A stretch of 64,000 bases of DNA, from positions 2,480,001 through 2,544,000 of the forward strand of contig CM069154.1 in the NCBI GenBank assembly GCA_035221665.1, written 5' to 3'. The translations under genes and the position numbers were made by a program. Origin of the DNA: Okamejei kenojei (lineage: Eukaryota). The notes under the pieces were generated by a model. The model saw only the letters and a list, made by a program, of their open reading frames with translations. It made no database searches and was not told where the DNA came from. This document shows, one piece after another, positions 1 to 64,000 of this stretch (position 1 is the first letter of the stretch; the number at the start of each line of letters is the position of its first letter).

Positions 1-112
1 CTCGATTCCCCGACCCTGGGCAAGAGGCAGTTTGCGTTTATCTGATCGGTTCCTCTCATGATTTTTTTCCACCTCAACAAGATTGGTCCTTAACATCTCC
101 GTCTCTGGACAG

Positions 113-2343
113 ATCTGCGGGTTCCTGAACGGTGCCACCGCCGAATGGAACGCCCCTCAGGACACCCCGTACGCCTTCAAGAATGGAATATGGGTCGGCT
201 ATGACAACATCAAGAGCTTCGGAGACAAGGTACAGCTGACCATCTAAGTTCCACCCTTTCCATTGAACCATTGTGGTCTCGTTTATCTTAATATCTACTG
301 CAGAGTTTCCAACAGTGAGCACCAGAATTATGCTTCAAAATCCTTAGAATCTTTTGTCATTACATTCTGCATAACATTTCCAGCTCACCATAAACTCTTG
401 GTGTTCGGGTGTCAAGGGTTATGGGGAGAAGGCAGGAGAATGGATTTAGGAGGGAGAGCTAGATCAGCCACGAGTGAATGGCGGAGTAGACTGGATGGAC
501 CGAATGGTCTAATTCTGCTCCTATCAGTTATGAACATAATTAATATTCCAATTTTATAAAATAATTGAAGTCACATTTGCCTTAGATCTGTGCCTTCCCG
601 TGGATGTTAAGTGATGATCATGCTTCGTTATGCAGTTCAAACAAGTTTGTCGCTGTTAAAATAGATGATATGCTCTTTAGAAAGTGCTTTAAACATGGAC
701 ATTTTTGATTTGGGTCTGACATTTGGTCTCTGGGGATTTTATATATTTCCATTGGGGGGGGGGACTGTGTGAGCAAGGCAGGGAGTAACCTTTAGTTTAG
801 TCTAGTTTAGAGGTACAGCGTGGAAACAGGCTCTTCGGCCCACCGAGTCCGCGCCGACCAGCGATCCCCACATACTGGCACTATACTACACACACCAGGG
901 ATTTTACCAAAGCCAATTAATCTACAAACCTCTATGTCTTTGGAGTGTGGGAGGAAACCTGAGCACCCGGAGAAAACCCACGCAGGTCGCATGGAGAACG
1001 TACAAACTCCATACAGACAGCACGCTCTACTGCTGCGCCACCGTTCTGCCCTCATGAAATGATTCACATCGGGGAAACGTAGAATTTCTGTTTTTATTTC
1101 TCTGGTGCTGGGGTGAGACTGGTCCTCGATTATGCTGGTGGCCTTGCTGAGGCAGTGCGAGGTGTAGACGGAGTCAATGGAAGGGAGGTTGGTTTACGTG
1201 GTGGTCTGGGCTGCATCAGCAACTCCCTGCAATTTCCTGCGGGTTTTGGATGGAGCCATTCCCAAACCGTGCTGTGATGAATCCCGATAAAAAGCTTTCT
1301 ACAGCGCATCATAGAAGCCATTATTGACTGAAGGATTTTGGTGTAAAGTTGTGAACTGTGTCTTCCAGGTTGAGTGGCTGAAGAAGAACAACTTTGGAGG
1401 AGCTATGGTCTGGGATCTGGCTCTGGATGACTTCTCTGGTGCCTTCTGTCACCAGGGACCCTACCCTCTCATCAACACTCTGCACTCTGGCCTTGGCATC
1501 TCTGGAGGTAATGGAGATGTGCAGGACACGTCTTTCACACAGAGGGTGGTGGAACACTACCGGGGGGGGGGGGGGGGGGGGGGGTGGGGGTGGTGGTGGT
1601 GGCAGATAGTGGTAGGACTAGGTGTGATAGCTACGTTTTCCACACAGAGGGTGGTGGGTATAGGGAACAAGCAACTGAGTTACTCCAGCACATTGTGTCT
1701 ATTTTTATAGACCAGCATCTGGGGTAGATGCGAGGTCAGGACCCCTCTGGAGTTGGTGAGTGGGGGGTTCAGTGGGATAATCCTATTGACTGGGATATTC
1801 ACACTTTGTAGATCTGCATCTGCGGTTCCTTGTTTCTACATGAACAAGACGGATGCGCAGGCCAAGTCAACGGGTATTTCTAGGGCGGAGATTGACAGAT
1901 TCTTGATTAGTTCGGGTGTCCGGGTTTATGGGGAGAAGGCAGGAGAATGGGGTTGAGAGGGAGAGACAGATCAACCATGATTGAATGGTAGAGTAAACCC
2001 AATGGGCTAAATGGCCTAATTCTCCTATGAATTGAGGAGAACTTATGAACTTATAATGAACTGTTTCTTTGCAGCTTGCGTCCCATCCAAGACAACATTG
2101 AAGCCAGCGGTCCCACCTACTGATGCTCCTAGCGGTGGTGGAGGCAGCAGTGGTGGAGGCAGCAGTGGTGGAGGCAGCAGTGGTGGAGGCAGTGGCTTCT
2201 GTAAGGGCAAAGCGAACGGTACCTTCCCCGATCCCAAGGACAAGAACAAGTTCTACCAGTGCGCCAATGGTCGGACCTACCTGAAGAGCTGTGCCACTGG
2301 ATTAGTCTTCGATTCATCCTGTAAATGTTGCAACTGGCCTTAA
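113..2343 (+). CDS. chia: GH18 chitinase (CHIA-like) copy 1, last three coding exons (gene starts upstream of window)
   Basis: AG/GT-bounded exons 113-229 (ICGFLNGATAEWNAPQDTPYAFKNGIWVGYDNIKSFGDK), 1369-1507 (VEWLKKNNFGGAMVWDLALDDFSG...) and 2075-2343 (Gly/Ser linker plus 6-Cys CBM14 FCKGKANG...CKCCNWP*). Exon phases join in frame. Confidence 0.93.
790..1045 (-). mobile_element. tRNA-derived SINE (HE1/SacSINE-like)
   Basis: GGTGGCGCAGCAGTAGAG head and (TAAAC)n tail. Confidence 0.7.
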
Positions 2344-2559
2344 TGGCACAAGGTGAGACTGCTTACCGACCTCACACTCTATAGTGGGCATCGAGTCATA
2401 CAGCTCAGAAACAGCCCTTCGGCCCAACAAGTCCATACTGACCCTACTTGCCCTTCCACACTGGAATGCTCGTGGGGTAAGAAACACAAGACTAGTATGT
2501 GACTGGTCGCCCTAAACATTCATTGGTCATAGTATTTTCACCCAGCAGTCACTTCTAGT

Positions 2560-2870
2560 CTTTAGAGAAACAGTGGAAAAACAGGCACTTTGGCCCACCG
2601 AGTCTACGCCGACCAGCGATCACCCCATACACAAGCACTATCCTACACACTAGGGACAGTTTACAAATTGCAGAAGGCAATTAACCGACAACCCTGTATG
2701 TTTTTGGAATGTGGGTAGAAACCGGAGCACCCGGAGAAAACCCACGCGGTCATAGCGAGAACGTGCAAACTCTGTACAGACAGCAGCCCAAGGTCAGGAT
2801 GGAACCCAGGTCTATGGCGCTGTAAGACAAGCAAGCGGTGTGTCTTCCGCTGCGCCACTGTGCCACCTCC
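2560..2870 (-). mobile_element. tRNA-derived SINE (inverted homologue at 28090-28385)
   Basis: A-box-like GGTGGCACAGTGGCGCAGCGG and B-box-like GGGTTCCATCC. Confidence 0.72.
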
Positions 2871-3855
2871 TCTCTTGGTCCCTGGCTTCATGGAGTTGTC
2901 CCCTGATACTGGGTCGCCTGGAGTGAAGACTGTGGTGGTGAGGGTGAGCAAGGGAACCAACGGGCCAGGACACAGGCGACCACTTCAGAAAATGCTCCTG
3001 AAAATGTAGCCGTGCAGCGGGTAGAGTCGCTGCCTCACAGCTCCAGAGACACGGGTTCAATCCTGACTACTGGAGCTGTCTGTGTGTGGAATTAGAAAAA
3101 AAAAAATAGGTGCGGGGAAAGTAGGCTATTCGACCCTTCGAGCCAGCACCCCCATTCTATATGATCATGACTAATCATCCAAAATCAGTGCTGCAATCCT
3201 GCTTTCTCCCACATCCCTTGATTCCATTAGCTCTAAGATTTATATCCAACTCTCTTGAAAATATCCAGTGAATTGGCCTCCACTGCCTTCTGTGGCAGGG
3301 AATTCCACAGATTCACAGCTCTCTGAGTGACAGAGTTTGCACGTTCTCCTGTGACCGCGTGGGTTTTCTCCAGGAGCTCCGGTTTCCTCCCACGTCACAA
3401 AGTCGCGCAGGGTTGTAGGTTGACAGTTCCTCTGTAAATTGCCTCTCGTGTCACGGTGAGGGTTGGAATCTGGGGAGAACTGATGGGAATGTTGGGGGAA
3501 TGAGTGAGGGTCAGGTATGCACTGAACGGCCTGTCTCCCTTCTGTGTAGCCCCATCACTCTTTGGACTATCTCTGATCGGACTTTACTGGACTTTACCTC
3601 GCACTGAACGTTAACCCCTTCATCCTGTATCTGTACACTGTGGGCGGCTCGACTGTAATCATGTGTAGTCTTTCCGCTGACAGGATAGCACGCAAGCAAA
3701 AAAACTTCTTCACTGCACCTTGGTACACGTGACAATAATAAACTAAACTAAACTAGAAACTTAAATATAAATATGTACTTAAGATATTGTTTTTGATCTG
3801 ATGTGTCGACATCCTTCCTGGTTTTGAGAAATCTAAGATGATCTTTCTGTTGCAG

Positions 3856-3960
3856 ACTGTGGTCAACAAACAACTCGGAACTTCCACCACCGATTGTCCA
3901 TCACAAAGATAATTTTTGCTGTTAAAACAATAAAATAAAGTCATAATTGTAAGCATATAG
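3856..3960 (+). other. Putative non-coding terminal (3'UTR) exon of chitinase copy 1
   Basis: Donor-like AAG|GTGAGA 9 nt after the stop; acceptor TCTTTCTGTTGCAG ending at 3855; overlapping AATAAA at 3929-3939. Conserved in copies 2 (25360-~25255) and 3 (50120-~50020). Confidence 0.6.
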
Positions 3961-4633
3961 CGGCATACTTTGTGTTTGTTCATGTACATCAGTTCCTGGA
4001 GCAGAATCAGGCCATTTGACCCATCAGGTCTACTCCGCCGTTCAATCATGGCTGATCTATCTCTCCCTTTCAACCCCATTCTCCTGCCTTCTCCCCATAA
4101 CCTATGACACCTGTACTAATCGAGAATCTGTCAATCTCCGCTTTAAAAATACGCACTGACTTGGCCTCCACAGCCATCTGGCAATGAATTCCACAGATTC
4201 ACCACCCTCTGACTAAGCAAATTCCTCCTCATCTCCTTCCTAAATGTTCTTCCTTTTATTCTGAGGCTGTGTCCTCTGGTCCTGGACTCCGTAAATAATG
4301 GCAACATCCTCTCCACATAGACTCTATCCAGGCCTTTCACTATTTGGTAAGTTTCAATGAGGTTCCCACCACCTCATCCTTCAAAATTCCCCTCATCCTG
4401 ATAAAGAGTTTATCAATTAAAGTCAGCAATTTCAGTTGATGAATTGAATTGAATAACTGTTGAATTAACTACATACAAGAATTTGCCTCACAAGTTACAA
4501 CACGATATGCAGTTAACAATTAGGAATGAAACATTACAATTTAAACATGTGAAGAATTAAATAAAATACCAGAACACAAGGAGGCTGCAGACTTCTGGTT
4601 GTTGAGTAGAGCTGCTGCTCATGGAAACAAGCT

Positions 4634-4770
4634 TCTTCTTCTTGCGTATGGTGTGCACAGCCTAAAGTTGTAAGACAACTTGTTCTGTTTGATCTTTTGT
4701 TTGTGCACGCTAGGTTGATTGCATTTGTTGAAACAGGGTGGACCACTTGAACGTTGCAATCTCCCACCTT
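4634..4770 (-). mobile_element. Short non-LTR retroposon fragment with (GAA)n tail (RTE-type 3' end)
   Basis: 13-bp target-site duplication ATGGAAACAAGCT at 4621-4633 and 4771-4783; (TTC)n on + at the left end. Confidence 0.65.
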
Positions 4771-4798
4771 ATGGAAACAAGCTGTTTTTTTGTGTCTG

Positions 4799-5005
4799 TA
4801 CTCCCGGCTTCCCCTGACCCTCATTGCCTGCGCTCACGTACTTTCAACCAATCACTGCCTCCCACGGAGCATTGGCCGTAGTCAGCCGCGACCTCTGCCA
4901 AACGTGTCGTTGCATCAGCATCAAGAACAATGCCATCCCAGCTGCCAGCGGCCAACCAGGCGCCCTACACATCCTGCTTCTGTCTCCACCACATCTCGCT
5001 CTGGC
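4799..5005 (-). other. Orphan IgV-family promoter fragment (no gene body)
   Basis: Homologous to 15455-15680 including the ERSE at 4848-4866; truncated just before the TATA box. Confidence 0.75.
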
Positions 5006-5934
5006 CCCCCACCCAGTGATGGAAATGGGGGGGGGGTACGCAGGGGTACGTTCCCTTACTTTTTAGACGCTGTTCCCCTACTTTTTAGTTTGCAGTCTCC
5101 ATGACAAGGCTGCCAACTCTCACGCTTTGAACGCGAGACTCAAGCATTTTGATAATTCTCACACACTCACGCTGATCACTAATTTTTCACGCGCTGTCGT
5201 GAGAAATTCTGTGACCAACGAGAATTTCAAAACTCATATCAATTGCATGGGCCGCGGGTGTTGGATAGCCGGGGCTGAGAAAGGGATGGAAGCAGAAGCA
5301 GTAGCGGGGACCGGATGTGGATGGGGAGCCGGGGCGGGTGAGTGTTTGCCGGGCTGGCGAGACACTCGCTGCAGCTCCGGCCATGGAGCTGCCTCAATGC
5401 AAGAGTCCCGGGCCATCGGAGGCGTCGGAAGCGTTGCGCCGTTGCCGTTAGAGTCTCTGTGCCGAATTCACCCTGGTGACCGGCATGGATCAGGCAGCGT
5501 CTGTGGAGAGAAGGAATGGGTGATGTTTCTGGTCGTGACCCTTCTAAGGGTCTCAACCCGAAACCTTTAGAAGGGTCTTGACCCGAAACGTCACCCATTC
5601 CTTCTCCACAGAGATGCTGCCTGTCCCGCTGAGTTGCTCCAGCATTTTGTTAAACTCTTCGGTTTAAACCAGCATCTGCAGTTCCTTCTCACATAATGAG
5701 ATCCCAACAAGACGACTTTGAAGCTAGCACCACACAGGTGGCGGAGGGACAGGGAGAGAGGGGATGTTAAATAAATCGATATTCATACTCAATCGGGGAA
5801 ATTAGTTGACATCTGTCTTTAAATTAATATTTTATTCATCTTTAAATGTAAGTCTTGGATTCATGTATCGCGGGAACAAATAAGCAAAGTAAATATAAAC
5901 TACAAATTAACTTCAGAAAATGAAACTTCACACT

Positions 5935-8900
5935 TCCGGTGGCGCTAATGGTGGAGTAGGTTGTGCGCCAGCTAGCTCCACGTGAAAAAGCCGGGAAAAA
6001 ACATGAGTAAAATAAAGACCTGACCTGCAGAAATTGCTCCGGCAGCCTGCGTGACGTCATCAGACCCCGACTCTGGAGACCTAATGTCGGTAACTCGCTT
6101 CCCCCACAAAGGAACCGGTTAAAAAAACTACAAGAAGTAAACAACCGAAGGAGGAAGTAGGCCCGACTGAAGCCTCGGGTTCCGTTTTAACGTCGTCCCA
6201 GGAGGACATCTCAAAGGCCCAGAAGACAAAGATAACAAAAAGTGAAATGGAGGAACTTCGCAACCTCATCTCAAGGGAAATTGAAAGTATAAAAGAAGAA
6301 TTGATAAGCTTTAAAAAATAATTGATTAAAGAAATTCTGAAAAGTTTTAAAAAAAGAGATTAAAGAAGATTTCTCAGATTTTGAAAATAAAATGACTAAT
6401 CTTGTCCGTATGGAACTGGCTACCATGAAGGAGGAAATGTCTGCAAATTTCGACTTGCAAATCAATGAAATAAACGAAAAAATTAAGTCGGATGAAACCA
6501 ACTTTAATGATAAGCTGGAGTCGGCCTTCACTACAATGGATCAACAATTGGAGCAATGAACTGATGCCATAACTCACTTGGAAAGCACTACAGAGACACT
6601 CCTTGCCGAGAACAAGCGTTTATCAGATTTACTGTATAAAGTAACTGAAAAATGCATTGACTTGGAGGGCCGTCAGAGACGTCAGAATTTAAGAATTGTT
6701 GGCGCTCGAGAGGGTAAAGAAGGAACTAAAGATCTCCGTGACTTTGCCGCAGACTTATTAAAAAAAGTCTTGAATTTAGATCAAAAGCCCTTATTAGGCC
6801 GGGCACACAGAGTTCTTGGACGTCGCTCGGACCCGACCCCAAGGCAGCTGATAGTGAAGGTGCAATACGATCATGTTTTGGATGACATCATGAAAAAAAT
6901 TGCTGGCACCAGAAATCTTATGTTTGATGGAGACAAAATAAGCATATTTCGAGATTACCCTGCAGAGGTGGTCAGAAGGAGAGTGTTATTCATCAAACAA
7001 GAGGGATTCTTAAGAAGATAGATAACTTGAGATATGGATTGCTGTACCCTGCAAGATTGAGAGTCACTTATCAGGATATCGACAGCTGAGCAATCCTTCT
7101 TGTTATGGACATACTATTCTAATATTTTAATACTAATTTTTACTAACAATTACTAATCATTAAGAACACTTGTTATTATTATTGGAATAATTAGTTAAAA
7201 ATATGAAATGTAAAAAAGGTATAATTTAGATATCTTATTAATTGGAATTTGCTATGTTCTTCCTTTTTTTACATCAGACTAACATTTGACTAATAATTAG
7301 CCAAGAGAGTAATAGTTTCTCACTACATGATTACTAACATTCTGGACCAAAATAGTCCTAATTTAATCCCGTAAATTACTTTTATTGAAATTTTTAAGTG
7401 TGGAGCTAGGAATAATTTTTTAAGTCTACGGAAGTCCTTAGATGGTCAGCCACGCTAGTGTGGCTAGCACCAGCTACACTAACCTTAGATGTAGTTTCTT
7501 TTTTCTTCTTACACTTTATTAATTTTAATTTTTTTACTTTTGGTATTTTTTACTTAATTACTATTTTGAACTTGAATTAATTTACAAATATTATTTGTGG
7601 AGAATGTCCGGGAGGAAGATTTATTTGAATTAGATTTACAACTCATCTGTCCTGTGTTCGGGTGGAATGTCAGGTTTACGGTGTTCTTTTATAGACCACC
7701 CTAACCACAAGATGCAAGATGTTAATAGAAAAAACGGGGTTCAAGGAATCACTTTTGTAGTTGGAATGTTAAGGGAATTAATGAATCAATCAAGAGAGGC
7801 AAGGTATTAGCACACTTAAAATCACTCAAAGCAGATATAACATTTCTTCAAGAAACCCACCTTAAAAGCGACGCACAATATAGATTGAAAGCAAAATGGA
7901 TCGCTGAAACATATCATTCTTCATTCTCCCATAAGGCCAGAGGTGTCGCAATTTTAATTCGTAAAGGTATACCTTTTAAACACATATCAACTATTGTGGA
8001 CACTAATGGTAGATATATTATACTAGTGGGTGAATTATATCTAAAAAAAGTGATTTTTCTTAATGTCTGTGGACCAAATTTTGACAACCCACAGTTTTTT
8101 AAGAATATACTTAATACTATCCCGGAGCTCACACAACATAATTTGATAATCGGTGGAGATTTAAATTGTACACTAGATTCTTATCTTGATAGATCATCAA
8201 GACAAAGAAAAGTAGAATCTAAGACAAGCGAATTACTAAACTCATACATTAATACTCCCAATATCAAGGATGTTTGGAGAATTGAAAACCCATCTGGAAG
8301 GGAATACTCATTTTACTCACCGGTACATAAAACCTATTCAAGGATAGACTACTTTTTAGTAGACTCTAAACTTATCCCATTTACTTATAACTCGAAATAT
8401 GACCATGCTCCTGTAACATTTATGATCAAACTAAGTGGAATGGCTGACAAGCAGACACAATGGAGACTTAATCTGTTAAATGATAAAGCATGTTACGCAT
8501 GTTTTTTGAGACAAACGACTGCCCTGAAATATCTGCCTCCCTTCTTTGGGAAACATTTAAAACATTTATACGAGGAGCGTTAATCTCCGCGCAAGCCTTT
8601 CGTAATAATGAGAACCGCGCCAAACAACTGGTATTGGAAATGGAAATAAGGCAATTAGATATGTAAAATGCAATCGCGCCTTCTACGATAATACATAATA
8701 AAATTGCTGCTCTCAAATATAAGTTAAACCAAATATATTCAGACCAAATCATAAAGTTTTATCAAAAAACTAAACAGCTACACTTTGAATTCGGTGATAA
8801 ACCACAAAAATTACTGGCACATCAACTCCGGAAACAGGAAGGGGAGAAAACAATATATAAAGTTAAATCAGATATGGGAGAAATATTAACATTACCCAAG

Positions 8901-10915
8901 GATATTAACGATAGGTTCCCTCACTACTATCAAACACTTTACTCAACCAAAACGACAGTGGGTTCAGCAGGAATCAAATTATTTTCACAGAAATGCAATC
9001 TTACAGGTTTAGACCTGAAAGAGAGGGAATTATTAGGGGCTGAAATATCAGTAAAAGATATTGAAGAATCTATTAGTTCTTTAAAAAATGGAAAGGCCGC
9101 TGGCCCAGATGGTTTAAATAGCGAATTTTATAAACAATTTCATGATCTGATCTCGCCACGCCTACAGACATTATATACTCAAGCATTCATGCAACAGAAA
9201 CTTCCAGAAACTTTAAATGAATCAACAATATACTTATACCAAAAACGGATAAGGACCTTGAAGACCCAGGTTCCTATAGAGCAATTGCTCTCTTAAACAC
9301 CGATCAGAAAATATTAACCAAAATTTTAGCACATAGATTAAGTTTAGTGATTCATAAATTAATACACCCCGATCAAACAGGCTTTATTCCAAAACGTTAT
9401 TCATATTATAATCTGAGACGATTATTTAACATTACATACTCAAATAGAATAGCTAATGTAGATTTAGCAGTCATCTCGTTAGATGCTGAGAAAGCATTCG
9501 ATCAAGTGGAATGGCCCCACTTATTTTCGGTGATGGAAAAATTTCAACTACGTGAGAAGGCCTGTACTTGGGTTAAGCTTTTATATACCAACCCAACAGC
9601 TAGAATAATGACAAATCACATGTTATCAACAAAATTTGATTTATCTAAAGGTTGTAGACAAGGATGCCCGCTATCCCTGTTACTATTCACCCTTGTTATT
9701 GAACCACTAGCAGAAAGAGTTAGAGCACACCCAGAAATATATGGGTATAATACTAAAAATACAGTTAACAAAATTTCTCTATATGCAGATGATGTATTAT
9801 TATATATTACAAACCCAGAAATCAGCATCCCTAACTAGTTAAATCTTATAACTCAATTTGGTTTATTCTCGGGATACAGAATTAATTGGAATAAGAGTGA
9901 GATTATGCCAATAACGGAACTTAATTTATATATATTGCAAGAATCACCTTTTAAAATAGTGAATGAAAAATGTAAATACTTAGGAATTTACATGACCAAG
10001 AAATATACTTTATTCAAATCAAATTTCGTGCCTTTACTTAATAAATTCCATAAGAATATTCAATATTGGAAAACACTTCTCATTTCAATGCTCGGTAGAA
10101 TTAATGCTATTAAAATGATTTTCCTTCCTCAACTACTATACCTCTTTCAATCAATTCCGATATATCTCCCAAAAATGTCTTTAAAAAAAGTTGACTCTAT
10201 TGTAACAAGTTTTATTTGGGATTATAAGAATCACAGAATATGCAAAAAACACTTATGTAAACCCAAGACGAATGGAGAATCAGTCTTACCAAATGTCTTA
10301 TTTTATTTCTGGGCAGTCAATGTCAAAAACATAAATTTCTGGTTGGAAGATATGGATCAACAACCAGACTGGTTAAAGATGGAAAAGGAGGATTATCTGC
10401 CTTTTGAAGTTGGTCCAATTCTGTTAGCTCCTACAAATTTGAATTAAAAAATCTATAGTGAAAATCCGATAATACATAGTGGTATTCGAATTTGGAAACA
10501 ACTAAAGAAGACATTAAAATTGGATAATTTATCACTTTCTCTCTCTATTGCAAATAACCCTTCATTTAAACCTTCAGTATTGGATAAAGGTTTTGCACAA
10601 TGGAAAAATTATGGGATTAAAAAGCTGGGACATCTTTATAGAAAAGGTGTGTTCCTCTCATTTCAGGAGGTACAACAGAATTATGGATTACATTCAAATA
10701 TATTTTTTAGATATTTACAACTTAAAGATTATGTTATATCACATACACAAAAATACAGAACTAGAGAGCCAGAGATTCTAGATGATTGTTTGAATAAACA
10801 CCCCAACACAGTCAAATTAATATCTTACATTTATAGTACTCTTTTAGATAGTGACATTCCGTCGACGGAATTATATAGACAAGCATGGGAAAATGAATTA
10901 GTTCAACCCATAACT
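5935..10915 (+). mobile_element. Degenerate L1-clade LINE (ORF1 and ORF2 with APE endonuclease and RT), 3'-truncated
   Basis: ORF1 remnants (DLEGRQRRQNLRIVG...) at ~6084-7080. ORF2 remnants: GGDLN, YSRIDYFL, GPDG, SLDAEKAFD, GCRQGCPLS, LYADD (~9780), KYLGI. Many stops and frameshifts. Confidence 0.92.
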
Positions 10916-11391
10916 TCGGGAGCGGCTGCTTTGCCAGTGCCGACGCCCCCTCGGCCTGTGCTGAAGTCCCCTGTTTCATCACCGGGAATGCTGGTTCAAT
11001 CTCCGTCACCCGTGAAGCCACCGGCTCTGTCCGTGGTTGGGAAAAAACGGAGATGGTTTTTATCACACCCAAGCTGGTTGTGTTTGCAAGCCCACAGTGA
11101 AGTACCCAGGCTATGTTTGACTTCCCTCCAGCTTATTATCAATTGCTATCCATGCCTTATTTAGTCAATGGTTTTGTACTGACATTTAATTTTTTTAAGA
11201 GGGAGGATGTAGATCAGTGTCACTCGTGTTATGAGTCATACTTTGTAGCTACGCCCACTAGTTTGACAGAAAGCTTCTCAGCCCTTTCTCCCTCAGTCTT
11301 GAGTTACGTATTAAGATGAAGTTACCTACGCTGTAACGCTAATAAAGTATTTGTATCTTAATCACTGTGTGTGATCTAAGTTATTCCAACA
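10916..11391 (+). mobile_element. 3' end of an LTR retrotransposon (Gypsy-like): pol tail, PPT and 3' LTR
   Basis: Pro-rich tail ending HTQAGCVCKPTVKYPGYV*; polypurine tract AAGAGGGAGGA at 11197-11207 directly before TGTAG...CCAACA (11208-11391) with internal AATAAA. Confidence 0.7.
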
Positions 11392-11499
11392 GCAGAAGCT
11401 CGACATTCCCTGAATTGCTGTGAAGGACTCAGTGTTCTGGGATAGAAACTGTGGCCGGTAGGGCATTGTGATGATCACCAGGGGAGCCAAGGATATGGC

Positions 11500-12212
11500 A
11501 GCCCGGCCGGCAGTCTGTTCGTTTTTTCATCTTTTTGTTATTTTTTTGTGTCTGTTAAAAGTTTGATTTAATGTACTTCGGTTTGTTTTATGTGGGGGGA
11601 GGGGGGATTGGGGGAAACTTTTTTCTTACCTTCCTGGAGATGTGATCATTTTTTGGATCACATTCTCCGGGCTCTGCGGCCTACCATCGCTGGAGCTGGA
11701 AGCCGCCTTGGACTGTCGTGAGCCCCACCGCGGGGCGCGGACTTAACATCGGAGCGGATCCCTTGCCTGGGATCGCACCCACTGCAGCCTGCGGACTTAC
11801 CATCATGGGCTCGCAGTCTCGGGAGAGGCAAGTCGGGAGCTCCAATGCCACAGAAGGTTCGACCAGCCCCGACACGAGATTGGATCGCTCGGCGCGGGGG
11901 AGCTGACAACCCCCCAATGCGGGAGCTGAACGCCTCTACGCAGATGGCCCGAACGCCACCGGCCACAGGATTCAAGATCATCCCGTCAACAGAGGGCTCG
12001 AGGACCACGACCGAGGAAGAACAAAAGGGAAGGACTTGAACTTTATTTTGCCTTCCATCACAGTGAGGGATGTGTAGGAGTCACTGTGGTGGATGTTCAT
12101 TTTAAAACGTGTTTTTGAGTCTGTTGCTTTTAATTGTATGACTAACCTGGCCAGTGAAATTCCTCGTATGTTGCAAAACATACTTGGCGAATAAACTCAG
12201 ATTCTGATTCTT
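11500..12212 (+). mobile_element. Unclassified non-LTR-type repeat
   Basis: GC-rich body ending in AATAAA followed by a (GATTCT)n tail. Boundaries are approximate. Confidence 0.4.
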
Positions 12213-12652
12213 CTGATAACTGCCTAACTGACAGTGTAGATTTGAAGAAATCCAACTTTTTAAATGTAACTTTAAAACGTTTAAATATCCCCCACTGCGT
12301 CCCTCTCCTTACAACAATGTAAAAACACTTTCATAGCTTGTGTATTGACAGCAGAGATTCCATTGTTAAGTAATTTTCAGTTTTTGGAATGTTCACTGCA
12401 GCTAATGTAATTAAGATCCCATTGTGATTGGACAACTGTGGGATGCCATTGTGACATCGCTGGAAGAGTCTCCCTCTCAAAGGCAGTTATTATTCTCAAA
12501 GTTGGCTTTTTTTAAACTTTACATATCAATAACTTGTGAAATATGACAACAAATCTGAAGGAAACATTACATTGACGACGGGAAAAAGCTGAGTAAGGAT
12601 CTGCAAAATCCTGGAGCCAATCATTCCCAAACCCCCACTGTTGTGAAGATCC

Positions 12653-13199
12653 TGTGAGAAAGGGGTTAACAGACATAGTTGATTTAAACTAGGAATAGAA
12701 AAATATAGCTTAGAAAGAACGGTGTCAGCAGACACCAAGACTGTTAGTAGAATAGAAAGTAACAATATATAGAACAGAGAAAAATTTGAGATAAAAAGTA
12801 ACAAACTCACCAGATACTAGCTTTTCAATTAAAATACAAGAAACGAGGCCAGGTCAATTGCAATTGAGCATGCTTAATGAAATAAATGAATATTACTTAC
12901 ACAACCCTGGTTGAGAAACTGTTCATTACCATGCACATGTATGAACATGCGATGTATGATGTGGGAGGTACTGGGGGACGTACCTATAGACTGTGCACCT
13001 CAGTGCTCTGATTGGGAAGAGTCAGAGGGGAGGTTAAGCCAGCAGAATTGTGTGTATAAAGGGGCCTTACTTTCTGGACTTCAGTGTGCCTCTAGGGGAC
13101 AGCAAAGGAGAGGCACCAATTCTGCAGAATATTATCATAATAAAAGCTTCTTTGTTGACGTTGTCTCAAACAGCGTTTGTGATTTTTTCTTATCTCACA
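12653..13199 (+). mobile_element. Solo LTR
   Basis: Inverted termini TGTGAGA...TCTCACA, internal TATAAA (~13055) and AATAAA (13138). Confidence 0.65.
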
Positions 13200-14264
13200 C
13201 TTTACATATCAATAACTTGTGAAATATAACAACAAATCTGAAGGAAACATTACATTGACAACGGGAAAATGCTGAATAAGGATCTGCAGAATCCCGGAGC
13301 CAATCATTCCCATCACCCGTTCCCCAAACATAACCCATTCGACCAACGCAATATTCCACCACTCACCCATAGCCCCCAACTGCGCAAGCGTGGCTCATTG
13401 CCCCTCATCCCCATCACTTCCTCCCCCTCCTCTCACCCTCCCTCTTCTCTCCCCTCACCTCCTCCCCTCCTCCACTCCTCCTTCACCGCTCCCTCCTGCT
13501 CCTTTCCCCTGCCCTCAGCCACTCCCTACCCTCAGTCAGTCCCTCCCACCCTCCATAACCCCTCTCCCCTCCCTACCCTCCTGACCCATTGGGCCTTGTT
13601 TCCCAAACTCTACCGCTGTGCCACCGTGACCACCTGTTTATTAAATGTTATCCATGAGTATGGTGTTTCCAAGCCTATTCTGCTGCTGCAGGTAACCATT
13701 TAATTGTTCCATTGTCGGTACATACAACAATTAAACACTCTTGACTCTAGACTCTTGACACCTGAGACCATGTGATTCACCTAACTTCACCGACAAACAT
13801 CCTCTCTTGCTCGGTTCTGTTGAAGGATATTCATTCTGAATCGTTGCCTCTGTTGCTCCACCACAGATGCTGCCTGACCCACTGTATGTCTCCCACATTC
13901 CCCTTTATTTTTGTTCCTGTTCTCAACATCTGCAGACTCCTGATTTTCCACATGTTGTTCTGTCCCCGTGTGGTCATGACCACAAATGGACACAGCTCAT
14001 AGAACCCGGCGATGTTGCCCGTAGTGAGCAGGAGTTGCACAAAGTTCACACCCAACTCAATGCTGGCGTACAAGGAATCACTCACACCAGCTGTCTTCAG
14101 GGCAGGCAGAAGTACATTTACTGGTGCAAACGGGGTCAGTTCTCCTCACTGCATGCGATCCGAAGGGCCTGTTTCCCTGCTTTACCTCTGAACTAAACTA
14201 AACTAAACTAAACTAGACTTTGCTACTGACCCTGGGACGGGCCCTGCTGAATCAGTGGGAGGTT

Positions 14265-14811
14265 TCACTGGATTGTCAGCCGGGCCAATTCTTCACATTC
14301 CTTATCACAAAAAGTGGTCCAGACACAGGAATATGTCCCCTCATCTTTCTCTTTTACGCCTGTCAGGAGCAATGAGCCGTCAAATTCAGGAAATGGATTT
14401 TCATGCACGAACTCGCAGTGGACATCAGATCCGTGATATCGGTGAAGTATTCCAGTATGACTCATGGCAATTTCAAGACCATCTTTTCTCCATGTAGCTA
14501 CACGGAGATATCCGTAATCTTTGGATACTTTACAGGGCAGCGTAATAGAACCACCCAGAGATGCAACGAGCACCTTCATGTTAATCGATGATGGTGCTCG
14601 TTGATAGGTGATGACGGTATGCATCAGAATCTGTCTCGTTCGTGCAACTTGGAAGCTGTTTATCGTTGACTTGCAGAGGCGCCCGTGCGTTCCACCCGGG
14701 CAAGTTTGCCTCCTCTCCCCATTCTCCGGAGATCGGACCTGTTCCAGTTCCGGAGACTTGCCACACCATCTCCTCAAGGACCATGAACCCTATCCATCTC
14801 TGCAGTCCCAT
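14265..14811 (-). pseudogene. Secreted single-IgV prepro-protein, copy A (divergent, frameshifted)
   Basis: Leader MGLQRWIGFMVLEEMVWQVSG...RAPLQVN stops at 14581. The V domain (GGSITLPC..W..DGSLLLTGVKEKDEGTYSC..RLTIQ*) continues in another frame to 14265. Same acceptor (CCCACAG|GAACATG) and post-stop motif as the other copies. Confidence 0.75.
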
Positions 14812-15340
14812 GTTCCTGTGGGTGAAACAATGGGTCACCTTATTGCAACTCAGTAGGATTCATGATGACATTCTCTGAACCCGTCCAGAGTTGGGGAATC
14901 GAGAACCAGAGGACATCGGTTTAAGGAGAGGGGGGGGAAAGATTTAATGGGAAACTGAGGGGTGACTTTTTTACACAAAGGGTGGAGGTTGTTTGGAACG
15001 AGCTGCCGGAAGAGGTAGTTGAGGCAGGTACTATCACAATGATTAAGAAACAGTTAGACAGGTACATTGATAGGGCAGGATTAGAGGGGTAAGGGCCAAA
15101 TGCTGGCAGGAGGGGCAAGTTGGTGGGCGCGGGAAAGTTGGGCCGAAGGTCTCGCTATATGACTCTATGACTCCATCACTTGTCCCACCCCGGTCATTCC
15201 TGCCTTCTCCCTGGTCCTGTCTAGCAGAAGGTACAGAAGCTTGAAAGCGCGCACCACCAGACTCAGGAACAGCTTCTTCCCCTCTGCTATCAGGCTTCTG
15301 AACTGGGGGAACAGTGAACAGAGACAATCCAACCCCCATC

Positions 15341-15690
15341 ACTCACAGGCACTTGAAGGATCCACAGGGGTGGTTACCAGCTCCAGAGTCTCCACACAGG
15401 GTGACGAGGCCGGTCTTGTTCACATCTCCTGCCATCGCTCGCTCCTTTTATACCTACTCCCGGCTTCCCCTGACCCTCATTGCCTGCGCTCACATACTTT
15501 CAACCAATCACTGCCTCCCACGGAGCATTGGCCGGAGTCAGCCGCGACCTCTCCACCCTCTGCCAAACGTGTCGTTGCATCAGCCGTTAACGTTTAACAA
15601 GAACAACGCCACCCCAGCTGCCAGCGGCCAACCAGGCGCCCCACACATCCTGCTTGTGTCTCCACCACGTCTCGCTTCGGCCACCGATCA
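15341..15690 (-). promoter_or_regulatory. IgV copy A promoter plus non-coding exon 1
   Basis: TATAAAA at 15452-15446, ERSE CCAAT-N9-CCACG at 15504-15522, second CCAAT, donor GTGAGT at 15346-15341. Confidence 0.7.
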
Positions 15691-16594
15691 CAGTTGAGGC
15701 AGAAACTATCCCAAGGTTTAAGAAACAGTTAGACAGGAGCATGGATAGGTCAGATTTGGAGGGATATGGACCAAACGTGGACAGGTGGGACTAGTGTAAC
15801 TGGGGCATGTTGGCCAGTGTGGGCAAGTTGGGCCGAAGGGCCTGTTTCCACGCTGTATCACTCTGACTCTACTACACTATGACATTAAATAAATAATGAT
15901 TATAAAATGAAACTTCACATAAATCTCATCCTCTCCTCTCTATACACAACACACTCATTGACTGCAGCAGATACAATGAATGTCACACTGGTGGTACCAG
16001 GGCACCTCTGGAACATGTTCTACTCAAGATGTGATAGAGAAGACGATGAAACACAGAACATGGAATAGTACAGCACAGGAACAGGCCCTTCGGCCCACAA
16101 TATCCGTGCTGAACATGATGCCAATTTAAGCTAATCTCCTCTGCCTGCATGTGATCTGTAATCTCTATCCCCTGCATATCCATGAGAAATTTTAGATAAA
16201 GCCTCTTAACTATTGTATCTGCCACCACCACCCACAGCAGCGGGTTCCAGGCACCCACCGCCCTCTGTGCCCCGCAGGTGAGGCCACATTTAGATCCCAA
16301 TTTTTAAGAAACAGTGAGTCAGGTACATGGATAGGACAGGTTTGGAAGGATATGGACCAAACTGGATGTTCTCAAGAGAGAGTTAGATTTAGCTCTTAGT
16401 GCTAACGCAATCAAGGGATATGGGGAGAAAGCAGGAATGGGGTACTGATTCAGGATGATCAGCCATGATCATCATTGAATGGCGGTGCTGGCTCGAAGGG
16501 CCGAATGGCCTACTTCTGCACCAATTTTCATTGTTTCTATGTTTCTACAATGAGGGTCAAAACTGGACTCTAATCAGTGCAAGAGGCCAATGTA

Positions 16595-16855
16595 AGGGAG
16601 GCTCAGTGATGCAGCGGTAGAGCTGCTGCCTTACAGCGCTAGAGACCCGTGTTCAATCCTGACTGTGGGTACTGTCTGTACGGTGGCTGTACGTATTCCC
16701 TATGACTGTGTGGGTTTCCTCCGGGTGCTACAGTTTCCTGACAGATTTCAAAGATGTGCTGGTTTGTAGGTTAATTGGCTTCAGTAAATTGTCTCTTGTG
16801 TGTAGGTTAGAACTTGTGTTTGGGCGATCACTCTAAACAAATCTAAACTAAACTC
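16595..16855 (+). mobile_element. tRNA-derived SINE
   Basis: GCAGCGGTAGAGCTGCTGCCTTACAGCGC...GTTCAATCCTGACT head and CTAAA tail. Confidence 0.7.
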
Positions 16856-17374
16856 AAGTCAACTCAAGTCAACTCGACTCAACTGAGCTAAAGGCAACTC
16901 CATGACATTTAATTTTGCTGCTCAGACCTGTTAAAATATTCTGGATTGGAACAAGTAAGGTCAGTTCAGTTTGACTTGGGATGCAAATAATAATGGTTCC
17001 GACTGTTAATGTTGAGGAGGGATTTCAATGCGCTGATCAAGGGATAAACACCCTCTTTACATCTTGTTCCACTAAAGCAATCAAAATCTAGAGACCACAA
17101 CATGGCTCCTCCACAGTTGTTGGTCATCAGCCATTGGCCTGCGGAAAAGGATGGAAAACCATAACTGGAAAGTGTCTTTTGTTGAGGAGCCTTTTAGGCA
17201 ATAAAACACATGGATATAATATGTAAAAAGCAAAATAATTCAATGAATGAGAGAGCACAATACTAGTGTGTAAAGCCAATATCCTTAGTACAACCAAAGA
17301 CAGTTCATGGACGTTCATCGTTGACCTCAGTGTCGTGCCGTGTTCAAGCTGGTTGTTGGGAAGGAAGAATTGAT

Positions 17375-17868
17375 CCAATCACTGCCTCCCACGGGGCATT
17401 GGCCGGAGCCAGCTGTGACCAATCCCACCGCACCGCCGGCTCAGGTGAGTATAAAGTGTGAAACCAGCGCAGGTGCCAGGGTGGTGGTGGTGACGTGGCG
17501 TGGCTGGGACATCCAGTCCGAATGTTGGCCAGAGCGAGACGTGGTGGAGACACAAGCAGGATGTGTGGGGCACTTGGTTGGCCGCTGGCAGCTGGGATGG
17601 CGTTGTTCTTGTTAAACGTTAACAGCTGATGCAACGACACGTTTGGCAGAGGGTGGAGAGGTTGCGGCTGACTCCGGCCAATACTCCGTGGGAGCCAGTG
17701 ATTGGTTGAAAGTACGGGAGCGCAGGCAATGAAGGTCAGGAGAAGCCGGGAGTAGGTTTAAAAGGAGCGAGCGATGGCAGGAGATGGAAATAAGACCAGC
17801 CTCATCACCCTGTGTGGAGACTCCGGAGCTGGTAACCACCCCTGTGGATCCTTCAAGTGTCTGTGAGT
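17375..17868 (+). promoter_or_regulatory. IgV copy B promoter plus non-coding exon 1
   Basis: ERSE at 17375-17393 and (reverse) 17687-17705, TGACGTGG at 17491, CCAAT at 17678, TTTAAAA at 17757, donor at 17863. Confidence 0.7.
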
Positions 17869-17894
17869 GATGGGGTTGGGATTGTCTCTATTCA

Positions 17895-18250
17895 CTGTTC
17901 CCCCAGTTCAGAAGCCTGACAGCAGAGGGGAATAAGCTGTTCCTGAGTCTGGTGGTGCGCGCTTTCAAGCTTCTGTACCTTCTGCTAGACAGGACCAGGT
18001 AGAAGGAGGAATGACCGGGGTGGGACAAGTCTTTGATTTTTTTGGTTGTAGATGGAGTCACTGGTGGGGTGAGTGGTCTGTGTGATGGACTGGGCTCCAT
18101 CCACAACTCTGCAATTTCATGTGGTCTTGGGCTCAGAGCTGTTCCCAACCAAGCTGTGGTGCAACCCGACAGTCTGCTCTCCGTGGTGCATCTGTAGAAG
18201 TTTCTAAGAGACATTGGAGACTTGCCATATTTCCTCGGTCTCCAAGGAAG
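17895..18250 (-). mobile_element. Rex1/Babar-type LINE 3' fragment in IgV intron (related copies at 15180-15305, 20865-20990, 31290-31620, 41030-41385, 42765-43120, 55925-56250)
   Basis: Peptide RNFYRCTTESRLSGC...RRYRSLKARTTRLRNSLFPSAVRLLN. Confidence 0.7.
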
Positions 18251-18429
18251 TTGATGCCACTTCAATGTTGTTGGTCAACGACAGGTCAAAGCAACTTAAA
18301 ATAAAGCAGGCGGGAGCTGAAGAAGCTGCACAGCGACATTGCCCAGTGTGGTGGCAGCAGCTTCAGAGAATGTTATCATGAATCCTACTGAGTTGCAATA
18401 ATGTGACCCATTGTTTCACCCACAGGAAC

Positions 18430-18945
18430 ATGGGACTGCAGAGATGGATAGGATTCATGGTCCTTGTGGAGATGGTGTGGCAAGTCTCCGGAACTGGAAC
18501 AGGTCCGATCTCCAGAGAATGGGGAGAGGAAGTAAACTTGCCCGGGTGGAACGCACGGGCTCCTCGACAAGTCAACACACAAGAAACTCCAGAATGCGGT
18601 GTTAAGCCATATTTGAACAAGATGAAATGGACAGAGATGACGGCACGCAAGGGTGGTTCTGCTACGCTACCCTGTAAAGTACCCACAGGGAAGGGTGGAC
18701 CCAAGCATTTTGTGGTCACCTGGAGTAAAGGGAAGGGGACACTGGGCGTGTTTACTGAAGGGAAAGGTCCAATCTATCCAGGAGGTTCCGGCCGCTGGAC
18801 GTTCACGAAACCAAATGTGGTTGAGACACGGGATGCCTCGTTGACTATCACGGGTTTACGCGAGACTGATATTGGGATATATTCCTGCGCTTGGTTCACT
18901 AGCCAAGGGGAATGCAGACTAAATATCAAGCTGACTGTGAAGTGA
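18430..18945 (+). CDS. Putative secreted single Ig V-set domain prepro-protein, copy B (171 aa)
   Basis: Acceptor AG at 18424-25, ATG at 18430. Hydrophobic N-terminus, RAPR|Q, V-set motifs GGSATLPC, VTW, DASLTI and D-x-G-x-Y-x-C; no TM segment. AATAAA at 19370. Non-coding exon 1 ends at donor GTGAGT 17863. Confidence 0.85.
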   Translation: MGLQRWIGFMVLVEMVWQVSGTGTGPISREWGEEVNLPGWNARAPRQVNTQETPECGVKPYLNKMKWTEMTARKGGSATLPCKVPTGKGGPKHFVVTWSKGKGTLGVFTEGKGPIYPGGSGRWTFTKPNVVETRDASLTITGLRETDIGIYSCAWFTSQGECRLNIKLTVK

Positions 18946-19589
18946 AACCTCCCACTGATTCAGCACAGACCCCTCCAAGTGTCAGGAGCAACAGGCAGTG
19001 GCAGGTCAGCACAAACACAATAACATCCCTCATTATAAACTTGACACACTTAGGCCAACAACAGCATTTTATATTGTAGTCACTGAATTCATCATGAGGG
19101 GAATAGAGGGGTGAACACTAAGCATCTTTTACCTGGGGTACGGGAATCAAGGGACATAAGTTTAAGGTGAGAGGGGCAAGATTTAATAGCAACCTGAGGG
19201 GCAAAATCTTTACTCAGGGGGCGGTGGGTTTATGGAACTGTCCGGTTGGGCGGGAACTGTAACAATATTTAATACACAATTGGTACAGGGAAAGGTTTAG
19301 GGGGATATGGGGCAAAAGTAGTGCAATGGAACAGACCCTGCTTGCACCGGTAAATGTACCATTAATGGAAATAAACTCTCTTGAAGACAACCGGTGTGAG
19401 TGATTCTTTGTACGCCAGCATTGAGTTGGGTGTGAACTTTGTGCAACTCCTGCTCACTACGGGCAGCATCGCTGGGTTCTATGAGCTGTGTCCATCATTG
19501 GTCATACCACATGGGGACGGAACAACATGTGGAAAATCAGGAGTCTGCAGATGTTGAGAACAGGAACAAAAATAAAGGGGAATGATGTC

Positions 19590-20140
19590 AGGAACAAAAG
19601 TAAAGGCAGATGACACAAAAGTAGGTGGTTTTGCAGATAGTGGAGATGATTGTGAAAAACTGCAGCAGAATCTTGAACTATTGGCCAGGTGGGCTGAGGA
19701 ATGGTTGATGGAATACAGAGAAATGTGAGGTGTTGTATTTTGGGGAGTCTAACATGTGCAGGACCTACACAGTGAATGGCCCGGCTCTGGGGAATGTTGT
19801 AGAGCAGAGGAATCTATGAGTGAAGGTGCATGGTTCCTTGAAGATGCAGTCACAGGTAAATAGGGTGGTCAAAAAGGCTTTTAGCACATTGGCCTTCATC
19901 AGTCAGAGTATTGAGTATGGAGGTTGGGAGGTCATCTTGCAGCTGTACAAGACATTGTTGAGGCCACATTTAGATCCCAATGTTTAATAAACAGTTGGAC
20001 AGGTACATGGATAGGACAGGTTTGGAGGGATATGGACCAAACACAGGCAGGTGAGACTATTGTAGCTGGGACATGTTGGCCACTGGGACATGTTGCAACT
20101 TGGGCCGAACGGCCTGTTTCCACGCTGTATCACTCTAGGA
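19590..20140 (+). mobile_element. Degraded CR1 fragments (duplicate at ~44455-45005)
   Basis: GCAGATGACACAAAAGTAGGTGG (ADDTKVGG) and downstream CR1 RT-like sequence. Confidence 0.7.
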
Positions 20141-20522
20141 CTCTATTACACTATGACATTAAATAAATAATGATTATAAAATGAAATTTCACATAAATCT
20201 CATCTTCTCCTCTGGCTGTATACACAACACACTCATTGACTGAAGCAGATACAATGAATGTCACACTGGTGGTAACCAGGGCACCTCTGGAAAATGTTCT
20301 TCTCAAGATGTGATTGAGAAGATGATGCAACATAGAACATGGAACAGTACAGCACATGAACAAGCCCTTCGGCCCACAATGTCCGTGCTGAACATGATCA
20401 CCATGGAAAATTGGTTCTGACTGTCTACCCTATCTGGATCTCATACTTTTATAACTTGTGCAAGAGGCCAATGCAAGGGAGGCACAGTGGCGCAGAGGTA
20501 GTGTTGCTGCCTTCCAGCGCTA

Positions 20523-20830
20523 TGTGTGGGGCGCCTGGTTGGCCGCTGGCAGCTGGGATGGCGTTGTTCTTGTTAAACGTTAACGGCTGATGCAACGACA
20601 CACGTTGGCAGAGGGTGGAGAGGTCGCGGCTGACTCCGGCCAATGCTCCGTGGGAGGCAGTGATTGGTTGAAAGTACGTGAGCGCAGGCAATGAGGGTCA
20701 GGAGAAGCCGGGTGTAGGTGTAAAAGGAGCGAGCGATGGCAGAAGATGAGAACAAGACCGGCCTCGTCACCCTGTGTGGAGACTCTGGAGCTGGTAACCA
20801 CCCCTGTGGATCCTTCAAGTGCCTGTGAGT
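20523..20830 (+). promoter_or_regulatory. IgV copy C promoter plus non-coding exon 1
   Basis: Reverse ERSE at 20649-20667, TGTAAAA at 20719, donor GTGAGT at 20825. Confidence 0.68.
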
Positions 20831-21374
20831 GATGGGGGTGGGATTGCCTCTGTTCACTGTTCCCCCAGTTCAGAAGCCTGATAGCAGAGGGGAAGAAGCT
20901 GTTCCTGAGTCTGGTGGTGCGCGCTTTCAAGCTTCTGTACCTTCTGCTGGATAGGACCAGGGAGAAGGAGGAATGACCGGGGTGGGACAAGTGATGGAGT
21001 CATAGAGTCATATAGCGAGACCTTCGGCCCAACTTGCCCGCGTCCACCAACTTGTCCCCTTCAAACCTACACCCACCTGCCTGCTTTTGGCCCTTACCCC
21101 TCTAATCCTGTCCTATCAATGTACCTGTCTAACTGTTTCTTAATCATTGTGATAGTACCTGCCTCAACTAACTCTTCCAGCAGCTCGTTCCAAACACCCT
21201 CCACCCTTTGTGTAAAAAAGTCACCCCTCAGTTTCCCATTAAATCTTTCCCCCCCCTCTCCTTAAACCGATGTCCTCTGGTTCTCGATTCCCCAACTCTG
21301 GACGAGTTCAGAGAAGGTCATCATGAATCCTACTGAGTTGCAATAAGGTGACCCATTGTTTCACCCACAGGAAC

Positions 21375-21890
21375 ATGGGACTGCAGAGATGGATAGGATT
21401 CGTGGTCCTTGTGGAGATGGTGTGGCAAGTCTCCGGAACTGGAACAGGTCCGATCTCCAGAGAATGGGGAGAGGAGGCAAACTTGCCCGGGTGGAACGCA
21501 CGGGCTCCTCGGCAAGTCAATGAAGATCCAACTCCACAATGCGGTGTTAACCTAGCTCCGGACAAGATGAGGTGGACGGAGGTGACGGCCAGTAAGGGGG
21601 GTTCTGCTCAGCTAGCCTGCAAAATGCCCAAAGAAGACGATGGAGCCGATACATTTGTGGTACTGTGGACGAAAGGAAAAGATACGATCGCCGTGTTTAC
21701 TGACAGGAACGGTGCTCAATATCCAGGGTCACCCGGACGCTGGAAGTTCATGAAAACAAACGTGGTTGAGACACGGGACGCCTCGTTGGTCCTGGCGGGG
21801 CTGGAAGAGGAAGATGCTGGGAAATATTCCTGCGCTTGGCTGGTTAATAACGTGCCGTGTAAACTAAACACCAAGCTGACAGTGCAGTGA
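21375..21890 (+). CDS. Putative secreted single Ig V-set domain prepro-protein, copy C (171 aa)
   Basis: Acceptor at 21369-70, ATG at 21375. Leader 47/49 identical to B. V domain GGSAQLAC..VLW..DASLVL..DAGKYSC. AATAAA at 21957; exon 1 donor at 20825. Confidence 0.85.
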   Translation: MGLQRWIGFVVLVEMVWQVSGTGTGPISREWGEEANLPGWNARAPRQVNEDPTPQCGVNLAPDKMRWTEVTASKGGSAQLACKMPKEDDGADTFVVLWTKGKDTIAVFTDRNGAQYPGSPGRWKFMKTNVVETRDASLVLAGLEEEDAGKYSCAWLVNNVPCKLNTKLTVQ

Positions 21891-22235
21891 AACCTCCCAC
21901 TGATTCAACACAGGCCCTTCCAAGGGACAGGAGCACGATGATTTCAGTGACTACAAAATAAAATGCTGCTCCTAAAATTGGTGTTGACCTAAGTGTGTCA
22001 TATTTATAATGACAGACATTATGGTGGTGTTGTGGTGACCTGCCCATGACCTGCCTATTGCTACTGTCCCTTCACCATGCAATTACCCAATCACAGCATC
22101 ATCTCCTTCCTAAAAGAACGTCCTTTAATTCTGAGGTGTGACCTCTAGTCCTAGACTTTCCCACCAGTGGAAACATCCCCTCCACATCCACTCTATCCAA
22201 GACTTTCACTATTCTGTATGTTTCAGTGAGGTTCG

Positions 22236-22270
<35 letters not shown>

Positions 22271-24114
22271 ACCTCTCTGCCCACTCTCCCAACCTGTCCA
22301 AGTCCTCCTGTAGAGACTCCACCTATTTTTGTATCCCTTTAATACCATGGGCACTCATCTTCCTTAGCAGCCTCACGTGTGGCACTTTATCAAAGGCTTC
22401 CGAAGGGGAGTTCAGAACCAGGGTAACAGTTTAAGAATAAGGGGGTAGTCCATTTAGGACTGACATGAGGAAAAAAAATCACCCAGAGAGTTGTGAATCT
22501 GTGGAATTCTCTGCCACGGAAGGCAGTGGAGGCCACTTCACTGGATGTTTTCAAGAGAGAGTTAGATTTAGCTCTTAGGGCTAACGGAATCAAGGGATTT
22601 GCGGAAGAGCAAAAAGCAGGACTTGGACTGGGTAGTGATTTTGGATGATCACTTTGCAAAAACAGGAAAGCAGACTATTATTTAAATGGTGGCCGATTAG
22701 GAAAAGGGGAGATGCATATTGAATGGCGGTGTTAGCATGCTTGAACAGGAGCTGAATGCCCTGCTCCTCCGCCTATTTTCCATGTTTCTATGTTTCTGTG
22801 ACTCGCTGGAGCCACAACACAGCTTAGGATGTGTGGGGCACTCTCTGCCACAGAGGGTTTGTCAACTGTCGGGACATCTTTGATGCAGCCACAATTCGTT
22901 AGTAATTAACGGAATGGCGGTGCTGCTTGACTCTAACCACACAGAGGACAAGTCTGGGCACCACTCTGTGAACGACAATGTTTGCTTGACACCAGTTTGT
23001 ATTGGGGTGGCACAGTGGTAGCATAGCTGTAGAGTTACTGCCTCACAATGCCAGAGACCCGGGTTCGATCCTGACTACGGGTGCTGCCATTAAAGTTTTT
23101 GCATGTTCTCCCAATGACAATGGCCAGACCCTTTTCACCAGAAGAGAAATACCAATTACCACAGGACATCAGACAGACAGTTTGAGTAGATCATCAGAAC
23201 AATTTTCCCAGGGTGGGAATGTAGAGGGCAGAGCTTTAAGGTGAGAGGGGCAAAGTTTAAATGAGATGTGCGGGGCAAGTTTTTTTTACACGGAGAGTGG
23301 TGGGGGCCTGGAACGCGCTGCCAGGGGTGGTGGTGGAGACAGATACGATAGTCGTGTTTAAGAGGCTTTTAGATTGGCACATTGACATGTAGGGAATGGA
23401 GGGATACGGATCACGTGCAGGCAGAGATTAGTTTAACCTGTCTGCAGGTGAATGGTGGAATCTGGGAGAAATTGAAAACCATATAGGGAGAATAAAGTTG
23501 GATTAGATTAGTGTACGATTTGTGTAAATGGATGGCTGATGGATGGCATGAACACAAAGGGTCTGTGTCTCTCTGAAAACAAGATTGTGCAAAAGCTTGA
23601 AAGGTAAGTAACTGCACGTGACTGTGACATTCATATTGATGTGTTCCTTCCCTCTGGAAGGCGACACCGGACTGTCGAAGCTCAACATCTTTTTTTCCAT
23701 GAGCAGTAGCTCTACTCAACAACCAGAAATCTGTAGCCTCCTTGTGCTCTGGTATTTTATGTCATTCTTCACATGTTGAAATTGTAATGTTTCATTCCTA
23801 ATTGTTAACTGTATATCGTGTTGTTACTTGCGAGCAAAGCACCGAGTCAAATTCTTGTATGTATACATACTTGGCTAATACCACTTATTCAATTCAATTC
23901 ATAGCAACAGAAATTGCTGACTTTAATTAATAAACTGTTTATCAGGATGAGGGGAATTTTGAAGGATGAGGGGGTGGGGACCTCATTGAAACTTACCGAA
24001 TAGTTAAAGGCCTGGGCAGAGTGGATGTGGAGAGGATGTTGCCATTATTTACGGAGTCCAGGACCAGAGGGCACAGTCTCAGAATAAAGGTAAGTAACTT
24101 TAGGAAGGAGATGT

Positions 24115-24985
24115 GACCTGGACAGGTTGAGTGAGTGGGCAGATGCGTGGCAGATGCAGTATAATATACATAAATGTGAGGTTATTCACTTTGGCGGCAA
24201 AAAAGGGGGCAGATTATTATTTCAATGGCGTTAGGTTAGGTAAGGGGGAGGTACAGCGAGACCTGGGTGTCCTTGTACACTGGTCACTGAAAGTTGGCGT
24301 GCAGGTAGAGCAGGAAGTGAAGAAAGCTAATGGAATGTTAGCCTTCATAACAAGAGGATTTCAGTATAGGAGTAAAGAGGTTCTTCAGCATTTATATAGG
24401 GCTCTGGTGAGACCACATCTGGAGTATTGTGTACAGTTTTGGTTTCTAATTTGAGGAAGGACATCCTTGTGATTGAGGCAGTGCAGCGTAGGTTCACGAG
24501 ATTGACCCCTGGGATGGCGGGACTGTCATATGAGGAAAGATTGAAAAGACTAGGCTTGTATTCACTTGAGTTTAGAAGGATGACGGGGGGATCTTATAGA
24601 AAAATTATAAAAAGGACTGGACAAGCTAGATGCAGGAAAAATGTTCCCAATGTTGGGCGAGTCCAGAACCAGGGGCTACTCTTAGAATAAAGAGGAGGCC
24701 ATTTACGATTGAGGTGAGAAAAAACTTTTTCACCCAGAGAGTTGTGAATTTGTGGTATTCCCTGCCACAGAGGGCAGTGAGGGCAAGTCACTGGATTGAT
24801 TTAAGAGAGAATTAGATAGAGCTCTAGGGGCTAGTGGAATCAAGGGATATGGGGAGAAGGCAGGCACGGGTTATTGATTGGGGACGATCAGCCATGATCA
24901 CAATGAAACGTGGTGCTGGCTCGAAGGACCGAATGGCCTCCTCCTGCACCTATTTTCTATGTTTCTATGTTACTATGTTTCTATG
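24115..24985 (+). mobile_element. CR1 LINE 3' fragment (duplicate at ~48860-49740)
   Basis: RT C-terminal peptide DLGVLVH..KKANGMLAFI..LYRALVRPHLEYCVQFW..EAVQRRFTR; (TTTCTATG)n tail. Confidence 0.88.
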
Positions 24986-25981
24986 AGATGAGGAGGAATT
25001 TCCTTAGGGTTAGGGTGGTGAATCTGTGGAATTCATTGCCACAGACGGCGTGGAGGCCAAGTCATTGGGTATTTTTAAAGTGGAAATTGACAGATTCTTG
25101 ATTAGTACAGATGTCAGAGGTTATGGGCAGAAGGCAGGAGAATGGGGTTGAGAGGGAGAGACAGATCAGCCATGATTGAATGACGGAGTACACTTGATGG
25201 GGCAAATGGCCTAATTCTGATCCTGGAACTGATGTACTGACACAAATTACGTTGTTATATGCTTGAAATTATGACTTTATTTTATTGTTTTAACAGTAAA
25301 CAATTATCCTTGTGATGGACAATCGATGGTGGAAGTCCCAAGTTGTTTGGCAAGCGCAGTCTGCAACAGAAAGATCATCATTAGATTTCTCAAAACCAGG
25401 AAGGATGTCTACACATCAGATCAAAAAAATATCTATAGTATGTCTTTTTTTTAAAGTTTCTAGTTTAGTTTAGTTTATTATTGTCACGTGTACCGAGGCG
25501 CAGTGAAAAGTTTTTTTGTTTGCGTGCTATCCTGTCAGCGGAAAGACTACACATGATTACAGTCGAGCCGCCCACAGTGTACAGATACAGGATGAAGGGG
25601 TTAACGTTCAGTGCGAGGTAAAGTCCAGTAAAGTCCGATCAGAGATAGTCCAAAGAGTGATGGGGCTACACAGCAGGGAGACAGGCCGTTCAGTGCATAC
25701 CTGACCCTCACTCATTTCCCCAACATTCCCATCAGTTCTCCCCAGATTCCATCCCTCACCTACCCACGAGGGCAATTTACAGAGGGCCTGTCAACCTACA
25801 ACCCTGCGCGACTTTGGGAGGAAACCGGAGCTCCTGGAGAAAAATCCAAACGGTCATGGGGAGAACGTGCAAACTCCGTCACCCAGAGAGTTGTGAATCT
25901 GTGGAATTCCCTGCCACAGAAGGCAGTGGAGGCCAATTCACTGGATGCTTTCAAGAGAGAGTTGGATATAGCTTTTAGGGC

Positions 25982-27872
25982 CAGGAGTGCAGTGCTGCCG
26001 GAGGGCACCCCTGTAAAAAACAAACAAAATAATGGGGAATTTTAATGAGCAGGTGTGTGTGGGTGAGGTAACCTCATTAAAAGAGGGGGAAGGGGAAGAC
26101 CCATCACTACTGATGGGTTTTCAATCACTACTGATGGATCTTCCCTATAGGAGTGTGGGTTTGGGGGGGCACTAGGACCCAGCAGAGTCATCACTACTGA
26201 TGGGTCTTCCCTATAGCGTACGGAGGGGGGGGGGGGCACTAGGACCCAGCAGAGTCATCACCACTGATGGGTCTTCCCTATAGGGGAGTGGGGGGGTGAG
26301 GCACTAGGACCCAGCACAGTCATCATTACTGATGGGTCTTCCCTATAGGGGAGTGGGGGGGTGAGGCACTAGGACCCAGCACAGTCATCATTACTGATGG
26401 GTCTTCCCTATAGGGGAGTGGGGGGGTGAGGCACTAGGACCCAGCACAGTCATCATTACTGATGGGTCTTCCCTATAGGGGGGTTGGGGGGGGGGCACTA
26501 GGACCCAGCACAGTCATCATTACTGATGGGTCTTCCCTATAGGGGGGTTGGGAGGGGCACTAGGACCCAGCAGAGACGAGCCACGTGCTGTCTGCTTCGT
26601 GGCGGTTAGTTGTGGGCCTCGTGATGTGCCTGGACCTCTGGTGAGGTGAGTGTCGGCTCCGCCCGCTGGTGGCCGCTGGGGAGGGGAGGCGACGGTCGGC
26701 GGAGTCGCTGGCGGAGGCCCGTAGATAGAGATACGCGTCGGCGGCAGCAGCATCGATGGCCGGGGAGGCAGTGGGTTTTGTTGCTGCTCCTGGCGGTGGC
26801 CATTTCCGCCTCATGAGGGTGAGCGTGCGTCGATGTAGCAACGCTACAAAACTTTGAGATTTAAAAAATCAAGTCTGCAATTTATCCCATCAGATAAAGC
26901 ATAAACACAAGTTTAATTTGACACCTAATTCACTTTCATATCTTCAATATTAAAAAAGTTATGGCCATTTTCATACTCTGAAATTAGCATCTTGTTCCCT
27001 ATTGCTTTTCCATTAACTTAACACAAAAGCTGTGATCAAGGACAGTTAAAAGCCCATAACTTTTTTTTTTAAATTAAGAGAACTGAATGAAAATTTCAGT
27101 ATTTATAGATTGAAGCATTCTGAAACAAATATGAAACAATCTTACTTGAATGACCTGAAATTAAAACATATAATTAGTTAGTTACCTAATTGTAGCTAAT
27201 TACAAAATTCAATTACTAGACCTAAACATCTATCCATTTCTTAAGAAAAGGTTAACATTTTTAAAAAGTGTCCAGATAACATTCACACAGGAATTCACAA
27301 TATAATATGATTTTTAAATCTCATTGTCATGAATTTATAGGCTAAATTGAAGGAATTTAGTGTTTAATTCCCGTAAATTAATGGCCATTTAAATCATCTT
27401 GCGAGTGGGTTTTTGTGGAACGTGAAGGATTGGAACTTTGCGGTTTTGTGGTGAATTTAACCCCCAGTCGGCAGGAAAAATACTGACGGTTCGTATATTT
27501 TTAAAGTCACCTTTTCGCAACACGAAATTTTGATTAAAGGCTTCCTAAGAAGCACGTGTTTATGTAAAAATAAACTGTGTACCTTCTTTTGTCCCCTACG
27601 TAAGATCCGTCCGTTGTCAGCGTAGACGGCTTTAGAAGATGATTTTTAATTCACTCTAGCTATTAAATTATTCAGCGCAGTTTAAAAATACCTTCATAAA
27701 ACAAATGTCGGAGCAATTTCTCTTCAGCAACTAAATCCCCTGAGATTAATCGATTTGAAATAGTCTGGAGTAAATGACATTTTAGAGAAAGTTGAAAGAC
27801 CTGCAGCGCCGCTGAAGGTAGGTTTTATAACATACCTAGTCAGTGTGTGTCAGTGGGTGAGAGTGTGTGTGT
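25982..27872. mobile_element. Unclassified ~1.9-kb insertion carrying a minisatellite (duplicate at ~50739-52492)
   Basis: Interrupts a CR1-tail repeat that is contiguous in the inverted homologue at 3100-3260. Confidence 0.55.
26095..26575. repeat. ~65-bp G-rich minisatellite, 7 units (5 units at 50850-51205)
   Basis: CTAGGACCCAGC at 26172, 26239, 26304, 26369, 26434, 26498, 26560. Confidence 0.92.
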
Positions 27873-28581
27873 GGGCCGAATAGACTACTCCCGCACCTAT
27901 TTTTTTCTAATTCCACACATGGACAGCTCCAGTAGTCAGGATTGAACCCGTGTCTCTGGAGCTGCGAGGCAGCGGCTTGACCCGCTGCACGGCTACATTC
28001 TCTGGAGCATTTTCTGGAATGGTCGCCTGTTTCCTGGCCTGTTGGTTCCCTTGCCCACCGCCACCACCACAGTCTTCACCCAGAGAGGAGGTGGCACGGT
28101 GGCGCAGCGGTAGACATACCACTTACATATCTTACAGCACCATAGGCCCGGGTTCCATCCTGACCTCGGGTGCTGTCTGTACAGAGTTTGCACGTTCTCG
28201 CTGTGACTGCGTGGTTTTTCTCCGGCTGCTCCGGTTTCCTCCCACATTCCAAAATCATACAGGGTTGTCGGTTAATTGGCTTCTGTAATTTGTAAACTGT
28301 CCCTAGTGTGTTGGATAGTGCTAGTGATCGCTAGTCGGTGTGCTCGATGGGCCGAAAGGCCTGTTTTCGCGCTGTTTCTCTATAGACTAGAGGTGAAAAT
28401 ACTATGACCAATGAATGTTTAGGGTGGCCAGTCACATACTACTCTTGTGTTTCTTACCCCACGAGCATTAGGGTCAAGTAGGGTCAGTATGGACTTGTTG
28501 GGTTGAAGGGCTGGTTCGGAGATGTATGACACGATGCCTAGTATTGAGTGTGAGGTAGGTAAGCAGTCTCACCTTCTGCCA

Positions 28582-31500
28582 TTAAGGCCAGTTGCAGCAT
28601 TTACAGGATGAATCAAAGACTAATCCTGCGGCACAGCTCTTCAGGTAGGTCCGACCATCATCGCACTGGTAGAACTTGCTCTTGTCCTTGGGATCGGGGA
28701 AGGTACCGTTCGCTTTGCCCTTACAGAAGCCACTGCCTCCACCACTGCTGCCTCCACCACCGCTGCCTCCACCACCGCTAGGAGCATCAGTAGGTGGGAC
28801 CGCTGGCTTCAATGTTGTCTTGGATGGGACGCAAGCTGCAAAGAAACACAGTTCGTTATGTTCTCCTAAAGTCTTAGAAGAATTAGACGATTTGGCCCAT
28901 TGACTTACTCCACCATTCAATCATGGTTGATCTATCCCTCCCTCTCAACCCCATTCTCCTGCCTTCTCCCCATAAACCCTGACACCCAAACTAGTCAAGA
29001 ATCTGTCGATCACCGCCTTAGAAAATACCTGTTGACTTGGCTTCCGCATCCGTCTTAGTTCATGTAGAAACAAGAAACCACAGATGCAGATCTACAAAGT
29101 GTGAATATCCCAGTCAATGGGATAATGCCACTGAACCCCCCTCTCATCAACTCCAGAGGGGTCCTGACCTCGCATCTACCCCAGATGCTGATCCATAAAA
29201 AGAGACACAATGTGCTGGAGTAACTCAGTTGCTTGTTCCCTATACCCACCACCCTCTGTGTGGAAAACGTAGCTATCATTCCTAGTCCTACCACTATCTG
29301 CCTCCACCACCACCCCCGGTAGCGTGTTCCCGGCACCCACCACCCTCTGTGTGAAAGACGTGTCCAGCACATCTCCATTACCTCCAGAGATGCCAAGGCC
29401 TGAGTGCAGAGTGTTGATGAGAGGGTAGGGTCCCTGATGACAGAAGGCACCAGAGAAGTCATCCAGAGCCAGATCCCAGACCATAGCTCCTCCAAGTTGT
29501 TCTTCTTCAGCCACTCAACCTGGAAGACACAGTTCACAACTTTACACCAGCATCCCTGGCTCAATAATGGCTTCTACGATGCGCCGTAGAAAGCTTTTTT
29601 ATCGGGATTCATCACAGCACGGTTTGGGAATGACTCCATCCAAAACCCGCAGGAAATTGCAGCAGTTGCTGACGCAGCCCAGACCATCACGTAAACCAAC
29701 CTCCCTTCCATTGACTTCATCTACACCTCACGTTGCTTTCAGCAAGGCCACCTGCATAATCGAGGACCAGTCTCACCCCAGCACCAGAGAAATAAAAACA
29801 GAAATTCCAAGTTTCCCCGATGTGAATCCTAACCCCTTTCTCCTGCCTTCTCCCCATAACCCTGACACCTGAACACCATGAGTTTATGGTGAGCTGGAAT
29901 ATTTTGCAGAATGTAATGACAAAAGATTCTAAGGATTTTGAAGGATTCTGGAGTTCACTGTTTGAAACTCTGCAGTAGATATTGAGATAAACGAGACCCT
30001 GATGGCTCACGTGGAAAGGGTGGAACTTCGATGGTCAGCTGTACCTTGTCTCCGAAGCTCTTGATGTTGTCATAGCCGACCCATATTCCATCCTTGAAGG
30101 CGTACGGGGTGTCCTGAGGGGCGTTCCATACGGCGGTGGCACCGTTCAGGAACCCGCAGATCTGTCCAGAGACGGAGATGTTAAGGACCAATCTTGTCGA
30201 GGTGGAAAAAAATCATGAGAGGAACCGATCAGGTAGATGCAAAGTGTCTCTTGCCCAGGGTCAGGGGAATCGAGAACCAGAGGACATAAGGTGAGGGAGA
30301 AAGATTTAATAGGAACGGTGCTGGTTCGAAGGGCCGAATGGCCATCTATTGTCTATTAAACCTGAGGGGTAACCATTTGACACCGTGGGTGGTGATAGTG
30401 ACAAAGGCTGGAGGGGAACAGAAGACAAAGTAGTGTCAGATACTGAGCGGAGAGGAGCAGATGTAGAGAGATGCGCAAAGCGAGTAGGAAAGAGGAGAGA
30501 GATATGTGAAGAGAAGAGAGAAAGAAATGAAAGAGGATAGGAGAGAAAGATATATAAAGACAGGAAAGAGAGATATGTCCAGAAAGTGGAGGAGAGAGAT
30601 GTAAAGCGGGAGGGAGGGATGTGGAGAGAAGGAGATAGCGGGGAGGGCAAAGATTAAGGGGAGGATAGAAGGGAAGTGGGGATTTCTGAGAGGAGAGGAG
30701 GGGAACGGAGAACGGGGTGGGCGATGTTTCGGATGGCGATCCATTCCTCATGTGTCCATCTATGTTGTGTGTGGTTATTCAGTATTGGATTGGAAGATAA
30801 CATTGAGCTAAAGGGCCGCGCGGTTGGAATGGTCGGTAGGTACAGTACCTCATAGTAGGCCAGGAAGCCGGCTTGGCGGGTGTATTTGCCGGCTGGTCCA
30901 GCGCCTCCTGCTGGGGCACCCACAGCCGTGCTGGACGAGGTCAGTCTGAAGGTGTGTCCATAGGTGGGGAAGCCCACATTCAACTTGTCCACTGGAGCCC
31001 CTTGCTCTTCCAGTAGTTCATGCGTATTCCTGCAGGGACACAGTTGGCATCAAAGGACTTTAGGCTCATGTTTAAGTTTATTATTGTCACGTGTACCGAG
31101 GCACAGTGAAAAGCTTCCAAACAGATCAGATAATACCGTACATAAATACAATCAAATCAAACTCGGGTACAATAGGTGGAGCAAAGGGGGAGATACAGAG
31201 AGCAGAATATAGTTCTCAGCATCGTAGCGCATCAGTTCCACAGACAAAGCCCAATGTCCGCAATGGGGTAGAGGTGAATCGGACAGTACCCTAGCTTATG
31301 GAAGGACCGTTCAGAAGCCTGATAGCAGAGGGGAAGGAGCTGTTCCTGAGTCTGGTGGTGCGCGCTTTCAAGCTTCTGTACCTTCTGCCGGACGGAGCAG
31401 GGGAGAAGGAGGAATGAGCGGGCTGGGACAAGTCTTTGATTCTGTTGGCTGCTTTTCTGAGGCAGTGTGAAGTGTAGATGGAGTCAATGGTGGGGGAGTG

Positions 31501-34500
31501 TGGTCTGTGTGATGGACTGGGCTCCATCCACAACTCTCTGCAATTTCTTGTGGTCTTGGGCTCAGAGCTGTTCCCAAACCTAGTTGTGATGCAACCCCAC
31601 AGTCTGCTCTCCGTGGTGTATGGAACAGTTATATGGACTCGGCAAAATGGGTTTGCCAATTCGGAGAGAGGAAATGAAAAAGTTGAGCAGAATTTATTTT
31701 TCTTGCGCACTTACCACATTGAAATGGGTGTTGGTGTAATCCTTGTCATTAGGCAGGGCATAGAGGGGGCTGTTCTCTCCAGTAACGTGGCTCCAGGGAC
31801 CATAGAAATCATAGGTCATCACGTTGAAGAAGTCAACCACCCTGCAAGAGAGGAGACCGGGGTCACCCTGATACTCCATGCACCAAATTAACATCAGAAC
31901 CCAGAGCAGTACAACACACGTGAACAGGCCCTTCTACCCACAATGTCTATGCCAAACACATGACGGCAAGATAAACTCATCTCCTCTGTCTGCACGTGAT
32001 CCGTATCCCTCCATTCCCTGCATATCTACGCGTCTATCCACAAGCCTCTTAAACATCGCTATCTTGCTTCCACCACCACTCCTGGCAGTGCGTTCCAGGC
32101 ACCCACCACCCTCTCTGTAAAAAAAACATTCACATCTCCTTTAAACTTGAACATGATGCCAAGTCCATCACTTATCACCACATCACCAACATCCCTCCAT
32201 GCCCGGCATTATCATGTGCCCATCTAAAGGTCGTTTACATGCCACTAAGGTATCTACTTCAACCACCACCCCAGCAGGTTCTGACTGTCTACCCTATCTA
32301 TGCCTCTAGTGATTTTAAAAAACTTCTATCAAGCCTCTCCTTCAACCTCTGACGTTCCAGAGGAAACAATGCAAGTTTGGCCAACCTCTCCCTGTAGTGA
32401 ATCCCCTCTAACCCAGGCAGCGTTCTGGTAAATCTCCTCTCCAAAGCCTCCACATCCTTCCTGTAATGGAGACGACCAGACCTGCACGCAATGCTCTAAA
32501 TGCCTCCTGGCTAAAGACCGCCAGAGCTGCAAGTTGGCTTCCTGACTCTCACACTCAATGCCCCGAACGGTGAAGGCATTGAATGCATTAGGGTTGTGGA
32601 TGGATCTCAATCAACGTGAAATTCTGGAGCGATGAAAAACTAGTTCAAATATAACGTAAACTCACTAAACTCCCGAGATGAAAGCCCAAAGAAAAGTTGG
32701 GTTTCTTTGCGTGTGGAAGGACACTCACTTGCCGAGCTGAGGAACCTCGTAGCCAGTATCAATGTTGCTCATCCCACCAGCAACGGCAGCTGAGAGCAGC
32801 AGTCGTGGCTGTCCTGTGCTTTTTCCCTCGGCCTCGAACGCAGCCATCAGCTCCTGTGGGTCAGAGAGATTGAGGACTCCTTTACCAAGAGGTCAAGTCT
32901 AGTCTTAGGAAGGGTCCCGACCCGAAACGTCATCTATACCTTTTCCCCAGAGATGCTGCCTGACCCGCAGTGTTACTCCAACACTTTGTGTCAATTTCAA
33001 GTTTGGTTTTGGTTAGTAATGCAGCGTGGAAACAGGCCCTTCGGCCCATCGAGTCCACGCCGACCAGCGATTACCCTTTCACTCTAGTTATATCCTACAT
33101 TCTTGGGACAATTTACTGAAGCCAATTAACCTACAAACCCACACATATTTGGAGTGCGGAAGGAAACCAGGGCGCCTGAGGTCATGGGGTGAACGTACAA
33201 ACTCCGTACAGACAGCATCCATGTTCAGGATCGAACCCGCGTCTCTGGCGCTGCGAGGCAGCAACTCTACCCCTGCACCACCGTATCGCCCAAGAGTGGG
33301 GACGAAACCTTTTAATCCCCACTCAAAATGGTGCTTGGATCAAATTTGATTAAACTCTTAATTTCTGAATTCTTAAATTCCTTTGTGTAATCTGTGAAAA
33401 TCTGTCCTTGGTGATCTTGACAACAAGGTTACATTTATTGGACAAATTTGCAAGTCATAGAGCTATGCAGCGTGGCAACAGACCCTTTGACCTGCCCACA
33501 CTGACCAATATGTCCCATCTACACTAGCCCCACAAAGTGCTGGAGTAACTCAGCGGGTCAGGCAGCATCTGTGGAGAACATGGATAGGTGACGTTTCACA
33601 GAGTGCTGGAGTAACTCAGTGGGTCAGGCAGCATCTGTGGAGAACATGGATAGGTGACGTTTCACAGAGTGCTGGAGTAACTCAGCGGGTCAGGCAGCAT
33701 CTGTGGAGAACATGGATAGGTGACATTTCACCGAGTGCTGGAGTAACTCAGTGGGTCAGGCAGCATCTGTGGAGAACATGGATAGGTGACGTTTCACAGA
33801 GTGTTGGAGTAACTCAGCGGGTCAGGCAGCATCTGTGGAGATAAAGCCTGAGTTTGGCCCATTTTTGTTTAACGAAACCATAGTGAGATGTACTTGACCG
33901 CACCTGAGCCAGAACAGTGTAGAGATGCTTGTCAACGGGAGGACTTCCTCGAGATCCAGGATATTCCCAGTCGATGTCCAGACCGTCAAAGTTGTACCCT
34001 CTCAGGAAGGCGATGACTGACTTGATGAAGATTTGCCGAGTTCCTGATGAGGCAACCATCGCGGTGAATCTGCAGGAGGGGTGAATGTGGGAACAGGAGT
34101 TAGAAATGAAATGTGCCGGAGACACAAGGAAAGGCCGCTGTACTCAGTGACCCAGTGACCCTGCTGTTATATCCTATCATGTACAGATTCACCCACGCCT
34201 TTGTTAAATGCTCAAGTGGTTAAAAAATTACATGTGAAATTATTCTTTTTGAAAATGAAGTTTAGTTTAGTTTTAGAGATACAGCGCAGAAACAGGCCCT
34301 TCGGCCCATCCAGTCTGCACCGACCAGCGATCCCCGCACACTAACACTATCCTACACACACAAGGGACAATTTACATTTATACCAGGCCAATAAACCTAC
34401 AAATGTGTACGTCTTTGGAGTGTGGGAGCAAACTGAAGATCTCTGAGAAAACCCAGGCGGTCACAGGGAAAACGTACCAACTCCACACAGACAGCACCCG

Positions 34501-37500
34501 TAGTCAGGATCGAACCCGGGTCTCCGGTGCTGTAAGCGCTGTAAGGCAGCAACTCTACCACTGTGCCACACACTATTGAAAGGATTCTTTCTGAAAATTA
34601 TGTTCTTTTACTTTTTGGCAAGCAATATGCTATATTGTTCAAATTACAATTTGCAAACTGTTCTGTTTAATAATACTCCTGTAACAGTTCACTGTAAAAT
34701 TATCCCCTCGGTATTTATCTCTGTCGATATCATTACTAGAGCCAGGATGTTTAGGCACTAAAAAACTGAAATAGGCAGGCAAAAAGCCATAATAAAATTA
34801 CAAAAAAGGCACAAAAAAGCCATTTATTGACATAAAAAGGCATATATTTCCACCACCAAAATATGGTTAAAAATGATAATATAAAGTTATAGTACATTAA
34901 ATGACCAAAGTTGCCTGGTTGCACACAATTACTAGCATTTTTTCAAAGGATCTGGTGTTAAACTATGCCGTCTGTCAGACAGAATATGCTTCAGTTGTGA
35001 AAAACTTATTTCTACCCCAGCTGAGGTCACTGGTGCATACCAGAAACAAGCTACGGACTCTATATTCATGTCGATGTCTTGTGCATTGCAATTACCTTTG
35101 AGAACTTTAGCTATGTTTTGTATTTCTTCAAGATCTTTGTCAGCTAAAATCACTCTCTCACATTTTCCTTGTATGTCTTTACCGACATCGCCAGGAACTT
35201 TACGAATATCATCAGTTACTTTGTGGAAAACCTGCAAGTTATTCACTAATGTTTCGCCACCGTTCTCAAGGGAAGTGGTAGCTTGTGGGAAGTTTGCAAA
35301 ATTGGAAGCATTAAATAGATTTTGGAGAAGACTGAACCAGCATGAACGAACTACCGACGGTGGCGCTCCCAGTTTTGCCCCGGTGGTAGAAATTTTCTTG
35401 TAATTTATACTATGTTAAACACTTTAATAATAACATTAATATTAACGTGTTAATATAGAAAACGTAATTGTAATCATGGTACAACTAGACAAAATAGCAC
35501 AACCTTTTAGCAAAATGGCAAAAAAAGGATTATTTTGGCACTCAATCGTGAAAAAGGCATAATGGCAAAATCATCAAAAAAAGGCATGAAACGCCAAATG
35601 GCAAAATTACCAAACACACCCACTGTTTACGTCGGGCACATGGAACTGCAGGTGCTGGTTTACAAAAAGAAAAGACACAAAGTGCTGGAGTAACTCAGCG
35701 AGTCAGGCAGCATCTCTGGAGAACATGGATAGGTGACGATTCGGGTCGAGACCCTTCTTCAGGCTGAGGAGTTACTGAGGAGTTACTCCAGCACTTTGTG
35801 TCTTTCAATATTCATTCCATATCACAGTCAATTGGAAAATAACTCTTAGTTTTTTTTAATCTAATGCTAACGTAAAAAGTTTCCATCTTACTTCTGGGTG
35901 CCAAAGTTCCAGCCTCCAATGGACAGCAGAGTCTTGAGGTTTGAATTCCTTTAAAAAAAAGGACAAAATGTGGTTTTAGAATGATGTTTAGAACAACAGA
36001 ACATTTTCAGAACTTCTGAGGAACTTCTGGATCTTCTGTTTCCCGCCGCCCCCCCCCCCCCCCCCCCCCCCCATTTGGTGTTACGTTTAGTTGAGGGGAT
36101 TTGCCTCAGTCTTGTTCTCAAGGGGGTTCACAGAAAATGAGGTACAAGTTCATGCAACAAGGCTTCACAAGCAATGGGCCAGTCTCACTCTGTGGGCTGA
36201 AGGGCCTATTTCCTCAATCTGTGACTCAATGATTCTGTTGGCCTGTCCAATAACTTTCTCCTGAATATCCCCCTGGACCAAGTCACCTTTCAGACAGGGG
36301 AGGTGGATGAGATGAGAAAACCTTCAACAAATGGATGTGTAACAGGGTCATGTCAAAGACCCTGCTGACCATCGATCACCCGTTCACACCAGCTCTATTT
36401 CATCCCACTTTCTCATCCACTCCCTATGCACTTGGGGCAATTTGTAGAGGCAAATTAAACTAGAAACCCTTTGTAATGTGGGAGAAAACCGGTAATCTAG
36501 AGAAAACCTACACCGTCACAGGGACAACGTGCAAACTCCACACAAACAGTGCCTGAGTTCAGGATCGAACCCAGGTCTCTGGCGCCGTGAGGCAGTGGCT
36601 CTACCCGCTGCGCCACTGTGCCGACCGATACGTATAACAGATGGATTCTTGCCACATACTCTTCAAAACGACTTGTTCACTTAGGTCAACCATCGACCGA
36701 AAGAGTTTGAAATGGAATGTTCATTAAACACTGGATGTCCCTTCGCTTACAGCAAGGACATGTAATTCATGGTTACATTTAACCCAATCAGACCCAAATC
36801 AGCAGGGTTCCACTCCACCCATTTGTCTCCACCGAGCTGTATCTCTGAGAATTTAGGCATCACCTTGGTACTTAAAGTCTAAATTATCCCACTGAACCAT
36901 CCTCTCACCAACTAGAGAGCGGTCCTGACCTCCCATCTACCTCATTGGAGACCCTCGGACTATATTTAATCAGACTTCACTGGACTTTCTCTTGCACTAA
37001 ACATTATACCCTTCATCCTGTGTCTGTACACTGTGGGCCGCCTGATTGTAATCATGTACGGTCTTTCTGCCGACTAGTTAGCACGCAACAAAAAGCTTTT
37101 TGTTGTACCATGGTACACGTGACAATAATAAACTAAATTAAACTAAATTAACCGTGGAATATGGGTTATGGAATATTGGTTTGGGGAATATCCAATACAA
37201 TGACTGGTTAGCACGCAACAAAAACCTTTCACCGTACCTCAGTACAGGTGACAATAAACTAAACTGGACAATGTAAACATCGCAACAATGCCCGGCATTT
37301 GAGAAACAAGGTTAAGCCCCTGTCCCATTTTCCCGAGTTACTCACGAATTCTCCCGAGTCTTCCCCTTGATTCAAACTCGGAGATGCCAGCTGTAGATAC
37401 TCAGGGCTATATTTTGTACTCGTGGACATTTTTCAACATGCTGAAAAAACGTCCCGACTTACCTGATGCCCCCAGTACCTACGGCTGGCATTACGAGCCG

Positions 37501-39322
37501 CTACGAAGTATCTGTGGACCATAGGAGTCGCTACGGACATTCTCCGAGTTTGAATCAAGGGGAAAACTCGGGAGAATTCGTGAGTAACTCGGGAAAGTGG
37601 GACCGATGCTTTAGTATTTATTCAGCAACTGTACTTGTTCTTCAGGCTGTTGATCTCCTGGTAGAGTTTTGGGTCGTTCCATTCATAGGTGGCGATTTGA
37701 TTGCTCTTCATTCCAGCGAAGGCGTAGATGATGTGTGTGCAGAGGCAAGGGTCCACGTTCTGGGGCATGTATTTACCCTCTCCTGGTCTGTACTGCGCCC
37801 AGTTGGTGAAGTAACACACCAGCCTGTAGGCAGAGCCTGGGCAAGGGAGAGACAGGGCGGTCAGGACAATGTCTCTGTGGCACTCACACAAAGCAAAGCA
37901 AGGTTACAAATGCACAAAGACTCACCCAGTTGCAGGCAGGCCAGTAAGACCACTGCTGGAACAGAAAACAGAGAGCAGCATGTTAGGATTACGACAAACC
38001 GTAATAAGTCAGGGATTACGGGGAGAAGACAGGAGAATAGGGTTGAGAGGGAAAGATAGATCAGCCATGATTGAGTGGCTAGAGTGCACTTGATGGGCCG
38101 AATGGCCTAATTCTGCTCCCATCACTTATGAATTTATGAAACCTTGGCTGCATTACGGCCTCTACACAATGACACTGTTATATAAGTGGTTGGGAAACTA
38201 TGAAGATCTATCTTGTGGGCGGCACGGTGGCGCAGCGGTAGAGGTGCTGCCTCACAGCGCCAGAGACCCAGGTTCGATCTTGACTATGGGTGTTGAACGT
38301 GTGTGGAATTTGTACATCAACCCCTGCTATGCTTACTATTCTAGTATAATTAGATAGTTCTGTTTTCTGGTACAAATGACAATAACACACCCTTAACTCC
38401 CTCTCCCTGTGACCATGTGGGTTTTCTCCGGGAGCTCTGGTTTCCTCCTAAATCCAAAAGATGTGAGGGATTGAAGGTTAGTTTTCCCTCTGTAAAATTG
38501 CTCCTAGTGTGTAGGGAGTGGATGCAAAAGTGGGATAACATAGAACTAGTGTGAAGGGCTGAACAATGGTCGGCGTGGACTCCGTGGGCCGAAGGGTCTG
38601 TATCTCTAAACTAAACCTTTCCTATCCATGTACCTGTCTGAATGTCTTTTAAATGTTATTATACTTGCCTCATCTCTGGCAGATCGTTCCATATACTCAC
38701 CACCCTCTGGGCAACAGGTTAGAGTCATAGAGTCACACAGTCATAGAGTCAAACAGGCCCTTTGGCCCAATTTGCCCATACTGACCAAGATGCCCCACCT
38801 AAGCTTGTCCCAGTTGCCCCTGGATTCACCTTTAAATCTTTTCCCACTCACCTTAAGTCAATGCCCCGTAGTTTTAAACTCCCCTTCCCTGGAGAAAGGC
38901 AGAGACCATACTTCAAATCTCTGCCCCTCGTGATTTTCTAAATGTCTCTGAAGATTTTCACAGAGTGCTGGAGTAATTCAGCGGGTCAGGCAACTTCTCC
39001 GGAGAGAAGGAATTGGTGACATTTCGGGTCCGTTGGAAAATACAAAATATTAAGAAACTACAAACTGCAGAAGTTGATTTACTCCAAAGATAGACACAAA
39101 GTGCTGGAGTATCTCAGCGGGTCAGGCAGCATCTCCGGAGATAAGGGTTGGGTAGAATTGAGACGCTTCTTCAGACACCTTGATAATTAAACTTGAGAAA
39201 CAATTTAATCTGTTCTCATCCTCATTTAATTTCTAAACCTGATTCTTTCAAAAAGCATTCCTATATCAAAAGGAATTAAACAGCAAAAGGCTCTTACCTG
39301 TTCCAAGAAGTAGCTTTGCCAT
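28582..39322 (-). CDS. chia: GH18 chitinase (CHIA-like) copy 2, 11 coding exons; three 1-bp deletions (pseudogene or consensus errors)
   Basis: Exons 39322-39298 (MAKLLLGT), 37955-37926, 37836-37635 (YRLVCYFTNWAQYRP), 35948-35892 (LLSIGGWNFG), 34069-33904 (catalytic FDGLDIDWEYPG), 32853-32729, 31841-31715, 31029-30849, 30161-30045, 29519-29382, 28835-28582, all with GT/AG. Exon 8 is 2 nt and exon 10 is 1 nt shorter than in copy 3. Confidence 0.92.
33536..33840. repeat. 66-bp tandem repeat, ~4.6 units (duplicate at ~58156-58460)
   Basis: AGTGCTGGAGTAACTCAG starts at 33536, 33602, 33668, 33734 and 33800. Confidence 0.92.
34258..34570 (-). mobile_element. tRNA-derived SINE (others at 33000-33290, 36365-36625, 38218-38615 and their duplicates)
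   Basis: GGTTCGATCCTGACTACGGG B-box and (TAAAC)n tail. Confidence 0.75.
34742..35615 (-). mobile_element. Deleted hAT-like DNA transposon in chitinase intron 4 (duplicate at ~59361-60235)
   Basis: Peptide YAPVTSAGVEISFSQLKHILSDRRHSL resembles the hAT dimerisation motif P-x-TS-x-x-x-ER-x-FS; subterminal AAAAAGGCA repeats. Confidence 0.65.
37315..37610. mobile_element. PIF/Harbinger-like MITE (duplicate at 61917-62214)
   Basis: ~65-bp terminal inverted repeats (37317-37384 and 37541-37608) and TTA target-site duplication on both sides. Confidence 0.8.
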
Positions 39323-39339
39323 CTTGTTACTGTTGCTGA

Positions 39340-39420
39340 CTAGACCTGAGCTGCCTCTTTTATACAATGAGTTTATCGCAAACAATAATCCAATCTGTTT
39401 GTCGTTCCCTTTATCGGTAA
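39340..39420 (-). promoter_or_regulatory. Chitinase copy 2 proximal promoter
   Basis: TATAAAA at 39364-39358, about 36 nt upstream of the ATG; CGATAA (GATA-like) twice; TATTGTTTGC (FoxA-like); CCAAT on the + strand near 39390. Confidence 0.6.
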
Positions 39421-39594
39421 GAAAGGGCAGTCGCGATGATCCTCCTGCTATTTACAAATGGAAAATAATAGTTCTTATCTTGACTTCAATATTTTCTCTT
39501 CAATAATACCTCGTCCCCTGTTCAATGTCATTCAGATTGTTCACCTTCATTTTCACCTCAAGACTGTTTCTGAACCTGATTGGAAATTACTTAG

Positions 39595-40335
39595 AAACAT
39601 GGAAAATTGGTGCTGGAGTAGGCCAGTCAGCCCTTCGAGCCAGCACCGCCATTCAATTATGATCATGGCTATTCGTCCACTAGTACCCTGTTCCTGCTTT
39701 CTCCCCATATCCCTTGATTCCATTAGCCCTATGACCTAACTCTCTTGAAAACATCCAGTGAATTGTCCTCCACTGCCTTCTGAGGCTTAGAATTCTACAG
39801 ATTCATAACTCACTGGGTGAAAAAGTTTTTCATCATCTCAGTCCTAAATGACCTACCCCTTATTGTTAATCTGTGACCCGTGGTTCTGGACTCCCCCAAC
39901 ATCGGGGACATTTTTCTTGCATCTTGCCGGTCCAATCCCTTAAGAATTTTGTATGTTTCTGTAAGATCCCCTCTCATTCTTCTAAATTCCAATGAATATC
40001 AGCCTAGTTGACCCATTCTTTCACCATATGACAGTCCCGCCATCCCAGGAATGAACCTGGTGAACCTACGCTGCATTCCCTCAATAGCAAGAATGCCCTT
40101 CCTCAAATTACGAGACCAAAACTACACACAATACTTCAGGTGTTACCATGGCCCTATACAACTGCAGTAGGACCTCCTTGCTCCACTTCACAAGCCCTCT
40201 CGCTATGAAGGCCAACATGCCATTTGCTTTCTTCACTGCCTGGTGTACCTGCAAGTTTACTTTTAGTGACTGGTGTACAAGCACACCCAGGTCTCATTGC
40301 ACCTTCTCTTTTCCTAATCTGACAACATTCAGATA
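39595..40335 (-). mobile_element. CR1 LINE 3' fragment
   Basis: EFRRMRGDLTETYKILKGLDR...NFFTQ peptide and CR1 3'UTR. Confidence 0.82.
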
Positions 40336-40694
40336 ATCTACATTCTCCCCATAACCTCTGACACCTGTACAAATCAACAATCTATCCATCGACCTGGCCT
40401 CCACAGACAGCCTTCCGTGGGAATGAATTCCACAGATTCACCACCCTCTTACTAAAGAAATTCCTCTTCATCTCCTTCTTAAAAGCTGCCCTTTAATACT
40501 GAGGCTGTGACCTCTTGCCCGAGACTCCCCCACTTGTGGATTACGTTCAGGCTGAAGAGATTAATTCAACTTCTCAGCATGATGATCAACATCATGTTCA
40601 GCACGGACATTGTGGGCCGAAGGGCCTGTACCTGTGCTGCACTGTTCCATGTTCTGTGTTACATCGTCTCCTCAATCACAGTGGAGTGGGTGGG

Positions 40695-41002
40695 TGGCCA
40701 GAGCGAGACGTGGTGGAGCCACAAGCAGGATGTGTGGGGCGCCTGGTTGGCCGCCGGCAGCTGGGGTGGCGTTGTTCTTGTTAAACGTTAACGGCTGATG
40801 CAACGACACGTTTGGCAGAGGGTGGAGAGGTCGCGGCTGACTCCGGCCAATGCTCCGTGGGAGCCAGTGATTGGTTGAAAGTACGTGAGCGCAGGCAATG
40901 AAGGTGAGGAGAAGCCGGGAGTAGGTATAAAAGCCCCGTCACCCTATGTGGAGACTCCGGAACTGGTAACCACCCCTGTGGATCCTTCAAGTGTCTGTGA
41001 GT
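40695..41002 (+). promoter_or_regulatory. IgV copy D promoter plus exon 1
   Basis: Reverse ERSE at 40856-40874, TATAAAA at 40926-40932 followed by a short deletion relative to other copies, donor at 40997. Confidence 0.65.
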
Positions 41003-41553
41003 GATGGGGTTGGGATTGTCTCTATTCACTGTTCCCCCAGTTCAGAAGCCTGACAGCAGAGGGGAATAAGCTGTTCCTGAGTCTGGTGGTGCGCGCTTTC
41101 AAGCTTCTGTACCTTCTGCTAGACAGGACCAGGTAGAAGGAGGAATGACCGGGGTGGGACAAGTCTTTGATTTTTTTGGTTGTAGATGGAGTCACTGGTG
41201 GGGTGAGTGGTCTGTGTGATGGACTGGGCTCCATCCACAACTCTGCAATTTCATGTGGTCTTGGGCTCAGAGCTGTTCCCAACCAAGCTGTGGTGCAACC
41301 CGACAGTCTGCTCTCCGTGGTGCATCTGTAGAAGTTTCTAAGAGACATTGGAGACTTGCCATATTTCCTCGGTCTCCAAGGAAGTTGATGCCACTTCAAT
41401 GTTGTTGGTCAAAGCAACTTAAAATAAAAGCAGGCGGGAGCTGAAGAAGCTGCACAGCGACATTGCCCAGTGTGGTGGCAGCAGCTTCAGAGAATGTTAT
41501 CATGAATCCTACTGAGTTGCAATAATGTGACCCATTGTTTCACCCACAGGAAC

Positions 41554-42087
41554 ATGGGACTGCAGAGATGGATAGGATTCATGGTCCTTGTGGAGATGGT
41601 GTGGCAAGTCTCCGGAACTGGAACAGGTCCGATCTCCAGAGAATGGGGAGAGGAAGTAAACTTGCCCGGGTGGAACGCACGGGCTCCTCGACAAGTCAAC
41701 ACACAAGAAACTCCAGAATGCGGTGTTAAGCCAGATTTGAACAAGATGAAATGGACAGAGATGACGGCACGCAAGGGTGGTTCTGCTACGCTACCCTGTA
41801 AAGTACCCACAGGGAAGGGTGGACCCAAGCATTTTGTGGTCACCTGGAGTAAAGGGAAGGGGACACTGGGCGTGTTTACTGAAGGGAAAGGTCCAATCTA
41901 TCCAGGAGGTTCCGGCCGCTGGACGTTCACGAAACCAAATGTGGTTGAGACACGGGATGCCTCGTTGACTATCACAGTTGTTGGTCATCAGCCATTGGCC
42001 TGCGGAAAAGGATGGAAAACCATAACTGGAAAGTGTCTTTTGTTGAGGAGCCTTTTAGGCAATAAAACACATGGATATAATATGTAA
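41554..42087 (+). pseudogene. IgV prepro-protein copy D (B-type), truncated in strand E and fused to upstream-flank sequence
   Basis: Matches B/E up to ...RDASLTIT (~41975), then reads into the sequence found at 17115 (VVGHQPLAC...). Lacks the second canonical Cys. Confidence 0.75.
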
Positions 42088-42241
42088 AAAGCAAAATAAT
42101 TCAATGAATGAGAGAGCACAATACTAGTGTGTAAAGCCAATATCCTTAGTACAACCAAAGACAGTCCATGGACGTTCATCGTTGACCTCAGTGTCGTGCC
42201 GTGTTCAAGAGCCTGCTGGTTGTTGGGAAGGAACAATTGAT

Positions 42242-42735
42242 CCAATCACTGCCTTCCACGGGGCATTGGCCGGAGCCAGCTGTGACCAATCCCACCGCAC
42301 CGCCGGCTCAGGTGAGTATAAAGTGTGAAACCAGCGCAGGTGCCAGGGCTGTGGTGGTGATGTGGCGTGGCTGGGACATCCAGTCCGAATGTTGGCCAGA
42401 GCGAGACGTGGTGGAGACACAAGCAGGATGTGTGGGGCGCCTGGTTGGCCGCTGGCAGCTGGGGTGGCGTTGTTCTTGTTAAACGTTAACAGCTGATGCA
42501 ACGACACGTTTGGCAGAGGGTGGAGAGGTTGCGGCTGACTCCGGCCAATACTCCGTGGGAGCCAGTGATTGGTTGAAAGTACGGGAGCGCAGGCAATGAA
42601 GGTCAGGAGAAGCCGGGAGTAGGTTTAAAAGGAGCGAGCGATGGCAGGAGATGGAAATAAGACCAGCCTCATCACCCTGTGTGGAGACTCCGGAGCTGGT
42701 AACCACCCCTGTGGATCCTTCAAGTGTCTGTGAGT
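42242..42735 (+). promoter_or_regulatory. IgV copy E promoter plus exon 1
   Basis: ERSE at 42242-42260 and reverse ERSE at 42554-42572; donor at 42730. Confidence 0.68.
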
Positions 42736-43296
42736 GATGGGGTTGGGATTGTCTCTATTCACTGTTCCCCCAGTTCAGAAGCCTGACAGCAGAGGGGAAT
42801 AAGCTGTTCCTGAGTCTGGTGGTGCGCGCTTTCAAGCTTCTGTACCTTCTGCTAGACAGGACCAGGTAGAAGGAGGAATGACCGGGGTGGGACAAGTCTT
42901 TGATTTTTTTGGTTGTAGATGGAGTCACTGGTGGGGTGAGTGGTCTGTGTGATGGACTGGGCTCCATCCACAACTCTGCAATTTCATGTGGTCTTGGGCT
43001 CAGAGCTGTTCCCAACCAAGCTGTGGTGCAACCCGACAGTCTGCTCTCCGTGGTGCATCTGTAGAAGTTTCTAAGAGACATTGGAGACTTGCCATATTTC
43101 CTCGGTCTCCAAGGAAGTTGATGCCACTTCAATGTTGTTGGTCAACGACAGGTCAAAGCAACTTAAAATAAAGCAGGCGGGAGCTGAAGAAGCTGCACAG
43201 CGACATTGCCCAGTGTGGTGGCAGCAGCTTCAGAGAATGTTATCATGAATCCTACTGAGTTGCAATAATGTGACCCATTGTTTCACCCACAGGAAC

Positions 43297-43812
43297 ATGG
43301 GACTGCAGAGATGGATAGGATTCATGGTCCTTGTGGAGATGGTGTGGCGAGTCTCCGGAACTGGAACAGGTCCGATCTCCAGAGAATGGGGAGAGGAAGT
43401 AAACTTGCCCGGGTGGAACGCACGGGCTCCTCGACAAGTCAACACACAAGAAACTCCAGAATGCGGTGTTAAGCCAGATTTGAACAAGATGAAATGGACA
43501 GAGATGACGGCACGCAAGGGTGGTTCTGCTACGCTACCCTGTAAAGTACCCACAGGGAAGGGTGGACCCAAGCATTTTGTGGTCACCTGGAGTAAAGGGA
43601 AGGGGACACTGGGCGTGTTTACTGAAGGGAAAGGTCCAATCTATCCAGGAGGTTCCGGCCGCTGGACGTTCACGAAACCAAATGTGGTTGAGACACGGGA
43701 TGCCTCGTTGACTATCACGGGTTTACGCGAGACTGATATTGGGATATATTCCTGCGCTTGGTTCACTAGCCAAGGGGAATGTAGACTAAATATCAAGCTG
43801 ACTGTGAAGTGA
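43297..43812 (+). CDS. Putative secreted single Ig V-set domain prepro-protein, copy E (B-type, 171 aa)
   Basis: Duplicate of B with Q18R and Y-to-D (KPDL) changes; intact ORF; exon 1 donor at 42730; AATAAA at 44237. Confidence 0.85.
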   Translation: MGLQRWIGFMVLVEMVWRVSGTGTGPISREWGEEVNLPGWNARAPRQVNTQETPECGVKPDLNKMKWTEMTARKGGSATLPCKVPTGKGGPKHFVVTWSKGKGTLGVFTEGKGPIYPGGSGRWTFTKPNVVETRDASLTITGLRETDIGIYSCAWFTSQGECRLNIKLTVK

Positions 43813-45389
43813 AACCTCCCACTGATTCAGCACAGACCCCTCCAAGTGTCAGGAGCAACAGGCAGTGGCAGGTCAGCACAAACACAATAACATCCCTCAT
43901 TATAAACTTGACACACTTAGGCCAACAACAGCATTTTATATTGTAGTCACTGAATTCATCATGAGGGGAATAGAGGGGTGAACACTAAGCATCTTTTACC
44001 TGGGGTACGGGAATCAAGGGACATAAGTTTAAGGTGAGAGGGGCAAGATTTAATAGCAACCTGAGGGGCAAAATCTTTACTCAGGGGGCGGTGGGTTTAT
44101 GGAACTGTCCGGTTGGGCGGGAACTGTAACAATATTTAATACACAATTGGTACAGGGAAAGGTTTAGGGGGATATGGGGCAAAAGTAGTGCAATGGAACA
44201 GACCCTGCTTGCACCGGTAAATGTACCATTAATGGAAATAAACTCTCTTGAAGACAACCGGTGTGAGTGATTCTTTGTACGCCAGCATTGAGTTGGGTGT
44301 GAACTTTGTGCAACTCCTGCTCACTACGGGCAGCATCGCTGGGTTCTATGAGCTGTGTCCATCATTGGTCATACCACATGGGGACGGAACAACATGTGGA
44401 AAATCAGGAGTCTGCAGATGTTGAGAACAGGAACAAAAATAAAGGGGAATGTTGTCAGGAACAAAAGTAAAGGCAGATGACACAAAAGTAGGTGGTTTTG
44501 CAGATAGTGGAGATGATTGTGAAAAAACTGCAGCAGAATCTTGAACTATTGGCCAGGTGGGCTGAGGAATGGTTGATGGAATACAGAGAAATGTGAGGTG
44601 TTGTATTTTGGGGAGTCTAACATGTGCCGGACCTACACAGTGAATGGCCCGGCTCTGGGGAATGTTGTAGAGCAGAGGAATCTATGAGTGAAGGTGCATG
44701 GTTCCATGAAGATGCAGTCACACGTAAAAAGGGTGGTCAAAAAGGCTTTTAGCACATTGGCCTTCATCAGTCAGAGTATTGAGTATGGAGGTTGGGAGGT
44801 CATCTTGCAGCTGTACAAGACATTGTTGAGGCCACATTTAGATCCCAATGTTTAATAAACAGTTGGACAGGTACATGGATAGGACAGGTTTGGAGGGATA
44901 TGGACCAAACACAGGCAGGTGAGACTATTGTAGCTGGGACATGTTGGCCACTGGGACATGTTGCAACTTGGGCCGAACGGCCTGTTTCCACGCTGTATCA
45001 CTCTAGGACTCTATTACACTATGACATTAAATAAATAATGATTATAAAATGAAACTTCACATAAATCTCATCTTCTCCTCTGGCTGTATACACAACACAC
45101 TCATTGACTGAAGCAGATACAATGAATGTCACACTGGTGGAACCAGGGCACCTCTGGAACATGTTCTTCTCAAGATGTGATTGAGAAGATGATGCAACAT
45201 AGAACATGGAACAGTACAGCACATGAACAAGCCCTTCGGCCCACAATGTCCGTGCTGAACATGATCACCATGGAAAATTGGTTCTGACTGTCTACCCTAT
45301 CTGGATCTCATACTTTTATAACTTGTGCAAGAGGCCAATGCAAGGGAGGCACAGTGGCACAGAGGTAGTGTTGCTGCCTTCCAGCGCTA

Positions 45390-45695
45390 TGTGTGGGGCG
45401 CCTGGTTGGCCGCTGGCAGCTGGGGTGGCGTTGTTCTTGTTAAACGTTAACGGCTGATGCAATGACACGTTGGCAGAGGGTGGAGAGGTCGCGGCTGACT
45501 CCGGCCAATGCTCCGTGGGAGGCAGTGATTGGTTGAAAGTACGTGAGCGCAGGCAATGAGGGTCAGGAGAAGCCGGGAGTAGGTGTAAAAGGAGCGAGCG
45601 ATGGCAGGAAATGTGAACAAGACCGGCCTCGTCACCCTGTGTGGAGACTCCGGAGCTGGTAACCACCCCTGTGGATCCTTCAAGTGCCTGTGAGT
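45390..45695 (+). promoter_or_regulatory. IgV copy F promoter plus exon 1
   Basis: Reverse ERSE at 45514-45532, TGTAAAA, donor GTGAGT at ~45690. Confidence 0.66.
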
Positions 45696-46239
45696 GATGG
45701 GGGTGGGATTGCCTCTGTTCACTGTTCCCCCAGTTCAGAAGCCTGATAGCAGAGGGGAAGAAGCTGTTCCTGAGTCTGGTGGTGCGCGCTTTCAAGCTTC
45801 TGTACCTTCTGCTAGACAGGACCAGGGAGAAGGAGGAATGACCGGGGTGGGACAAGTGATGGAGTCATAGAGTCATATAGCGAGTCCTTCGGCCCAACTT
45901 GCCCGCGTCCACCAACTTGTCCCCTTCAAAACTAGACCCACCTGCCTGCTTTTGGCCCTTACCCCTCTAATCCTGCCCTATCAATGTACCTGTCTAACTG
46001 TTTCTTAATCATTGTGATAGTACCTGCCTCAACTAACTCTTCCAGCAACTCATTCCAAACACCCTCCACCCTTTGTGTAAAAAAGTCACCCCTCAGTTTC
46101 CCATTAAATCTTTCCCCCCCCTCTCCTTAAACCGATGTCCTCTGGTTCTCGATTCCCCAACTCTGGACGAGTTCAGAGAAGGTCATCATGAATCCTACTG
46201 AGTTGCAATAAGGTGGCCCATTGTTTCACCCACAGGAAC

Positions 46240-46756
46240 ATGGGACTGCAGAGATGGATAGGATTCATGGTCCTTGTGGAGATGGTGTGGCAAGTATCCG
46301 GATCTGGAACAGGTCCGATCTCCAGAGAATGGGGAGAAGAGGCAAACTTGCCCGGGTGGAACGCACGGGCTCCTCGGCAAGTCAATGAAGATCCAACTCC
46401 ACAATGCGGTGTTAACCTAGCTCCGGACAAGATGAGGTGGACGGAGGTGACGGCCAGTAAAGGGGGTTCTGCTCAGCTAGCCTGCAAAATGCCCAAAGAA
46501 GACGATGGAGCCGATACATTTGTGGTACTGTGGACGAAAGGAAAAGATACGATCGCCGTGTTTACTGACAGGAACGGTGCTCAATATCCAGGGTCACCCG
46601 GACGCTGGAAGTTCACGAAAACAAACGTGGTTGAGACACGGGGACGCCTCGTTGGTCCTGGCGGGGCTGGAAGAGGAAGATGCTGGGAAATATTCCTGCG
46701 CTTGGCTGGTTAATAACGTGCCGTGTAAACTAAACACCAAGCTGACAGTGCAGTGA
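46240..46756 (+). CDS. IgV prepro-protein copy F (C-type) with +1 G at 46640-46643 (frameshift or homopolymer error)
   Basis: Duplicate of C; ACACGGGGACG versus ACACGGGACG in C splits the ORF into two frames; AATAAA at 46823. Confidence 0.75.
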
Positions 46757-48859
46757 AACCTCCCACTGATTCAACACAGGCCCTTCCAAGGGACAGGAGC
46801 ACGATGATTTCAGTGACTACAAAATAAAATGCTGCTCCTAAAATTGGTGTTGACCTAAGTGTGTCACATTTATAATGACAGGCATTATGGTGGTGTTGTG
46901 GTGACCTGCCCATGACCTGCCTATTGCTACTGTCCCTTCACCATGCAATTACCCAATCACAGCATCATCTCCTTCCTAAAAGAACGTCCTTTAATTCTGA
47001 GGTGTGACCTCTAGTCCTAGACTTTCCCACCAGTGGAAACATCCCCTCCACATCCACTCTATCCAAGACTTTCACTATTCTGTATGTTTCAGTGAGGTTC
47101 GCCCCCCCCCCCACCTCTCTGCCCACTCTCCCAACCTGTCCAAGTCCTCCTGTAGAGACTCCACCTATTTTTGTATCCCTTTAATACCGTGGGCACTCAT
47201 CTTCCTTAGCAGCCTCACGTGTGGCACTTTATCAAAGGCTTCCGAAGGGGAGTTCAGAACCAGGGTAACAGTTTAAGAATAAGGGGGTAGTCCATTTAGG
47301 ACTGACATGAGGAAAAAAAATCACCCAGAGAGTTGTGAATTTGTGGAATTCTCTGCCACGGAAGGCAGTGCAGGCCACTTCACTGGATGTTTTCAGGAGA
47401 GAGTTAGATTTAGCTCTTAGGGCTAACGGAATCAAGGGATAAGAGCAAAAAGCAGGAACGGGGTACTGATTTTGGATGATCAGCCATGATCATATTGAAT
47501 GGCGGTGCATGCTTGAAGGACTGAATGCCCTGCTCCTCCGCCTATTTTCCATGTTTCTATGTTTCTGTGACTCGCTGGAGCCACAACGAGGATGTGTGGG
47601 GCACGTTGTCAACTGTCGGGACATCTTTGATGACCACAATCTCGTTAGTAATTAACGGCGGCTGACTAGCAACCACACAGAGACAAGTCTGGGCACCACT
47701 CTGTGAACGACAATGTTTGCTTGACACCAGTTTGTATTGGGGTGGCACAGTGGTAGCATAGCTGTAGAGTTACTGCCTCACAATGCCAGAGACCCGGGTT
47801 CGATCCTGACTACGGGTGCTGCCATTAAAGTTTTTGCATGTTCTCCCCATGACAATGGCCAGACCCTTTTCATCAGAAGAGAAATACCAATTACCACAGG
47901 ACATCAGACAGACAGTTCGAGTAGATCATCAGAACAATTTTCCCAGGGTGGGAATGTAAAGGACTAGAGGGCAGAGCTTTAAGGTGAGAGGGGCAAAGTT
48001 TAAATAAGATGTGGGGGGCAAGTTTTTTTTACACGGAGAGTGGTGGGGGCCTGCAACGCACTGCCAGGGGTGGTGGTGGAGACAGATACGATAGTCGTGT
48101 TTAAGAGGCTTTTAGATTGGCACATTGACATGTAGGGAATGGAGGGATACGGATCACGTGCAGGCAGAGGAGATTAGTTTAACCTGTCTGCAGGTGAATG
48201 GTGGAATCTGGGAGAAATTGAAAACCATATAGGGAGAATAAAGTTGGATTAGATTAGTGTACGATTTGTGTAAATGGATGGCTGATGGATGGCATGAACA
48301 CAAAGGGTCTGTGTCTCTCTGAAAACAAGATTGTGCAAAAGCTTGAAAGGTAAGTAACTGCACGTGACTGTGACATTCATACTGATGTGTTCCTTCCCTC
48401 TGGAAGGCGACACCGGACTGTCGAAGCTCAACATCTTTTTTTCCATGAGCAGTAGCTCTACTCAACAACCAGAAATCTGTAGCCTCCTTGTGCTCTGGTA
48501 TTTTATGTCATTCTTCACATGTTGAAATTGTAATGTTTCATTCCTAATTGTTAACTGTATATCGTGTTGTTACTTGCGAGCAAAGCACCGAGTCAAATTC
48601 TTGTATGTATACATACTTGGCTAATACCACTTATTCAATTCAATTCATAGCAACAGAAATTGCTGACTTTAATTAATAAACTGTTTATCAGGATGAGGGG
48701 AATTTTGAAGGATGAGGGGGTGGGGACCTCATTGAAACTTACCGAATAGTTAAAGGCCTGGGCAGAGTGGATGTGGAGAGGATGTTGCCATTATTTACGG
48801 AGTCCAGGACCAGAGGGCACAGCATCAGAATAAAGGTAAGTACCTTTAGGAAGGAGAGG

Positions 48860-49740
48860 TGACCTGGACAGGTTGAGTGAGTGGGCAGATGCGTGGCAGA
48901 TGCAGTATAATATAGATAAATGTGAGGTTATTCACTTTGGCGGCAAAAAAGGGGGCAGATTATTATCTCAATGGGGTTAGGTTAGGTAAGGGGGAGGTAC
49001 AGCGAGACCTGGGTGTCCTTGTACACTGGTCACTGAAAGTTGGCGTGCAGGTAGAGCAGGAAGTGAAGAAAGCTAATGGAATGTTGGCCTTCATAACAAG
49101 AGGATTTCAGTATAGGAGTAAAGAGGTTCTTCAGCATTTATATAGGGCTCTGGTGAGACCACATCTGGAGTATTGTGTACAGTTTTGGTTTCCTAATTTG
49201 AGGAAGGACATCCTTGTGATTGAGGCAGTGCAGCGTAGGTTCACGAGATTGACCCCTGGGATGGCGGGACTGTCATATGAGGAAAGATTGAAAAGACTAG
49301 GCTTGTATTCACTTGAGTTTAGAAGGATGACGGGGGGATCTTATAGAAACATGTAAAATTATAAAAGGACTGGACAAGCTAGATGCAGGAAAAATGTTCC
49401 CAATGTTGGGCGAATCCAGAACCAGGGGCTACTCTTAGAATAAAGAAGAAGCCATTTACGATTGAGGTGAGAAAAAACTTTTTCAACCCAGAGAGTTGTG
49501 AATTTGTGGTATTCCCTGCCACAGAGGGCAGTGAGGGCAAGTCACTGGATTGATTTAAGAGAGAATTAGATAGAGCTCTAGGGGCTAGTGGAATCAAGGG
49601 ATATGGGGAGAAGGCAGGCACGGGTTATTGATTGGGGACGATCAGCCATGATCACAATGAAACGTGGTGCTGGCTCGAAGGACCGAATGGCCTCCTCCTG
49701 CACCTATTTTCTATGTTTCTATGTTACTATGTTTCTATGA
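48860..49740 (+). mobile_element. CR1 LINE 3' fragment (duplicate)
   Basis: ORF 48922-49356 encodes the same CR1 RT C-terminal peptide. Confidence 0.88.
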
Positions 49741-52700
49741 GATGAGGAGGAATTTCCTTAGGGTTAGGGTGGTGAATCTGTGGAATTCATTGCCACAGAC
49801 GGCCGTGGAGGCCAAGTCATTGGGTATTTTTAAAGTGGAAATTGACAGATTCTTGATTAGTACAGATGTCAGAGGTTATGGGCAGAAGGCAGGAGAATGG
49901 GGTTGAGAGGGAGAGACAGATCAGCCATGATTGAATGACGGAGTACACTTGATGGGGCAAATGGCCTAATTCTGATCCTGGAACTGATGTACATGAACTG
50001 ACACAAATTACGTTGTTATATGCTTGAAATTATGACTTTATTTTATTGTTTTATCAGTAACAATTATCTTTGTGATGGACAATCGATGGTGGAAGTCCCA
50101 AGTTGTTTGGCAAGCGCAGTCTGCAACAGAAAGATCATCATTAGATTTCTCAAAACCAGGAAGGATGTCTACACATCAGATCAAAAAAATATCTATAGTA
50201 TGTCTTTTTTTAAAAGTTTCTAGTTTAGTTTAGTTTATTATTGTCACGTGTACCGAGGCGCAGTGAAAAGTTTTTTTGTTTGCGTGCTATCCTGTCAGCG
50301 GAAAGACTACACATGATTACAGTCGAGCCGCCCACAGTGTACAGATAGATGAAGGGGTTAACGTTCAGTGCGAGGTAAAGTCCAGTAAAGTCCGATCAGA
50401 GATAGTCCAAAGAGTGATGGGGCTACACAGAAGGGAGACAGGCCATTCAGTGCATACCTGACCCTCACTCATTTCCCCAACATTCCCATCAGTTCTCCCC
50501 AGATTCCATCCCTCACCTACCCACGAGGGCAATTTACAGAGGGCCTGTCAACCTACAACCCTGCGCGACTTTGGGAGGAAACCGGAGCTCCTGGAGAAAA
50601 ATCCACACGGTCATGGGGAGAACGTGCAAACTCCGTCACCCAGAGAGTTGTGAATCTGTGGAATTCCCTGCCACAGAAGGCAGTGGAGGCCAATTCACTG
50701 GATGCTTTCAAGAGAGAGTTGGATATAGCTTTTAGGGCCAGGAGTGCAGTGCTGCCGGAGGGCACCCCTGTAAAAAACAAACAAAATAATGGGGAATTTT
50801 AATGAGCAGGTGTGTGGGTGAGGTAACCTCATTAAAAGAGGGGGAAGGGGAAGACCCATCACTACTGATGGGTTTTCAATCACTACTGATGGATCTTCCC
50901 TATAGGAGTGTGGGTTTGGGGGGGCACTAGGACCCAGCAGAGTCATCATTACTGATGGGTCTTCCCTATAGCGTAGGGAGAGGGGGGGTGCACTAGGACC
51001 CAGCAGAGTCATCACCACTGATGGGTCTTCCCTATAGGGGAGTGGGGGGGTGAGGCACTAGGACCCAGCACAGTCATCATTACTGATGGGTCTTCCCTAT
51101 AGGGGGGTTTGGGGGGGGGGGGGGGGCACTAGGACCCAGCACAGTCATCATTACTGATGGGTCTTCCCTATAGGGGGGTTGGGAGGGGCACTAGGACCCA
51201 GCAGAGACGAACCACGTGCTGTCTGCTTCGTGGCGGTTAGTTGTGGGCCTCGTGATGTGCCTGGACCTCTGGTGAGGTGAGTGTCGGCTCCGGCCGCTGG
51301 TGGCCGCTGGGGAGGGGAGGCGACGGTCGGCGGAGTCGCTGGCGGAGGCCCGTAGATAGAGATACGTGTCGGCGGCAGCAGCATCGATGGCCGGGGAGGC
51401 AGTGGGTTTTGTTGCTGCTCCTGGCGGTGGCCATTTCCGCCTCATGAGGGTGAGCGCGTCGATGTAGCAACGCTACAAAACTTTGAGATTTAAAAAATCA
51501 AGTCTGCAATTTATCCCATCAGATAAAGCATAAAAATAAGTTTAATTTGACACCTAATTCACTTTCATATCTTCAATATTAAAAAAGTTATGGCCATTTT
51601 CATACTCTGAAATTAGCATCTTGTTCCCTATTGCTTTTCCATTAACTTAACACAAAAGCTGTGATCAAGGACAGTTAAAAGCCCATAACTTTTTTTTTTA
51701 AATTAAGAGAACTGAATGAAAATTTCAGTATTTATAGATTGAAGCATTCTGAAACAAATATGAAACAATCTTACTTGAATGACCTGAAATTAAAACATAT
51801 AATTAGTTAGTTACCTAATTGTAGCTAATTACAAAATTCAATTACTAGACCTAAACATCTATCCATTTCTTAAGAAAAGGTTAACATTTTTAAAAAGTGT
51901 CCAAATAACATTCACACAGGAATTCATAATATAATATGATTTTTAAATCTCATTGTCATGAATTTATAGGCTAAATTGAAGGAATTTAGTGTTTAATTCC
52001 CGTAAATTAATGGCCATTTAAATCATCTTGCGAGTGGGTTTTTGTGGAACGTGAAGGATTGGAACGTTGCGGTTTTGTGGTGAATTTAACCCCCAGTCGG
52101 CAGGAAAAATACTGACGGTTCGTATATTTTTAAAGTCACCTTTTCGCAACACGAAATTTTGATTAAAGGCTTCCTAAGAAGCACGTGTTTATGTAAAAAT
52201 AAAGTGTGTACCTTCTTTTGTCCCCTACGTAAGATCCGTCCGTTGTCGGCGTTGACGGCTTTAGAAGATGATTTTTAATTCACTCTAGCTATTAAATTAT
52301 TCAGCGCAGTTTAAAAATACCTTCATAAAACAAATGTCGGAGCAATTTCTCTTCAGCAACTAAATCCCCTGAGATTAATCGATTTAAATAGTCTGGAGTA
52401 AATGACATTTTTAGAAAGAACTGCAGCGCCGCTGAAGGTAGGTTTTATAACATACCTAGTCAGTGTGTGTCAGTGGGTGAGAGTGTGTGTGTGGGCCGAA
52501 TAGACTACTCCCGCACCTATTTTTTTCTAATTCCACACATGGACAGCTCCAGTAGTCAGGATTGAACCCGTGTCTCTGGAGCTGCGAGGCAGCGGCTTGA
52601 CCCGCTGCACGGCTACATTCTCTGGAGCATTTTCTGGAATGGTCGCCTGTTTCCTGGCCTGTTTGTTCCCTTGCCCACAGCCACCACCACAGTCTTCACC

Positions 52701-53201
52701 CAGAGAGGAGGTGGCACGGTGGCGCAGCGGTAGACATACCACTTACATGTCTTACAGCACCATAGGCCCGGGTTCCATCCTGACCTCGGGTGCTGTCTGT
52801 ACAGAGTTTGCACGTTCTCGCTGTGACTGCGTGGTTTTTCTCCGGCTGCTCCGGTTTCCTCCCACATTCCAAAATCATACAGGGTTGTCGGTTAATTGGC
52901 TTCTGTAATTTGTAAACTGTCCCTAGTGTGTTGGATAGTGCTAGTGATCGCTAGTCGGTGTGCTCGATGGGCCGAAAGGCCTGTTTTCGCGCTGTTTCTC
53001 TATAGACTAGAGGTGAAAATACTATGACCAATGAATGTTTAGGGTGGCCAGTCACATACTACTCTTGTGTTTCTTACCCCACGAGCATTAGGGTCAAGTA
53101 GGGTCAGTATGGACTTGTTGTGCTGAAGGGCTGGTTCGGAGATGTATGACACGATGCCTAGTATTGAGTGTGAGGTAGGTAAGCAGTCTCACCTTCTGCC
53201 A

Positions 53202-56200
53202 TTAAGGCCAGTTGCAGCATTTACAGGATGAATCAAAGACTAATCCTGCGGCACAGCTCTTCAGGTAGGTCCGACCATCATCGCACTGGTAGAACTTGCT
53301 CTTGTCCTTGGGATCGGGGAAGGTACCGTTCGCTTTGCCCTTACAGAAGCCACTGCCTCCACCACTGCTGCCTCCACCACCGCTGCCTCCACCGCCGCTA
53401 GGAGCATCAGTAGGTGGGACCGCCGGCCTCAATGTTGTCTTGGATGGGACGCAAGCTGCAAAGAAACACAGTTCGTTATGTTCTCCTAAAGTCTTAGAAG
53501 AATTAGACGATTTGGCCCATTGACTTACTCCACCATTCAATCATGGTTGATCTATCCCTCCCTCTCAACCCCATTCTCCTGCCTTCTCCCCATAAACCCT
53601 GACACCCAAACTAATCAAGAATCTGTCGATCACCGCCTTAGAAATACCTGTTGACTTGGCTTCCGTATCCGTCTTAGTTCATGTAGAAACAAGAAACCAC
53701 AGATGCAGGTCTACAAAGTGTGAATATCCCAGTCAATGGGATAATGCCCCTGAACCCCCCACTCATCAACTCCAGAGGGGTCCTGACCTGACATCTACCC
53801 CAGATGCTGGTCTATAAAAAGAGACACAATGAGCTGGAGTAACTCAGTTGCTTGTTCCCTATACCCACCACCCTCTGTGTGGAAAACGTAGCTATCATAC
53901 CTAGTCCTACCACTATCTGCCTCCACCACCACCCCCTGGTAGCGCGTTCCAGGCACCCACCACCCTCTGTGTGAAAGACGTGTCCTGCACATCTCCATTA
54001 CCTCCAGAGATGCCAAGGCCTGAGTGCAGAGTGTTGATGAGAGGGTAGGGTCCCTGATGACAGAAGGCACCAGAGAAGTCATCCAGAGCCAGATCCCAGA
54101 CCATAGCTCCTCCAAAGTTGTTCTTCTTCAGCCACTCAACCTGGAAGACACAGTTCACAACTTTACACCAGCATCCCTGGCTCAATAATGGCTTCTACGA
54201 TGCGCCGTAGAAAGCTTTTTATCGGGATTCATCACAGCACGGTTTGGGAATGGCTCCATCCAAAACCCGCAGGAAATTGCAGCAAGTTGCTGACGCAGCC
54301 CAGACCATCACGTAAACCAACCTCCCTTCCATTGACTCCGTCTACACCTCGCACTGCCTCAGCAAGGCCACCAGCATAATCGAGGACCAGTCTCACCCCA
54401 GCACCAGAGAAATAAAAACAGAAATTCCAAGTTTCCCCGATGTGAATCCTAACCCCTTTCTCCTGCCTTCTCCCCATAACCCCTGACACCTGAACACCAT
54501 GAGTTTATGGTGAGCTGGAAATATTTTGCAGAATGTAATGACAAAAGATTCTAAGGATTTTGAAGCATAATTCTGGAGTTCACTGTTTGAAACTCTGCAG
54601 TAGATATTGAGATAAACGAGACCCTGATGGCTCACGTGGAAAGGGTGGAACTTCGATGGTCAGATGTACCTTGTCTCCGAAGCTCTTGATGTTGTCATAG
54701 CCGACCCATATTCCATCCTTGAAGGCGTACGGGGTGTCCTGAGGGGCGTTCCATACGGCGGTGGCACCGTTCAGGAACCCGCAGATCTGTCCAGAGACGG
54801 AGATGTTAAGGACCAATCTTGTCGAGGTGGAAAAAAATCATGAGAGGAACCGATCAGGTAGATGCAAAGTGTCTCTTGCCCAGGGTCAGGGAATCGAGAA
54901 CCAGAGGACATAAGGTGAGGGAGAAAGATTTAATAGGAACGGTGCTGGTTCGAAGGGCCGAATGGCCAACTCCTGCATCTATTGTCTATTAAACCTGAGG
55001 GGTAACCATTTGACACCGTGGATGGTGATAGTGACAAAGGCTGGAGGGGAACAGAAGACAAAGTAGTGTCAGATACTGAGCGGAGAGGAGCAGATGTAGA
55101 GAGATGCGCAAAGCGAGTAGGAAAGAGGAGAGAGATATGTGAAGAGAAGAGAGAAAGACATGAAAGAGGATAGGAGAGAAAGATATATAAAGACAGGAAA
55201 GAGAGATATGTCCAGAAAGTGGAGGAGAGAGATGTAAAGCGGGAGGGAGGGATGTGGAGAGGAGGAGATAGCGGGGAGGGCAAAGATTAAGGGGAGGATA
55301 GAAGGGAAGTGGGGATTTCTGAGAGGAGAGGAGGGGAACGGAGAACGGGCGGGTGATGTTTCGGATGGAGATCCTTCCTCATGTGTCCATCTATGTTGTG
55401 TGTGGTTATTCAGTATTGGATTGGAAGATAACATTGAGCAAAGGGCCGCGCGGTTGGAATGGTCGGTAGGTACAGTACCTCATAGTAGGCCAGGAAGCCG
55501 GCTTGGCGGGTGTATTTGCCGGCTGGTCCAGCGCCTCCTGCTGGGGCACCCACAGCCGTGCTGGACGAGGTCAGTCTGAAGGTGTGTCCATAGGTGGGGA
55601 AGCCCACATTCAACTTGTCCACTGGAGCCCCCTTGCTCTTCCAGTAGTTCATGGCGTATTCCTGCAGGGACACAGTTGGCATCAAAGGACTTTAGGCTCA
55701 TGTTTAAGTTTATTATTGTCACGTGTACCGAGGCACAGTGAAAAGCTTCCAAACAGATCAGATAATACCGTACATAAATACAATCAAATCAAACTCGGGT
55801 ACAATAGGTGGAGCAAAGGGGGAGATACAGAGAGCAGAATATAGTTCTCAGCATCGTAGCGCATCAGTTCCACAGACAAAGCCCAATGTCCGCAATGGGG
55901 TAGAGGTGAATCGGACAGTACCCTAGCTTATGGAAGGGCCGTTCAGAAGCCTGATAGCAGAGGGGAAGGAGCTGTTCCTGAGTCTGGTGGTGCGCGCTTT
56001 CAAGCTGCTGCACCTTCTGCTAGACAGGACCAGGGAGAAGGAGGAATGATCGGGGTGGGACAAGTCTTTGATTCTGTTGGCTGCTTTTCTGAGGCAGCGT
56101 GAAGTGTAGATGGAGTCAATGGTGGGGAGTGTGGTCTGTGTGATGGACTGGGCTCCATCCACAACTCTCTGCAATTTCTTGTGGTCTTGGGCTCAGAGCT

Positions 56201-59200
56201 GTTCCCAAACCTAGTTGTGATGCAACCCCACAGTCTGCTCTCCGTGGTGTATGGAACAGTTATATGGACTCGGCAAAATGGGTTTGCCAATTCGGAGAGA
56301 GGAAATGAAAAAGTTGAGCAGGATTAATTTTTCTTGTGCACTTACCACATTGAAGTGGGTGTTGGTGTAATCCTTGTCATTAGGCAGGGCATAGAGGGGG
56401 CTGTTCTCTCCAGTAACGTGGCTCCAGGGACCATAGAAATCGTAGGTCATCACGTTGAAGAAGTCAACTATCCTGCAAGAGAGGAGACCGGGCTCACCCT
56501 GATACTCCATGCACCAAATTAACATCAGAACCCAGAGCAGTACAACACGTGAACAGGCCCTTCTACCCACAATGTCTATGCAAAACATGACGGCAAGATA
56601 AACTCATCTCCTCTGTCTGCACGTGATCCCTCCATTCCCTGCCTATCTACGCGTCTATCCACAAGCCTCTTAAACACCACTATCGTATCTGCTTCCACCA
56701 CCACTCCTGGCAGTGCGTTCCAGGCACCCACCACCCTCTCTGTAAAAAAACATTCACATCTCCTTTAAACTTGAACATGATGCCAAGTCCATCACTTATC
56801 TACCTGCACATCACCAACATCCCTCCATGCCCGGCATTATCATGTGCCCATCTAAAGGTCGTTTACATGCACTCTACTTCAACCACCACCCCAGCAGGTT
56901 CTGACTGTCTACCCTATCTATGCCTCTAGTGATTTTATAAACTTCTATCAAGCCTCTCTTCAACCTCTGACGTTCCAGAGGAAACAATGCAAGTTTGGCC
57001 AACCTCTCCCTGTAGTGAATCCCCTCTAACCCAGGCAGCCTTCTGATAAATCTCCTCTCCAAAGCCTCCACGTCCTTCCTGTAATGGAGACGACCAGACC
57101 TGCATGCAATGCTCTAAATGCCTCCTGGCTAAAGACCGCCAGAGCTGCAAGTTGGCTTCCTGACTCTCACACTCAATGCCCCGAACGGTGAAGGCATTGA
57201 ATGCATTAGGGTTGTGGATGGATCTCAATCAACGTGAAATTCTGGAGCGATGAAAAACTAGTTCAAATATAACGTAAAACTCACTAAACTCCCGAGATGA
57301 AAGCCCAAAGAAAAAGTTGGGTTTCTTTGCGTGTGGAAGGACACTCACTTGCCGAGCTGAGGAACCTCGTAGCCAGTATCAATGTTGCTCATCCCACCAG
57401 CAACGGCAGCTGAGAGCAGCAGTCGTGGCTGTCCTGTGCTTTTTCCCTCGGCCTCGAACGCAGCCATCAGCTCCTGTGGGTCAGAGAGATCGAGGACTCC
57501 TTTACCAAGAGGTCAAGTCTAGTCTTAGGAAGGGTCCCGACCCGAAACGTCATCTATACCTTTTCCCCAGAGATGCTGCCTGACCCGCAGTGTTACTCCA
57601 ACACTTTGTGTCAATTTCAAGTTTGGTTTGGTTTAGTAATGCAGCGTGGAAACAGGCCCTTCGGCCCATCGAGTCCACGCCGACCAGCGATTACCCTTTC
57701 ACTCTAGTTATATCCTACATTCTTGGGACAATTTACTGAAGCCAATTAACCTACAAACCCACACATATTTGGAGTGCGGAAGGAAACCAGGGCGCCTGAG
57801 GTCATGGGGTGAACGTACAAACTCCGTACAGACAGCATCCATGTTCAGGATCGAACCCGCGTCTCTGGCGCTGCGAGGCAGCAACTCTACCCCTGCACCA
57901 CCGTATCGCCCAAGAGTGGGGACGAAACCTTTTAATCCCCACTCAAAATGGTGCTTGGATCAAATTTTATTAAATTCTTAATTTCTGAATTCTTAAATTC
58001 CTTTGTGTAATCTGTGAAAATCTGTCCTTGGTGATCTTTACAACAAGGTTACATTTATTGGACAAATTTGCAAGTCATAGAGCTATGCAGCGTGGCAACA
58101 GACCCTTTGACCTGCCCACACTGACCAATATGTCCCATCTACACTAGTCCCACAAAGTGCTGGAGTAACTCAGCGGGTCAGGCAGCATCTCTGGAGAACA
58201 TGGATAGGTGACGTTTCACAGAGTGCTGGAGTAACTCAGTGGGTCAGGCAGCATCTGTGGAGAACATGGATAGGTGACGTTTCACAGAGTGCTGGAGTAA
58301 CTCAGCGGGTCAGGCAGCATCTGTGGAGAACATGGATAGGTGACATTTCACCGAGTGCTGGAGTAACTCAGTGGGTCAGGCAGCATCTGTGGAGAACATG
58401 GATAGGTGACGTTTCACAGAGTGTTGGAGTAACTCAGCGGGTCAGGCAGCATCTGTGGAGATAAAGCCTGAGTTTGGCCCATTTTGTTTAACGAAACCCA
58501 TAGTGAGATGTACTTGACCGCACCTGAGCCAGAACAGTGTAGAGATGCTTGTCAACGGGAGGACTTCCTCGAGATCCAGGATATTCCCAGTCGATGTCCA
58601 GACCGTCAAAGTTGTACCCTCTCAGGAAGGCGATGACTGACTTGATGAAGATTTGCCGAGTTCCTGATGAGGCAACCATCGCGGTGAATCTGCAGGAGGG
58701 GTGAATGTGGGGAGAGGAGTTAGAAATGAAATGTGCCGGAGACACAAGGAAAGGCCGCTGTACTCAGTGACCCAGTGACCCTGCTGTTATATCCTATCAT
58801 GTACAGATTCACCCACGCCTTTGTTAAATGCTCAAGTGGTTAAAAAATTACATGTGAAATTATTCTTTTTGAAAATGAAGTTTAGTTTAGTTTAGAGATA
58901 CAGCGCAGAAACAGGCCCTTCGGCCCATCCAGTCTGCACCGACCAGCGATCCCCGCACACTAACACTATCCTACACACACAAGGGACAATTTACATTTAT
59001 ACCAGGCCAATAAACCTACAAATGTGTACGTCTTTGGAGTGTGGGAGCAAACTGAAGATCTCTGAGAAAACCCAGGCGGTCACAGGGAAAACGTACCAAC
59101 TCCACACAGACAGCACCCGTAGTCAGGATCGAACCCGGGTCTCCGGTGCTGTAAGCGCTGTAAGGCAGCAACTCTACCACTGTGCCACACACTATTGAAA

Positions 59201-62200
59201 GGATTCTTTCTGAAAATTATGTTCTTTTACTTTTTGGCAAGCAATATGCTATATTGTTCAAATTACAATTTGCAAACTGTTCTGTTTAATAATACTCCTG
59301 TAACAGTTCACTGTAAAATAATCCCCTCGGTATTTATCTCTGTCGATATCATTACTAGAGCCAGGATGTTTAGGCACTAAAAAACTGAAATAGGCAGGCA
59401 AAAAGCCATAATAAAATTACAAAAAAGGCACAAAAAAAGCCATTTATTGACATAAAAAGGCATATATTTCCACCACCAAAATATGGTTAAAAATGATAAT
59501 ATAAAGTTATAGTACATTAAATGACCAAAGTTGCCTGGTTGCACACAATTACTAGCATTTTTTCAAAGGATCTGGTGTTAAACTATGCCGTCTGTCAGAC
59601 AGAATATGCTTCAGTTGTGAAAAACTTATTTCTACCCCAGCTGAGGTCACTGGTGCATACCAGAAATAAGCTACGGACTCTATATTCATGTCGATGTCTT
59701 GTGCATTGCAATTACCTTTGAGAACTTTAGCTATGTTTTGTATTTCTTCAAGATCTTTGTCAGCTAAAATCACTCTCTCACATTTTCCTTGTATGTCTTT
59801 ACCGACATCGCCAGGAACTTTACGAATATCATCAGTTGCTTTGTGGAAAACCTGCAAGTTATTCACTAATGTTTCGCCACCGTTCTCAAGGGAAGTGGTA
59901 GCTTGTGGGAAGTTTGCAAAATTGGAAGCATTAAATAGATTTTGGAGAAGACTGAACCAGCATGAACAAACTACCGACGGTGGCGCCCCCAGTTTTGCCC
60001 CGGTGGTAGAGATGTTCTTGTAATTTATACTATGTTAAACACTTTAATAATAACATTAATATTAACGTGTTAATATAGAAAACGTAATTGTAATCATGGT
60101 ACAACTAGACAAAATAGCACAACCTTTTAGCAAAATGGCAAAAAAAGGATGATTTTGGCACTCAATTGTGAAAAAGGCATAATGGCAAAATCATCAAAAA
60201 AGGCATGAAACGCCAAATGGCAAAATTACCAAACACACCCACTGTTTACGTCGGGCACATGGAACTGCAGGTGCTGGTTTACAAAAAGAAAAGACACAAA
60301 GTGCTGGAGTAACTCAGCGAGTCAGGCAGCATCTCTGGAGAACATGGATAGGTGACGATTCGGGTCGAGACCCTTCTTCAGGCTGAGGAGTTACTGAGGA
60401 GTTACTCCAGCACTTTGTGTCTTTCAATATTCATTCCATATCACAGTCAATTGGAAAATAACTCTTATTTTTTTTAATCTAATGCTAACGTAAAAAGTTT
60501 CCATCTTACTTCTGGGTGCCAAAGTTCCAGCCTCCAATGGACAGCAGAGTCTTGAGGTTTGAATTCCTTAAAAAAAGGACAAAATGTGGTTTTAGAATGA
60601 TGTTTAGAACAACAGAACATTTTCAGATCTTCTCAGGAACTTCTGGATCTTCTGTTTCCCCCCCCCCCCCCCCCCCCCATTTGGTGTTACGTTTAGTTGA
60701 GGGGATTTGCCTCAGTCTGGATCTCAAGGGGGTCACAGAAAATGAGGTACAAGTTCATGCAACAAGGCTTCACAAGCAATGGGCCAGTCTCTGTGGGCTG
60801 AAGGGCCTATTTCCTCAATCTGTGACTCAATGATTCTGTTGGCCTGTCCAATAACTTTCTCCTGAATATCCCCCTGGACCAAGTCACCTTTCAGACAGGG
60901 GAGGTGGATGAGATGAGAAAACCTTCAACAAATGGATGTGTAATAGGGTCATGTCAAAGACCCTGCTGACCATCAATCACCCGTTCACACCAGCTCTATT
61001 TCATCCCACTTTCTCATCCACTCCCTATGCACTTGGGGCAATTTGTAGAGGCCAATTAAACTAGAAACCCTTTGTAACGTGGGAGAAAACCGGTAATCTA
61101 GAGAAAACCTACACCGTCACAGGGAGAACGTGCAAACTCCACACAAACAGTGCCCGAGTTCAGGATCGAACCCAGGTCTCTGGCGCCGTGAGGCAGTGGC
61201 TCTACCCGCTGCGCCACTGTGCCGACCGATACGTATAACAGATGGATTCTTGCCACATACTCTTCAAAACGACTTGTTCACTTAGGTCGACCATCGACCG
61301 AAAGAGTTTGAAATGGAATGTTCATTAAACACTGGATGTCCCTTCGCTTACAGCAAGGACCGGGGAATTCATGGTTAAATTTAACCCAATCAGACCCAAA
61401 TCAGCAGGATTCCACTCCACCCATTTGTCTCCACCGAGCTGTATCTCTGAGAATTTAGGCATCACCTTGGTACTTAAAGTCTAAATTATCCCACTGAACC
61501 ATCCTCTCACCAACTAGAGAGCGGTCCTGACCTCCCATCTACCTCATTGGAGACCCTCGGACTATATTTAATCAGACTTCACTGGACTTTCTCTTGCACT
61601 AAACATTATACCCGTCATCCTGTGTCTGTACACTGTGGGCCGCCTGATTGTAATCATGTACGGTCTTTCTGCCGACTAGTTAGCACGCAACAAAAAGCTT
61701 TTTGTTGTACCATGGTACACGTGACAATAATAAACTAAATTAAACTAAATTAACCGTGGAATATGGGTTATGGAATATTGGTTTGGGGAATATCCAATAC
61801 AATGACTGGTTAGCACGCAACAAAAACCTTTCACCGTACCTCAGTACAGGTGACAATAAACTAAACTGGACAATGTAAACATCGCAACAATGCCCGGCAT
61901 TTGAGAAACAAGGTTAAGCCCCTGTCCCATTTTCCCGAGTTACTCACGAATTCTCCCGAGTCTTCCCCTTGATTCAAACTCGGAGATGCCAGCTGTAGAT
62001 ACTCAGGGCTATATTTTGTACTCGTGGACATTTTTCAACATGCTGAAAAAAAACGTCCCGACTTACCTGATGCCCCCAGTACCTACGGCTGGCATTACGA
62101 GCCGCTACGAAGTATCTGTGGACCATAGGAGTCGCTACGGACATTCTCCGAGTTTGAATCACGGGGAAAACTCGGGAGAATTCGTGAGTAACTCGGGAAA

Positions 62201-62559
62201 GTGGGACCGATGCTTTAGTATTTATTCAGCAACTGTACTTGTTCTTCAGGCTGTTGATCTCCTGGTAGAGTTTTGGGTCGTTCCATTCATAGGTGGCGAT
62301 TTGATTGCTCTTCATTCCAGCGAAGGCGTAGATGATGTGTGTGCAGAGGCAAGGGTCCACGTTCTGGGGCATGTATTTACCCTCTCCTGGTCTGTACTGC
62401 GCCCAGTTGGTGAAGTAACACACCAGCCTGTAGGCAGAGCCTGGGCAAGGGAGAGACAGGGCGGTCAGGACAATGTCTCTGTGGCACTCACACAAAGCAA
62501 AGCAAGGCTACAAATGCACAAAGACTCACCCAGTTGCAGGCAGGCCAGTAAGACCACCG
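53202..62559 (-). CDS. chia: GH18 chitinase (CHIA-like) copy 3, coding exons 2-11, frame intact; exon 1 lies just beyond the window end
   Basis: Exons 62559-62530, 62440-62239, 60566-60510, 58689-58524 (DGLDIDWE), 57473-57349, 56472-56346, 55661-55479, 54786-54670, 54140-54002, 53455-53202. With a 25-nt exon 1 as in copy 2 they total 1425 nt (474 aa plus stop). Confidence 0.94.
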
Positions 62560-63622
62560 CTGGAACAGAAAACAGAGAGCAGCATGTTAGGATTACAACA
62601 AACCGTAATAAGTCAGGGATTACGGGGAGAAGACAGGAGAATAGGGTTGAGAGGGAAAGATAGATCAGCCATGATTGAGTGGCTAGAGTGCACTTGATGG
62701 GCCGAATGGCATAATTCTGCTCCCATCACTTATGAATTTATGAAACCTTGGCTGCATTACGGCCTCTACACAATGACACTGTTATATAAGTGGTTGGGAA
62801 ACTATGAAGATCTATCTTGTGGGCGGCAGGGTGGCGCAGCGGTAGAGGTGCTGCCTCACAGCGCCAGAGACCCAGGTTCGATCTTGACTATGGGTGTTGA
62901 ACGTGTGTGGAATTTGTACATCAACCCTGCTATGCTTACTATTCTAGTATAATTAGATAGTTCTGTTTCTGGTACAAATGACAATAACACACCCTTAACT
63001 CCCTCTCCCTGTGACCATGTGGGTTTTCTCCGGGAGCTCTGGTTTCCTCCTAAATCCAAAAGATGTGAGGGATTGAAGGTTAGTTTTCCTTCTGTAAAAT
63101 TGCTCCTAGTGTGTAGGGAGTGGATGCAAAAGTGGGATAACATAGAACTAGTGTGAAGGGCTGAACAATGGTCGGCGTGGACTCCGTGGGCCGAAGGGTC
63201 TGTATCTCTAAACTAAACCTTTCCTATCCATGTACCTGTCTGAATGTCTTTTAAATGTTATTATACTTGCCTCATCTCTGGCAGATCGTTCCATATACTC
63301 ACCACCCTCTGGGCAACAGGTTAGAGTCATAGAGTCACAGAGTCATAGAGTCAAACAGGCCCTTTGGCCCAATTTGCCCATACTGACCAAGATGCCCCAC
63401 CTAAGCTTGTCCCAGTTGCCCCTGGATTCACCTTTAAATCTTTTCCCACTCACCTTAAGTCAATGCCCCGTAGTTTTAAACTCCCCTTCCCTGGAGAAAG
63501 GCAGAGACCATACTTCAAATCTCTGCCCCTCGTGATTTTCTAAATGTCTCTGAAGATTTTCACAGAGTGCTGGAGTAATTCAGCGGGTCAAGCAACTTCT
63601 CCGGAGAGAAGGAATTGGTAAC

Positions 63623-64000
63623 ATTTCGGGTCCGTTGGAAAATACAAAATACTAAGAAACTACAAACTGCAGAAGTTGATTTACTCCAAAGATAGACACA
63701 AAGTGCTGGAGTATCTCAGCGGGTCAGGCAGCATCTCCGGAGATAAGGGTTGGGTAGAATTGAGACGCTTCTTCAGACACCTTTATAATTAAACTTGAGA
63801 AACAATTTAATCTGTTCTCATCCTCATTTAATTTCTAAACCTGATTTCGGGTCCGTTGGAAAATACAAAATACTAAGAAACTACAAACTGCAGAAGTTGA
63901 TTTACTCCAAAGATAGACACAAAGTGCTGGAGTATCTCAGCGGGTCAGGCAGCATCTCCGGAGATAAGGGTTGGGTAGAATTGAGACGCTTCTTCAGACA
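63623..64000 (+). repeat. 221-bp local tandem duplication in chitinase copy 3 intron 1
   Basis: ATTTCGGGTCCGTTGG at 63623 and 63844; single copy in copy 2 (39021). Confidence 0.85.

Follow-up and report, generated by a model that had tools for sequence, protein, structure and literature searches.

The window analyzed here, a 64,000-nt stretch of an Okamejei kenojei contig (CM069154.1, positions 2,480,001 to 2,544,000), contains six copies (A to F) of a gene for a single-IgV protein, in clusters that alternate with three copies of a GH18 and CBM_14 chitinase gene (1-2343 on the plus strand, 28590-39322 and 53210-63900 on the minus strand). One chitinase copy is inverted and 87-93% identical to the others, and the middle copy lies head-to-head with gene D at a distance of about 1.4 kb. 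The segments 17112-39244 and 41973-63846 are about 98% identical (98.1-98.3%; 134 mismatches and 61 gaps in 13,036 columns) and represent either a young duplication or a second haplotype. In each IgV gene, an intron of 531-563 nt separates a short exon 1 from a single large exon 2, and the upstream regions of these genes carry exact matches to the ER-stress element (ERSE), CCAAT-N9-CCACG:

14265..15683, minus strand: gene A; ERSE at 15504-15522; frame breaks after the leader
17774..17862, plus strand: exon 1 of gene B, which starts here at the first ATG and runs up to the donor GTGAGT; its peptide corresponds to residues 1-30 of the Leucoraja erinacea models
17863..18425, plus strand: intron of B; antisense dispersed-repeat fragment from about 17906
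18426..18945, plus strand: exon 2 of B, encoding a signal-peptide-like segment, a spacer with RAPR/QV at its end, and a single V-set Ig domain; free of transmembrane segments
20522..21890, plus strand: gene C; ERSE at 20649-20667; intact ORF
40695..41975, plus strand: gene D; ERSE at 40856-40874; first ATG deleted just after the TATA box; IgV cut at the duplication junction
42237..43812, plus strand: gene E, a near-copy of B; distal ERSE at 42242-42260, proximal ERSE at 42554-42572; intact ORF
45389..46756, plus strand: gene F, a near-copy of C; ERSE at 45514-45532; frameshift late in IgV

The initial annotation of this DNA regarded the ERSE-bearing module as the 5' end of a secreted-type single-IgV gene family, and exon 1, the splicing pattern, the V-set match, and the N-termini of homologues all bear this out. 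Splicing of B, C, and E, which in B joins the donor GTGAGT (17863) to its acceptor (18426), yields proteins of 202 aa, the length of three of the six L. erinacea models. Their N-terminus is the same as in all six models, and this agreement provides independent support for the module being a real 5' end. We rejected an upstream ORF that would use a donor at about 17831, since GTGAGT is the donor in the homologue models. The ORF is intact in B, C, and E and frameshifted in A and F, and D carries a deletion and is truncated; the frameshift of F lies in a G run and may be a sequence error. In exon 1, pN is lower than pS in two of three pairs, on at most eight differences.

All three window proteins pass the curated cut-off of PF07686 (Pfam V-set). 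The predicted model has a V-type fold (pLDDT 81-91 by block over residues 71-171; the first 50 residues are of low confidence), and the Foldseek matches are V domains, the nearest being the D1 domains of CAR and the nectin family at 22-34% identity, a generic V-set match; the ESM Atlas likewise returned only generic V-set clusters. A single hydrophobic segment is found at the N-terminus (best 19-residue hydropathy 1.05), possibly preceded by a 31-aa extension, and none at the C-terminus; the proteins are putatively secreted. An RxxR occupies the RAPR/QV position in nine of ten aligned proteins and is possibly a furin-type (proprotein-convertase) cut site. Two extra invariant cysteines, C56 and C162, may hold the N-terminal and last strands together.

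Named homologues are confined to six L. erinacea proteins (LOC129708937/39/41/42/45/46) and one from Rhinoraja longicauda (LOC144605155), all uncharacterised; compared as proteins, they share the family, the leader, and the V-set domain, with orthologue pairs among the mature domains. A profile search added no named homologue to these seven skate proteins. Among the matches listed, one further full-length relative (P0032) resembles the family in its leader, carries a PRQV motif, and is extended at the N-terminus by 28 unrelated residues; the other 148 listed matches cover part of the profile only and were left out. Searches of largely open-access literature found no paper naming the L. erinacea or Rhinoraja gene identifiers and, on concerted evolution of leaders, no title on a skate IgV family; for secreted skate V-domain proteins with chitinase, only a general review surfaced (PMC6795676).

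The elements of the promoter module, with gene B as the reference, and the gene-less copies of the module are as follows:

17370..17425, minus strand: proximal element copied in inverted orientation (56 bp), with 8 mismatches against the A copy; restricted to the regions upstream of B and E
17491..17498, plus strand: UPRE consensus TGACGTGG; intact only in gene B; E has TGATGTGG
17611..17623, no strand: HNF1-like palindrome; 2 mismatches to the 13-nt consensus; in all six gene promoters, deleted in the orphan fragment
17678..17682, plus strand: second CCAAT box, opposite in orientation to that of the ERSE, at a distance of 18 nt; in all seven young copies
17687..17705, minus strand: proximal ERSE of gene B, CGTGG-N9-ATTGG in gene direction; 51 nt before the TATA-like box
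17757..17764, plus strand: TATA-like box, reading TTTAAAAG in B and E; precedes the first ATG by 17 nt
4797..5006, minus strand: orphan promoter fragment; ERSE at 4848-4866; stops before the TATA box, with no exon after it
47568..47725, plus strand: old diverged module relic; neither ERSE half-site survives; a 1-mismatch HNF1-like site lies at 47644-47656
22800..22990 (end approximate), plus strand: duplicate of the old relic; HNF1-like site at 22898-22910

An exact search recovered all nine CCAAT-N9-CCACG matches reported in the initial annotation (chance mean 0.13; nine reached in none of 100 shuffles), together with their three spacer variants. When one mismatch was allowed, just two extra sites appeared in the 64-kb window, both unrelated. 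The nine matches comprise (i) six proximal sites, one in each of genes A to F, (ii) two sites in the 56-bp inverted copy, and (iii) one site in the gene-less fragment. The statement that every IgV promoter carries an ERSE holds for the proximal site of all six genes; three of the nine matches lie in other contexts. All six proximal ERSEs read antisense to their genes, lie 51 nt upstream of the TATA-like box (previously estimated at about 50 nt), and end 68 nt ahead of the first ATG position of exon 1 (six of nine matches). Their spacers contain 5 or 6 G+C of nine; a GC-rich spacer was reportedly given as a criterion of ERSE-I by Roy and Lee in 1999.

The inverted copy upstream of B includes both the distal ERSE (17375-17393) and, at 17419, a third CCAAT; the distal ERSE of E (42242-42260) also lies in the 56-bp inverted copy. 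Within the distal block of B and E (17419-17456), a separate CCAAT is accompanied by a TATAAAG that overlaps a donor-like CAG/GTGAGT; this might be an additional promoter or exon further upstream. Near the orphan fragment at 4848, tblastn detected no IgV sequence, and the fragment may be a deletion remnant. Adjoining it, at 4621-4782, is an insertion of about 140 bp between 12-bp direct repeats. The module begins at 17526, 15683, 40695, and 5006 in four lineages, with nearly the same boundary and unrelated flanks, and a piece that lies upstream of C recurs ahead of A and D with its orientation to the gene reversed.

Self-comparison placed all nine matches inside one duplicated module, in agreement with the earlier warning that the copies are not independent. 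The nine motifs therefore appear to descend from one ancestral site. Since the nine perfect copies are paralogous, they amount to one observation, not nine, and we dropped the nine-fold enrichment as evidence, its excess over chance stemming from duplication.

The combination of fixed half-sites and a varying spacer had been pointed out; it is not significant as a sign of constraint, the spacer contrast resting on two variable columns of 19 (P=0.21). None of the ten half-site columns varies among the seven young copies, compared with 19 of 173 ungapped columns, so that the half-sites seem no more conserved than the surrounding module (P=0.30). In the inverted copy, the whole 19-mer is kept and all eight mismatches fall outside it (P=0.027 with boundaries chosen post hoc; P=0.18 for the half-sites alone). 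An exact ERSE arose by chance in 74 of 100,000 composition-matched shuffles of the 201-nt promoter. This rarity and the intact 19-mer in the older inverted copy favour ERSE function beyond the estimate that we give below. Retention of the CpG in CCACG was discarded as a signal: 6 of 12 consensus CpGs are unchanged across the copies, and retention is thus unremarkable. The module is CpG-rich (o/e 0.78-0.91 versus 0.49 for the window), and in predicted human ERSEs the CpG of CCACG is described as the least conserved part (PMC10700025, partial text).

The other promoter elements are less uniform. The UPRE consensus TGACGTGG is indeed present at 17491, but it is intact in one gene of six, decayed in E, and absent from A, C, D, and F, which rules it out as a family feature; TGACGTGG/A arose by chance in 535 of 20,000 shuffles of the 421-nt region. 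Similarly, GACGTGG does recur upstream of A, B, D, and E, as reported, but without enrichment (7 found, mean 3.84, 7 reached in 12 of 100 shuffles). Every young copy has two CCAAT boxes, and the distal block has three. The TATA-like box has its canonical form, TATAAAAG, only in the broken copies A and D; B and E carry TTTAAAAG there, and C and F carry TGTAAAAG. The box precedes the first ATG by 17 nt. Either the transcript excludes this ATG or the box does not serve as the core TATA; the ERSE is proximal either way. At up to two mismatches to the HNF1 consensus, the window holds eight HNF1-like matches, all in module copies (mean 2.47; 8 reached in none of 100 shuffles). They fall in six young promoters and two old relics, with a single mismatch only in the relics, and are paralogous. 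No Rfam match was found in 14000-24000; a bacterial promoter scan, irrelevant to this DNA, also gave no match.

Comparison of the paralogues revealed a discordance along the gene, missed in the initial annotation. Paralogues share 92-98% identity over the block of promoter, exon 1, and leader but only 52-70% in the mature IgV domain. By segment, the identities among A, B, and C are 94-98% upstream, 95-100% in the ERSE, 95-97% in the leader, 52-70% in the mature domain, and 76-77% in the 3' flank. The first 165 nt of the intron, mostly the dispersed-repeat fragment, share 95-98% identity in A, B, and C; in the middle, B departs from A/C, and over the last 115 nt its identity with A/C is just 62-64%. 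Synonymous divergence of B from C amounts to 0.09 in the exon-2 leader versus 0.51 in the mature domain of the same exon, and the switch occurs at about exon-2 nucleotide 151, at the predicted RxxR/QV cut. The homogenisation in 18426-18576 and the equivalent parts of A and C-F ends at the RAPR/QV motif.

The mature domains form orthologue pairs across species: C pairs with LOC129708945 (91%, versus 58% to B), B with LOC129708941/42, and A with LOC129708939. At three places in the leader, by contrast, residues fixed in all six L. erinacea paralogues occur in none of the three window paralogues (protein level); the leader tree is weakly supported (74/74). Concerted evolution is thus indicated both by species-wide fixed leader differences and by local synonymous discordance, the cross-species part at the protein level only. 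Species-wide leader residues in old paralogues point to gene conversion, which we infer to be the cause of the uniform 5' block. The low identity of the last 115 nt of the intron (62-64%, B versus A/C) argues against a single conversion tract for the whole block. Part of the protein similarity comes from purifying selection on the leader. Within a homogenised block, the presence of an ERSE in every promoter is uninformative on selection.

The anatomy of the locus, the exon structure, and the sequence discordance are direct observations. Together they are probably best explained by one site in the proximal promoter of a secreted single-IgV skate family, spread by conversion of the 5' block within an NF-Y-type promoter. 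Gene conversion would keep the promoter, exon 1, both intron ends, and the leader up to RxxR/QV near-identical within the species, and the mature IgV domains would be old and divergent. The promoter most likely works as a CCAAT-box (NF-Y) promoter with its start at or just after the TATA-like box, the HNF1-like site being a candidate gut, liver, or kidney input. The CCACG is correctly spaced for docking of ATF6 or XBP1s beside NF-Y; real use of this half-site, i.e. a functional ERSE, we would put forward only tentatively. The likely outcome would be different V domains acting as a panel with co-expression and a shared secretion route.

What this promoter responds to can be read in two ways. 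The reading to which we assign nearly an even chance takes the CCACG as incidental: paired NF-Y boxes and an HNF1-like site would form a constitutive epithelial (gut-type) promoter, co-expressed with the neighbouring chitinases. It accounts for the two CCAAT boxes in all young copies and the three in the distal block, for an HNF1-like site that persists in the young copies and is better matched in the ERSE-less old relic, and for the GH18 and CBM_14 chitinase exons flanking the clusters, although the HNF1 match has two mismatches to the consensus. NF-Y motifs, for their part, are among the commonest in promoters and act 50-150 bp upstream of starts (PMC11160661, partial text). The price is a coincidence of about 1 in 1,000 per promoter, acceptable only via genome-wide multiplicity; the rarity of an ERSE in one promoter is offset by the many promoters in a genome. 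An ordinary NF-Y promoter with an HNF1-like site would fit the anatomy as well as UPR wiring does.

The second reading, possible but held with some reserve, is a selected functional ERSE, with the secreted IgV genes as direct ATF6/XBP1s targets under ER stress or in professional secretory cells. The consensus is exact and promoter-proximal in all six genes, its chance occurrence in one promoter is the low figure given above (74/100,000), a second exact ERSE persists upstream of B and E, B has a UPRE, and the gene-less old relic has lost both half-sites. In published work, ATF6 binds CCACG only when NF-Y occupies CCAAT (PMC8301375), medaka requires the ATF6 arm (PMC3962220), and direct targets of CREB3L factors include secreted cargo genes (PMC3116243; partial text for all three). 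Yet the sites have one origin and conservation not in excess (P=0.30), and the UPRE is intact only in B. A human scan gives a base rate: an exact ERSE lies no more than 300 bp upstream of seven protein-coding genes, HSP90B1, FICD, FRG2C, CKMT2, NLRP4, ZNF17, and GLRA2 (PMC5890977, partial text). The count covers all 535 ERSE-I rows of the S2 Table, from which we dropped three pseudogenes, MIR3652 (sharing the HSP90B1 element), and PLCB4 (its listed distance disagrees with the coordinates). In the largely open-access literature searched, nothing was found on ERSE/ATF6 in cartilaginous fish and skate UPR, which also tells against this reading, nor on CREBH/ERSE/HNF1 promoters. Two of the seven human genes are recognised UPR targets, a proportion that speaks against an ATF6/XBP1s role as a rough prior only, the scan being seemingly one-strand and without HSPA5. 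UPR control of the skate genes is therefore plausible but unproven.

A further doubt concerns the number of genes. It is unlikely, though not negligibly so, that the copy number is partly an assembly artefact, with two haplotypes or a mis-join making E and F alleles of B and C. Such an artefact would account for the 98.1-98.3% identity with many small gaps and for D being cut exactly at the junction, but L. erinacea likewise has at least six paralogues. If it were true, the gene count would change and the conclusion would not. Very improbably, the module is a dispersed repeat (solo LTR or MITE) carrying the motif, co-opted or passive: A, B/E, D, and the orphan have nearly one 5' boundary with different flanks, the B module begins with TG and meets the intron repeat at CA, and the elements at 17375 and 17705 form an inverted pair, but six of seven young copies continue into exon 1 of an IgV gene, no copy is scattered like the other repeats of the 64-kb window (a low- or mid-copy family being compatible with this), AATAAA/ATTAAA are absent from 17526-17905, no common target-site duplication was seen by eye in the flanks, the inverted arm is limited to B and E, and the leader block occurred on no longer protein among ten candidates (a weak test). 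A solo LTR in particular is disfavoured, given that the TG/CA ends of B come without AATAAA/ATTAAA and without dispersed copies in the window.

Returning to conversion of a 5' block with an NF-Y-type promoter, the family resembles several known systems in part. The precursors of conotoxins and frog-skin peptides have a conserved prepro region and a variable mature region. Similarly, the skate family combines a constant leader and basic cut site with a variable business end; in the skate, homogenisation also spans promoter and intron DNA, which is not known for those precursors. The VCBPs of amphioxus and Ciona are secreted V-region proteins, and the likeness extends to the secreted V domain. 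Identity with VCBPs was rejected: the skate proteins have one V domain and then stop, with no CBM_14, whereas VCBPs have two V domains and a C-terminal chitin-binding domain, and the chitinases of the skate locus are separate neighbouring genes.

ERSE-I promoters belong to the ER chaperone genes HSPA5, HSP90B1, and CALR, and also to XBP1 and DDIT3. Like these, the skate genes have an exact CCAAT-N9-CCACG near the gene 5' end, with a second copy upstream in B and E, and by sequence and position the skate site would class as ERSE-I. Unlike the chaperone genes, the skate gene would encode cargo, not ER machinery, and is known here from sequence alone; its second copy is a local inverted duplication in one lineage. 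Another comparison is with Crp and Sap, driven by CREB3L3, and Col1a1, driven by CREB3L1: as a secreted, possibly innate-immune protein under an ER-resident bZIP factor, such cargo offers a precedent for the UPR idea, although the sites described for CREB3-family cargo are CRE, box-B, ERSE-II, and UPRE rather than ERSE-I (PMC3116243, partial text).

Uniform promoters and leaders joined to divergent V domains, in an uncharacterised skate family of predicted secreted single-V proteins, are a better supported result than UPR control. Whether or not the ERSE works, the locus illustrates that conversion can keep a promoter and leader uniform while Ig domains diverge, and cautions that perfect motif copies at one locus may be one observation. 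If the ERSE works, the locus would offer a clear example of ERSE-I acting directly on a secreted cargo gene in a cartilaginous fish, and a compact reporter for the elasmobranch UPR. The most elaborate scenario is rather improbable: a panel of secreted, processed single-V proteins, locked by conversion to one promoter and prepro-leader, driven by ATF6/XBP1s via the ERSE, and released beside chitinases with a mucosal (probably gut) secretory programme. It would amount to a constant-promoter, variable-domain innate repertoire coupled to the UPR.

Several minor features of the window were also recorded. The region at about 6000-10900 is a long AT-rich decayed element with ORF pieces that we take to be L1-like; Pfam gave no match for the intron repeat or for the one such piece checked. 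The intervals 22715-22990 and 47491-47760 differ by unusually many small indels for duplicates that are 98% identical, suggesting poor polishing. Minisatellites with a period of 65-66 bp occur at 26124-26572 and 33531-33841, and both are duplicated in the second segment.

Follow-up and report, generated by a model that had tools for sequence, protein, structure and literature searches.

Does a cluster of short genes encoding one immunoglobulin V domain apiece in the skate Okamejei kenojei constitute a family of secreted, proteolytically released free V domains, and what accounts for its nearly constant leaders and highly variable V domains? We addressed this in a 64,000-nucleotide stretch of contig CM069154.1 (positions 2,480,001 to 2,544,000; hereafter the window), in which a reading made from the sequence alone had placed six copies of an unassigned family of secreted single-V prepro-proteins. 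Coordinates below refer to the window.

Copies in the window and on the contig

All six copies lie where the sequence-only reading had put them, but only three of the six (B, C and E) encode an intact protein. The intact second exon of copy B (18426..18945, + strand) carries an open reading frame of 171 aa (18430–18945) comprising a predicted signal peptide (18430–18492), a spacer (18493–18567), one V domain (18568–18942) and a stop codon. Upstream are a promoter block common to all copies (17561..17773, +) and a first exon (17774..17862, +), which runs from an upstream in-frame ATG to a GT donor and represents either 5' UTR or a 31-aa N-terminal extension. Copy C likewise has a first exon (20736..20824, +) and an intact second exon (21371..21890, +), with a 171-aa reading frame from 21375 and an AATAAA at about 21957. 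Copy E (42641..43812, +; reading frame 43297–43812, 171 aa) is an intact duplicate of B that differs from it at three nucleotides. The remaining three are damaged in different ways. Copy A (14265..15648, − strand) is a pseudogene with promoter, first exon and a second exon from 14811; it has a frameshift near 14590, a reading frame of 76 aa from the ATG, and RAPL in place of RAPR. Copy D (40730..41975, +) is a chimera of a G-type promoter without the upstream ATG and a B-type coding sequence, truncated at about residue 141 by a tandem-duplication junction. Copy F (45601..46756, +) duplicates C but carries a 1-nt frameshift in a run of G near 46640, which may be real or an assembly error. Because D, E and F sit within a 24.8-kb tandem duplicate that is about 1% diverged from the first unit, the window contains two distinct intact genes rather than six.

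A genome search revealed four further copies outside the window on the same contig: G (intact, 175 aa), I (intact, 179 aa), J (intact, 177 aa, located 26.6 Mb away) and H, which is split by an insertion. Counting B, C, G, I and J, the genome has five independent intact copies. At least three of the ten copies are clearly broken (A, D and H), and F, broken in the assembly and perhaps truly, would bring this to four.

Nine of the ten copies are inside a cluster of 14 or more chitinase genes. A GH18 chitinase gene with a CBM14 domain (28582..39364, −) is tail-to-tail with C and head-to-head with D, and a duplicate chitinase gene (53202..64000, −) is head-to-head with intact copy G just past the window; the TATA boxes of D and G are about 1.56 kb from those of the head-to-head chitinase. 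We hypothesise that these copies may be co-expressed with the chitinases. The link to chitinases is not obligatory: no GH18 match lies within 26.6 Mb of J. Fusion of the V domain to a chitinase CBM14 exon was considered and ruled out, the two being on opposite strands.

Gene structure and transcription

Every copy has a short upstream exon ending in CT|GTGAGT and, four bases ahead of the second-exon ATG, an acceptor reading CAG|GAACATG; signal, spacer and V domain therefore all lie in one exon. Both junctions proposed earlier, 17862/18426 in B and 20824/21371 in C, have the GT and AG in place. A stop codon follows the V domain in all intact members. No good splice donor was found near the end of the V domain, nor were there downstream transmembrane (TM) exons between B and C. 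A scan of about 31 kb lying 3' of C, G, I and J gave five weak hydrophobic stretches; two have an acceptor-like site, and in no case does the V end supply a matching donor. The single V domain without TM segment or tail that had been described initially is supported, and even the electric ray Narcine keeps this layout.

Two spliced contigs support transcription. An unnamed Logan protein, P0159 (202 aa), includes residues coded by exon 1 and derives from a 900-nt contig; with an intron of about 540–560 nt, an unspliced source would need about 1170 nt, so this contig is spliced. The other is a single low-depth contig (216 nt, depth 3.6) from run X1, the RNA status of which is presumed. It matches B from 18424 at 89%. 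Its upstream part is different and maps to an exon whose GT donor, 8.7 kb before J, is joined to the J acceptor. Four of its six listed differences from B are those of J and two are not. Three same-species runs compared with 17300–22300 matched repeats and covered little of the exons, a pattern that bears neither way on expression.

Relatives in other batoids

Relatives among the matches listed are all from batoids: eight from little skate, one each from Rhinoraja and Narcine, and the unnamed Logan protein. The little-skate proteins (LOC129708937-46) are uncharacterised, and that of Narcine is named 'nectin-1-like'; all ten RefSeq homologues and the Logan protein stop at or soon after the V domain. 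There was no shark member among the best 150 of 1324 profile matches or in a word-based search of limited reach, and only two short single matches among those best 150 span both leader and V domain. A search for longer relatives scored 7998 candidates and gave one match, an unrelated copepod hemicentin, which by itself is weak evidence. Beyond 'nectin-1-like' the databases offered no functional name, and we found no paper on the family in the openly accessible literature, with zero returned for the little-skate gene identifiers. The description of the family as unassigned is apt in this respect; it is less so for the V domain, which is most likely nectin/PVR-derived (see below). On these comparisons we regard the family as real: an uncharacterised group of predicted secreted single-V pro-proteins, restricted to batoids among the matches listed.

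Gene conversion of the promoter and leader

The linked paralogues A, B, C, G and I are 95–99% identical across the promoter and 5' intron and 92–99% identical in the leader, whereas their V domains share only 52–71%; correspondingly, dS among paralogues is 0.03–0.14 in the leader and 0.38–0.78 in the V domain. The V domains pair as cross-species orthologues (C with P0003 at 91%, G with P0006 at 84% and B with P0001 at 78%; tree supports of 97/92 for C–P0003 and 100/100 for G–P0006), and the paralogues are therefore older than the species split. Codon 21 specifies Gly in each of the nine linked copies of this genome, whereas unlinked J and all eight little-skate paralogues have Ala; exon 1 contains two further species-wide differences. 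Homogenisation extends to promoter, intron and synonymous sites, and changes specific to one species have spread through all its linked paralogues; we therefore conclude that the linked paralogues evolve in concert by gene conversion. Hypermutation of the V region in place of conversion was rejected, as leaders are more alike within species than between orthologues. The conserved leader and hypervariable mature region typical of defensins and toxins are present, and apparently have gene conversion as their cause. The toxin-like precursor architecture proposed earlier stands as a description of layout, but much of the invariance of the leader stems from conversion.

The promoter block has 13 matches in the genome, all on this contig and including orphan promoter copies. 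In B it contains an ERSE-type motif at about 17687–17705 and a TATA-like TTTAAAA at 17757. Eight of the ten proximal promoters contain the ERSE-type motif, which counts as one observation rather than eight because the promoters are converted.

Mismatches start to cluster at nucleotides 145–147, two to three codons past R46|Q47, so that the converted tract has an unusually sharp end in mid-exon, at the predicted processing site. We suggest that this boundary was placed by selection where the functional mature domain begins, and that divergence then holds it passively; an actively kept boundary is not needed, as diverged V domains halt conversion by themselves. Conversion would keep expression, secretion and processing signals uniform, and selection likely purges conversions that reach into the V domain.

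Leader and candidate processing site

The hydrophobic part of the leader spans 12 residues, and the −3 and −1 positions preceding residue 22 are occupied by small residues. In B, no 19-residue stretch exceeds a hydropathy of 1.05, which falls short of what a TM anchor normally shows, and the predicted features fit a cleavable signal peptide better. A Glu in the h-region, which had been raised as a doubt about the signal peptide, is not a serious one, the residue being Gln in J and Gly in Narcine. We consider it likely that the product is secreted.

The 25-aa spacer ends in RAPR|Q in B, C and E. The furin-type site proposed here has its RxxR in 13 of 16 intact proteins, but the motif is missing from the other three, which include the most distant. 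Pro-Arg is found at the site in 14 of the 16, and a basic P2 residue in none. The Narcine leader keeps the overall pattern at only 33–41% identity, and its site reads I-D-P-R|Q-V within an otherwise unalignable spacer, which defines the conserved core as P-R|Q-V. There are proteases that prefer Pro at P2; furin may be one candidate for the processing enzyme and a protease of this kind another.

An alternative explanation is that the protein is secreted and left unprocessed, with the spacer staying as a flexible N-terminal arm and RAPR simply riding in the converted tract of skates. This accords with the RSYW and RAYF found at the site in two intact little-skate paralogues, with a spacer that is unstructured in the model (pLDDT under 50, residues 8–51) and with homogenisation that extends to synonymous and non-coding sites; moreover, the skate site is inside the converted tract, and so its conservation in skates is partly passive. 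However, Narcine keeps P-R|Q-V where the remaining spacer cannot be aligned, J retains RAPR|QV despite a 7-residue deletion just upstream, and the converted tract stops at the site itself. We judge an unprocessed product to be unlikely, and cleavage at R46 to be moderately probable.

The V domain and its likely nectin/PVR origin

V-set Pfam scores for B, C and E are 41.6, 36.5 and 41.6 bits respectively, against a cut-off of 26, and the hallmarks of an IgSF V-set are present (B–F cysteines, C-strand Trp and D-x-x-x-Y-x-C). The mature domain is modelled with a pLDDT of 86, and the ESM Atlas yields generic V-set clusters only. Four cysteines are found in all 16 sequences; the second invariant pair, C56 and C162, would form a further disulfide tying the newly exposed N-terminus to strand G. 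V genes of antigen receptors (Ig, TCR, IgNAR) either carry a J-type G-x-G in that strand or are open V segments still to be joined to J. We rejected this identity, since here a complete G strand without the J-type motif is followed by a stop.

The closest solved structures are PVR/CD155, nectin-2 and CD226 by sequence, and nectin-1, CAR and nectin-3 by fold (Z 14.9, rmsd 1.7, 101 aligned; the top entries are tied within 1 Z). Among the proteins compared, the best domain from outside the family is the V domain of a shark 'nectin-2-like' protein (XP_067831298.1, 52 bits; next 45), and the next matches of the Narcine protein in this genome are nectin-type V exons. A 34-row tree placed the family and the nectins on one side with support of 88/86; in the free tree the family was not one clade and Narcine joined the nectins, with monophyly not rejected (p-AU 0.23). 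The sequence and model comparisons indicate that the V domain most likely derives from the nectin/PVR family. The available text of PMC10486284 gives two nectin/PVR motifs, an AX6G lock and a T(F/Y)P key. Narcine keeps the AX6G lock and a TYP key, and the skates keep the lock at most (B/C clade); strict AX6G is present in 4 of 15 sequences, GX6G in three more and the key in one.

Given this likely origin, the free V domains could have a non-immune role, either as soluble modulators of host nectin/PVR adhesion or signalling or as fast-evolving reproductive or glandular proteins. The ancestry itself and retention of the lock motif in the B/C clade and Narcine are in keeping with this, as are the lineage restriction and fast divergence of the family, both of which are typical of reproductive proteins. 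Against it, the lock is lost in 8 of 15 sequences and the key in 14, and paralogues that are 29–59% identical across subfamilies, with mature pI values from 4.3 to 9.8, are more widely spread than one conserved host ligand should permit. A non-immune role thus seems doubtful to us; an immune or microbe-binding one we put forward tentatively, at slightly less than an even chance.

Start codon, charge and selection

The exon-1 ATG (17774 in B) is in frame and in good context in 6 of 10 copies and would add 31 residues; it is absent from D and G, and out of frame in H and J, with stops in J. This extension is hydrophilic, precedes the hydrophobic stretch and is translated in eight little-skate RefSeq models and in P0159; the Rhinoraja model begins MGLQ, and the Narcine extension is unrelated and does not align. 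Initiation in exon 1 would make the product a 202-aa type II signal anchor with a 36-residue n-region, its V domain either shed at R46 or held at the surface. The well-placed ATG and the extension in RefSeq models and spliced P0159 point this way, but G is intact without the ATG, J is intact with it out of frame, neither Rhinoraja nor Narcine shares the extension, the TATA box is only 18 nt upstream of the ATG and the hydrophobic stretch is short. We regard a signal anchor as improbable. The extension looks dispensable from these comparisons, namely the lack of the ATG in G, the frame in J, the Rhinoraja start and the unalignable Narcine extension, though some transcripts include it (P0159).

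Likeness to toxins and defensins might extend to function, such that the V domain kills directly and the pro-piece is a safety catch. Besides the signal-pro-mature layout, in which the leader is constant and the mature part varies, cationic pI values (9.1–9.8) are found for B, G and several homologues, and Narcine has a spacer charge of about −6 (counted by eye) and a mature part of +6. Yet net charge spans −14 to +12 among members, the skate spacer has a net charge of 0 (counted by eye), conversion accounts for the constancy of the leader, and no intact copy has a toxin match, the only one being to Toxin_3 in pseudogene A (21 residues, E-value 0.03, below the cut-off). With mature domains of such varied pI and an Ig fold, the toxin- or defensin-like action suggested at first is unsupported, and we consider it very unlikely; the analogy holds for layout alone.

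Codon models were fitted with our own implementation to B, C, G, I and J (five sequences, 123 codons; broken copies and E excluded). The V domain gave a dN/dS of 0.94, with about 20–24% of sites constrained and values near 1 at about 80%. Positive selection was not significant (M1a/M2a, p 0.19; M7/M8, p 0.18; M8a/M8, p 0.065). The dN/dS of 0.94 and the non-significant tests are also compatible with relaxed constraint. The five V domains contain no stops where about 23 would be expected without constraint, for copies that had been picked as intact.

That these are decaying duplicates with little function, swept along by chitinase-cluster duplications, agrees with the many sites with dN/dS near 1, the four of ten copies broken in the assembly and the orphan promoter copies, but is most improbable in view of the constrained V sites, 14 V columns invariant in 15 sequences, open frames in three skates and Narcine, and spliced contigs. 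We are nearly certain that the family is functional.

Discussion

We propose that a V domain of a nectin/PVR-family receptor was recruited into a two-exon batoid gene in which signal, 25-residue spacer and V domain share one exon. Predicted secretion and a subsequent cut at Pro-Arg|Gln would set free a V domain of about 125 residues, and such domains would serve as a germline set of binders in a mucosal or glandular secretion. For this reading as a whole, from secretion and removal of the pro-piece to a germline-encoded set of V-domain binders, we see the chances as evenly balanced. The family would bring to cartilaginous-fish biology a class of secreted V-domain binders peculiar to one lineage, and would show a membrane receptor domain turned into a pro-protein effector. 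Little skate being a laboratory species, expression and function of LOC129708937-46 can be tested there directly; V domains that naturally stand alone and have a putative extra disulfide are of interest as scaffolds.

Several known systems resemble this family in part. Defensins, frog skin peptides and conotoxins combine a constant leader, a variable mature part and a basic cleavage site, and the mature peptides of defensins and toxins are small and consistently cationic or toxin-folded. Here, in contrast, the mature part consists of a folded Ig domain of 125 aa whose charge varies, and the constancy of the leader reaches into promoter and intron DNA. VSTM2L, SIRP-delta, IL-18BP and VpreB are secreted proteins with a signal peptide, one Ig domain and no TM segment; we know of none as a converting multigene family with a cleavable spacer, and all four were absent among the matches listed. 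Members of the nectin/PVR family (CD155, nectin-1, nectin-2, TIGIT and the shark 'nectin-2-like' protein among them), which have the closest V domain by sequence and fold, are type I membrane proteins with a TM segment and tail, whereas the skate proteins have no TM segment, tail or further Ig domains and possess an additional spacer and cysteine pair. Moreover, nectin V exons of skate have splice sites on both sides, and here leader and V domain share an exon.

Other comparisons are with soluble and germline-diversified Ig proteins. As described in the available text of PMC3031540, SITR is a teleost multigene family with two CD300-like Ig domains, and LILRA3 and LAIR2 are genome-encoded soluble receptors. 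They resemble the skate family in being soluble IgSF proteins, multigene or paralogous, of membrane-receptor descent; SITR differs in having two Ig domains rather than one, and that text describes no SITR pro-piece (PMC3031540). In the VCBPs of amphioxus and Ciona, which bind and opsonise bacteria, a single chain joins two V domains to a chitin-binding domain, according to the available text of PMC7916673. Both they and the skate genes supply germline, diversified V domains without a TM segment, and the latter adjoin chitinases that carry a chitin-binding domain. However, the skate proteins have a single V domain followed by a stop, the neighbouring CBM14 exons are on the opposite strand, and kinship is unsupported by sequence; a wide fold search gave no VCBP chain among the 50 matches listed. 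By analogy, the genes could represent a PVR-family-derived germline repertoire of free, proteolytically released V domains, driven by one promoter-leader cassette that is copied by conversion, and secreted into the gut alongside the neighbouring chitinases to form a split counterpart of VCBPs that evolved independently, a scenario that we think rather improbable in its entirety. We place the family outside VCBPs, SITR and nectins proper, and suggest from these parallels that it may work in the manner of a genome-encoded soluble receptor or of a VCBP.

Genomic setting of the family

Sequence comparison identifies a 24.8-kb tandem duplicate, the first unit of which occupies positions 17112–41975 of the window and the second of which extends from 41973 to beyond 64000. 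The two units have about 1% mismatches together with many 1-nt gaps sited in base runs; either the segment was duplicated recently or the assembly has left two haplotypes uncollapsed. A fragmented LINE-like element, recognized by eye and carrying endonuclease and reverse-transcriptase-like ORFs, lies at about 6500–11200 on the forward strand.

The same contig carries a large GH18 chitinase cluster (G000:C24:2113814–2669845), which includes all 50 of the 50 PF00704 matches and at least 14 copies of the chitinase catalytic exon. Window positions 1–4630 and 23691–30274 form an inverted duplicate of 87–93% identity that contains a chitinase gene 3′ end.

Orphan promoters and copies H and J

Two orphan copies of the family promoter, the block found upstream of exon 1, are present without exon 1 or the V exon, both on the reverse strand (window 4799–4972 and G000:C24:29132509–29132734). 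Copy H (L003:4651 to L004:831) is interrupted by an insertion of ~5.7 kb a short way 3′ of the spacer. Located 8.7 kb 5′ of copy J is an exon of 50 nt (L015:1480–1529) that ends in a GT donor and is joined by splicing to the J-type acceptor in one contig from X1, a sequencing run that may be RNA.

Relationship to other proteins

Among the proteins compared, the top match outside the family is to residues 1–230 of P0154, a shark 'nectin-2-like' model that looks like a fusion of two genes. The first of these, corresponding to residues 1–230, encodes a single V domain followed by a transmembrane segment and tyrosine motifs (LVYASL), and resembles a TIGIT/PVRIG-type receptor.

Follow-up and report, generated by a model that had tools for sequence, protein, structure and literature searches.

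A conserved leader joined to a variable mature part is found in venom and antimicrobial prepropeptides. The same arrangement is described, in the excerpted account of PMC3477143, for the rodent Esp pheromone genes, in which conversion acts near the 5′ end. For primate red and green opsins, flanks that group by species and a selected part that groups by paralogue were reported (PMC3924837, in excerpt). Among immunoglobulin-type proteins, bat PSGs (secreted CEACAMs) show a lineage-specific IgV expansion with diversifying selection at surface sites and were proposed to act as decoys, as stated in part of PMC5594555; CEACAMs also undergo gene conversion (excerpt of PMC8860441). The VCBPs of amphioxus and Ciona are, according to a portion of PMC4757023, secreted V-domain gut effectors tied to chitin. 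A locus of Okamejei kenojei was compared with these systems. The gene family at this locus is undescribed in the literature searched, the evolutionary pattern being already known from opsins, Esp and PSG.

Gene copies and family

At least ten family copies (A to J) are present in the 2.76-Gb genome, in which an 11th member was not found. Copies A to F lie inside the window, that is, the whole stretch of 64,000 nucleotides that was analysed; G to I lie at most 43 kb downstream, and J is unlinked, 26.6 Mb off. B, C, E, G, I and J are intact and A, D, F and H (4/10) are broken. Copy B (18430..18945, + strand) is an intact ORF of 171 aa. Colinear with it is the likewise intact copy C (21375..21890, +; 171 aa), the orthologue of little-skate protein P0003. 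Copy A (14265..14811, −) carries a frameshift in the arm region. Copies D, E and F derive from a 24.9-kb tandem duplication with 96-98% identity, the units of which (17112-41975 and 41973-64000+) carry B, C and one chitinase gene. E (43297..43812, +) is a recent duplicate of B (169/171 aa), F (46240..46756, +) is a recent duplicate of C with a frameshift in V, and D (40695..41975, +) combines a G-type promoter with a B-type gene and ends inside V at the duplication junction. Short microhomology was observed at this junction (41975). In run X5, one contig stops exactly at 18851, the breakpoint of D, with a depth of 75 versus 47-48 alongside, a weak hint that D is real. At 18610 in B and 21751 in C, the base is not that of the respective duplicate, E or F; both bases are absent from the contigs of run X5 and are therefore alleles or assembly errors.

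Outside the window, on the contig that also carries it (C24), copy H is split just past the leader by a 5.7-kb insertion (G000:C24:2568830-2574520, corresponding to L016:4830 to L017:520). Terminal inverted repeats were observed in this insertion, with tyrosine-recombinase and reverse-transcriptase fragments nearby, and we take it to be possibly a DIRS-type element. The intact, unlinked copy J (L027:2485-2988), which has a 7-residue deletion in the pro-segment and a net charge of -10, serves as an unconverted outgroup to the cluster copies.

The V genes of the cluster alternate with, and are enclosed by, tandem GH18 chitinase genes that carry CBM14 exons, located at 1-2340 (+), 28585-37864 (−) and 53205-62468 (−) of the window and in L018, L021, L024 and L025; the first two form an inverted pair flanking A, B and C. 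Among 150 scanned out of 360 filtered flanking ORFs (914 in total), only chitinase and transposon domains were found.

Relatives of 175-221 aa, all uncharacterised, were obtained from Leucoraja erinacea (8 records) and Rhinoraja longicauda (1), together with one unnamed Logan protein. Profile search of 1.84 billion representatives yielded a full-length homologue from the electric ray Narcine bancroftii (E = 1.6e-23), auto-named nectin-1-like, with a matching leader, the PRQV motif and the four cysteines. The other profile matches listed were longer multi-domain proteins, as judged by length, and those inspected, nine in number, comprise butyrophilin-like, CAR-like and unnamed fish proteins. 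Fused or longer forms of the family were not found in searches that returned generic multi-Ig proteins only, and the atlas search gave generic V-set clusters and no family-specific cluster. Among 24 sequencing runs listed as carrying the sequence, none was an RNA run. Judged by sequence, the family is thus one of batoid (skates, electric ray), single nectin/PVR-like IgV proteins. No description of it was found in the literature searched; subscription journals and supplementary tables, the latter of which may list the genes, lay outside that search.

Structure of copy B and its predicted protein

Promoter and exon 1 of B (17526..17862, +) are homogenised, with 6-20 differences per ~250-290 nt among the cluster copies. 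Exon 1 is likely 5′ UTR. Because its in-frame ATG is absent in D, G and J (3/10 copies), translation most likely starts at 18430. The intron (17863..18425, +; GT..AG, 563 nt), which splices onto 18426, went unmentioned in the first-pass annotation, as did the upstream exon; the spliced exon 1-exon 2 junction is seen in little-skate RefSeq proteins and in one Logan protein. The middle of the intron consists of one repeat type in B, D, E and J and of another, unrelated type in A, C, F, G, H and I.

The shared promoter contains a predicted ERSE-type element, CCAAT-N9-CCACG (17687..17705, −), which is exact in 8/10 copies, has one mismatch in J and was not found in H. A second, inverted copy of the 39 nt containing the element was observed upstream of B and E (17375-17413). 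Search with the promoter block gave 14 matches (a lower bound), all at family loci or at two orphan fragments without a V gene (4799-5006, −, and G000:C24:29132509-29132769, −; 85% and 92% identical to B, respectively), and a young genome-wide transposon was rejected as the nature of the 5′ block on this basis. On the 3′ side, a short conserved block lies at and after the stop (18943..18990, +). A second one (19329..19584, +), with AATAAA at 19370, is 85-90% identical among A, B, G, H and I and has no match beside C.

The N-terminus of B would be a signal peptide (residues 1-21; 18430..18492, +), as predicted from a short hydrophobic stretch, followed by an acidic pro-segment ending RAPR-QVN (18493..18576, +), with which the homogenised block ends. 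The divergent mature part (18577..18945, +) comprises an N-terminal arm with Cys56, the V-set domain (residues 69-170) with Cys82, Cys153 and Cys162, and the stop. The loops compared below are BC (residues 83-94; 18676..18711, +), which is most variable, the C′C″ loop with the C″ strand (residues 110-115; 18757..18774, +) and FG (residues 157-161; 18898..18912, +). Assignment to the Ig V-set follows from the Pfam profile PF07686 (E = 1.5e-10; 41.6 bits versus a cut-off of 26; residues 69-170), the ABED/GFCC′C″ strands of the model and the invariant C82, W98 and C153; all four cysteines are invariant in 14/14 sequences. The structure model is confident from about residue 52 (pLDDT ~80-92 over 61-171 and under 50 for residues 1-51; mean 72.4). 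A B/C heterodimer model scored 0.02, which is no evidence either way. Viral origin was rejected, the best viral folds being 12-25% identical and no better than cellular folds.

No transmembrane segment was found in B (best 19-residue hydropathy 1.05), and the family proteins are likely secreted. A type II membrane protein, starting with the 31-residue extension of the RefSeq records, is unlikely given the missing upstream ATG in D, G and J and the low hydropathy. From conservation, a second disulfide between Cys56 and Cys162 is predicted, as is cleavage at PR-QV, which would leave a Gln at the new N-terminus. Across batoids it is PR-QV and not RxxR that is preserved (P0053 from Narcine; window 18562-18573), RxxR being absent in 2/8 little-skate proteins and in the Narcine protein. 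Net charges across the copies range from -10 to +12.

Contrast between leader and V domain

The first-pass annotation had reported an inverted conservation, with a nearly identical leader and non-coding DNA next to a mature V domain that is hypervariable in CDR-like loops. For the coding part this was reproduced: B and C share 47/49 residues over codons 1-49 (5/147 nt differences) and 69/122 residues over codons 50-171 (109/366 nt differences). Identity had been said to collapse right after RAPR, and the best single break indeed falls at 18576, where codon 49 ends, 9 nt past RAPR (maximum chi-square 59.9, reached by 0/5000 permutations). The 20-mer at the stop, attributed to A, B, C, E and F, occurs exactly five times in these copies, with 0.01 occurrences expected. 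All quoted differences in the BC, C′-C″, FG and N-terminal regions are present. Their clustering is borne out as well: B and C differ at 18/23 positions in BC, C′C″ and FG versus 25/80 in the rest of V (Fisher p = 8e-5), 20/55 at other non-core positions (p = 0.001) and 6/20 in the bottom loops (p = 0.002), p-values that are optimistic since the loops were delimited with the claim already known. Elsewhere, the two proteins differ at 5/25 core positions, 1/8 in the DE loop and 10/19 in the N-terminal arm. The contrast between leader and mature part is family-wide, I and C sharing 47/48 leader residues and 38/120 mature residues.

Near-identity of the non-coding DNA holds for the 5′ blocks (30/526 differences over three blocks) and for short 3′ blocks, the likeness of B and C on that side spanning 48 nt only (5/48 differences), but fails in the intron middle, where ~330 nt are unrelated (85/262 mismatches after forced alignment). 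The CDR analogy is apt as to position; the fold, however, is nectin/PVR/CAR-like, and variation across the family extends to exposed strands and the DE loop. Nothing in the analysis points to venom. An assembly artefact behind the uniform leader is unlikely, as the little skate is alike and the leader attracts a pile-up of contigs in four runs, the depth of which is not a copy number.

Probable gene conversion of the 5′ ends

Diversifying selection and conversion of the flanks had been offered as alternatives. Both are probably needed, with conversion making the contrast. High dS with dN/dS well below 1 had been named as the mark of old divergence, and the B-C pair bears it: dS is 0.53 (counting) or 0.58 (ML) and omega 0.64 (counting) or 0.58 (ML), without overall positive selection. 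The pair is therefore an old split with homogenised flanks; signs of selection are the placement of its replacements in the loops and the family-wide models described below, which lose significance with the five intact genes alone. Silent sites of the mature part have diverged as much as replacement sites, dS being 0.42-0.83 in all 14 non-duplicate pairs of intact genes. Divergence of the 5′ non-coding DNA was 0.018-0.066 among six cluster copies and 0.10-0.13 to the unlinked J; between B and C, 10/39 four-fold sites differ versus 30/526 5′ non-coding positions (p = 1.4e-4).

Closest V partners were found across species: C and P0003 share 112/122 residues (92%), G and P0006 107/126 (85%) and B and P0001 94/122 (77%). 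Species-wise clades were rejected for the mature part (AU 4e-6; 455 log units worse), and on these comparisons the V lineages had arisen before the little skate split off. In the 5′ part, leader residue 21 is G in 9/9 cluster copies and Rhinoraja and A in 8/8 little-skate proteins, the Logan protein and J; similarly, base 17600 is G in 8/8 cluster copies covering it and A in J and in 4/4 contigs of run X11. Flanks that group by species and a target that groups by paralogue, the form of a divergence peak, are thus seen from a few diagnostic sites. The star-like 5′ alignment fails to reject the V tree (AU 0.065), and V rejects the 5′ tree (7e-9).

A derived segment of the C intron is common to A, G, H and I, in which it is 3-7% apart, and is not shared by B, the V sister of C (support 99%); the intron type of B is shared with the distant J, 16% apart. 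This grouping contradicts the V tree, so exchange is needed. Copy D, being G-type at 17550-17804 and B-type from 17860 on with the switch inside exon 1, is a G/B hybrid. Intron segment and hybrid together therefore call for exchange between copies.

Between species, as compared over the longest contig pieces only, V of run X6 shows differences at 19/489 and 25/615 positions (3.9% and 4.1%) versus 8/234, 6/205 and 5/209 in the flanks (2.4-3.4%); the values are 6.1% versus 3.7-6.4% for X9 and 7.2% versus 4.7-9% for X11. Orthologous V DNA has thus diverged to much the same degree as its flanks, and this speaks against hypermutability of the domain. Silent differences near selected sites are not raised (0.29, 0.28, 0.24; rho 0.03). 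The leader is 16-20/48 identical to that of Narcine (33-44%), near the 26/101-41/122 (25-34%) of the mature part, and hence, as far as sequence identity tells, is under no special long-term constraint. The inversion between leader and V is likely due mainly to gene conversion and not to a hypermutable domain.

Likely selection on the V domain

The V domain is likely under positive selection, although this is not shown. Between B and C, dN/dS is 0.19 in the leader; pN is 0.49 in the three loops versus 0.20 elsewhere, with an even pS (0.37 and 0.41). Site models were fitted with own codon-model code to 101 V codons of 5-7 sequences. With seven copies, M2a was preferred to M1a (2dL = 17.0, p = 2e-4), omega being 2.8 in 28% of sites, and M8 to M8a (p = 3e-5); across these models, about 28% of sites have an omega of 2.6-2.8. 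In 60 simulations under the null, the largest value was 15.1, short of 17.0. The signal holds with other codon frequencies (p = 0.001 and 0.0005) and with doublet mutations (p = 0.002). Conversion inside V, of which identical stretches of 25-37 nt that stop close to residue 83 are a sign, can depress dS and push omega up; following removal of residues 69-85, the site test still gave p = 0.007. The five intact genes alone gave no significant site test (p = 0.25-0.28; 0.43 with doublets), nor did their whole mature part (p = 0.13), and adding the broken A or H alone restored the signal (p = 0.003 and 0.008, respectively). Maintenance of the differences by selection is accordingly significant with 6-7 copies and not with the five intact ones.

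The G/I/J/A/H clade gives the strongest signal (omega 4.8, p = 1e-6). Of 14 sites with a posterior >0.75, nine fall in BC, C′C″ and FG; DE and the exposed strands account for two each, and one is in a bottom loop. The loops lie above other non-core sites (p = 0.0016). Among the 11 listed of the 19 differences between run X6 and B, five are silent.

Interpretation and alternatives

With a probability of roughly 0.7, B is a copy of a batoid family in which old V paralogues are combined with repeatedly converted 5′ ends and with selection on exposed loops. Neighbouring copies would overwrite each other's promoter, exon 1, intron and leader by repeated gene conversion, in tracts that begin in the ~1-kb 5′ block, where the copies are almost identical, and do not extend past codon 49. 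This limit may reflect selection against tracts that run on into V and wipe out a useful specificity, and also a failure of V, already 30-47% different in DNA, to pair. Through repeated conversion, all copies would retain a single promoter and a single signal for export and processing, and selection would favour different residues on exposed loops. The predicted outcome is a set of co-expressed proteins with different loop surfaces and charges, all processed identically by removal of the signal peptide, cleavage near PR-QV and formation of the Cys56-Cys162 disulfide.

As to function, binding of microbes or adhesins, or action as decoys, at a mucosal or glandular surface is a tentative first choice, to which the resemblance to domains of pathogen receptors, the parallel with PSGs and the neighbouring chitinase genes point. 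With the same evolution, the proteins might instead serve in reproduction or chemical signalling, in seminal, egg or skin secretions, in the manner of Esp; this is a somewhat less likely second choice, against which the interleaving of the cluster with chitinase genes counts. Fish chitinases are mostly digestive-tract genes. A far-reaching extension of the mucosal role is rather unlikely. In it, batoids would own a germline repertoire of non-rearranging, secreted, single V binders, proteolytically matured, with diversified CDR-equivalent loops behind a stress-responsive promoter-prepro cassette that conversion keeps uniform; these would be released at the gut surface together with chitinases, as a vertebrate parallel of VCBPs or as soluble decoys for pathogens that bind nectin/CAR.

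Conversion might also make the contrast while V drifts under relaxed constraint, the loops merely tolerating change. An M0 omega of 1.09 with 60% of sites neutral, the non-significant tests on intact genes, the X6 comparison, in which orthologous V evolves about as fast as its flanks, and the 4/10 broken copies would all fit. Against this stand the far greater variation of the top loops (18/23 positions, against 6/20 in the bottom loops; mean omega 1.88 and 1.24, respectively, p = 0.003), the significant seven-copy and clade tests, pair I-A with an omega of 4.2 and core residues preserved back to the electric ray, so that we consider drift improbable.

Very improbable are young duplicates, in which the mature domain would have changed under intense selection or local hypermutation, venom-like and with no conversion at all. 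Some pairs do combine low silent with high replacement divergence (I-A: dS 0.12, dN 0.51), and for scorpion toxins the rate of the mature domain is credited to selection alone in the excerpted text of PMC2651877. The V lineages, however, predate the little-skate split at cluster 5′ blocks that differ by 2-7% only, V does not outrun its flanks between species, and the intron segment and the hybrid D, which require exchange, already contradict this explanation. Purifying selection on promoter and leader DNA or RNA as the cause of uniform 5′ ends, to which the low B-C leader dN/dS and the conserved ERSE-type element might point, can be dismissed as scarcely credible, since uniformity extends to repeat-derived intron DNA, variants are fixed by species, the leader is only 33-44% identical to that of the electric ray and J differs by 10-16%.

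Comparison with known systems

The preferred reading, old V paralogues with converted 5′ ends and selected loops, has partial counterparts in several described families. Domain 1 of nectin/PVR (CD155)/CAR is the best sequence match (PVR E = 1.9e-7) and among the best folds (nectin-1 D1, Z 14.3, rmsd 2.1, 105 aligned; CAR, Z 14.2; also PVR domain 1). Identity to nectin/PVR is 24-34%, a similarity tied with that to CAR, NTB-A and CD200R, with many V domains within 1 Z. In contrast to nectin/PVR, the batoid protein lacks C domains, transmembrane segment and tail and stops directly after strand G; it also has a pro-segment, two extra Cys, and signal peptide and V in one exon. Membership of nectin/PVR as given by a V-C-C ectodomain, transmembrane segment and tail was therefore rejected. 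Antigen receptor V domains (Ig, TCR, IgNAR) were likewise discarded, strand G being in the same ORF without the F/W-G-x-G motif and without a separate J.

Like the PSGs, the family is a lineage-specific expansion of IgV proteins, likely secreted ones. The N domain of CEACAM/PSG is not known to have a B-F disulfide and is encoded on an exon apart from the leader, whereas batoid V has the canonical one and a different exon layout, and conversion spares V instead of shuffling it. Identity with CEACAM/PSG was rejected, both Cys being invariant and leader and V lying on one exon. In VCBPs, V is fused to a chitin-binding domain, whereas batoid V genes merely neighbour chitinase genes; the CBM14 exons sit in separate GH18 genes and the V ORFs end in a stop, so identity with VCBPs was rejected too. 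Should the proteins bind microbes, they would add a new branch to the innate defence of cartilaginous fishes and offer a small binding scaffold of natural origin; in any case, a batoid family of small V domains with four cysteines, hitherto uncharacterised, comes to light.

Compared with the opsins, the batoid peak covers a whole 122-codon domain, nine linked copies take part and the boundary lies inside an exon, beside the predicted processing site. Unlike Esp, venom and antimicrobial peptides, to which no sequence relation was found, the batoid protein has an Ig fold. The locus thus provides a natural case, with cross-species and outgroup controls at hand, in which the pattern of conserved leader and hypervariable mature part, usually credited to accelerated evolution alone, needs conversion.
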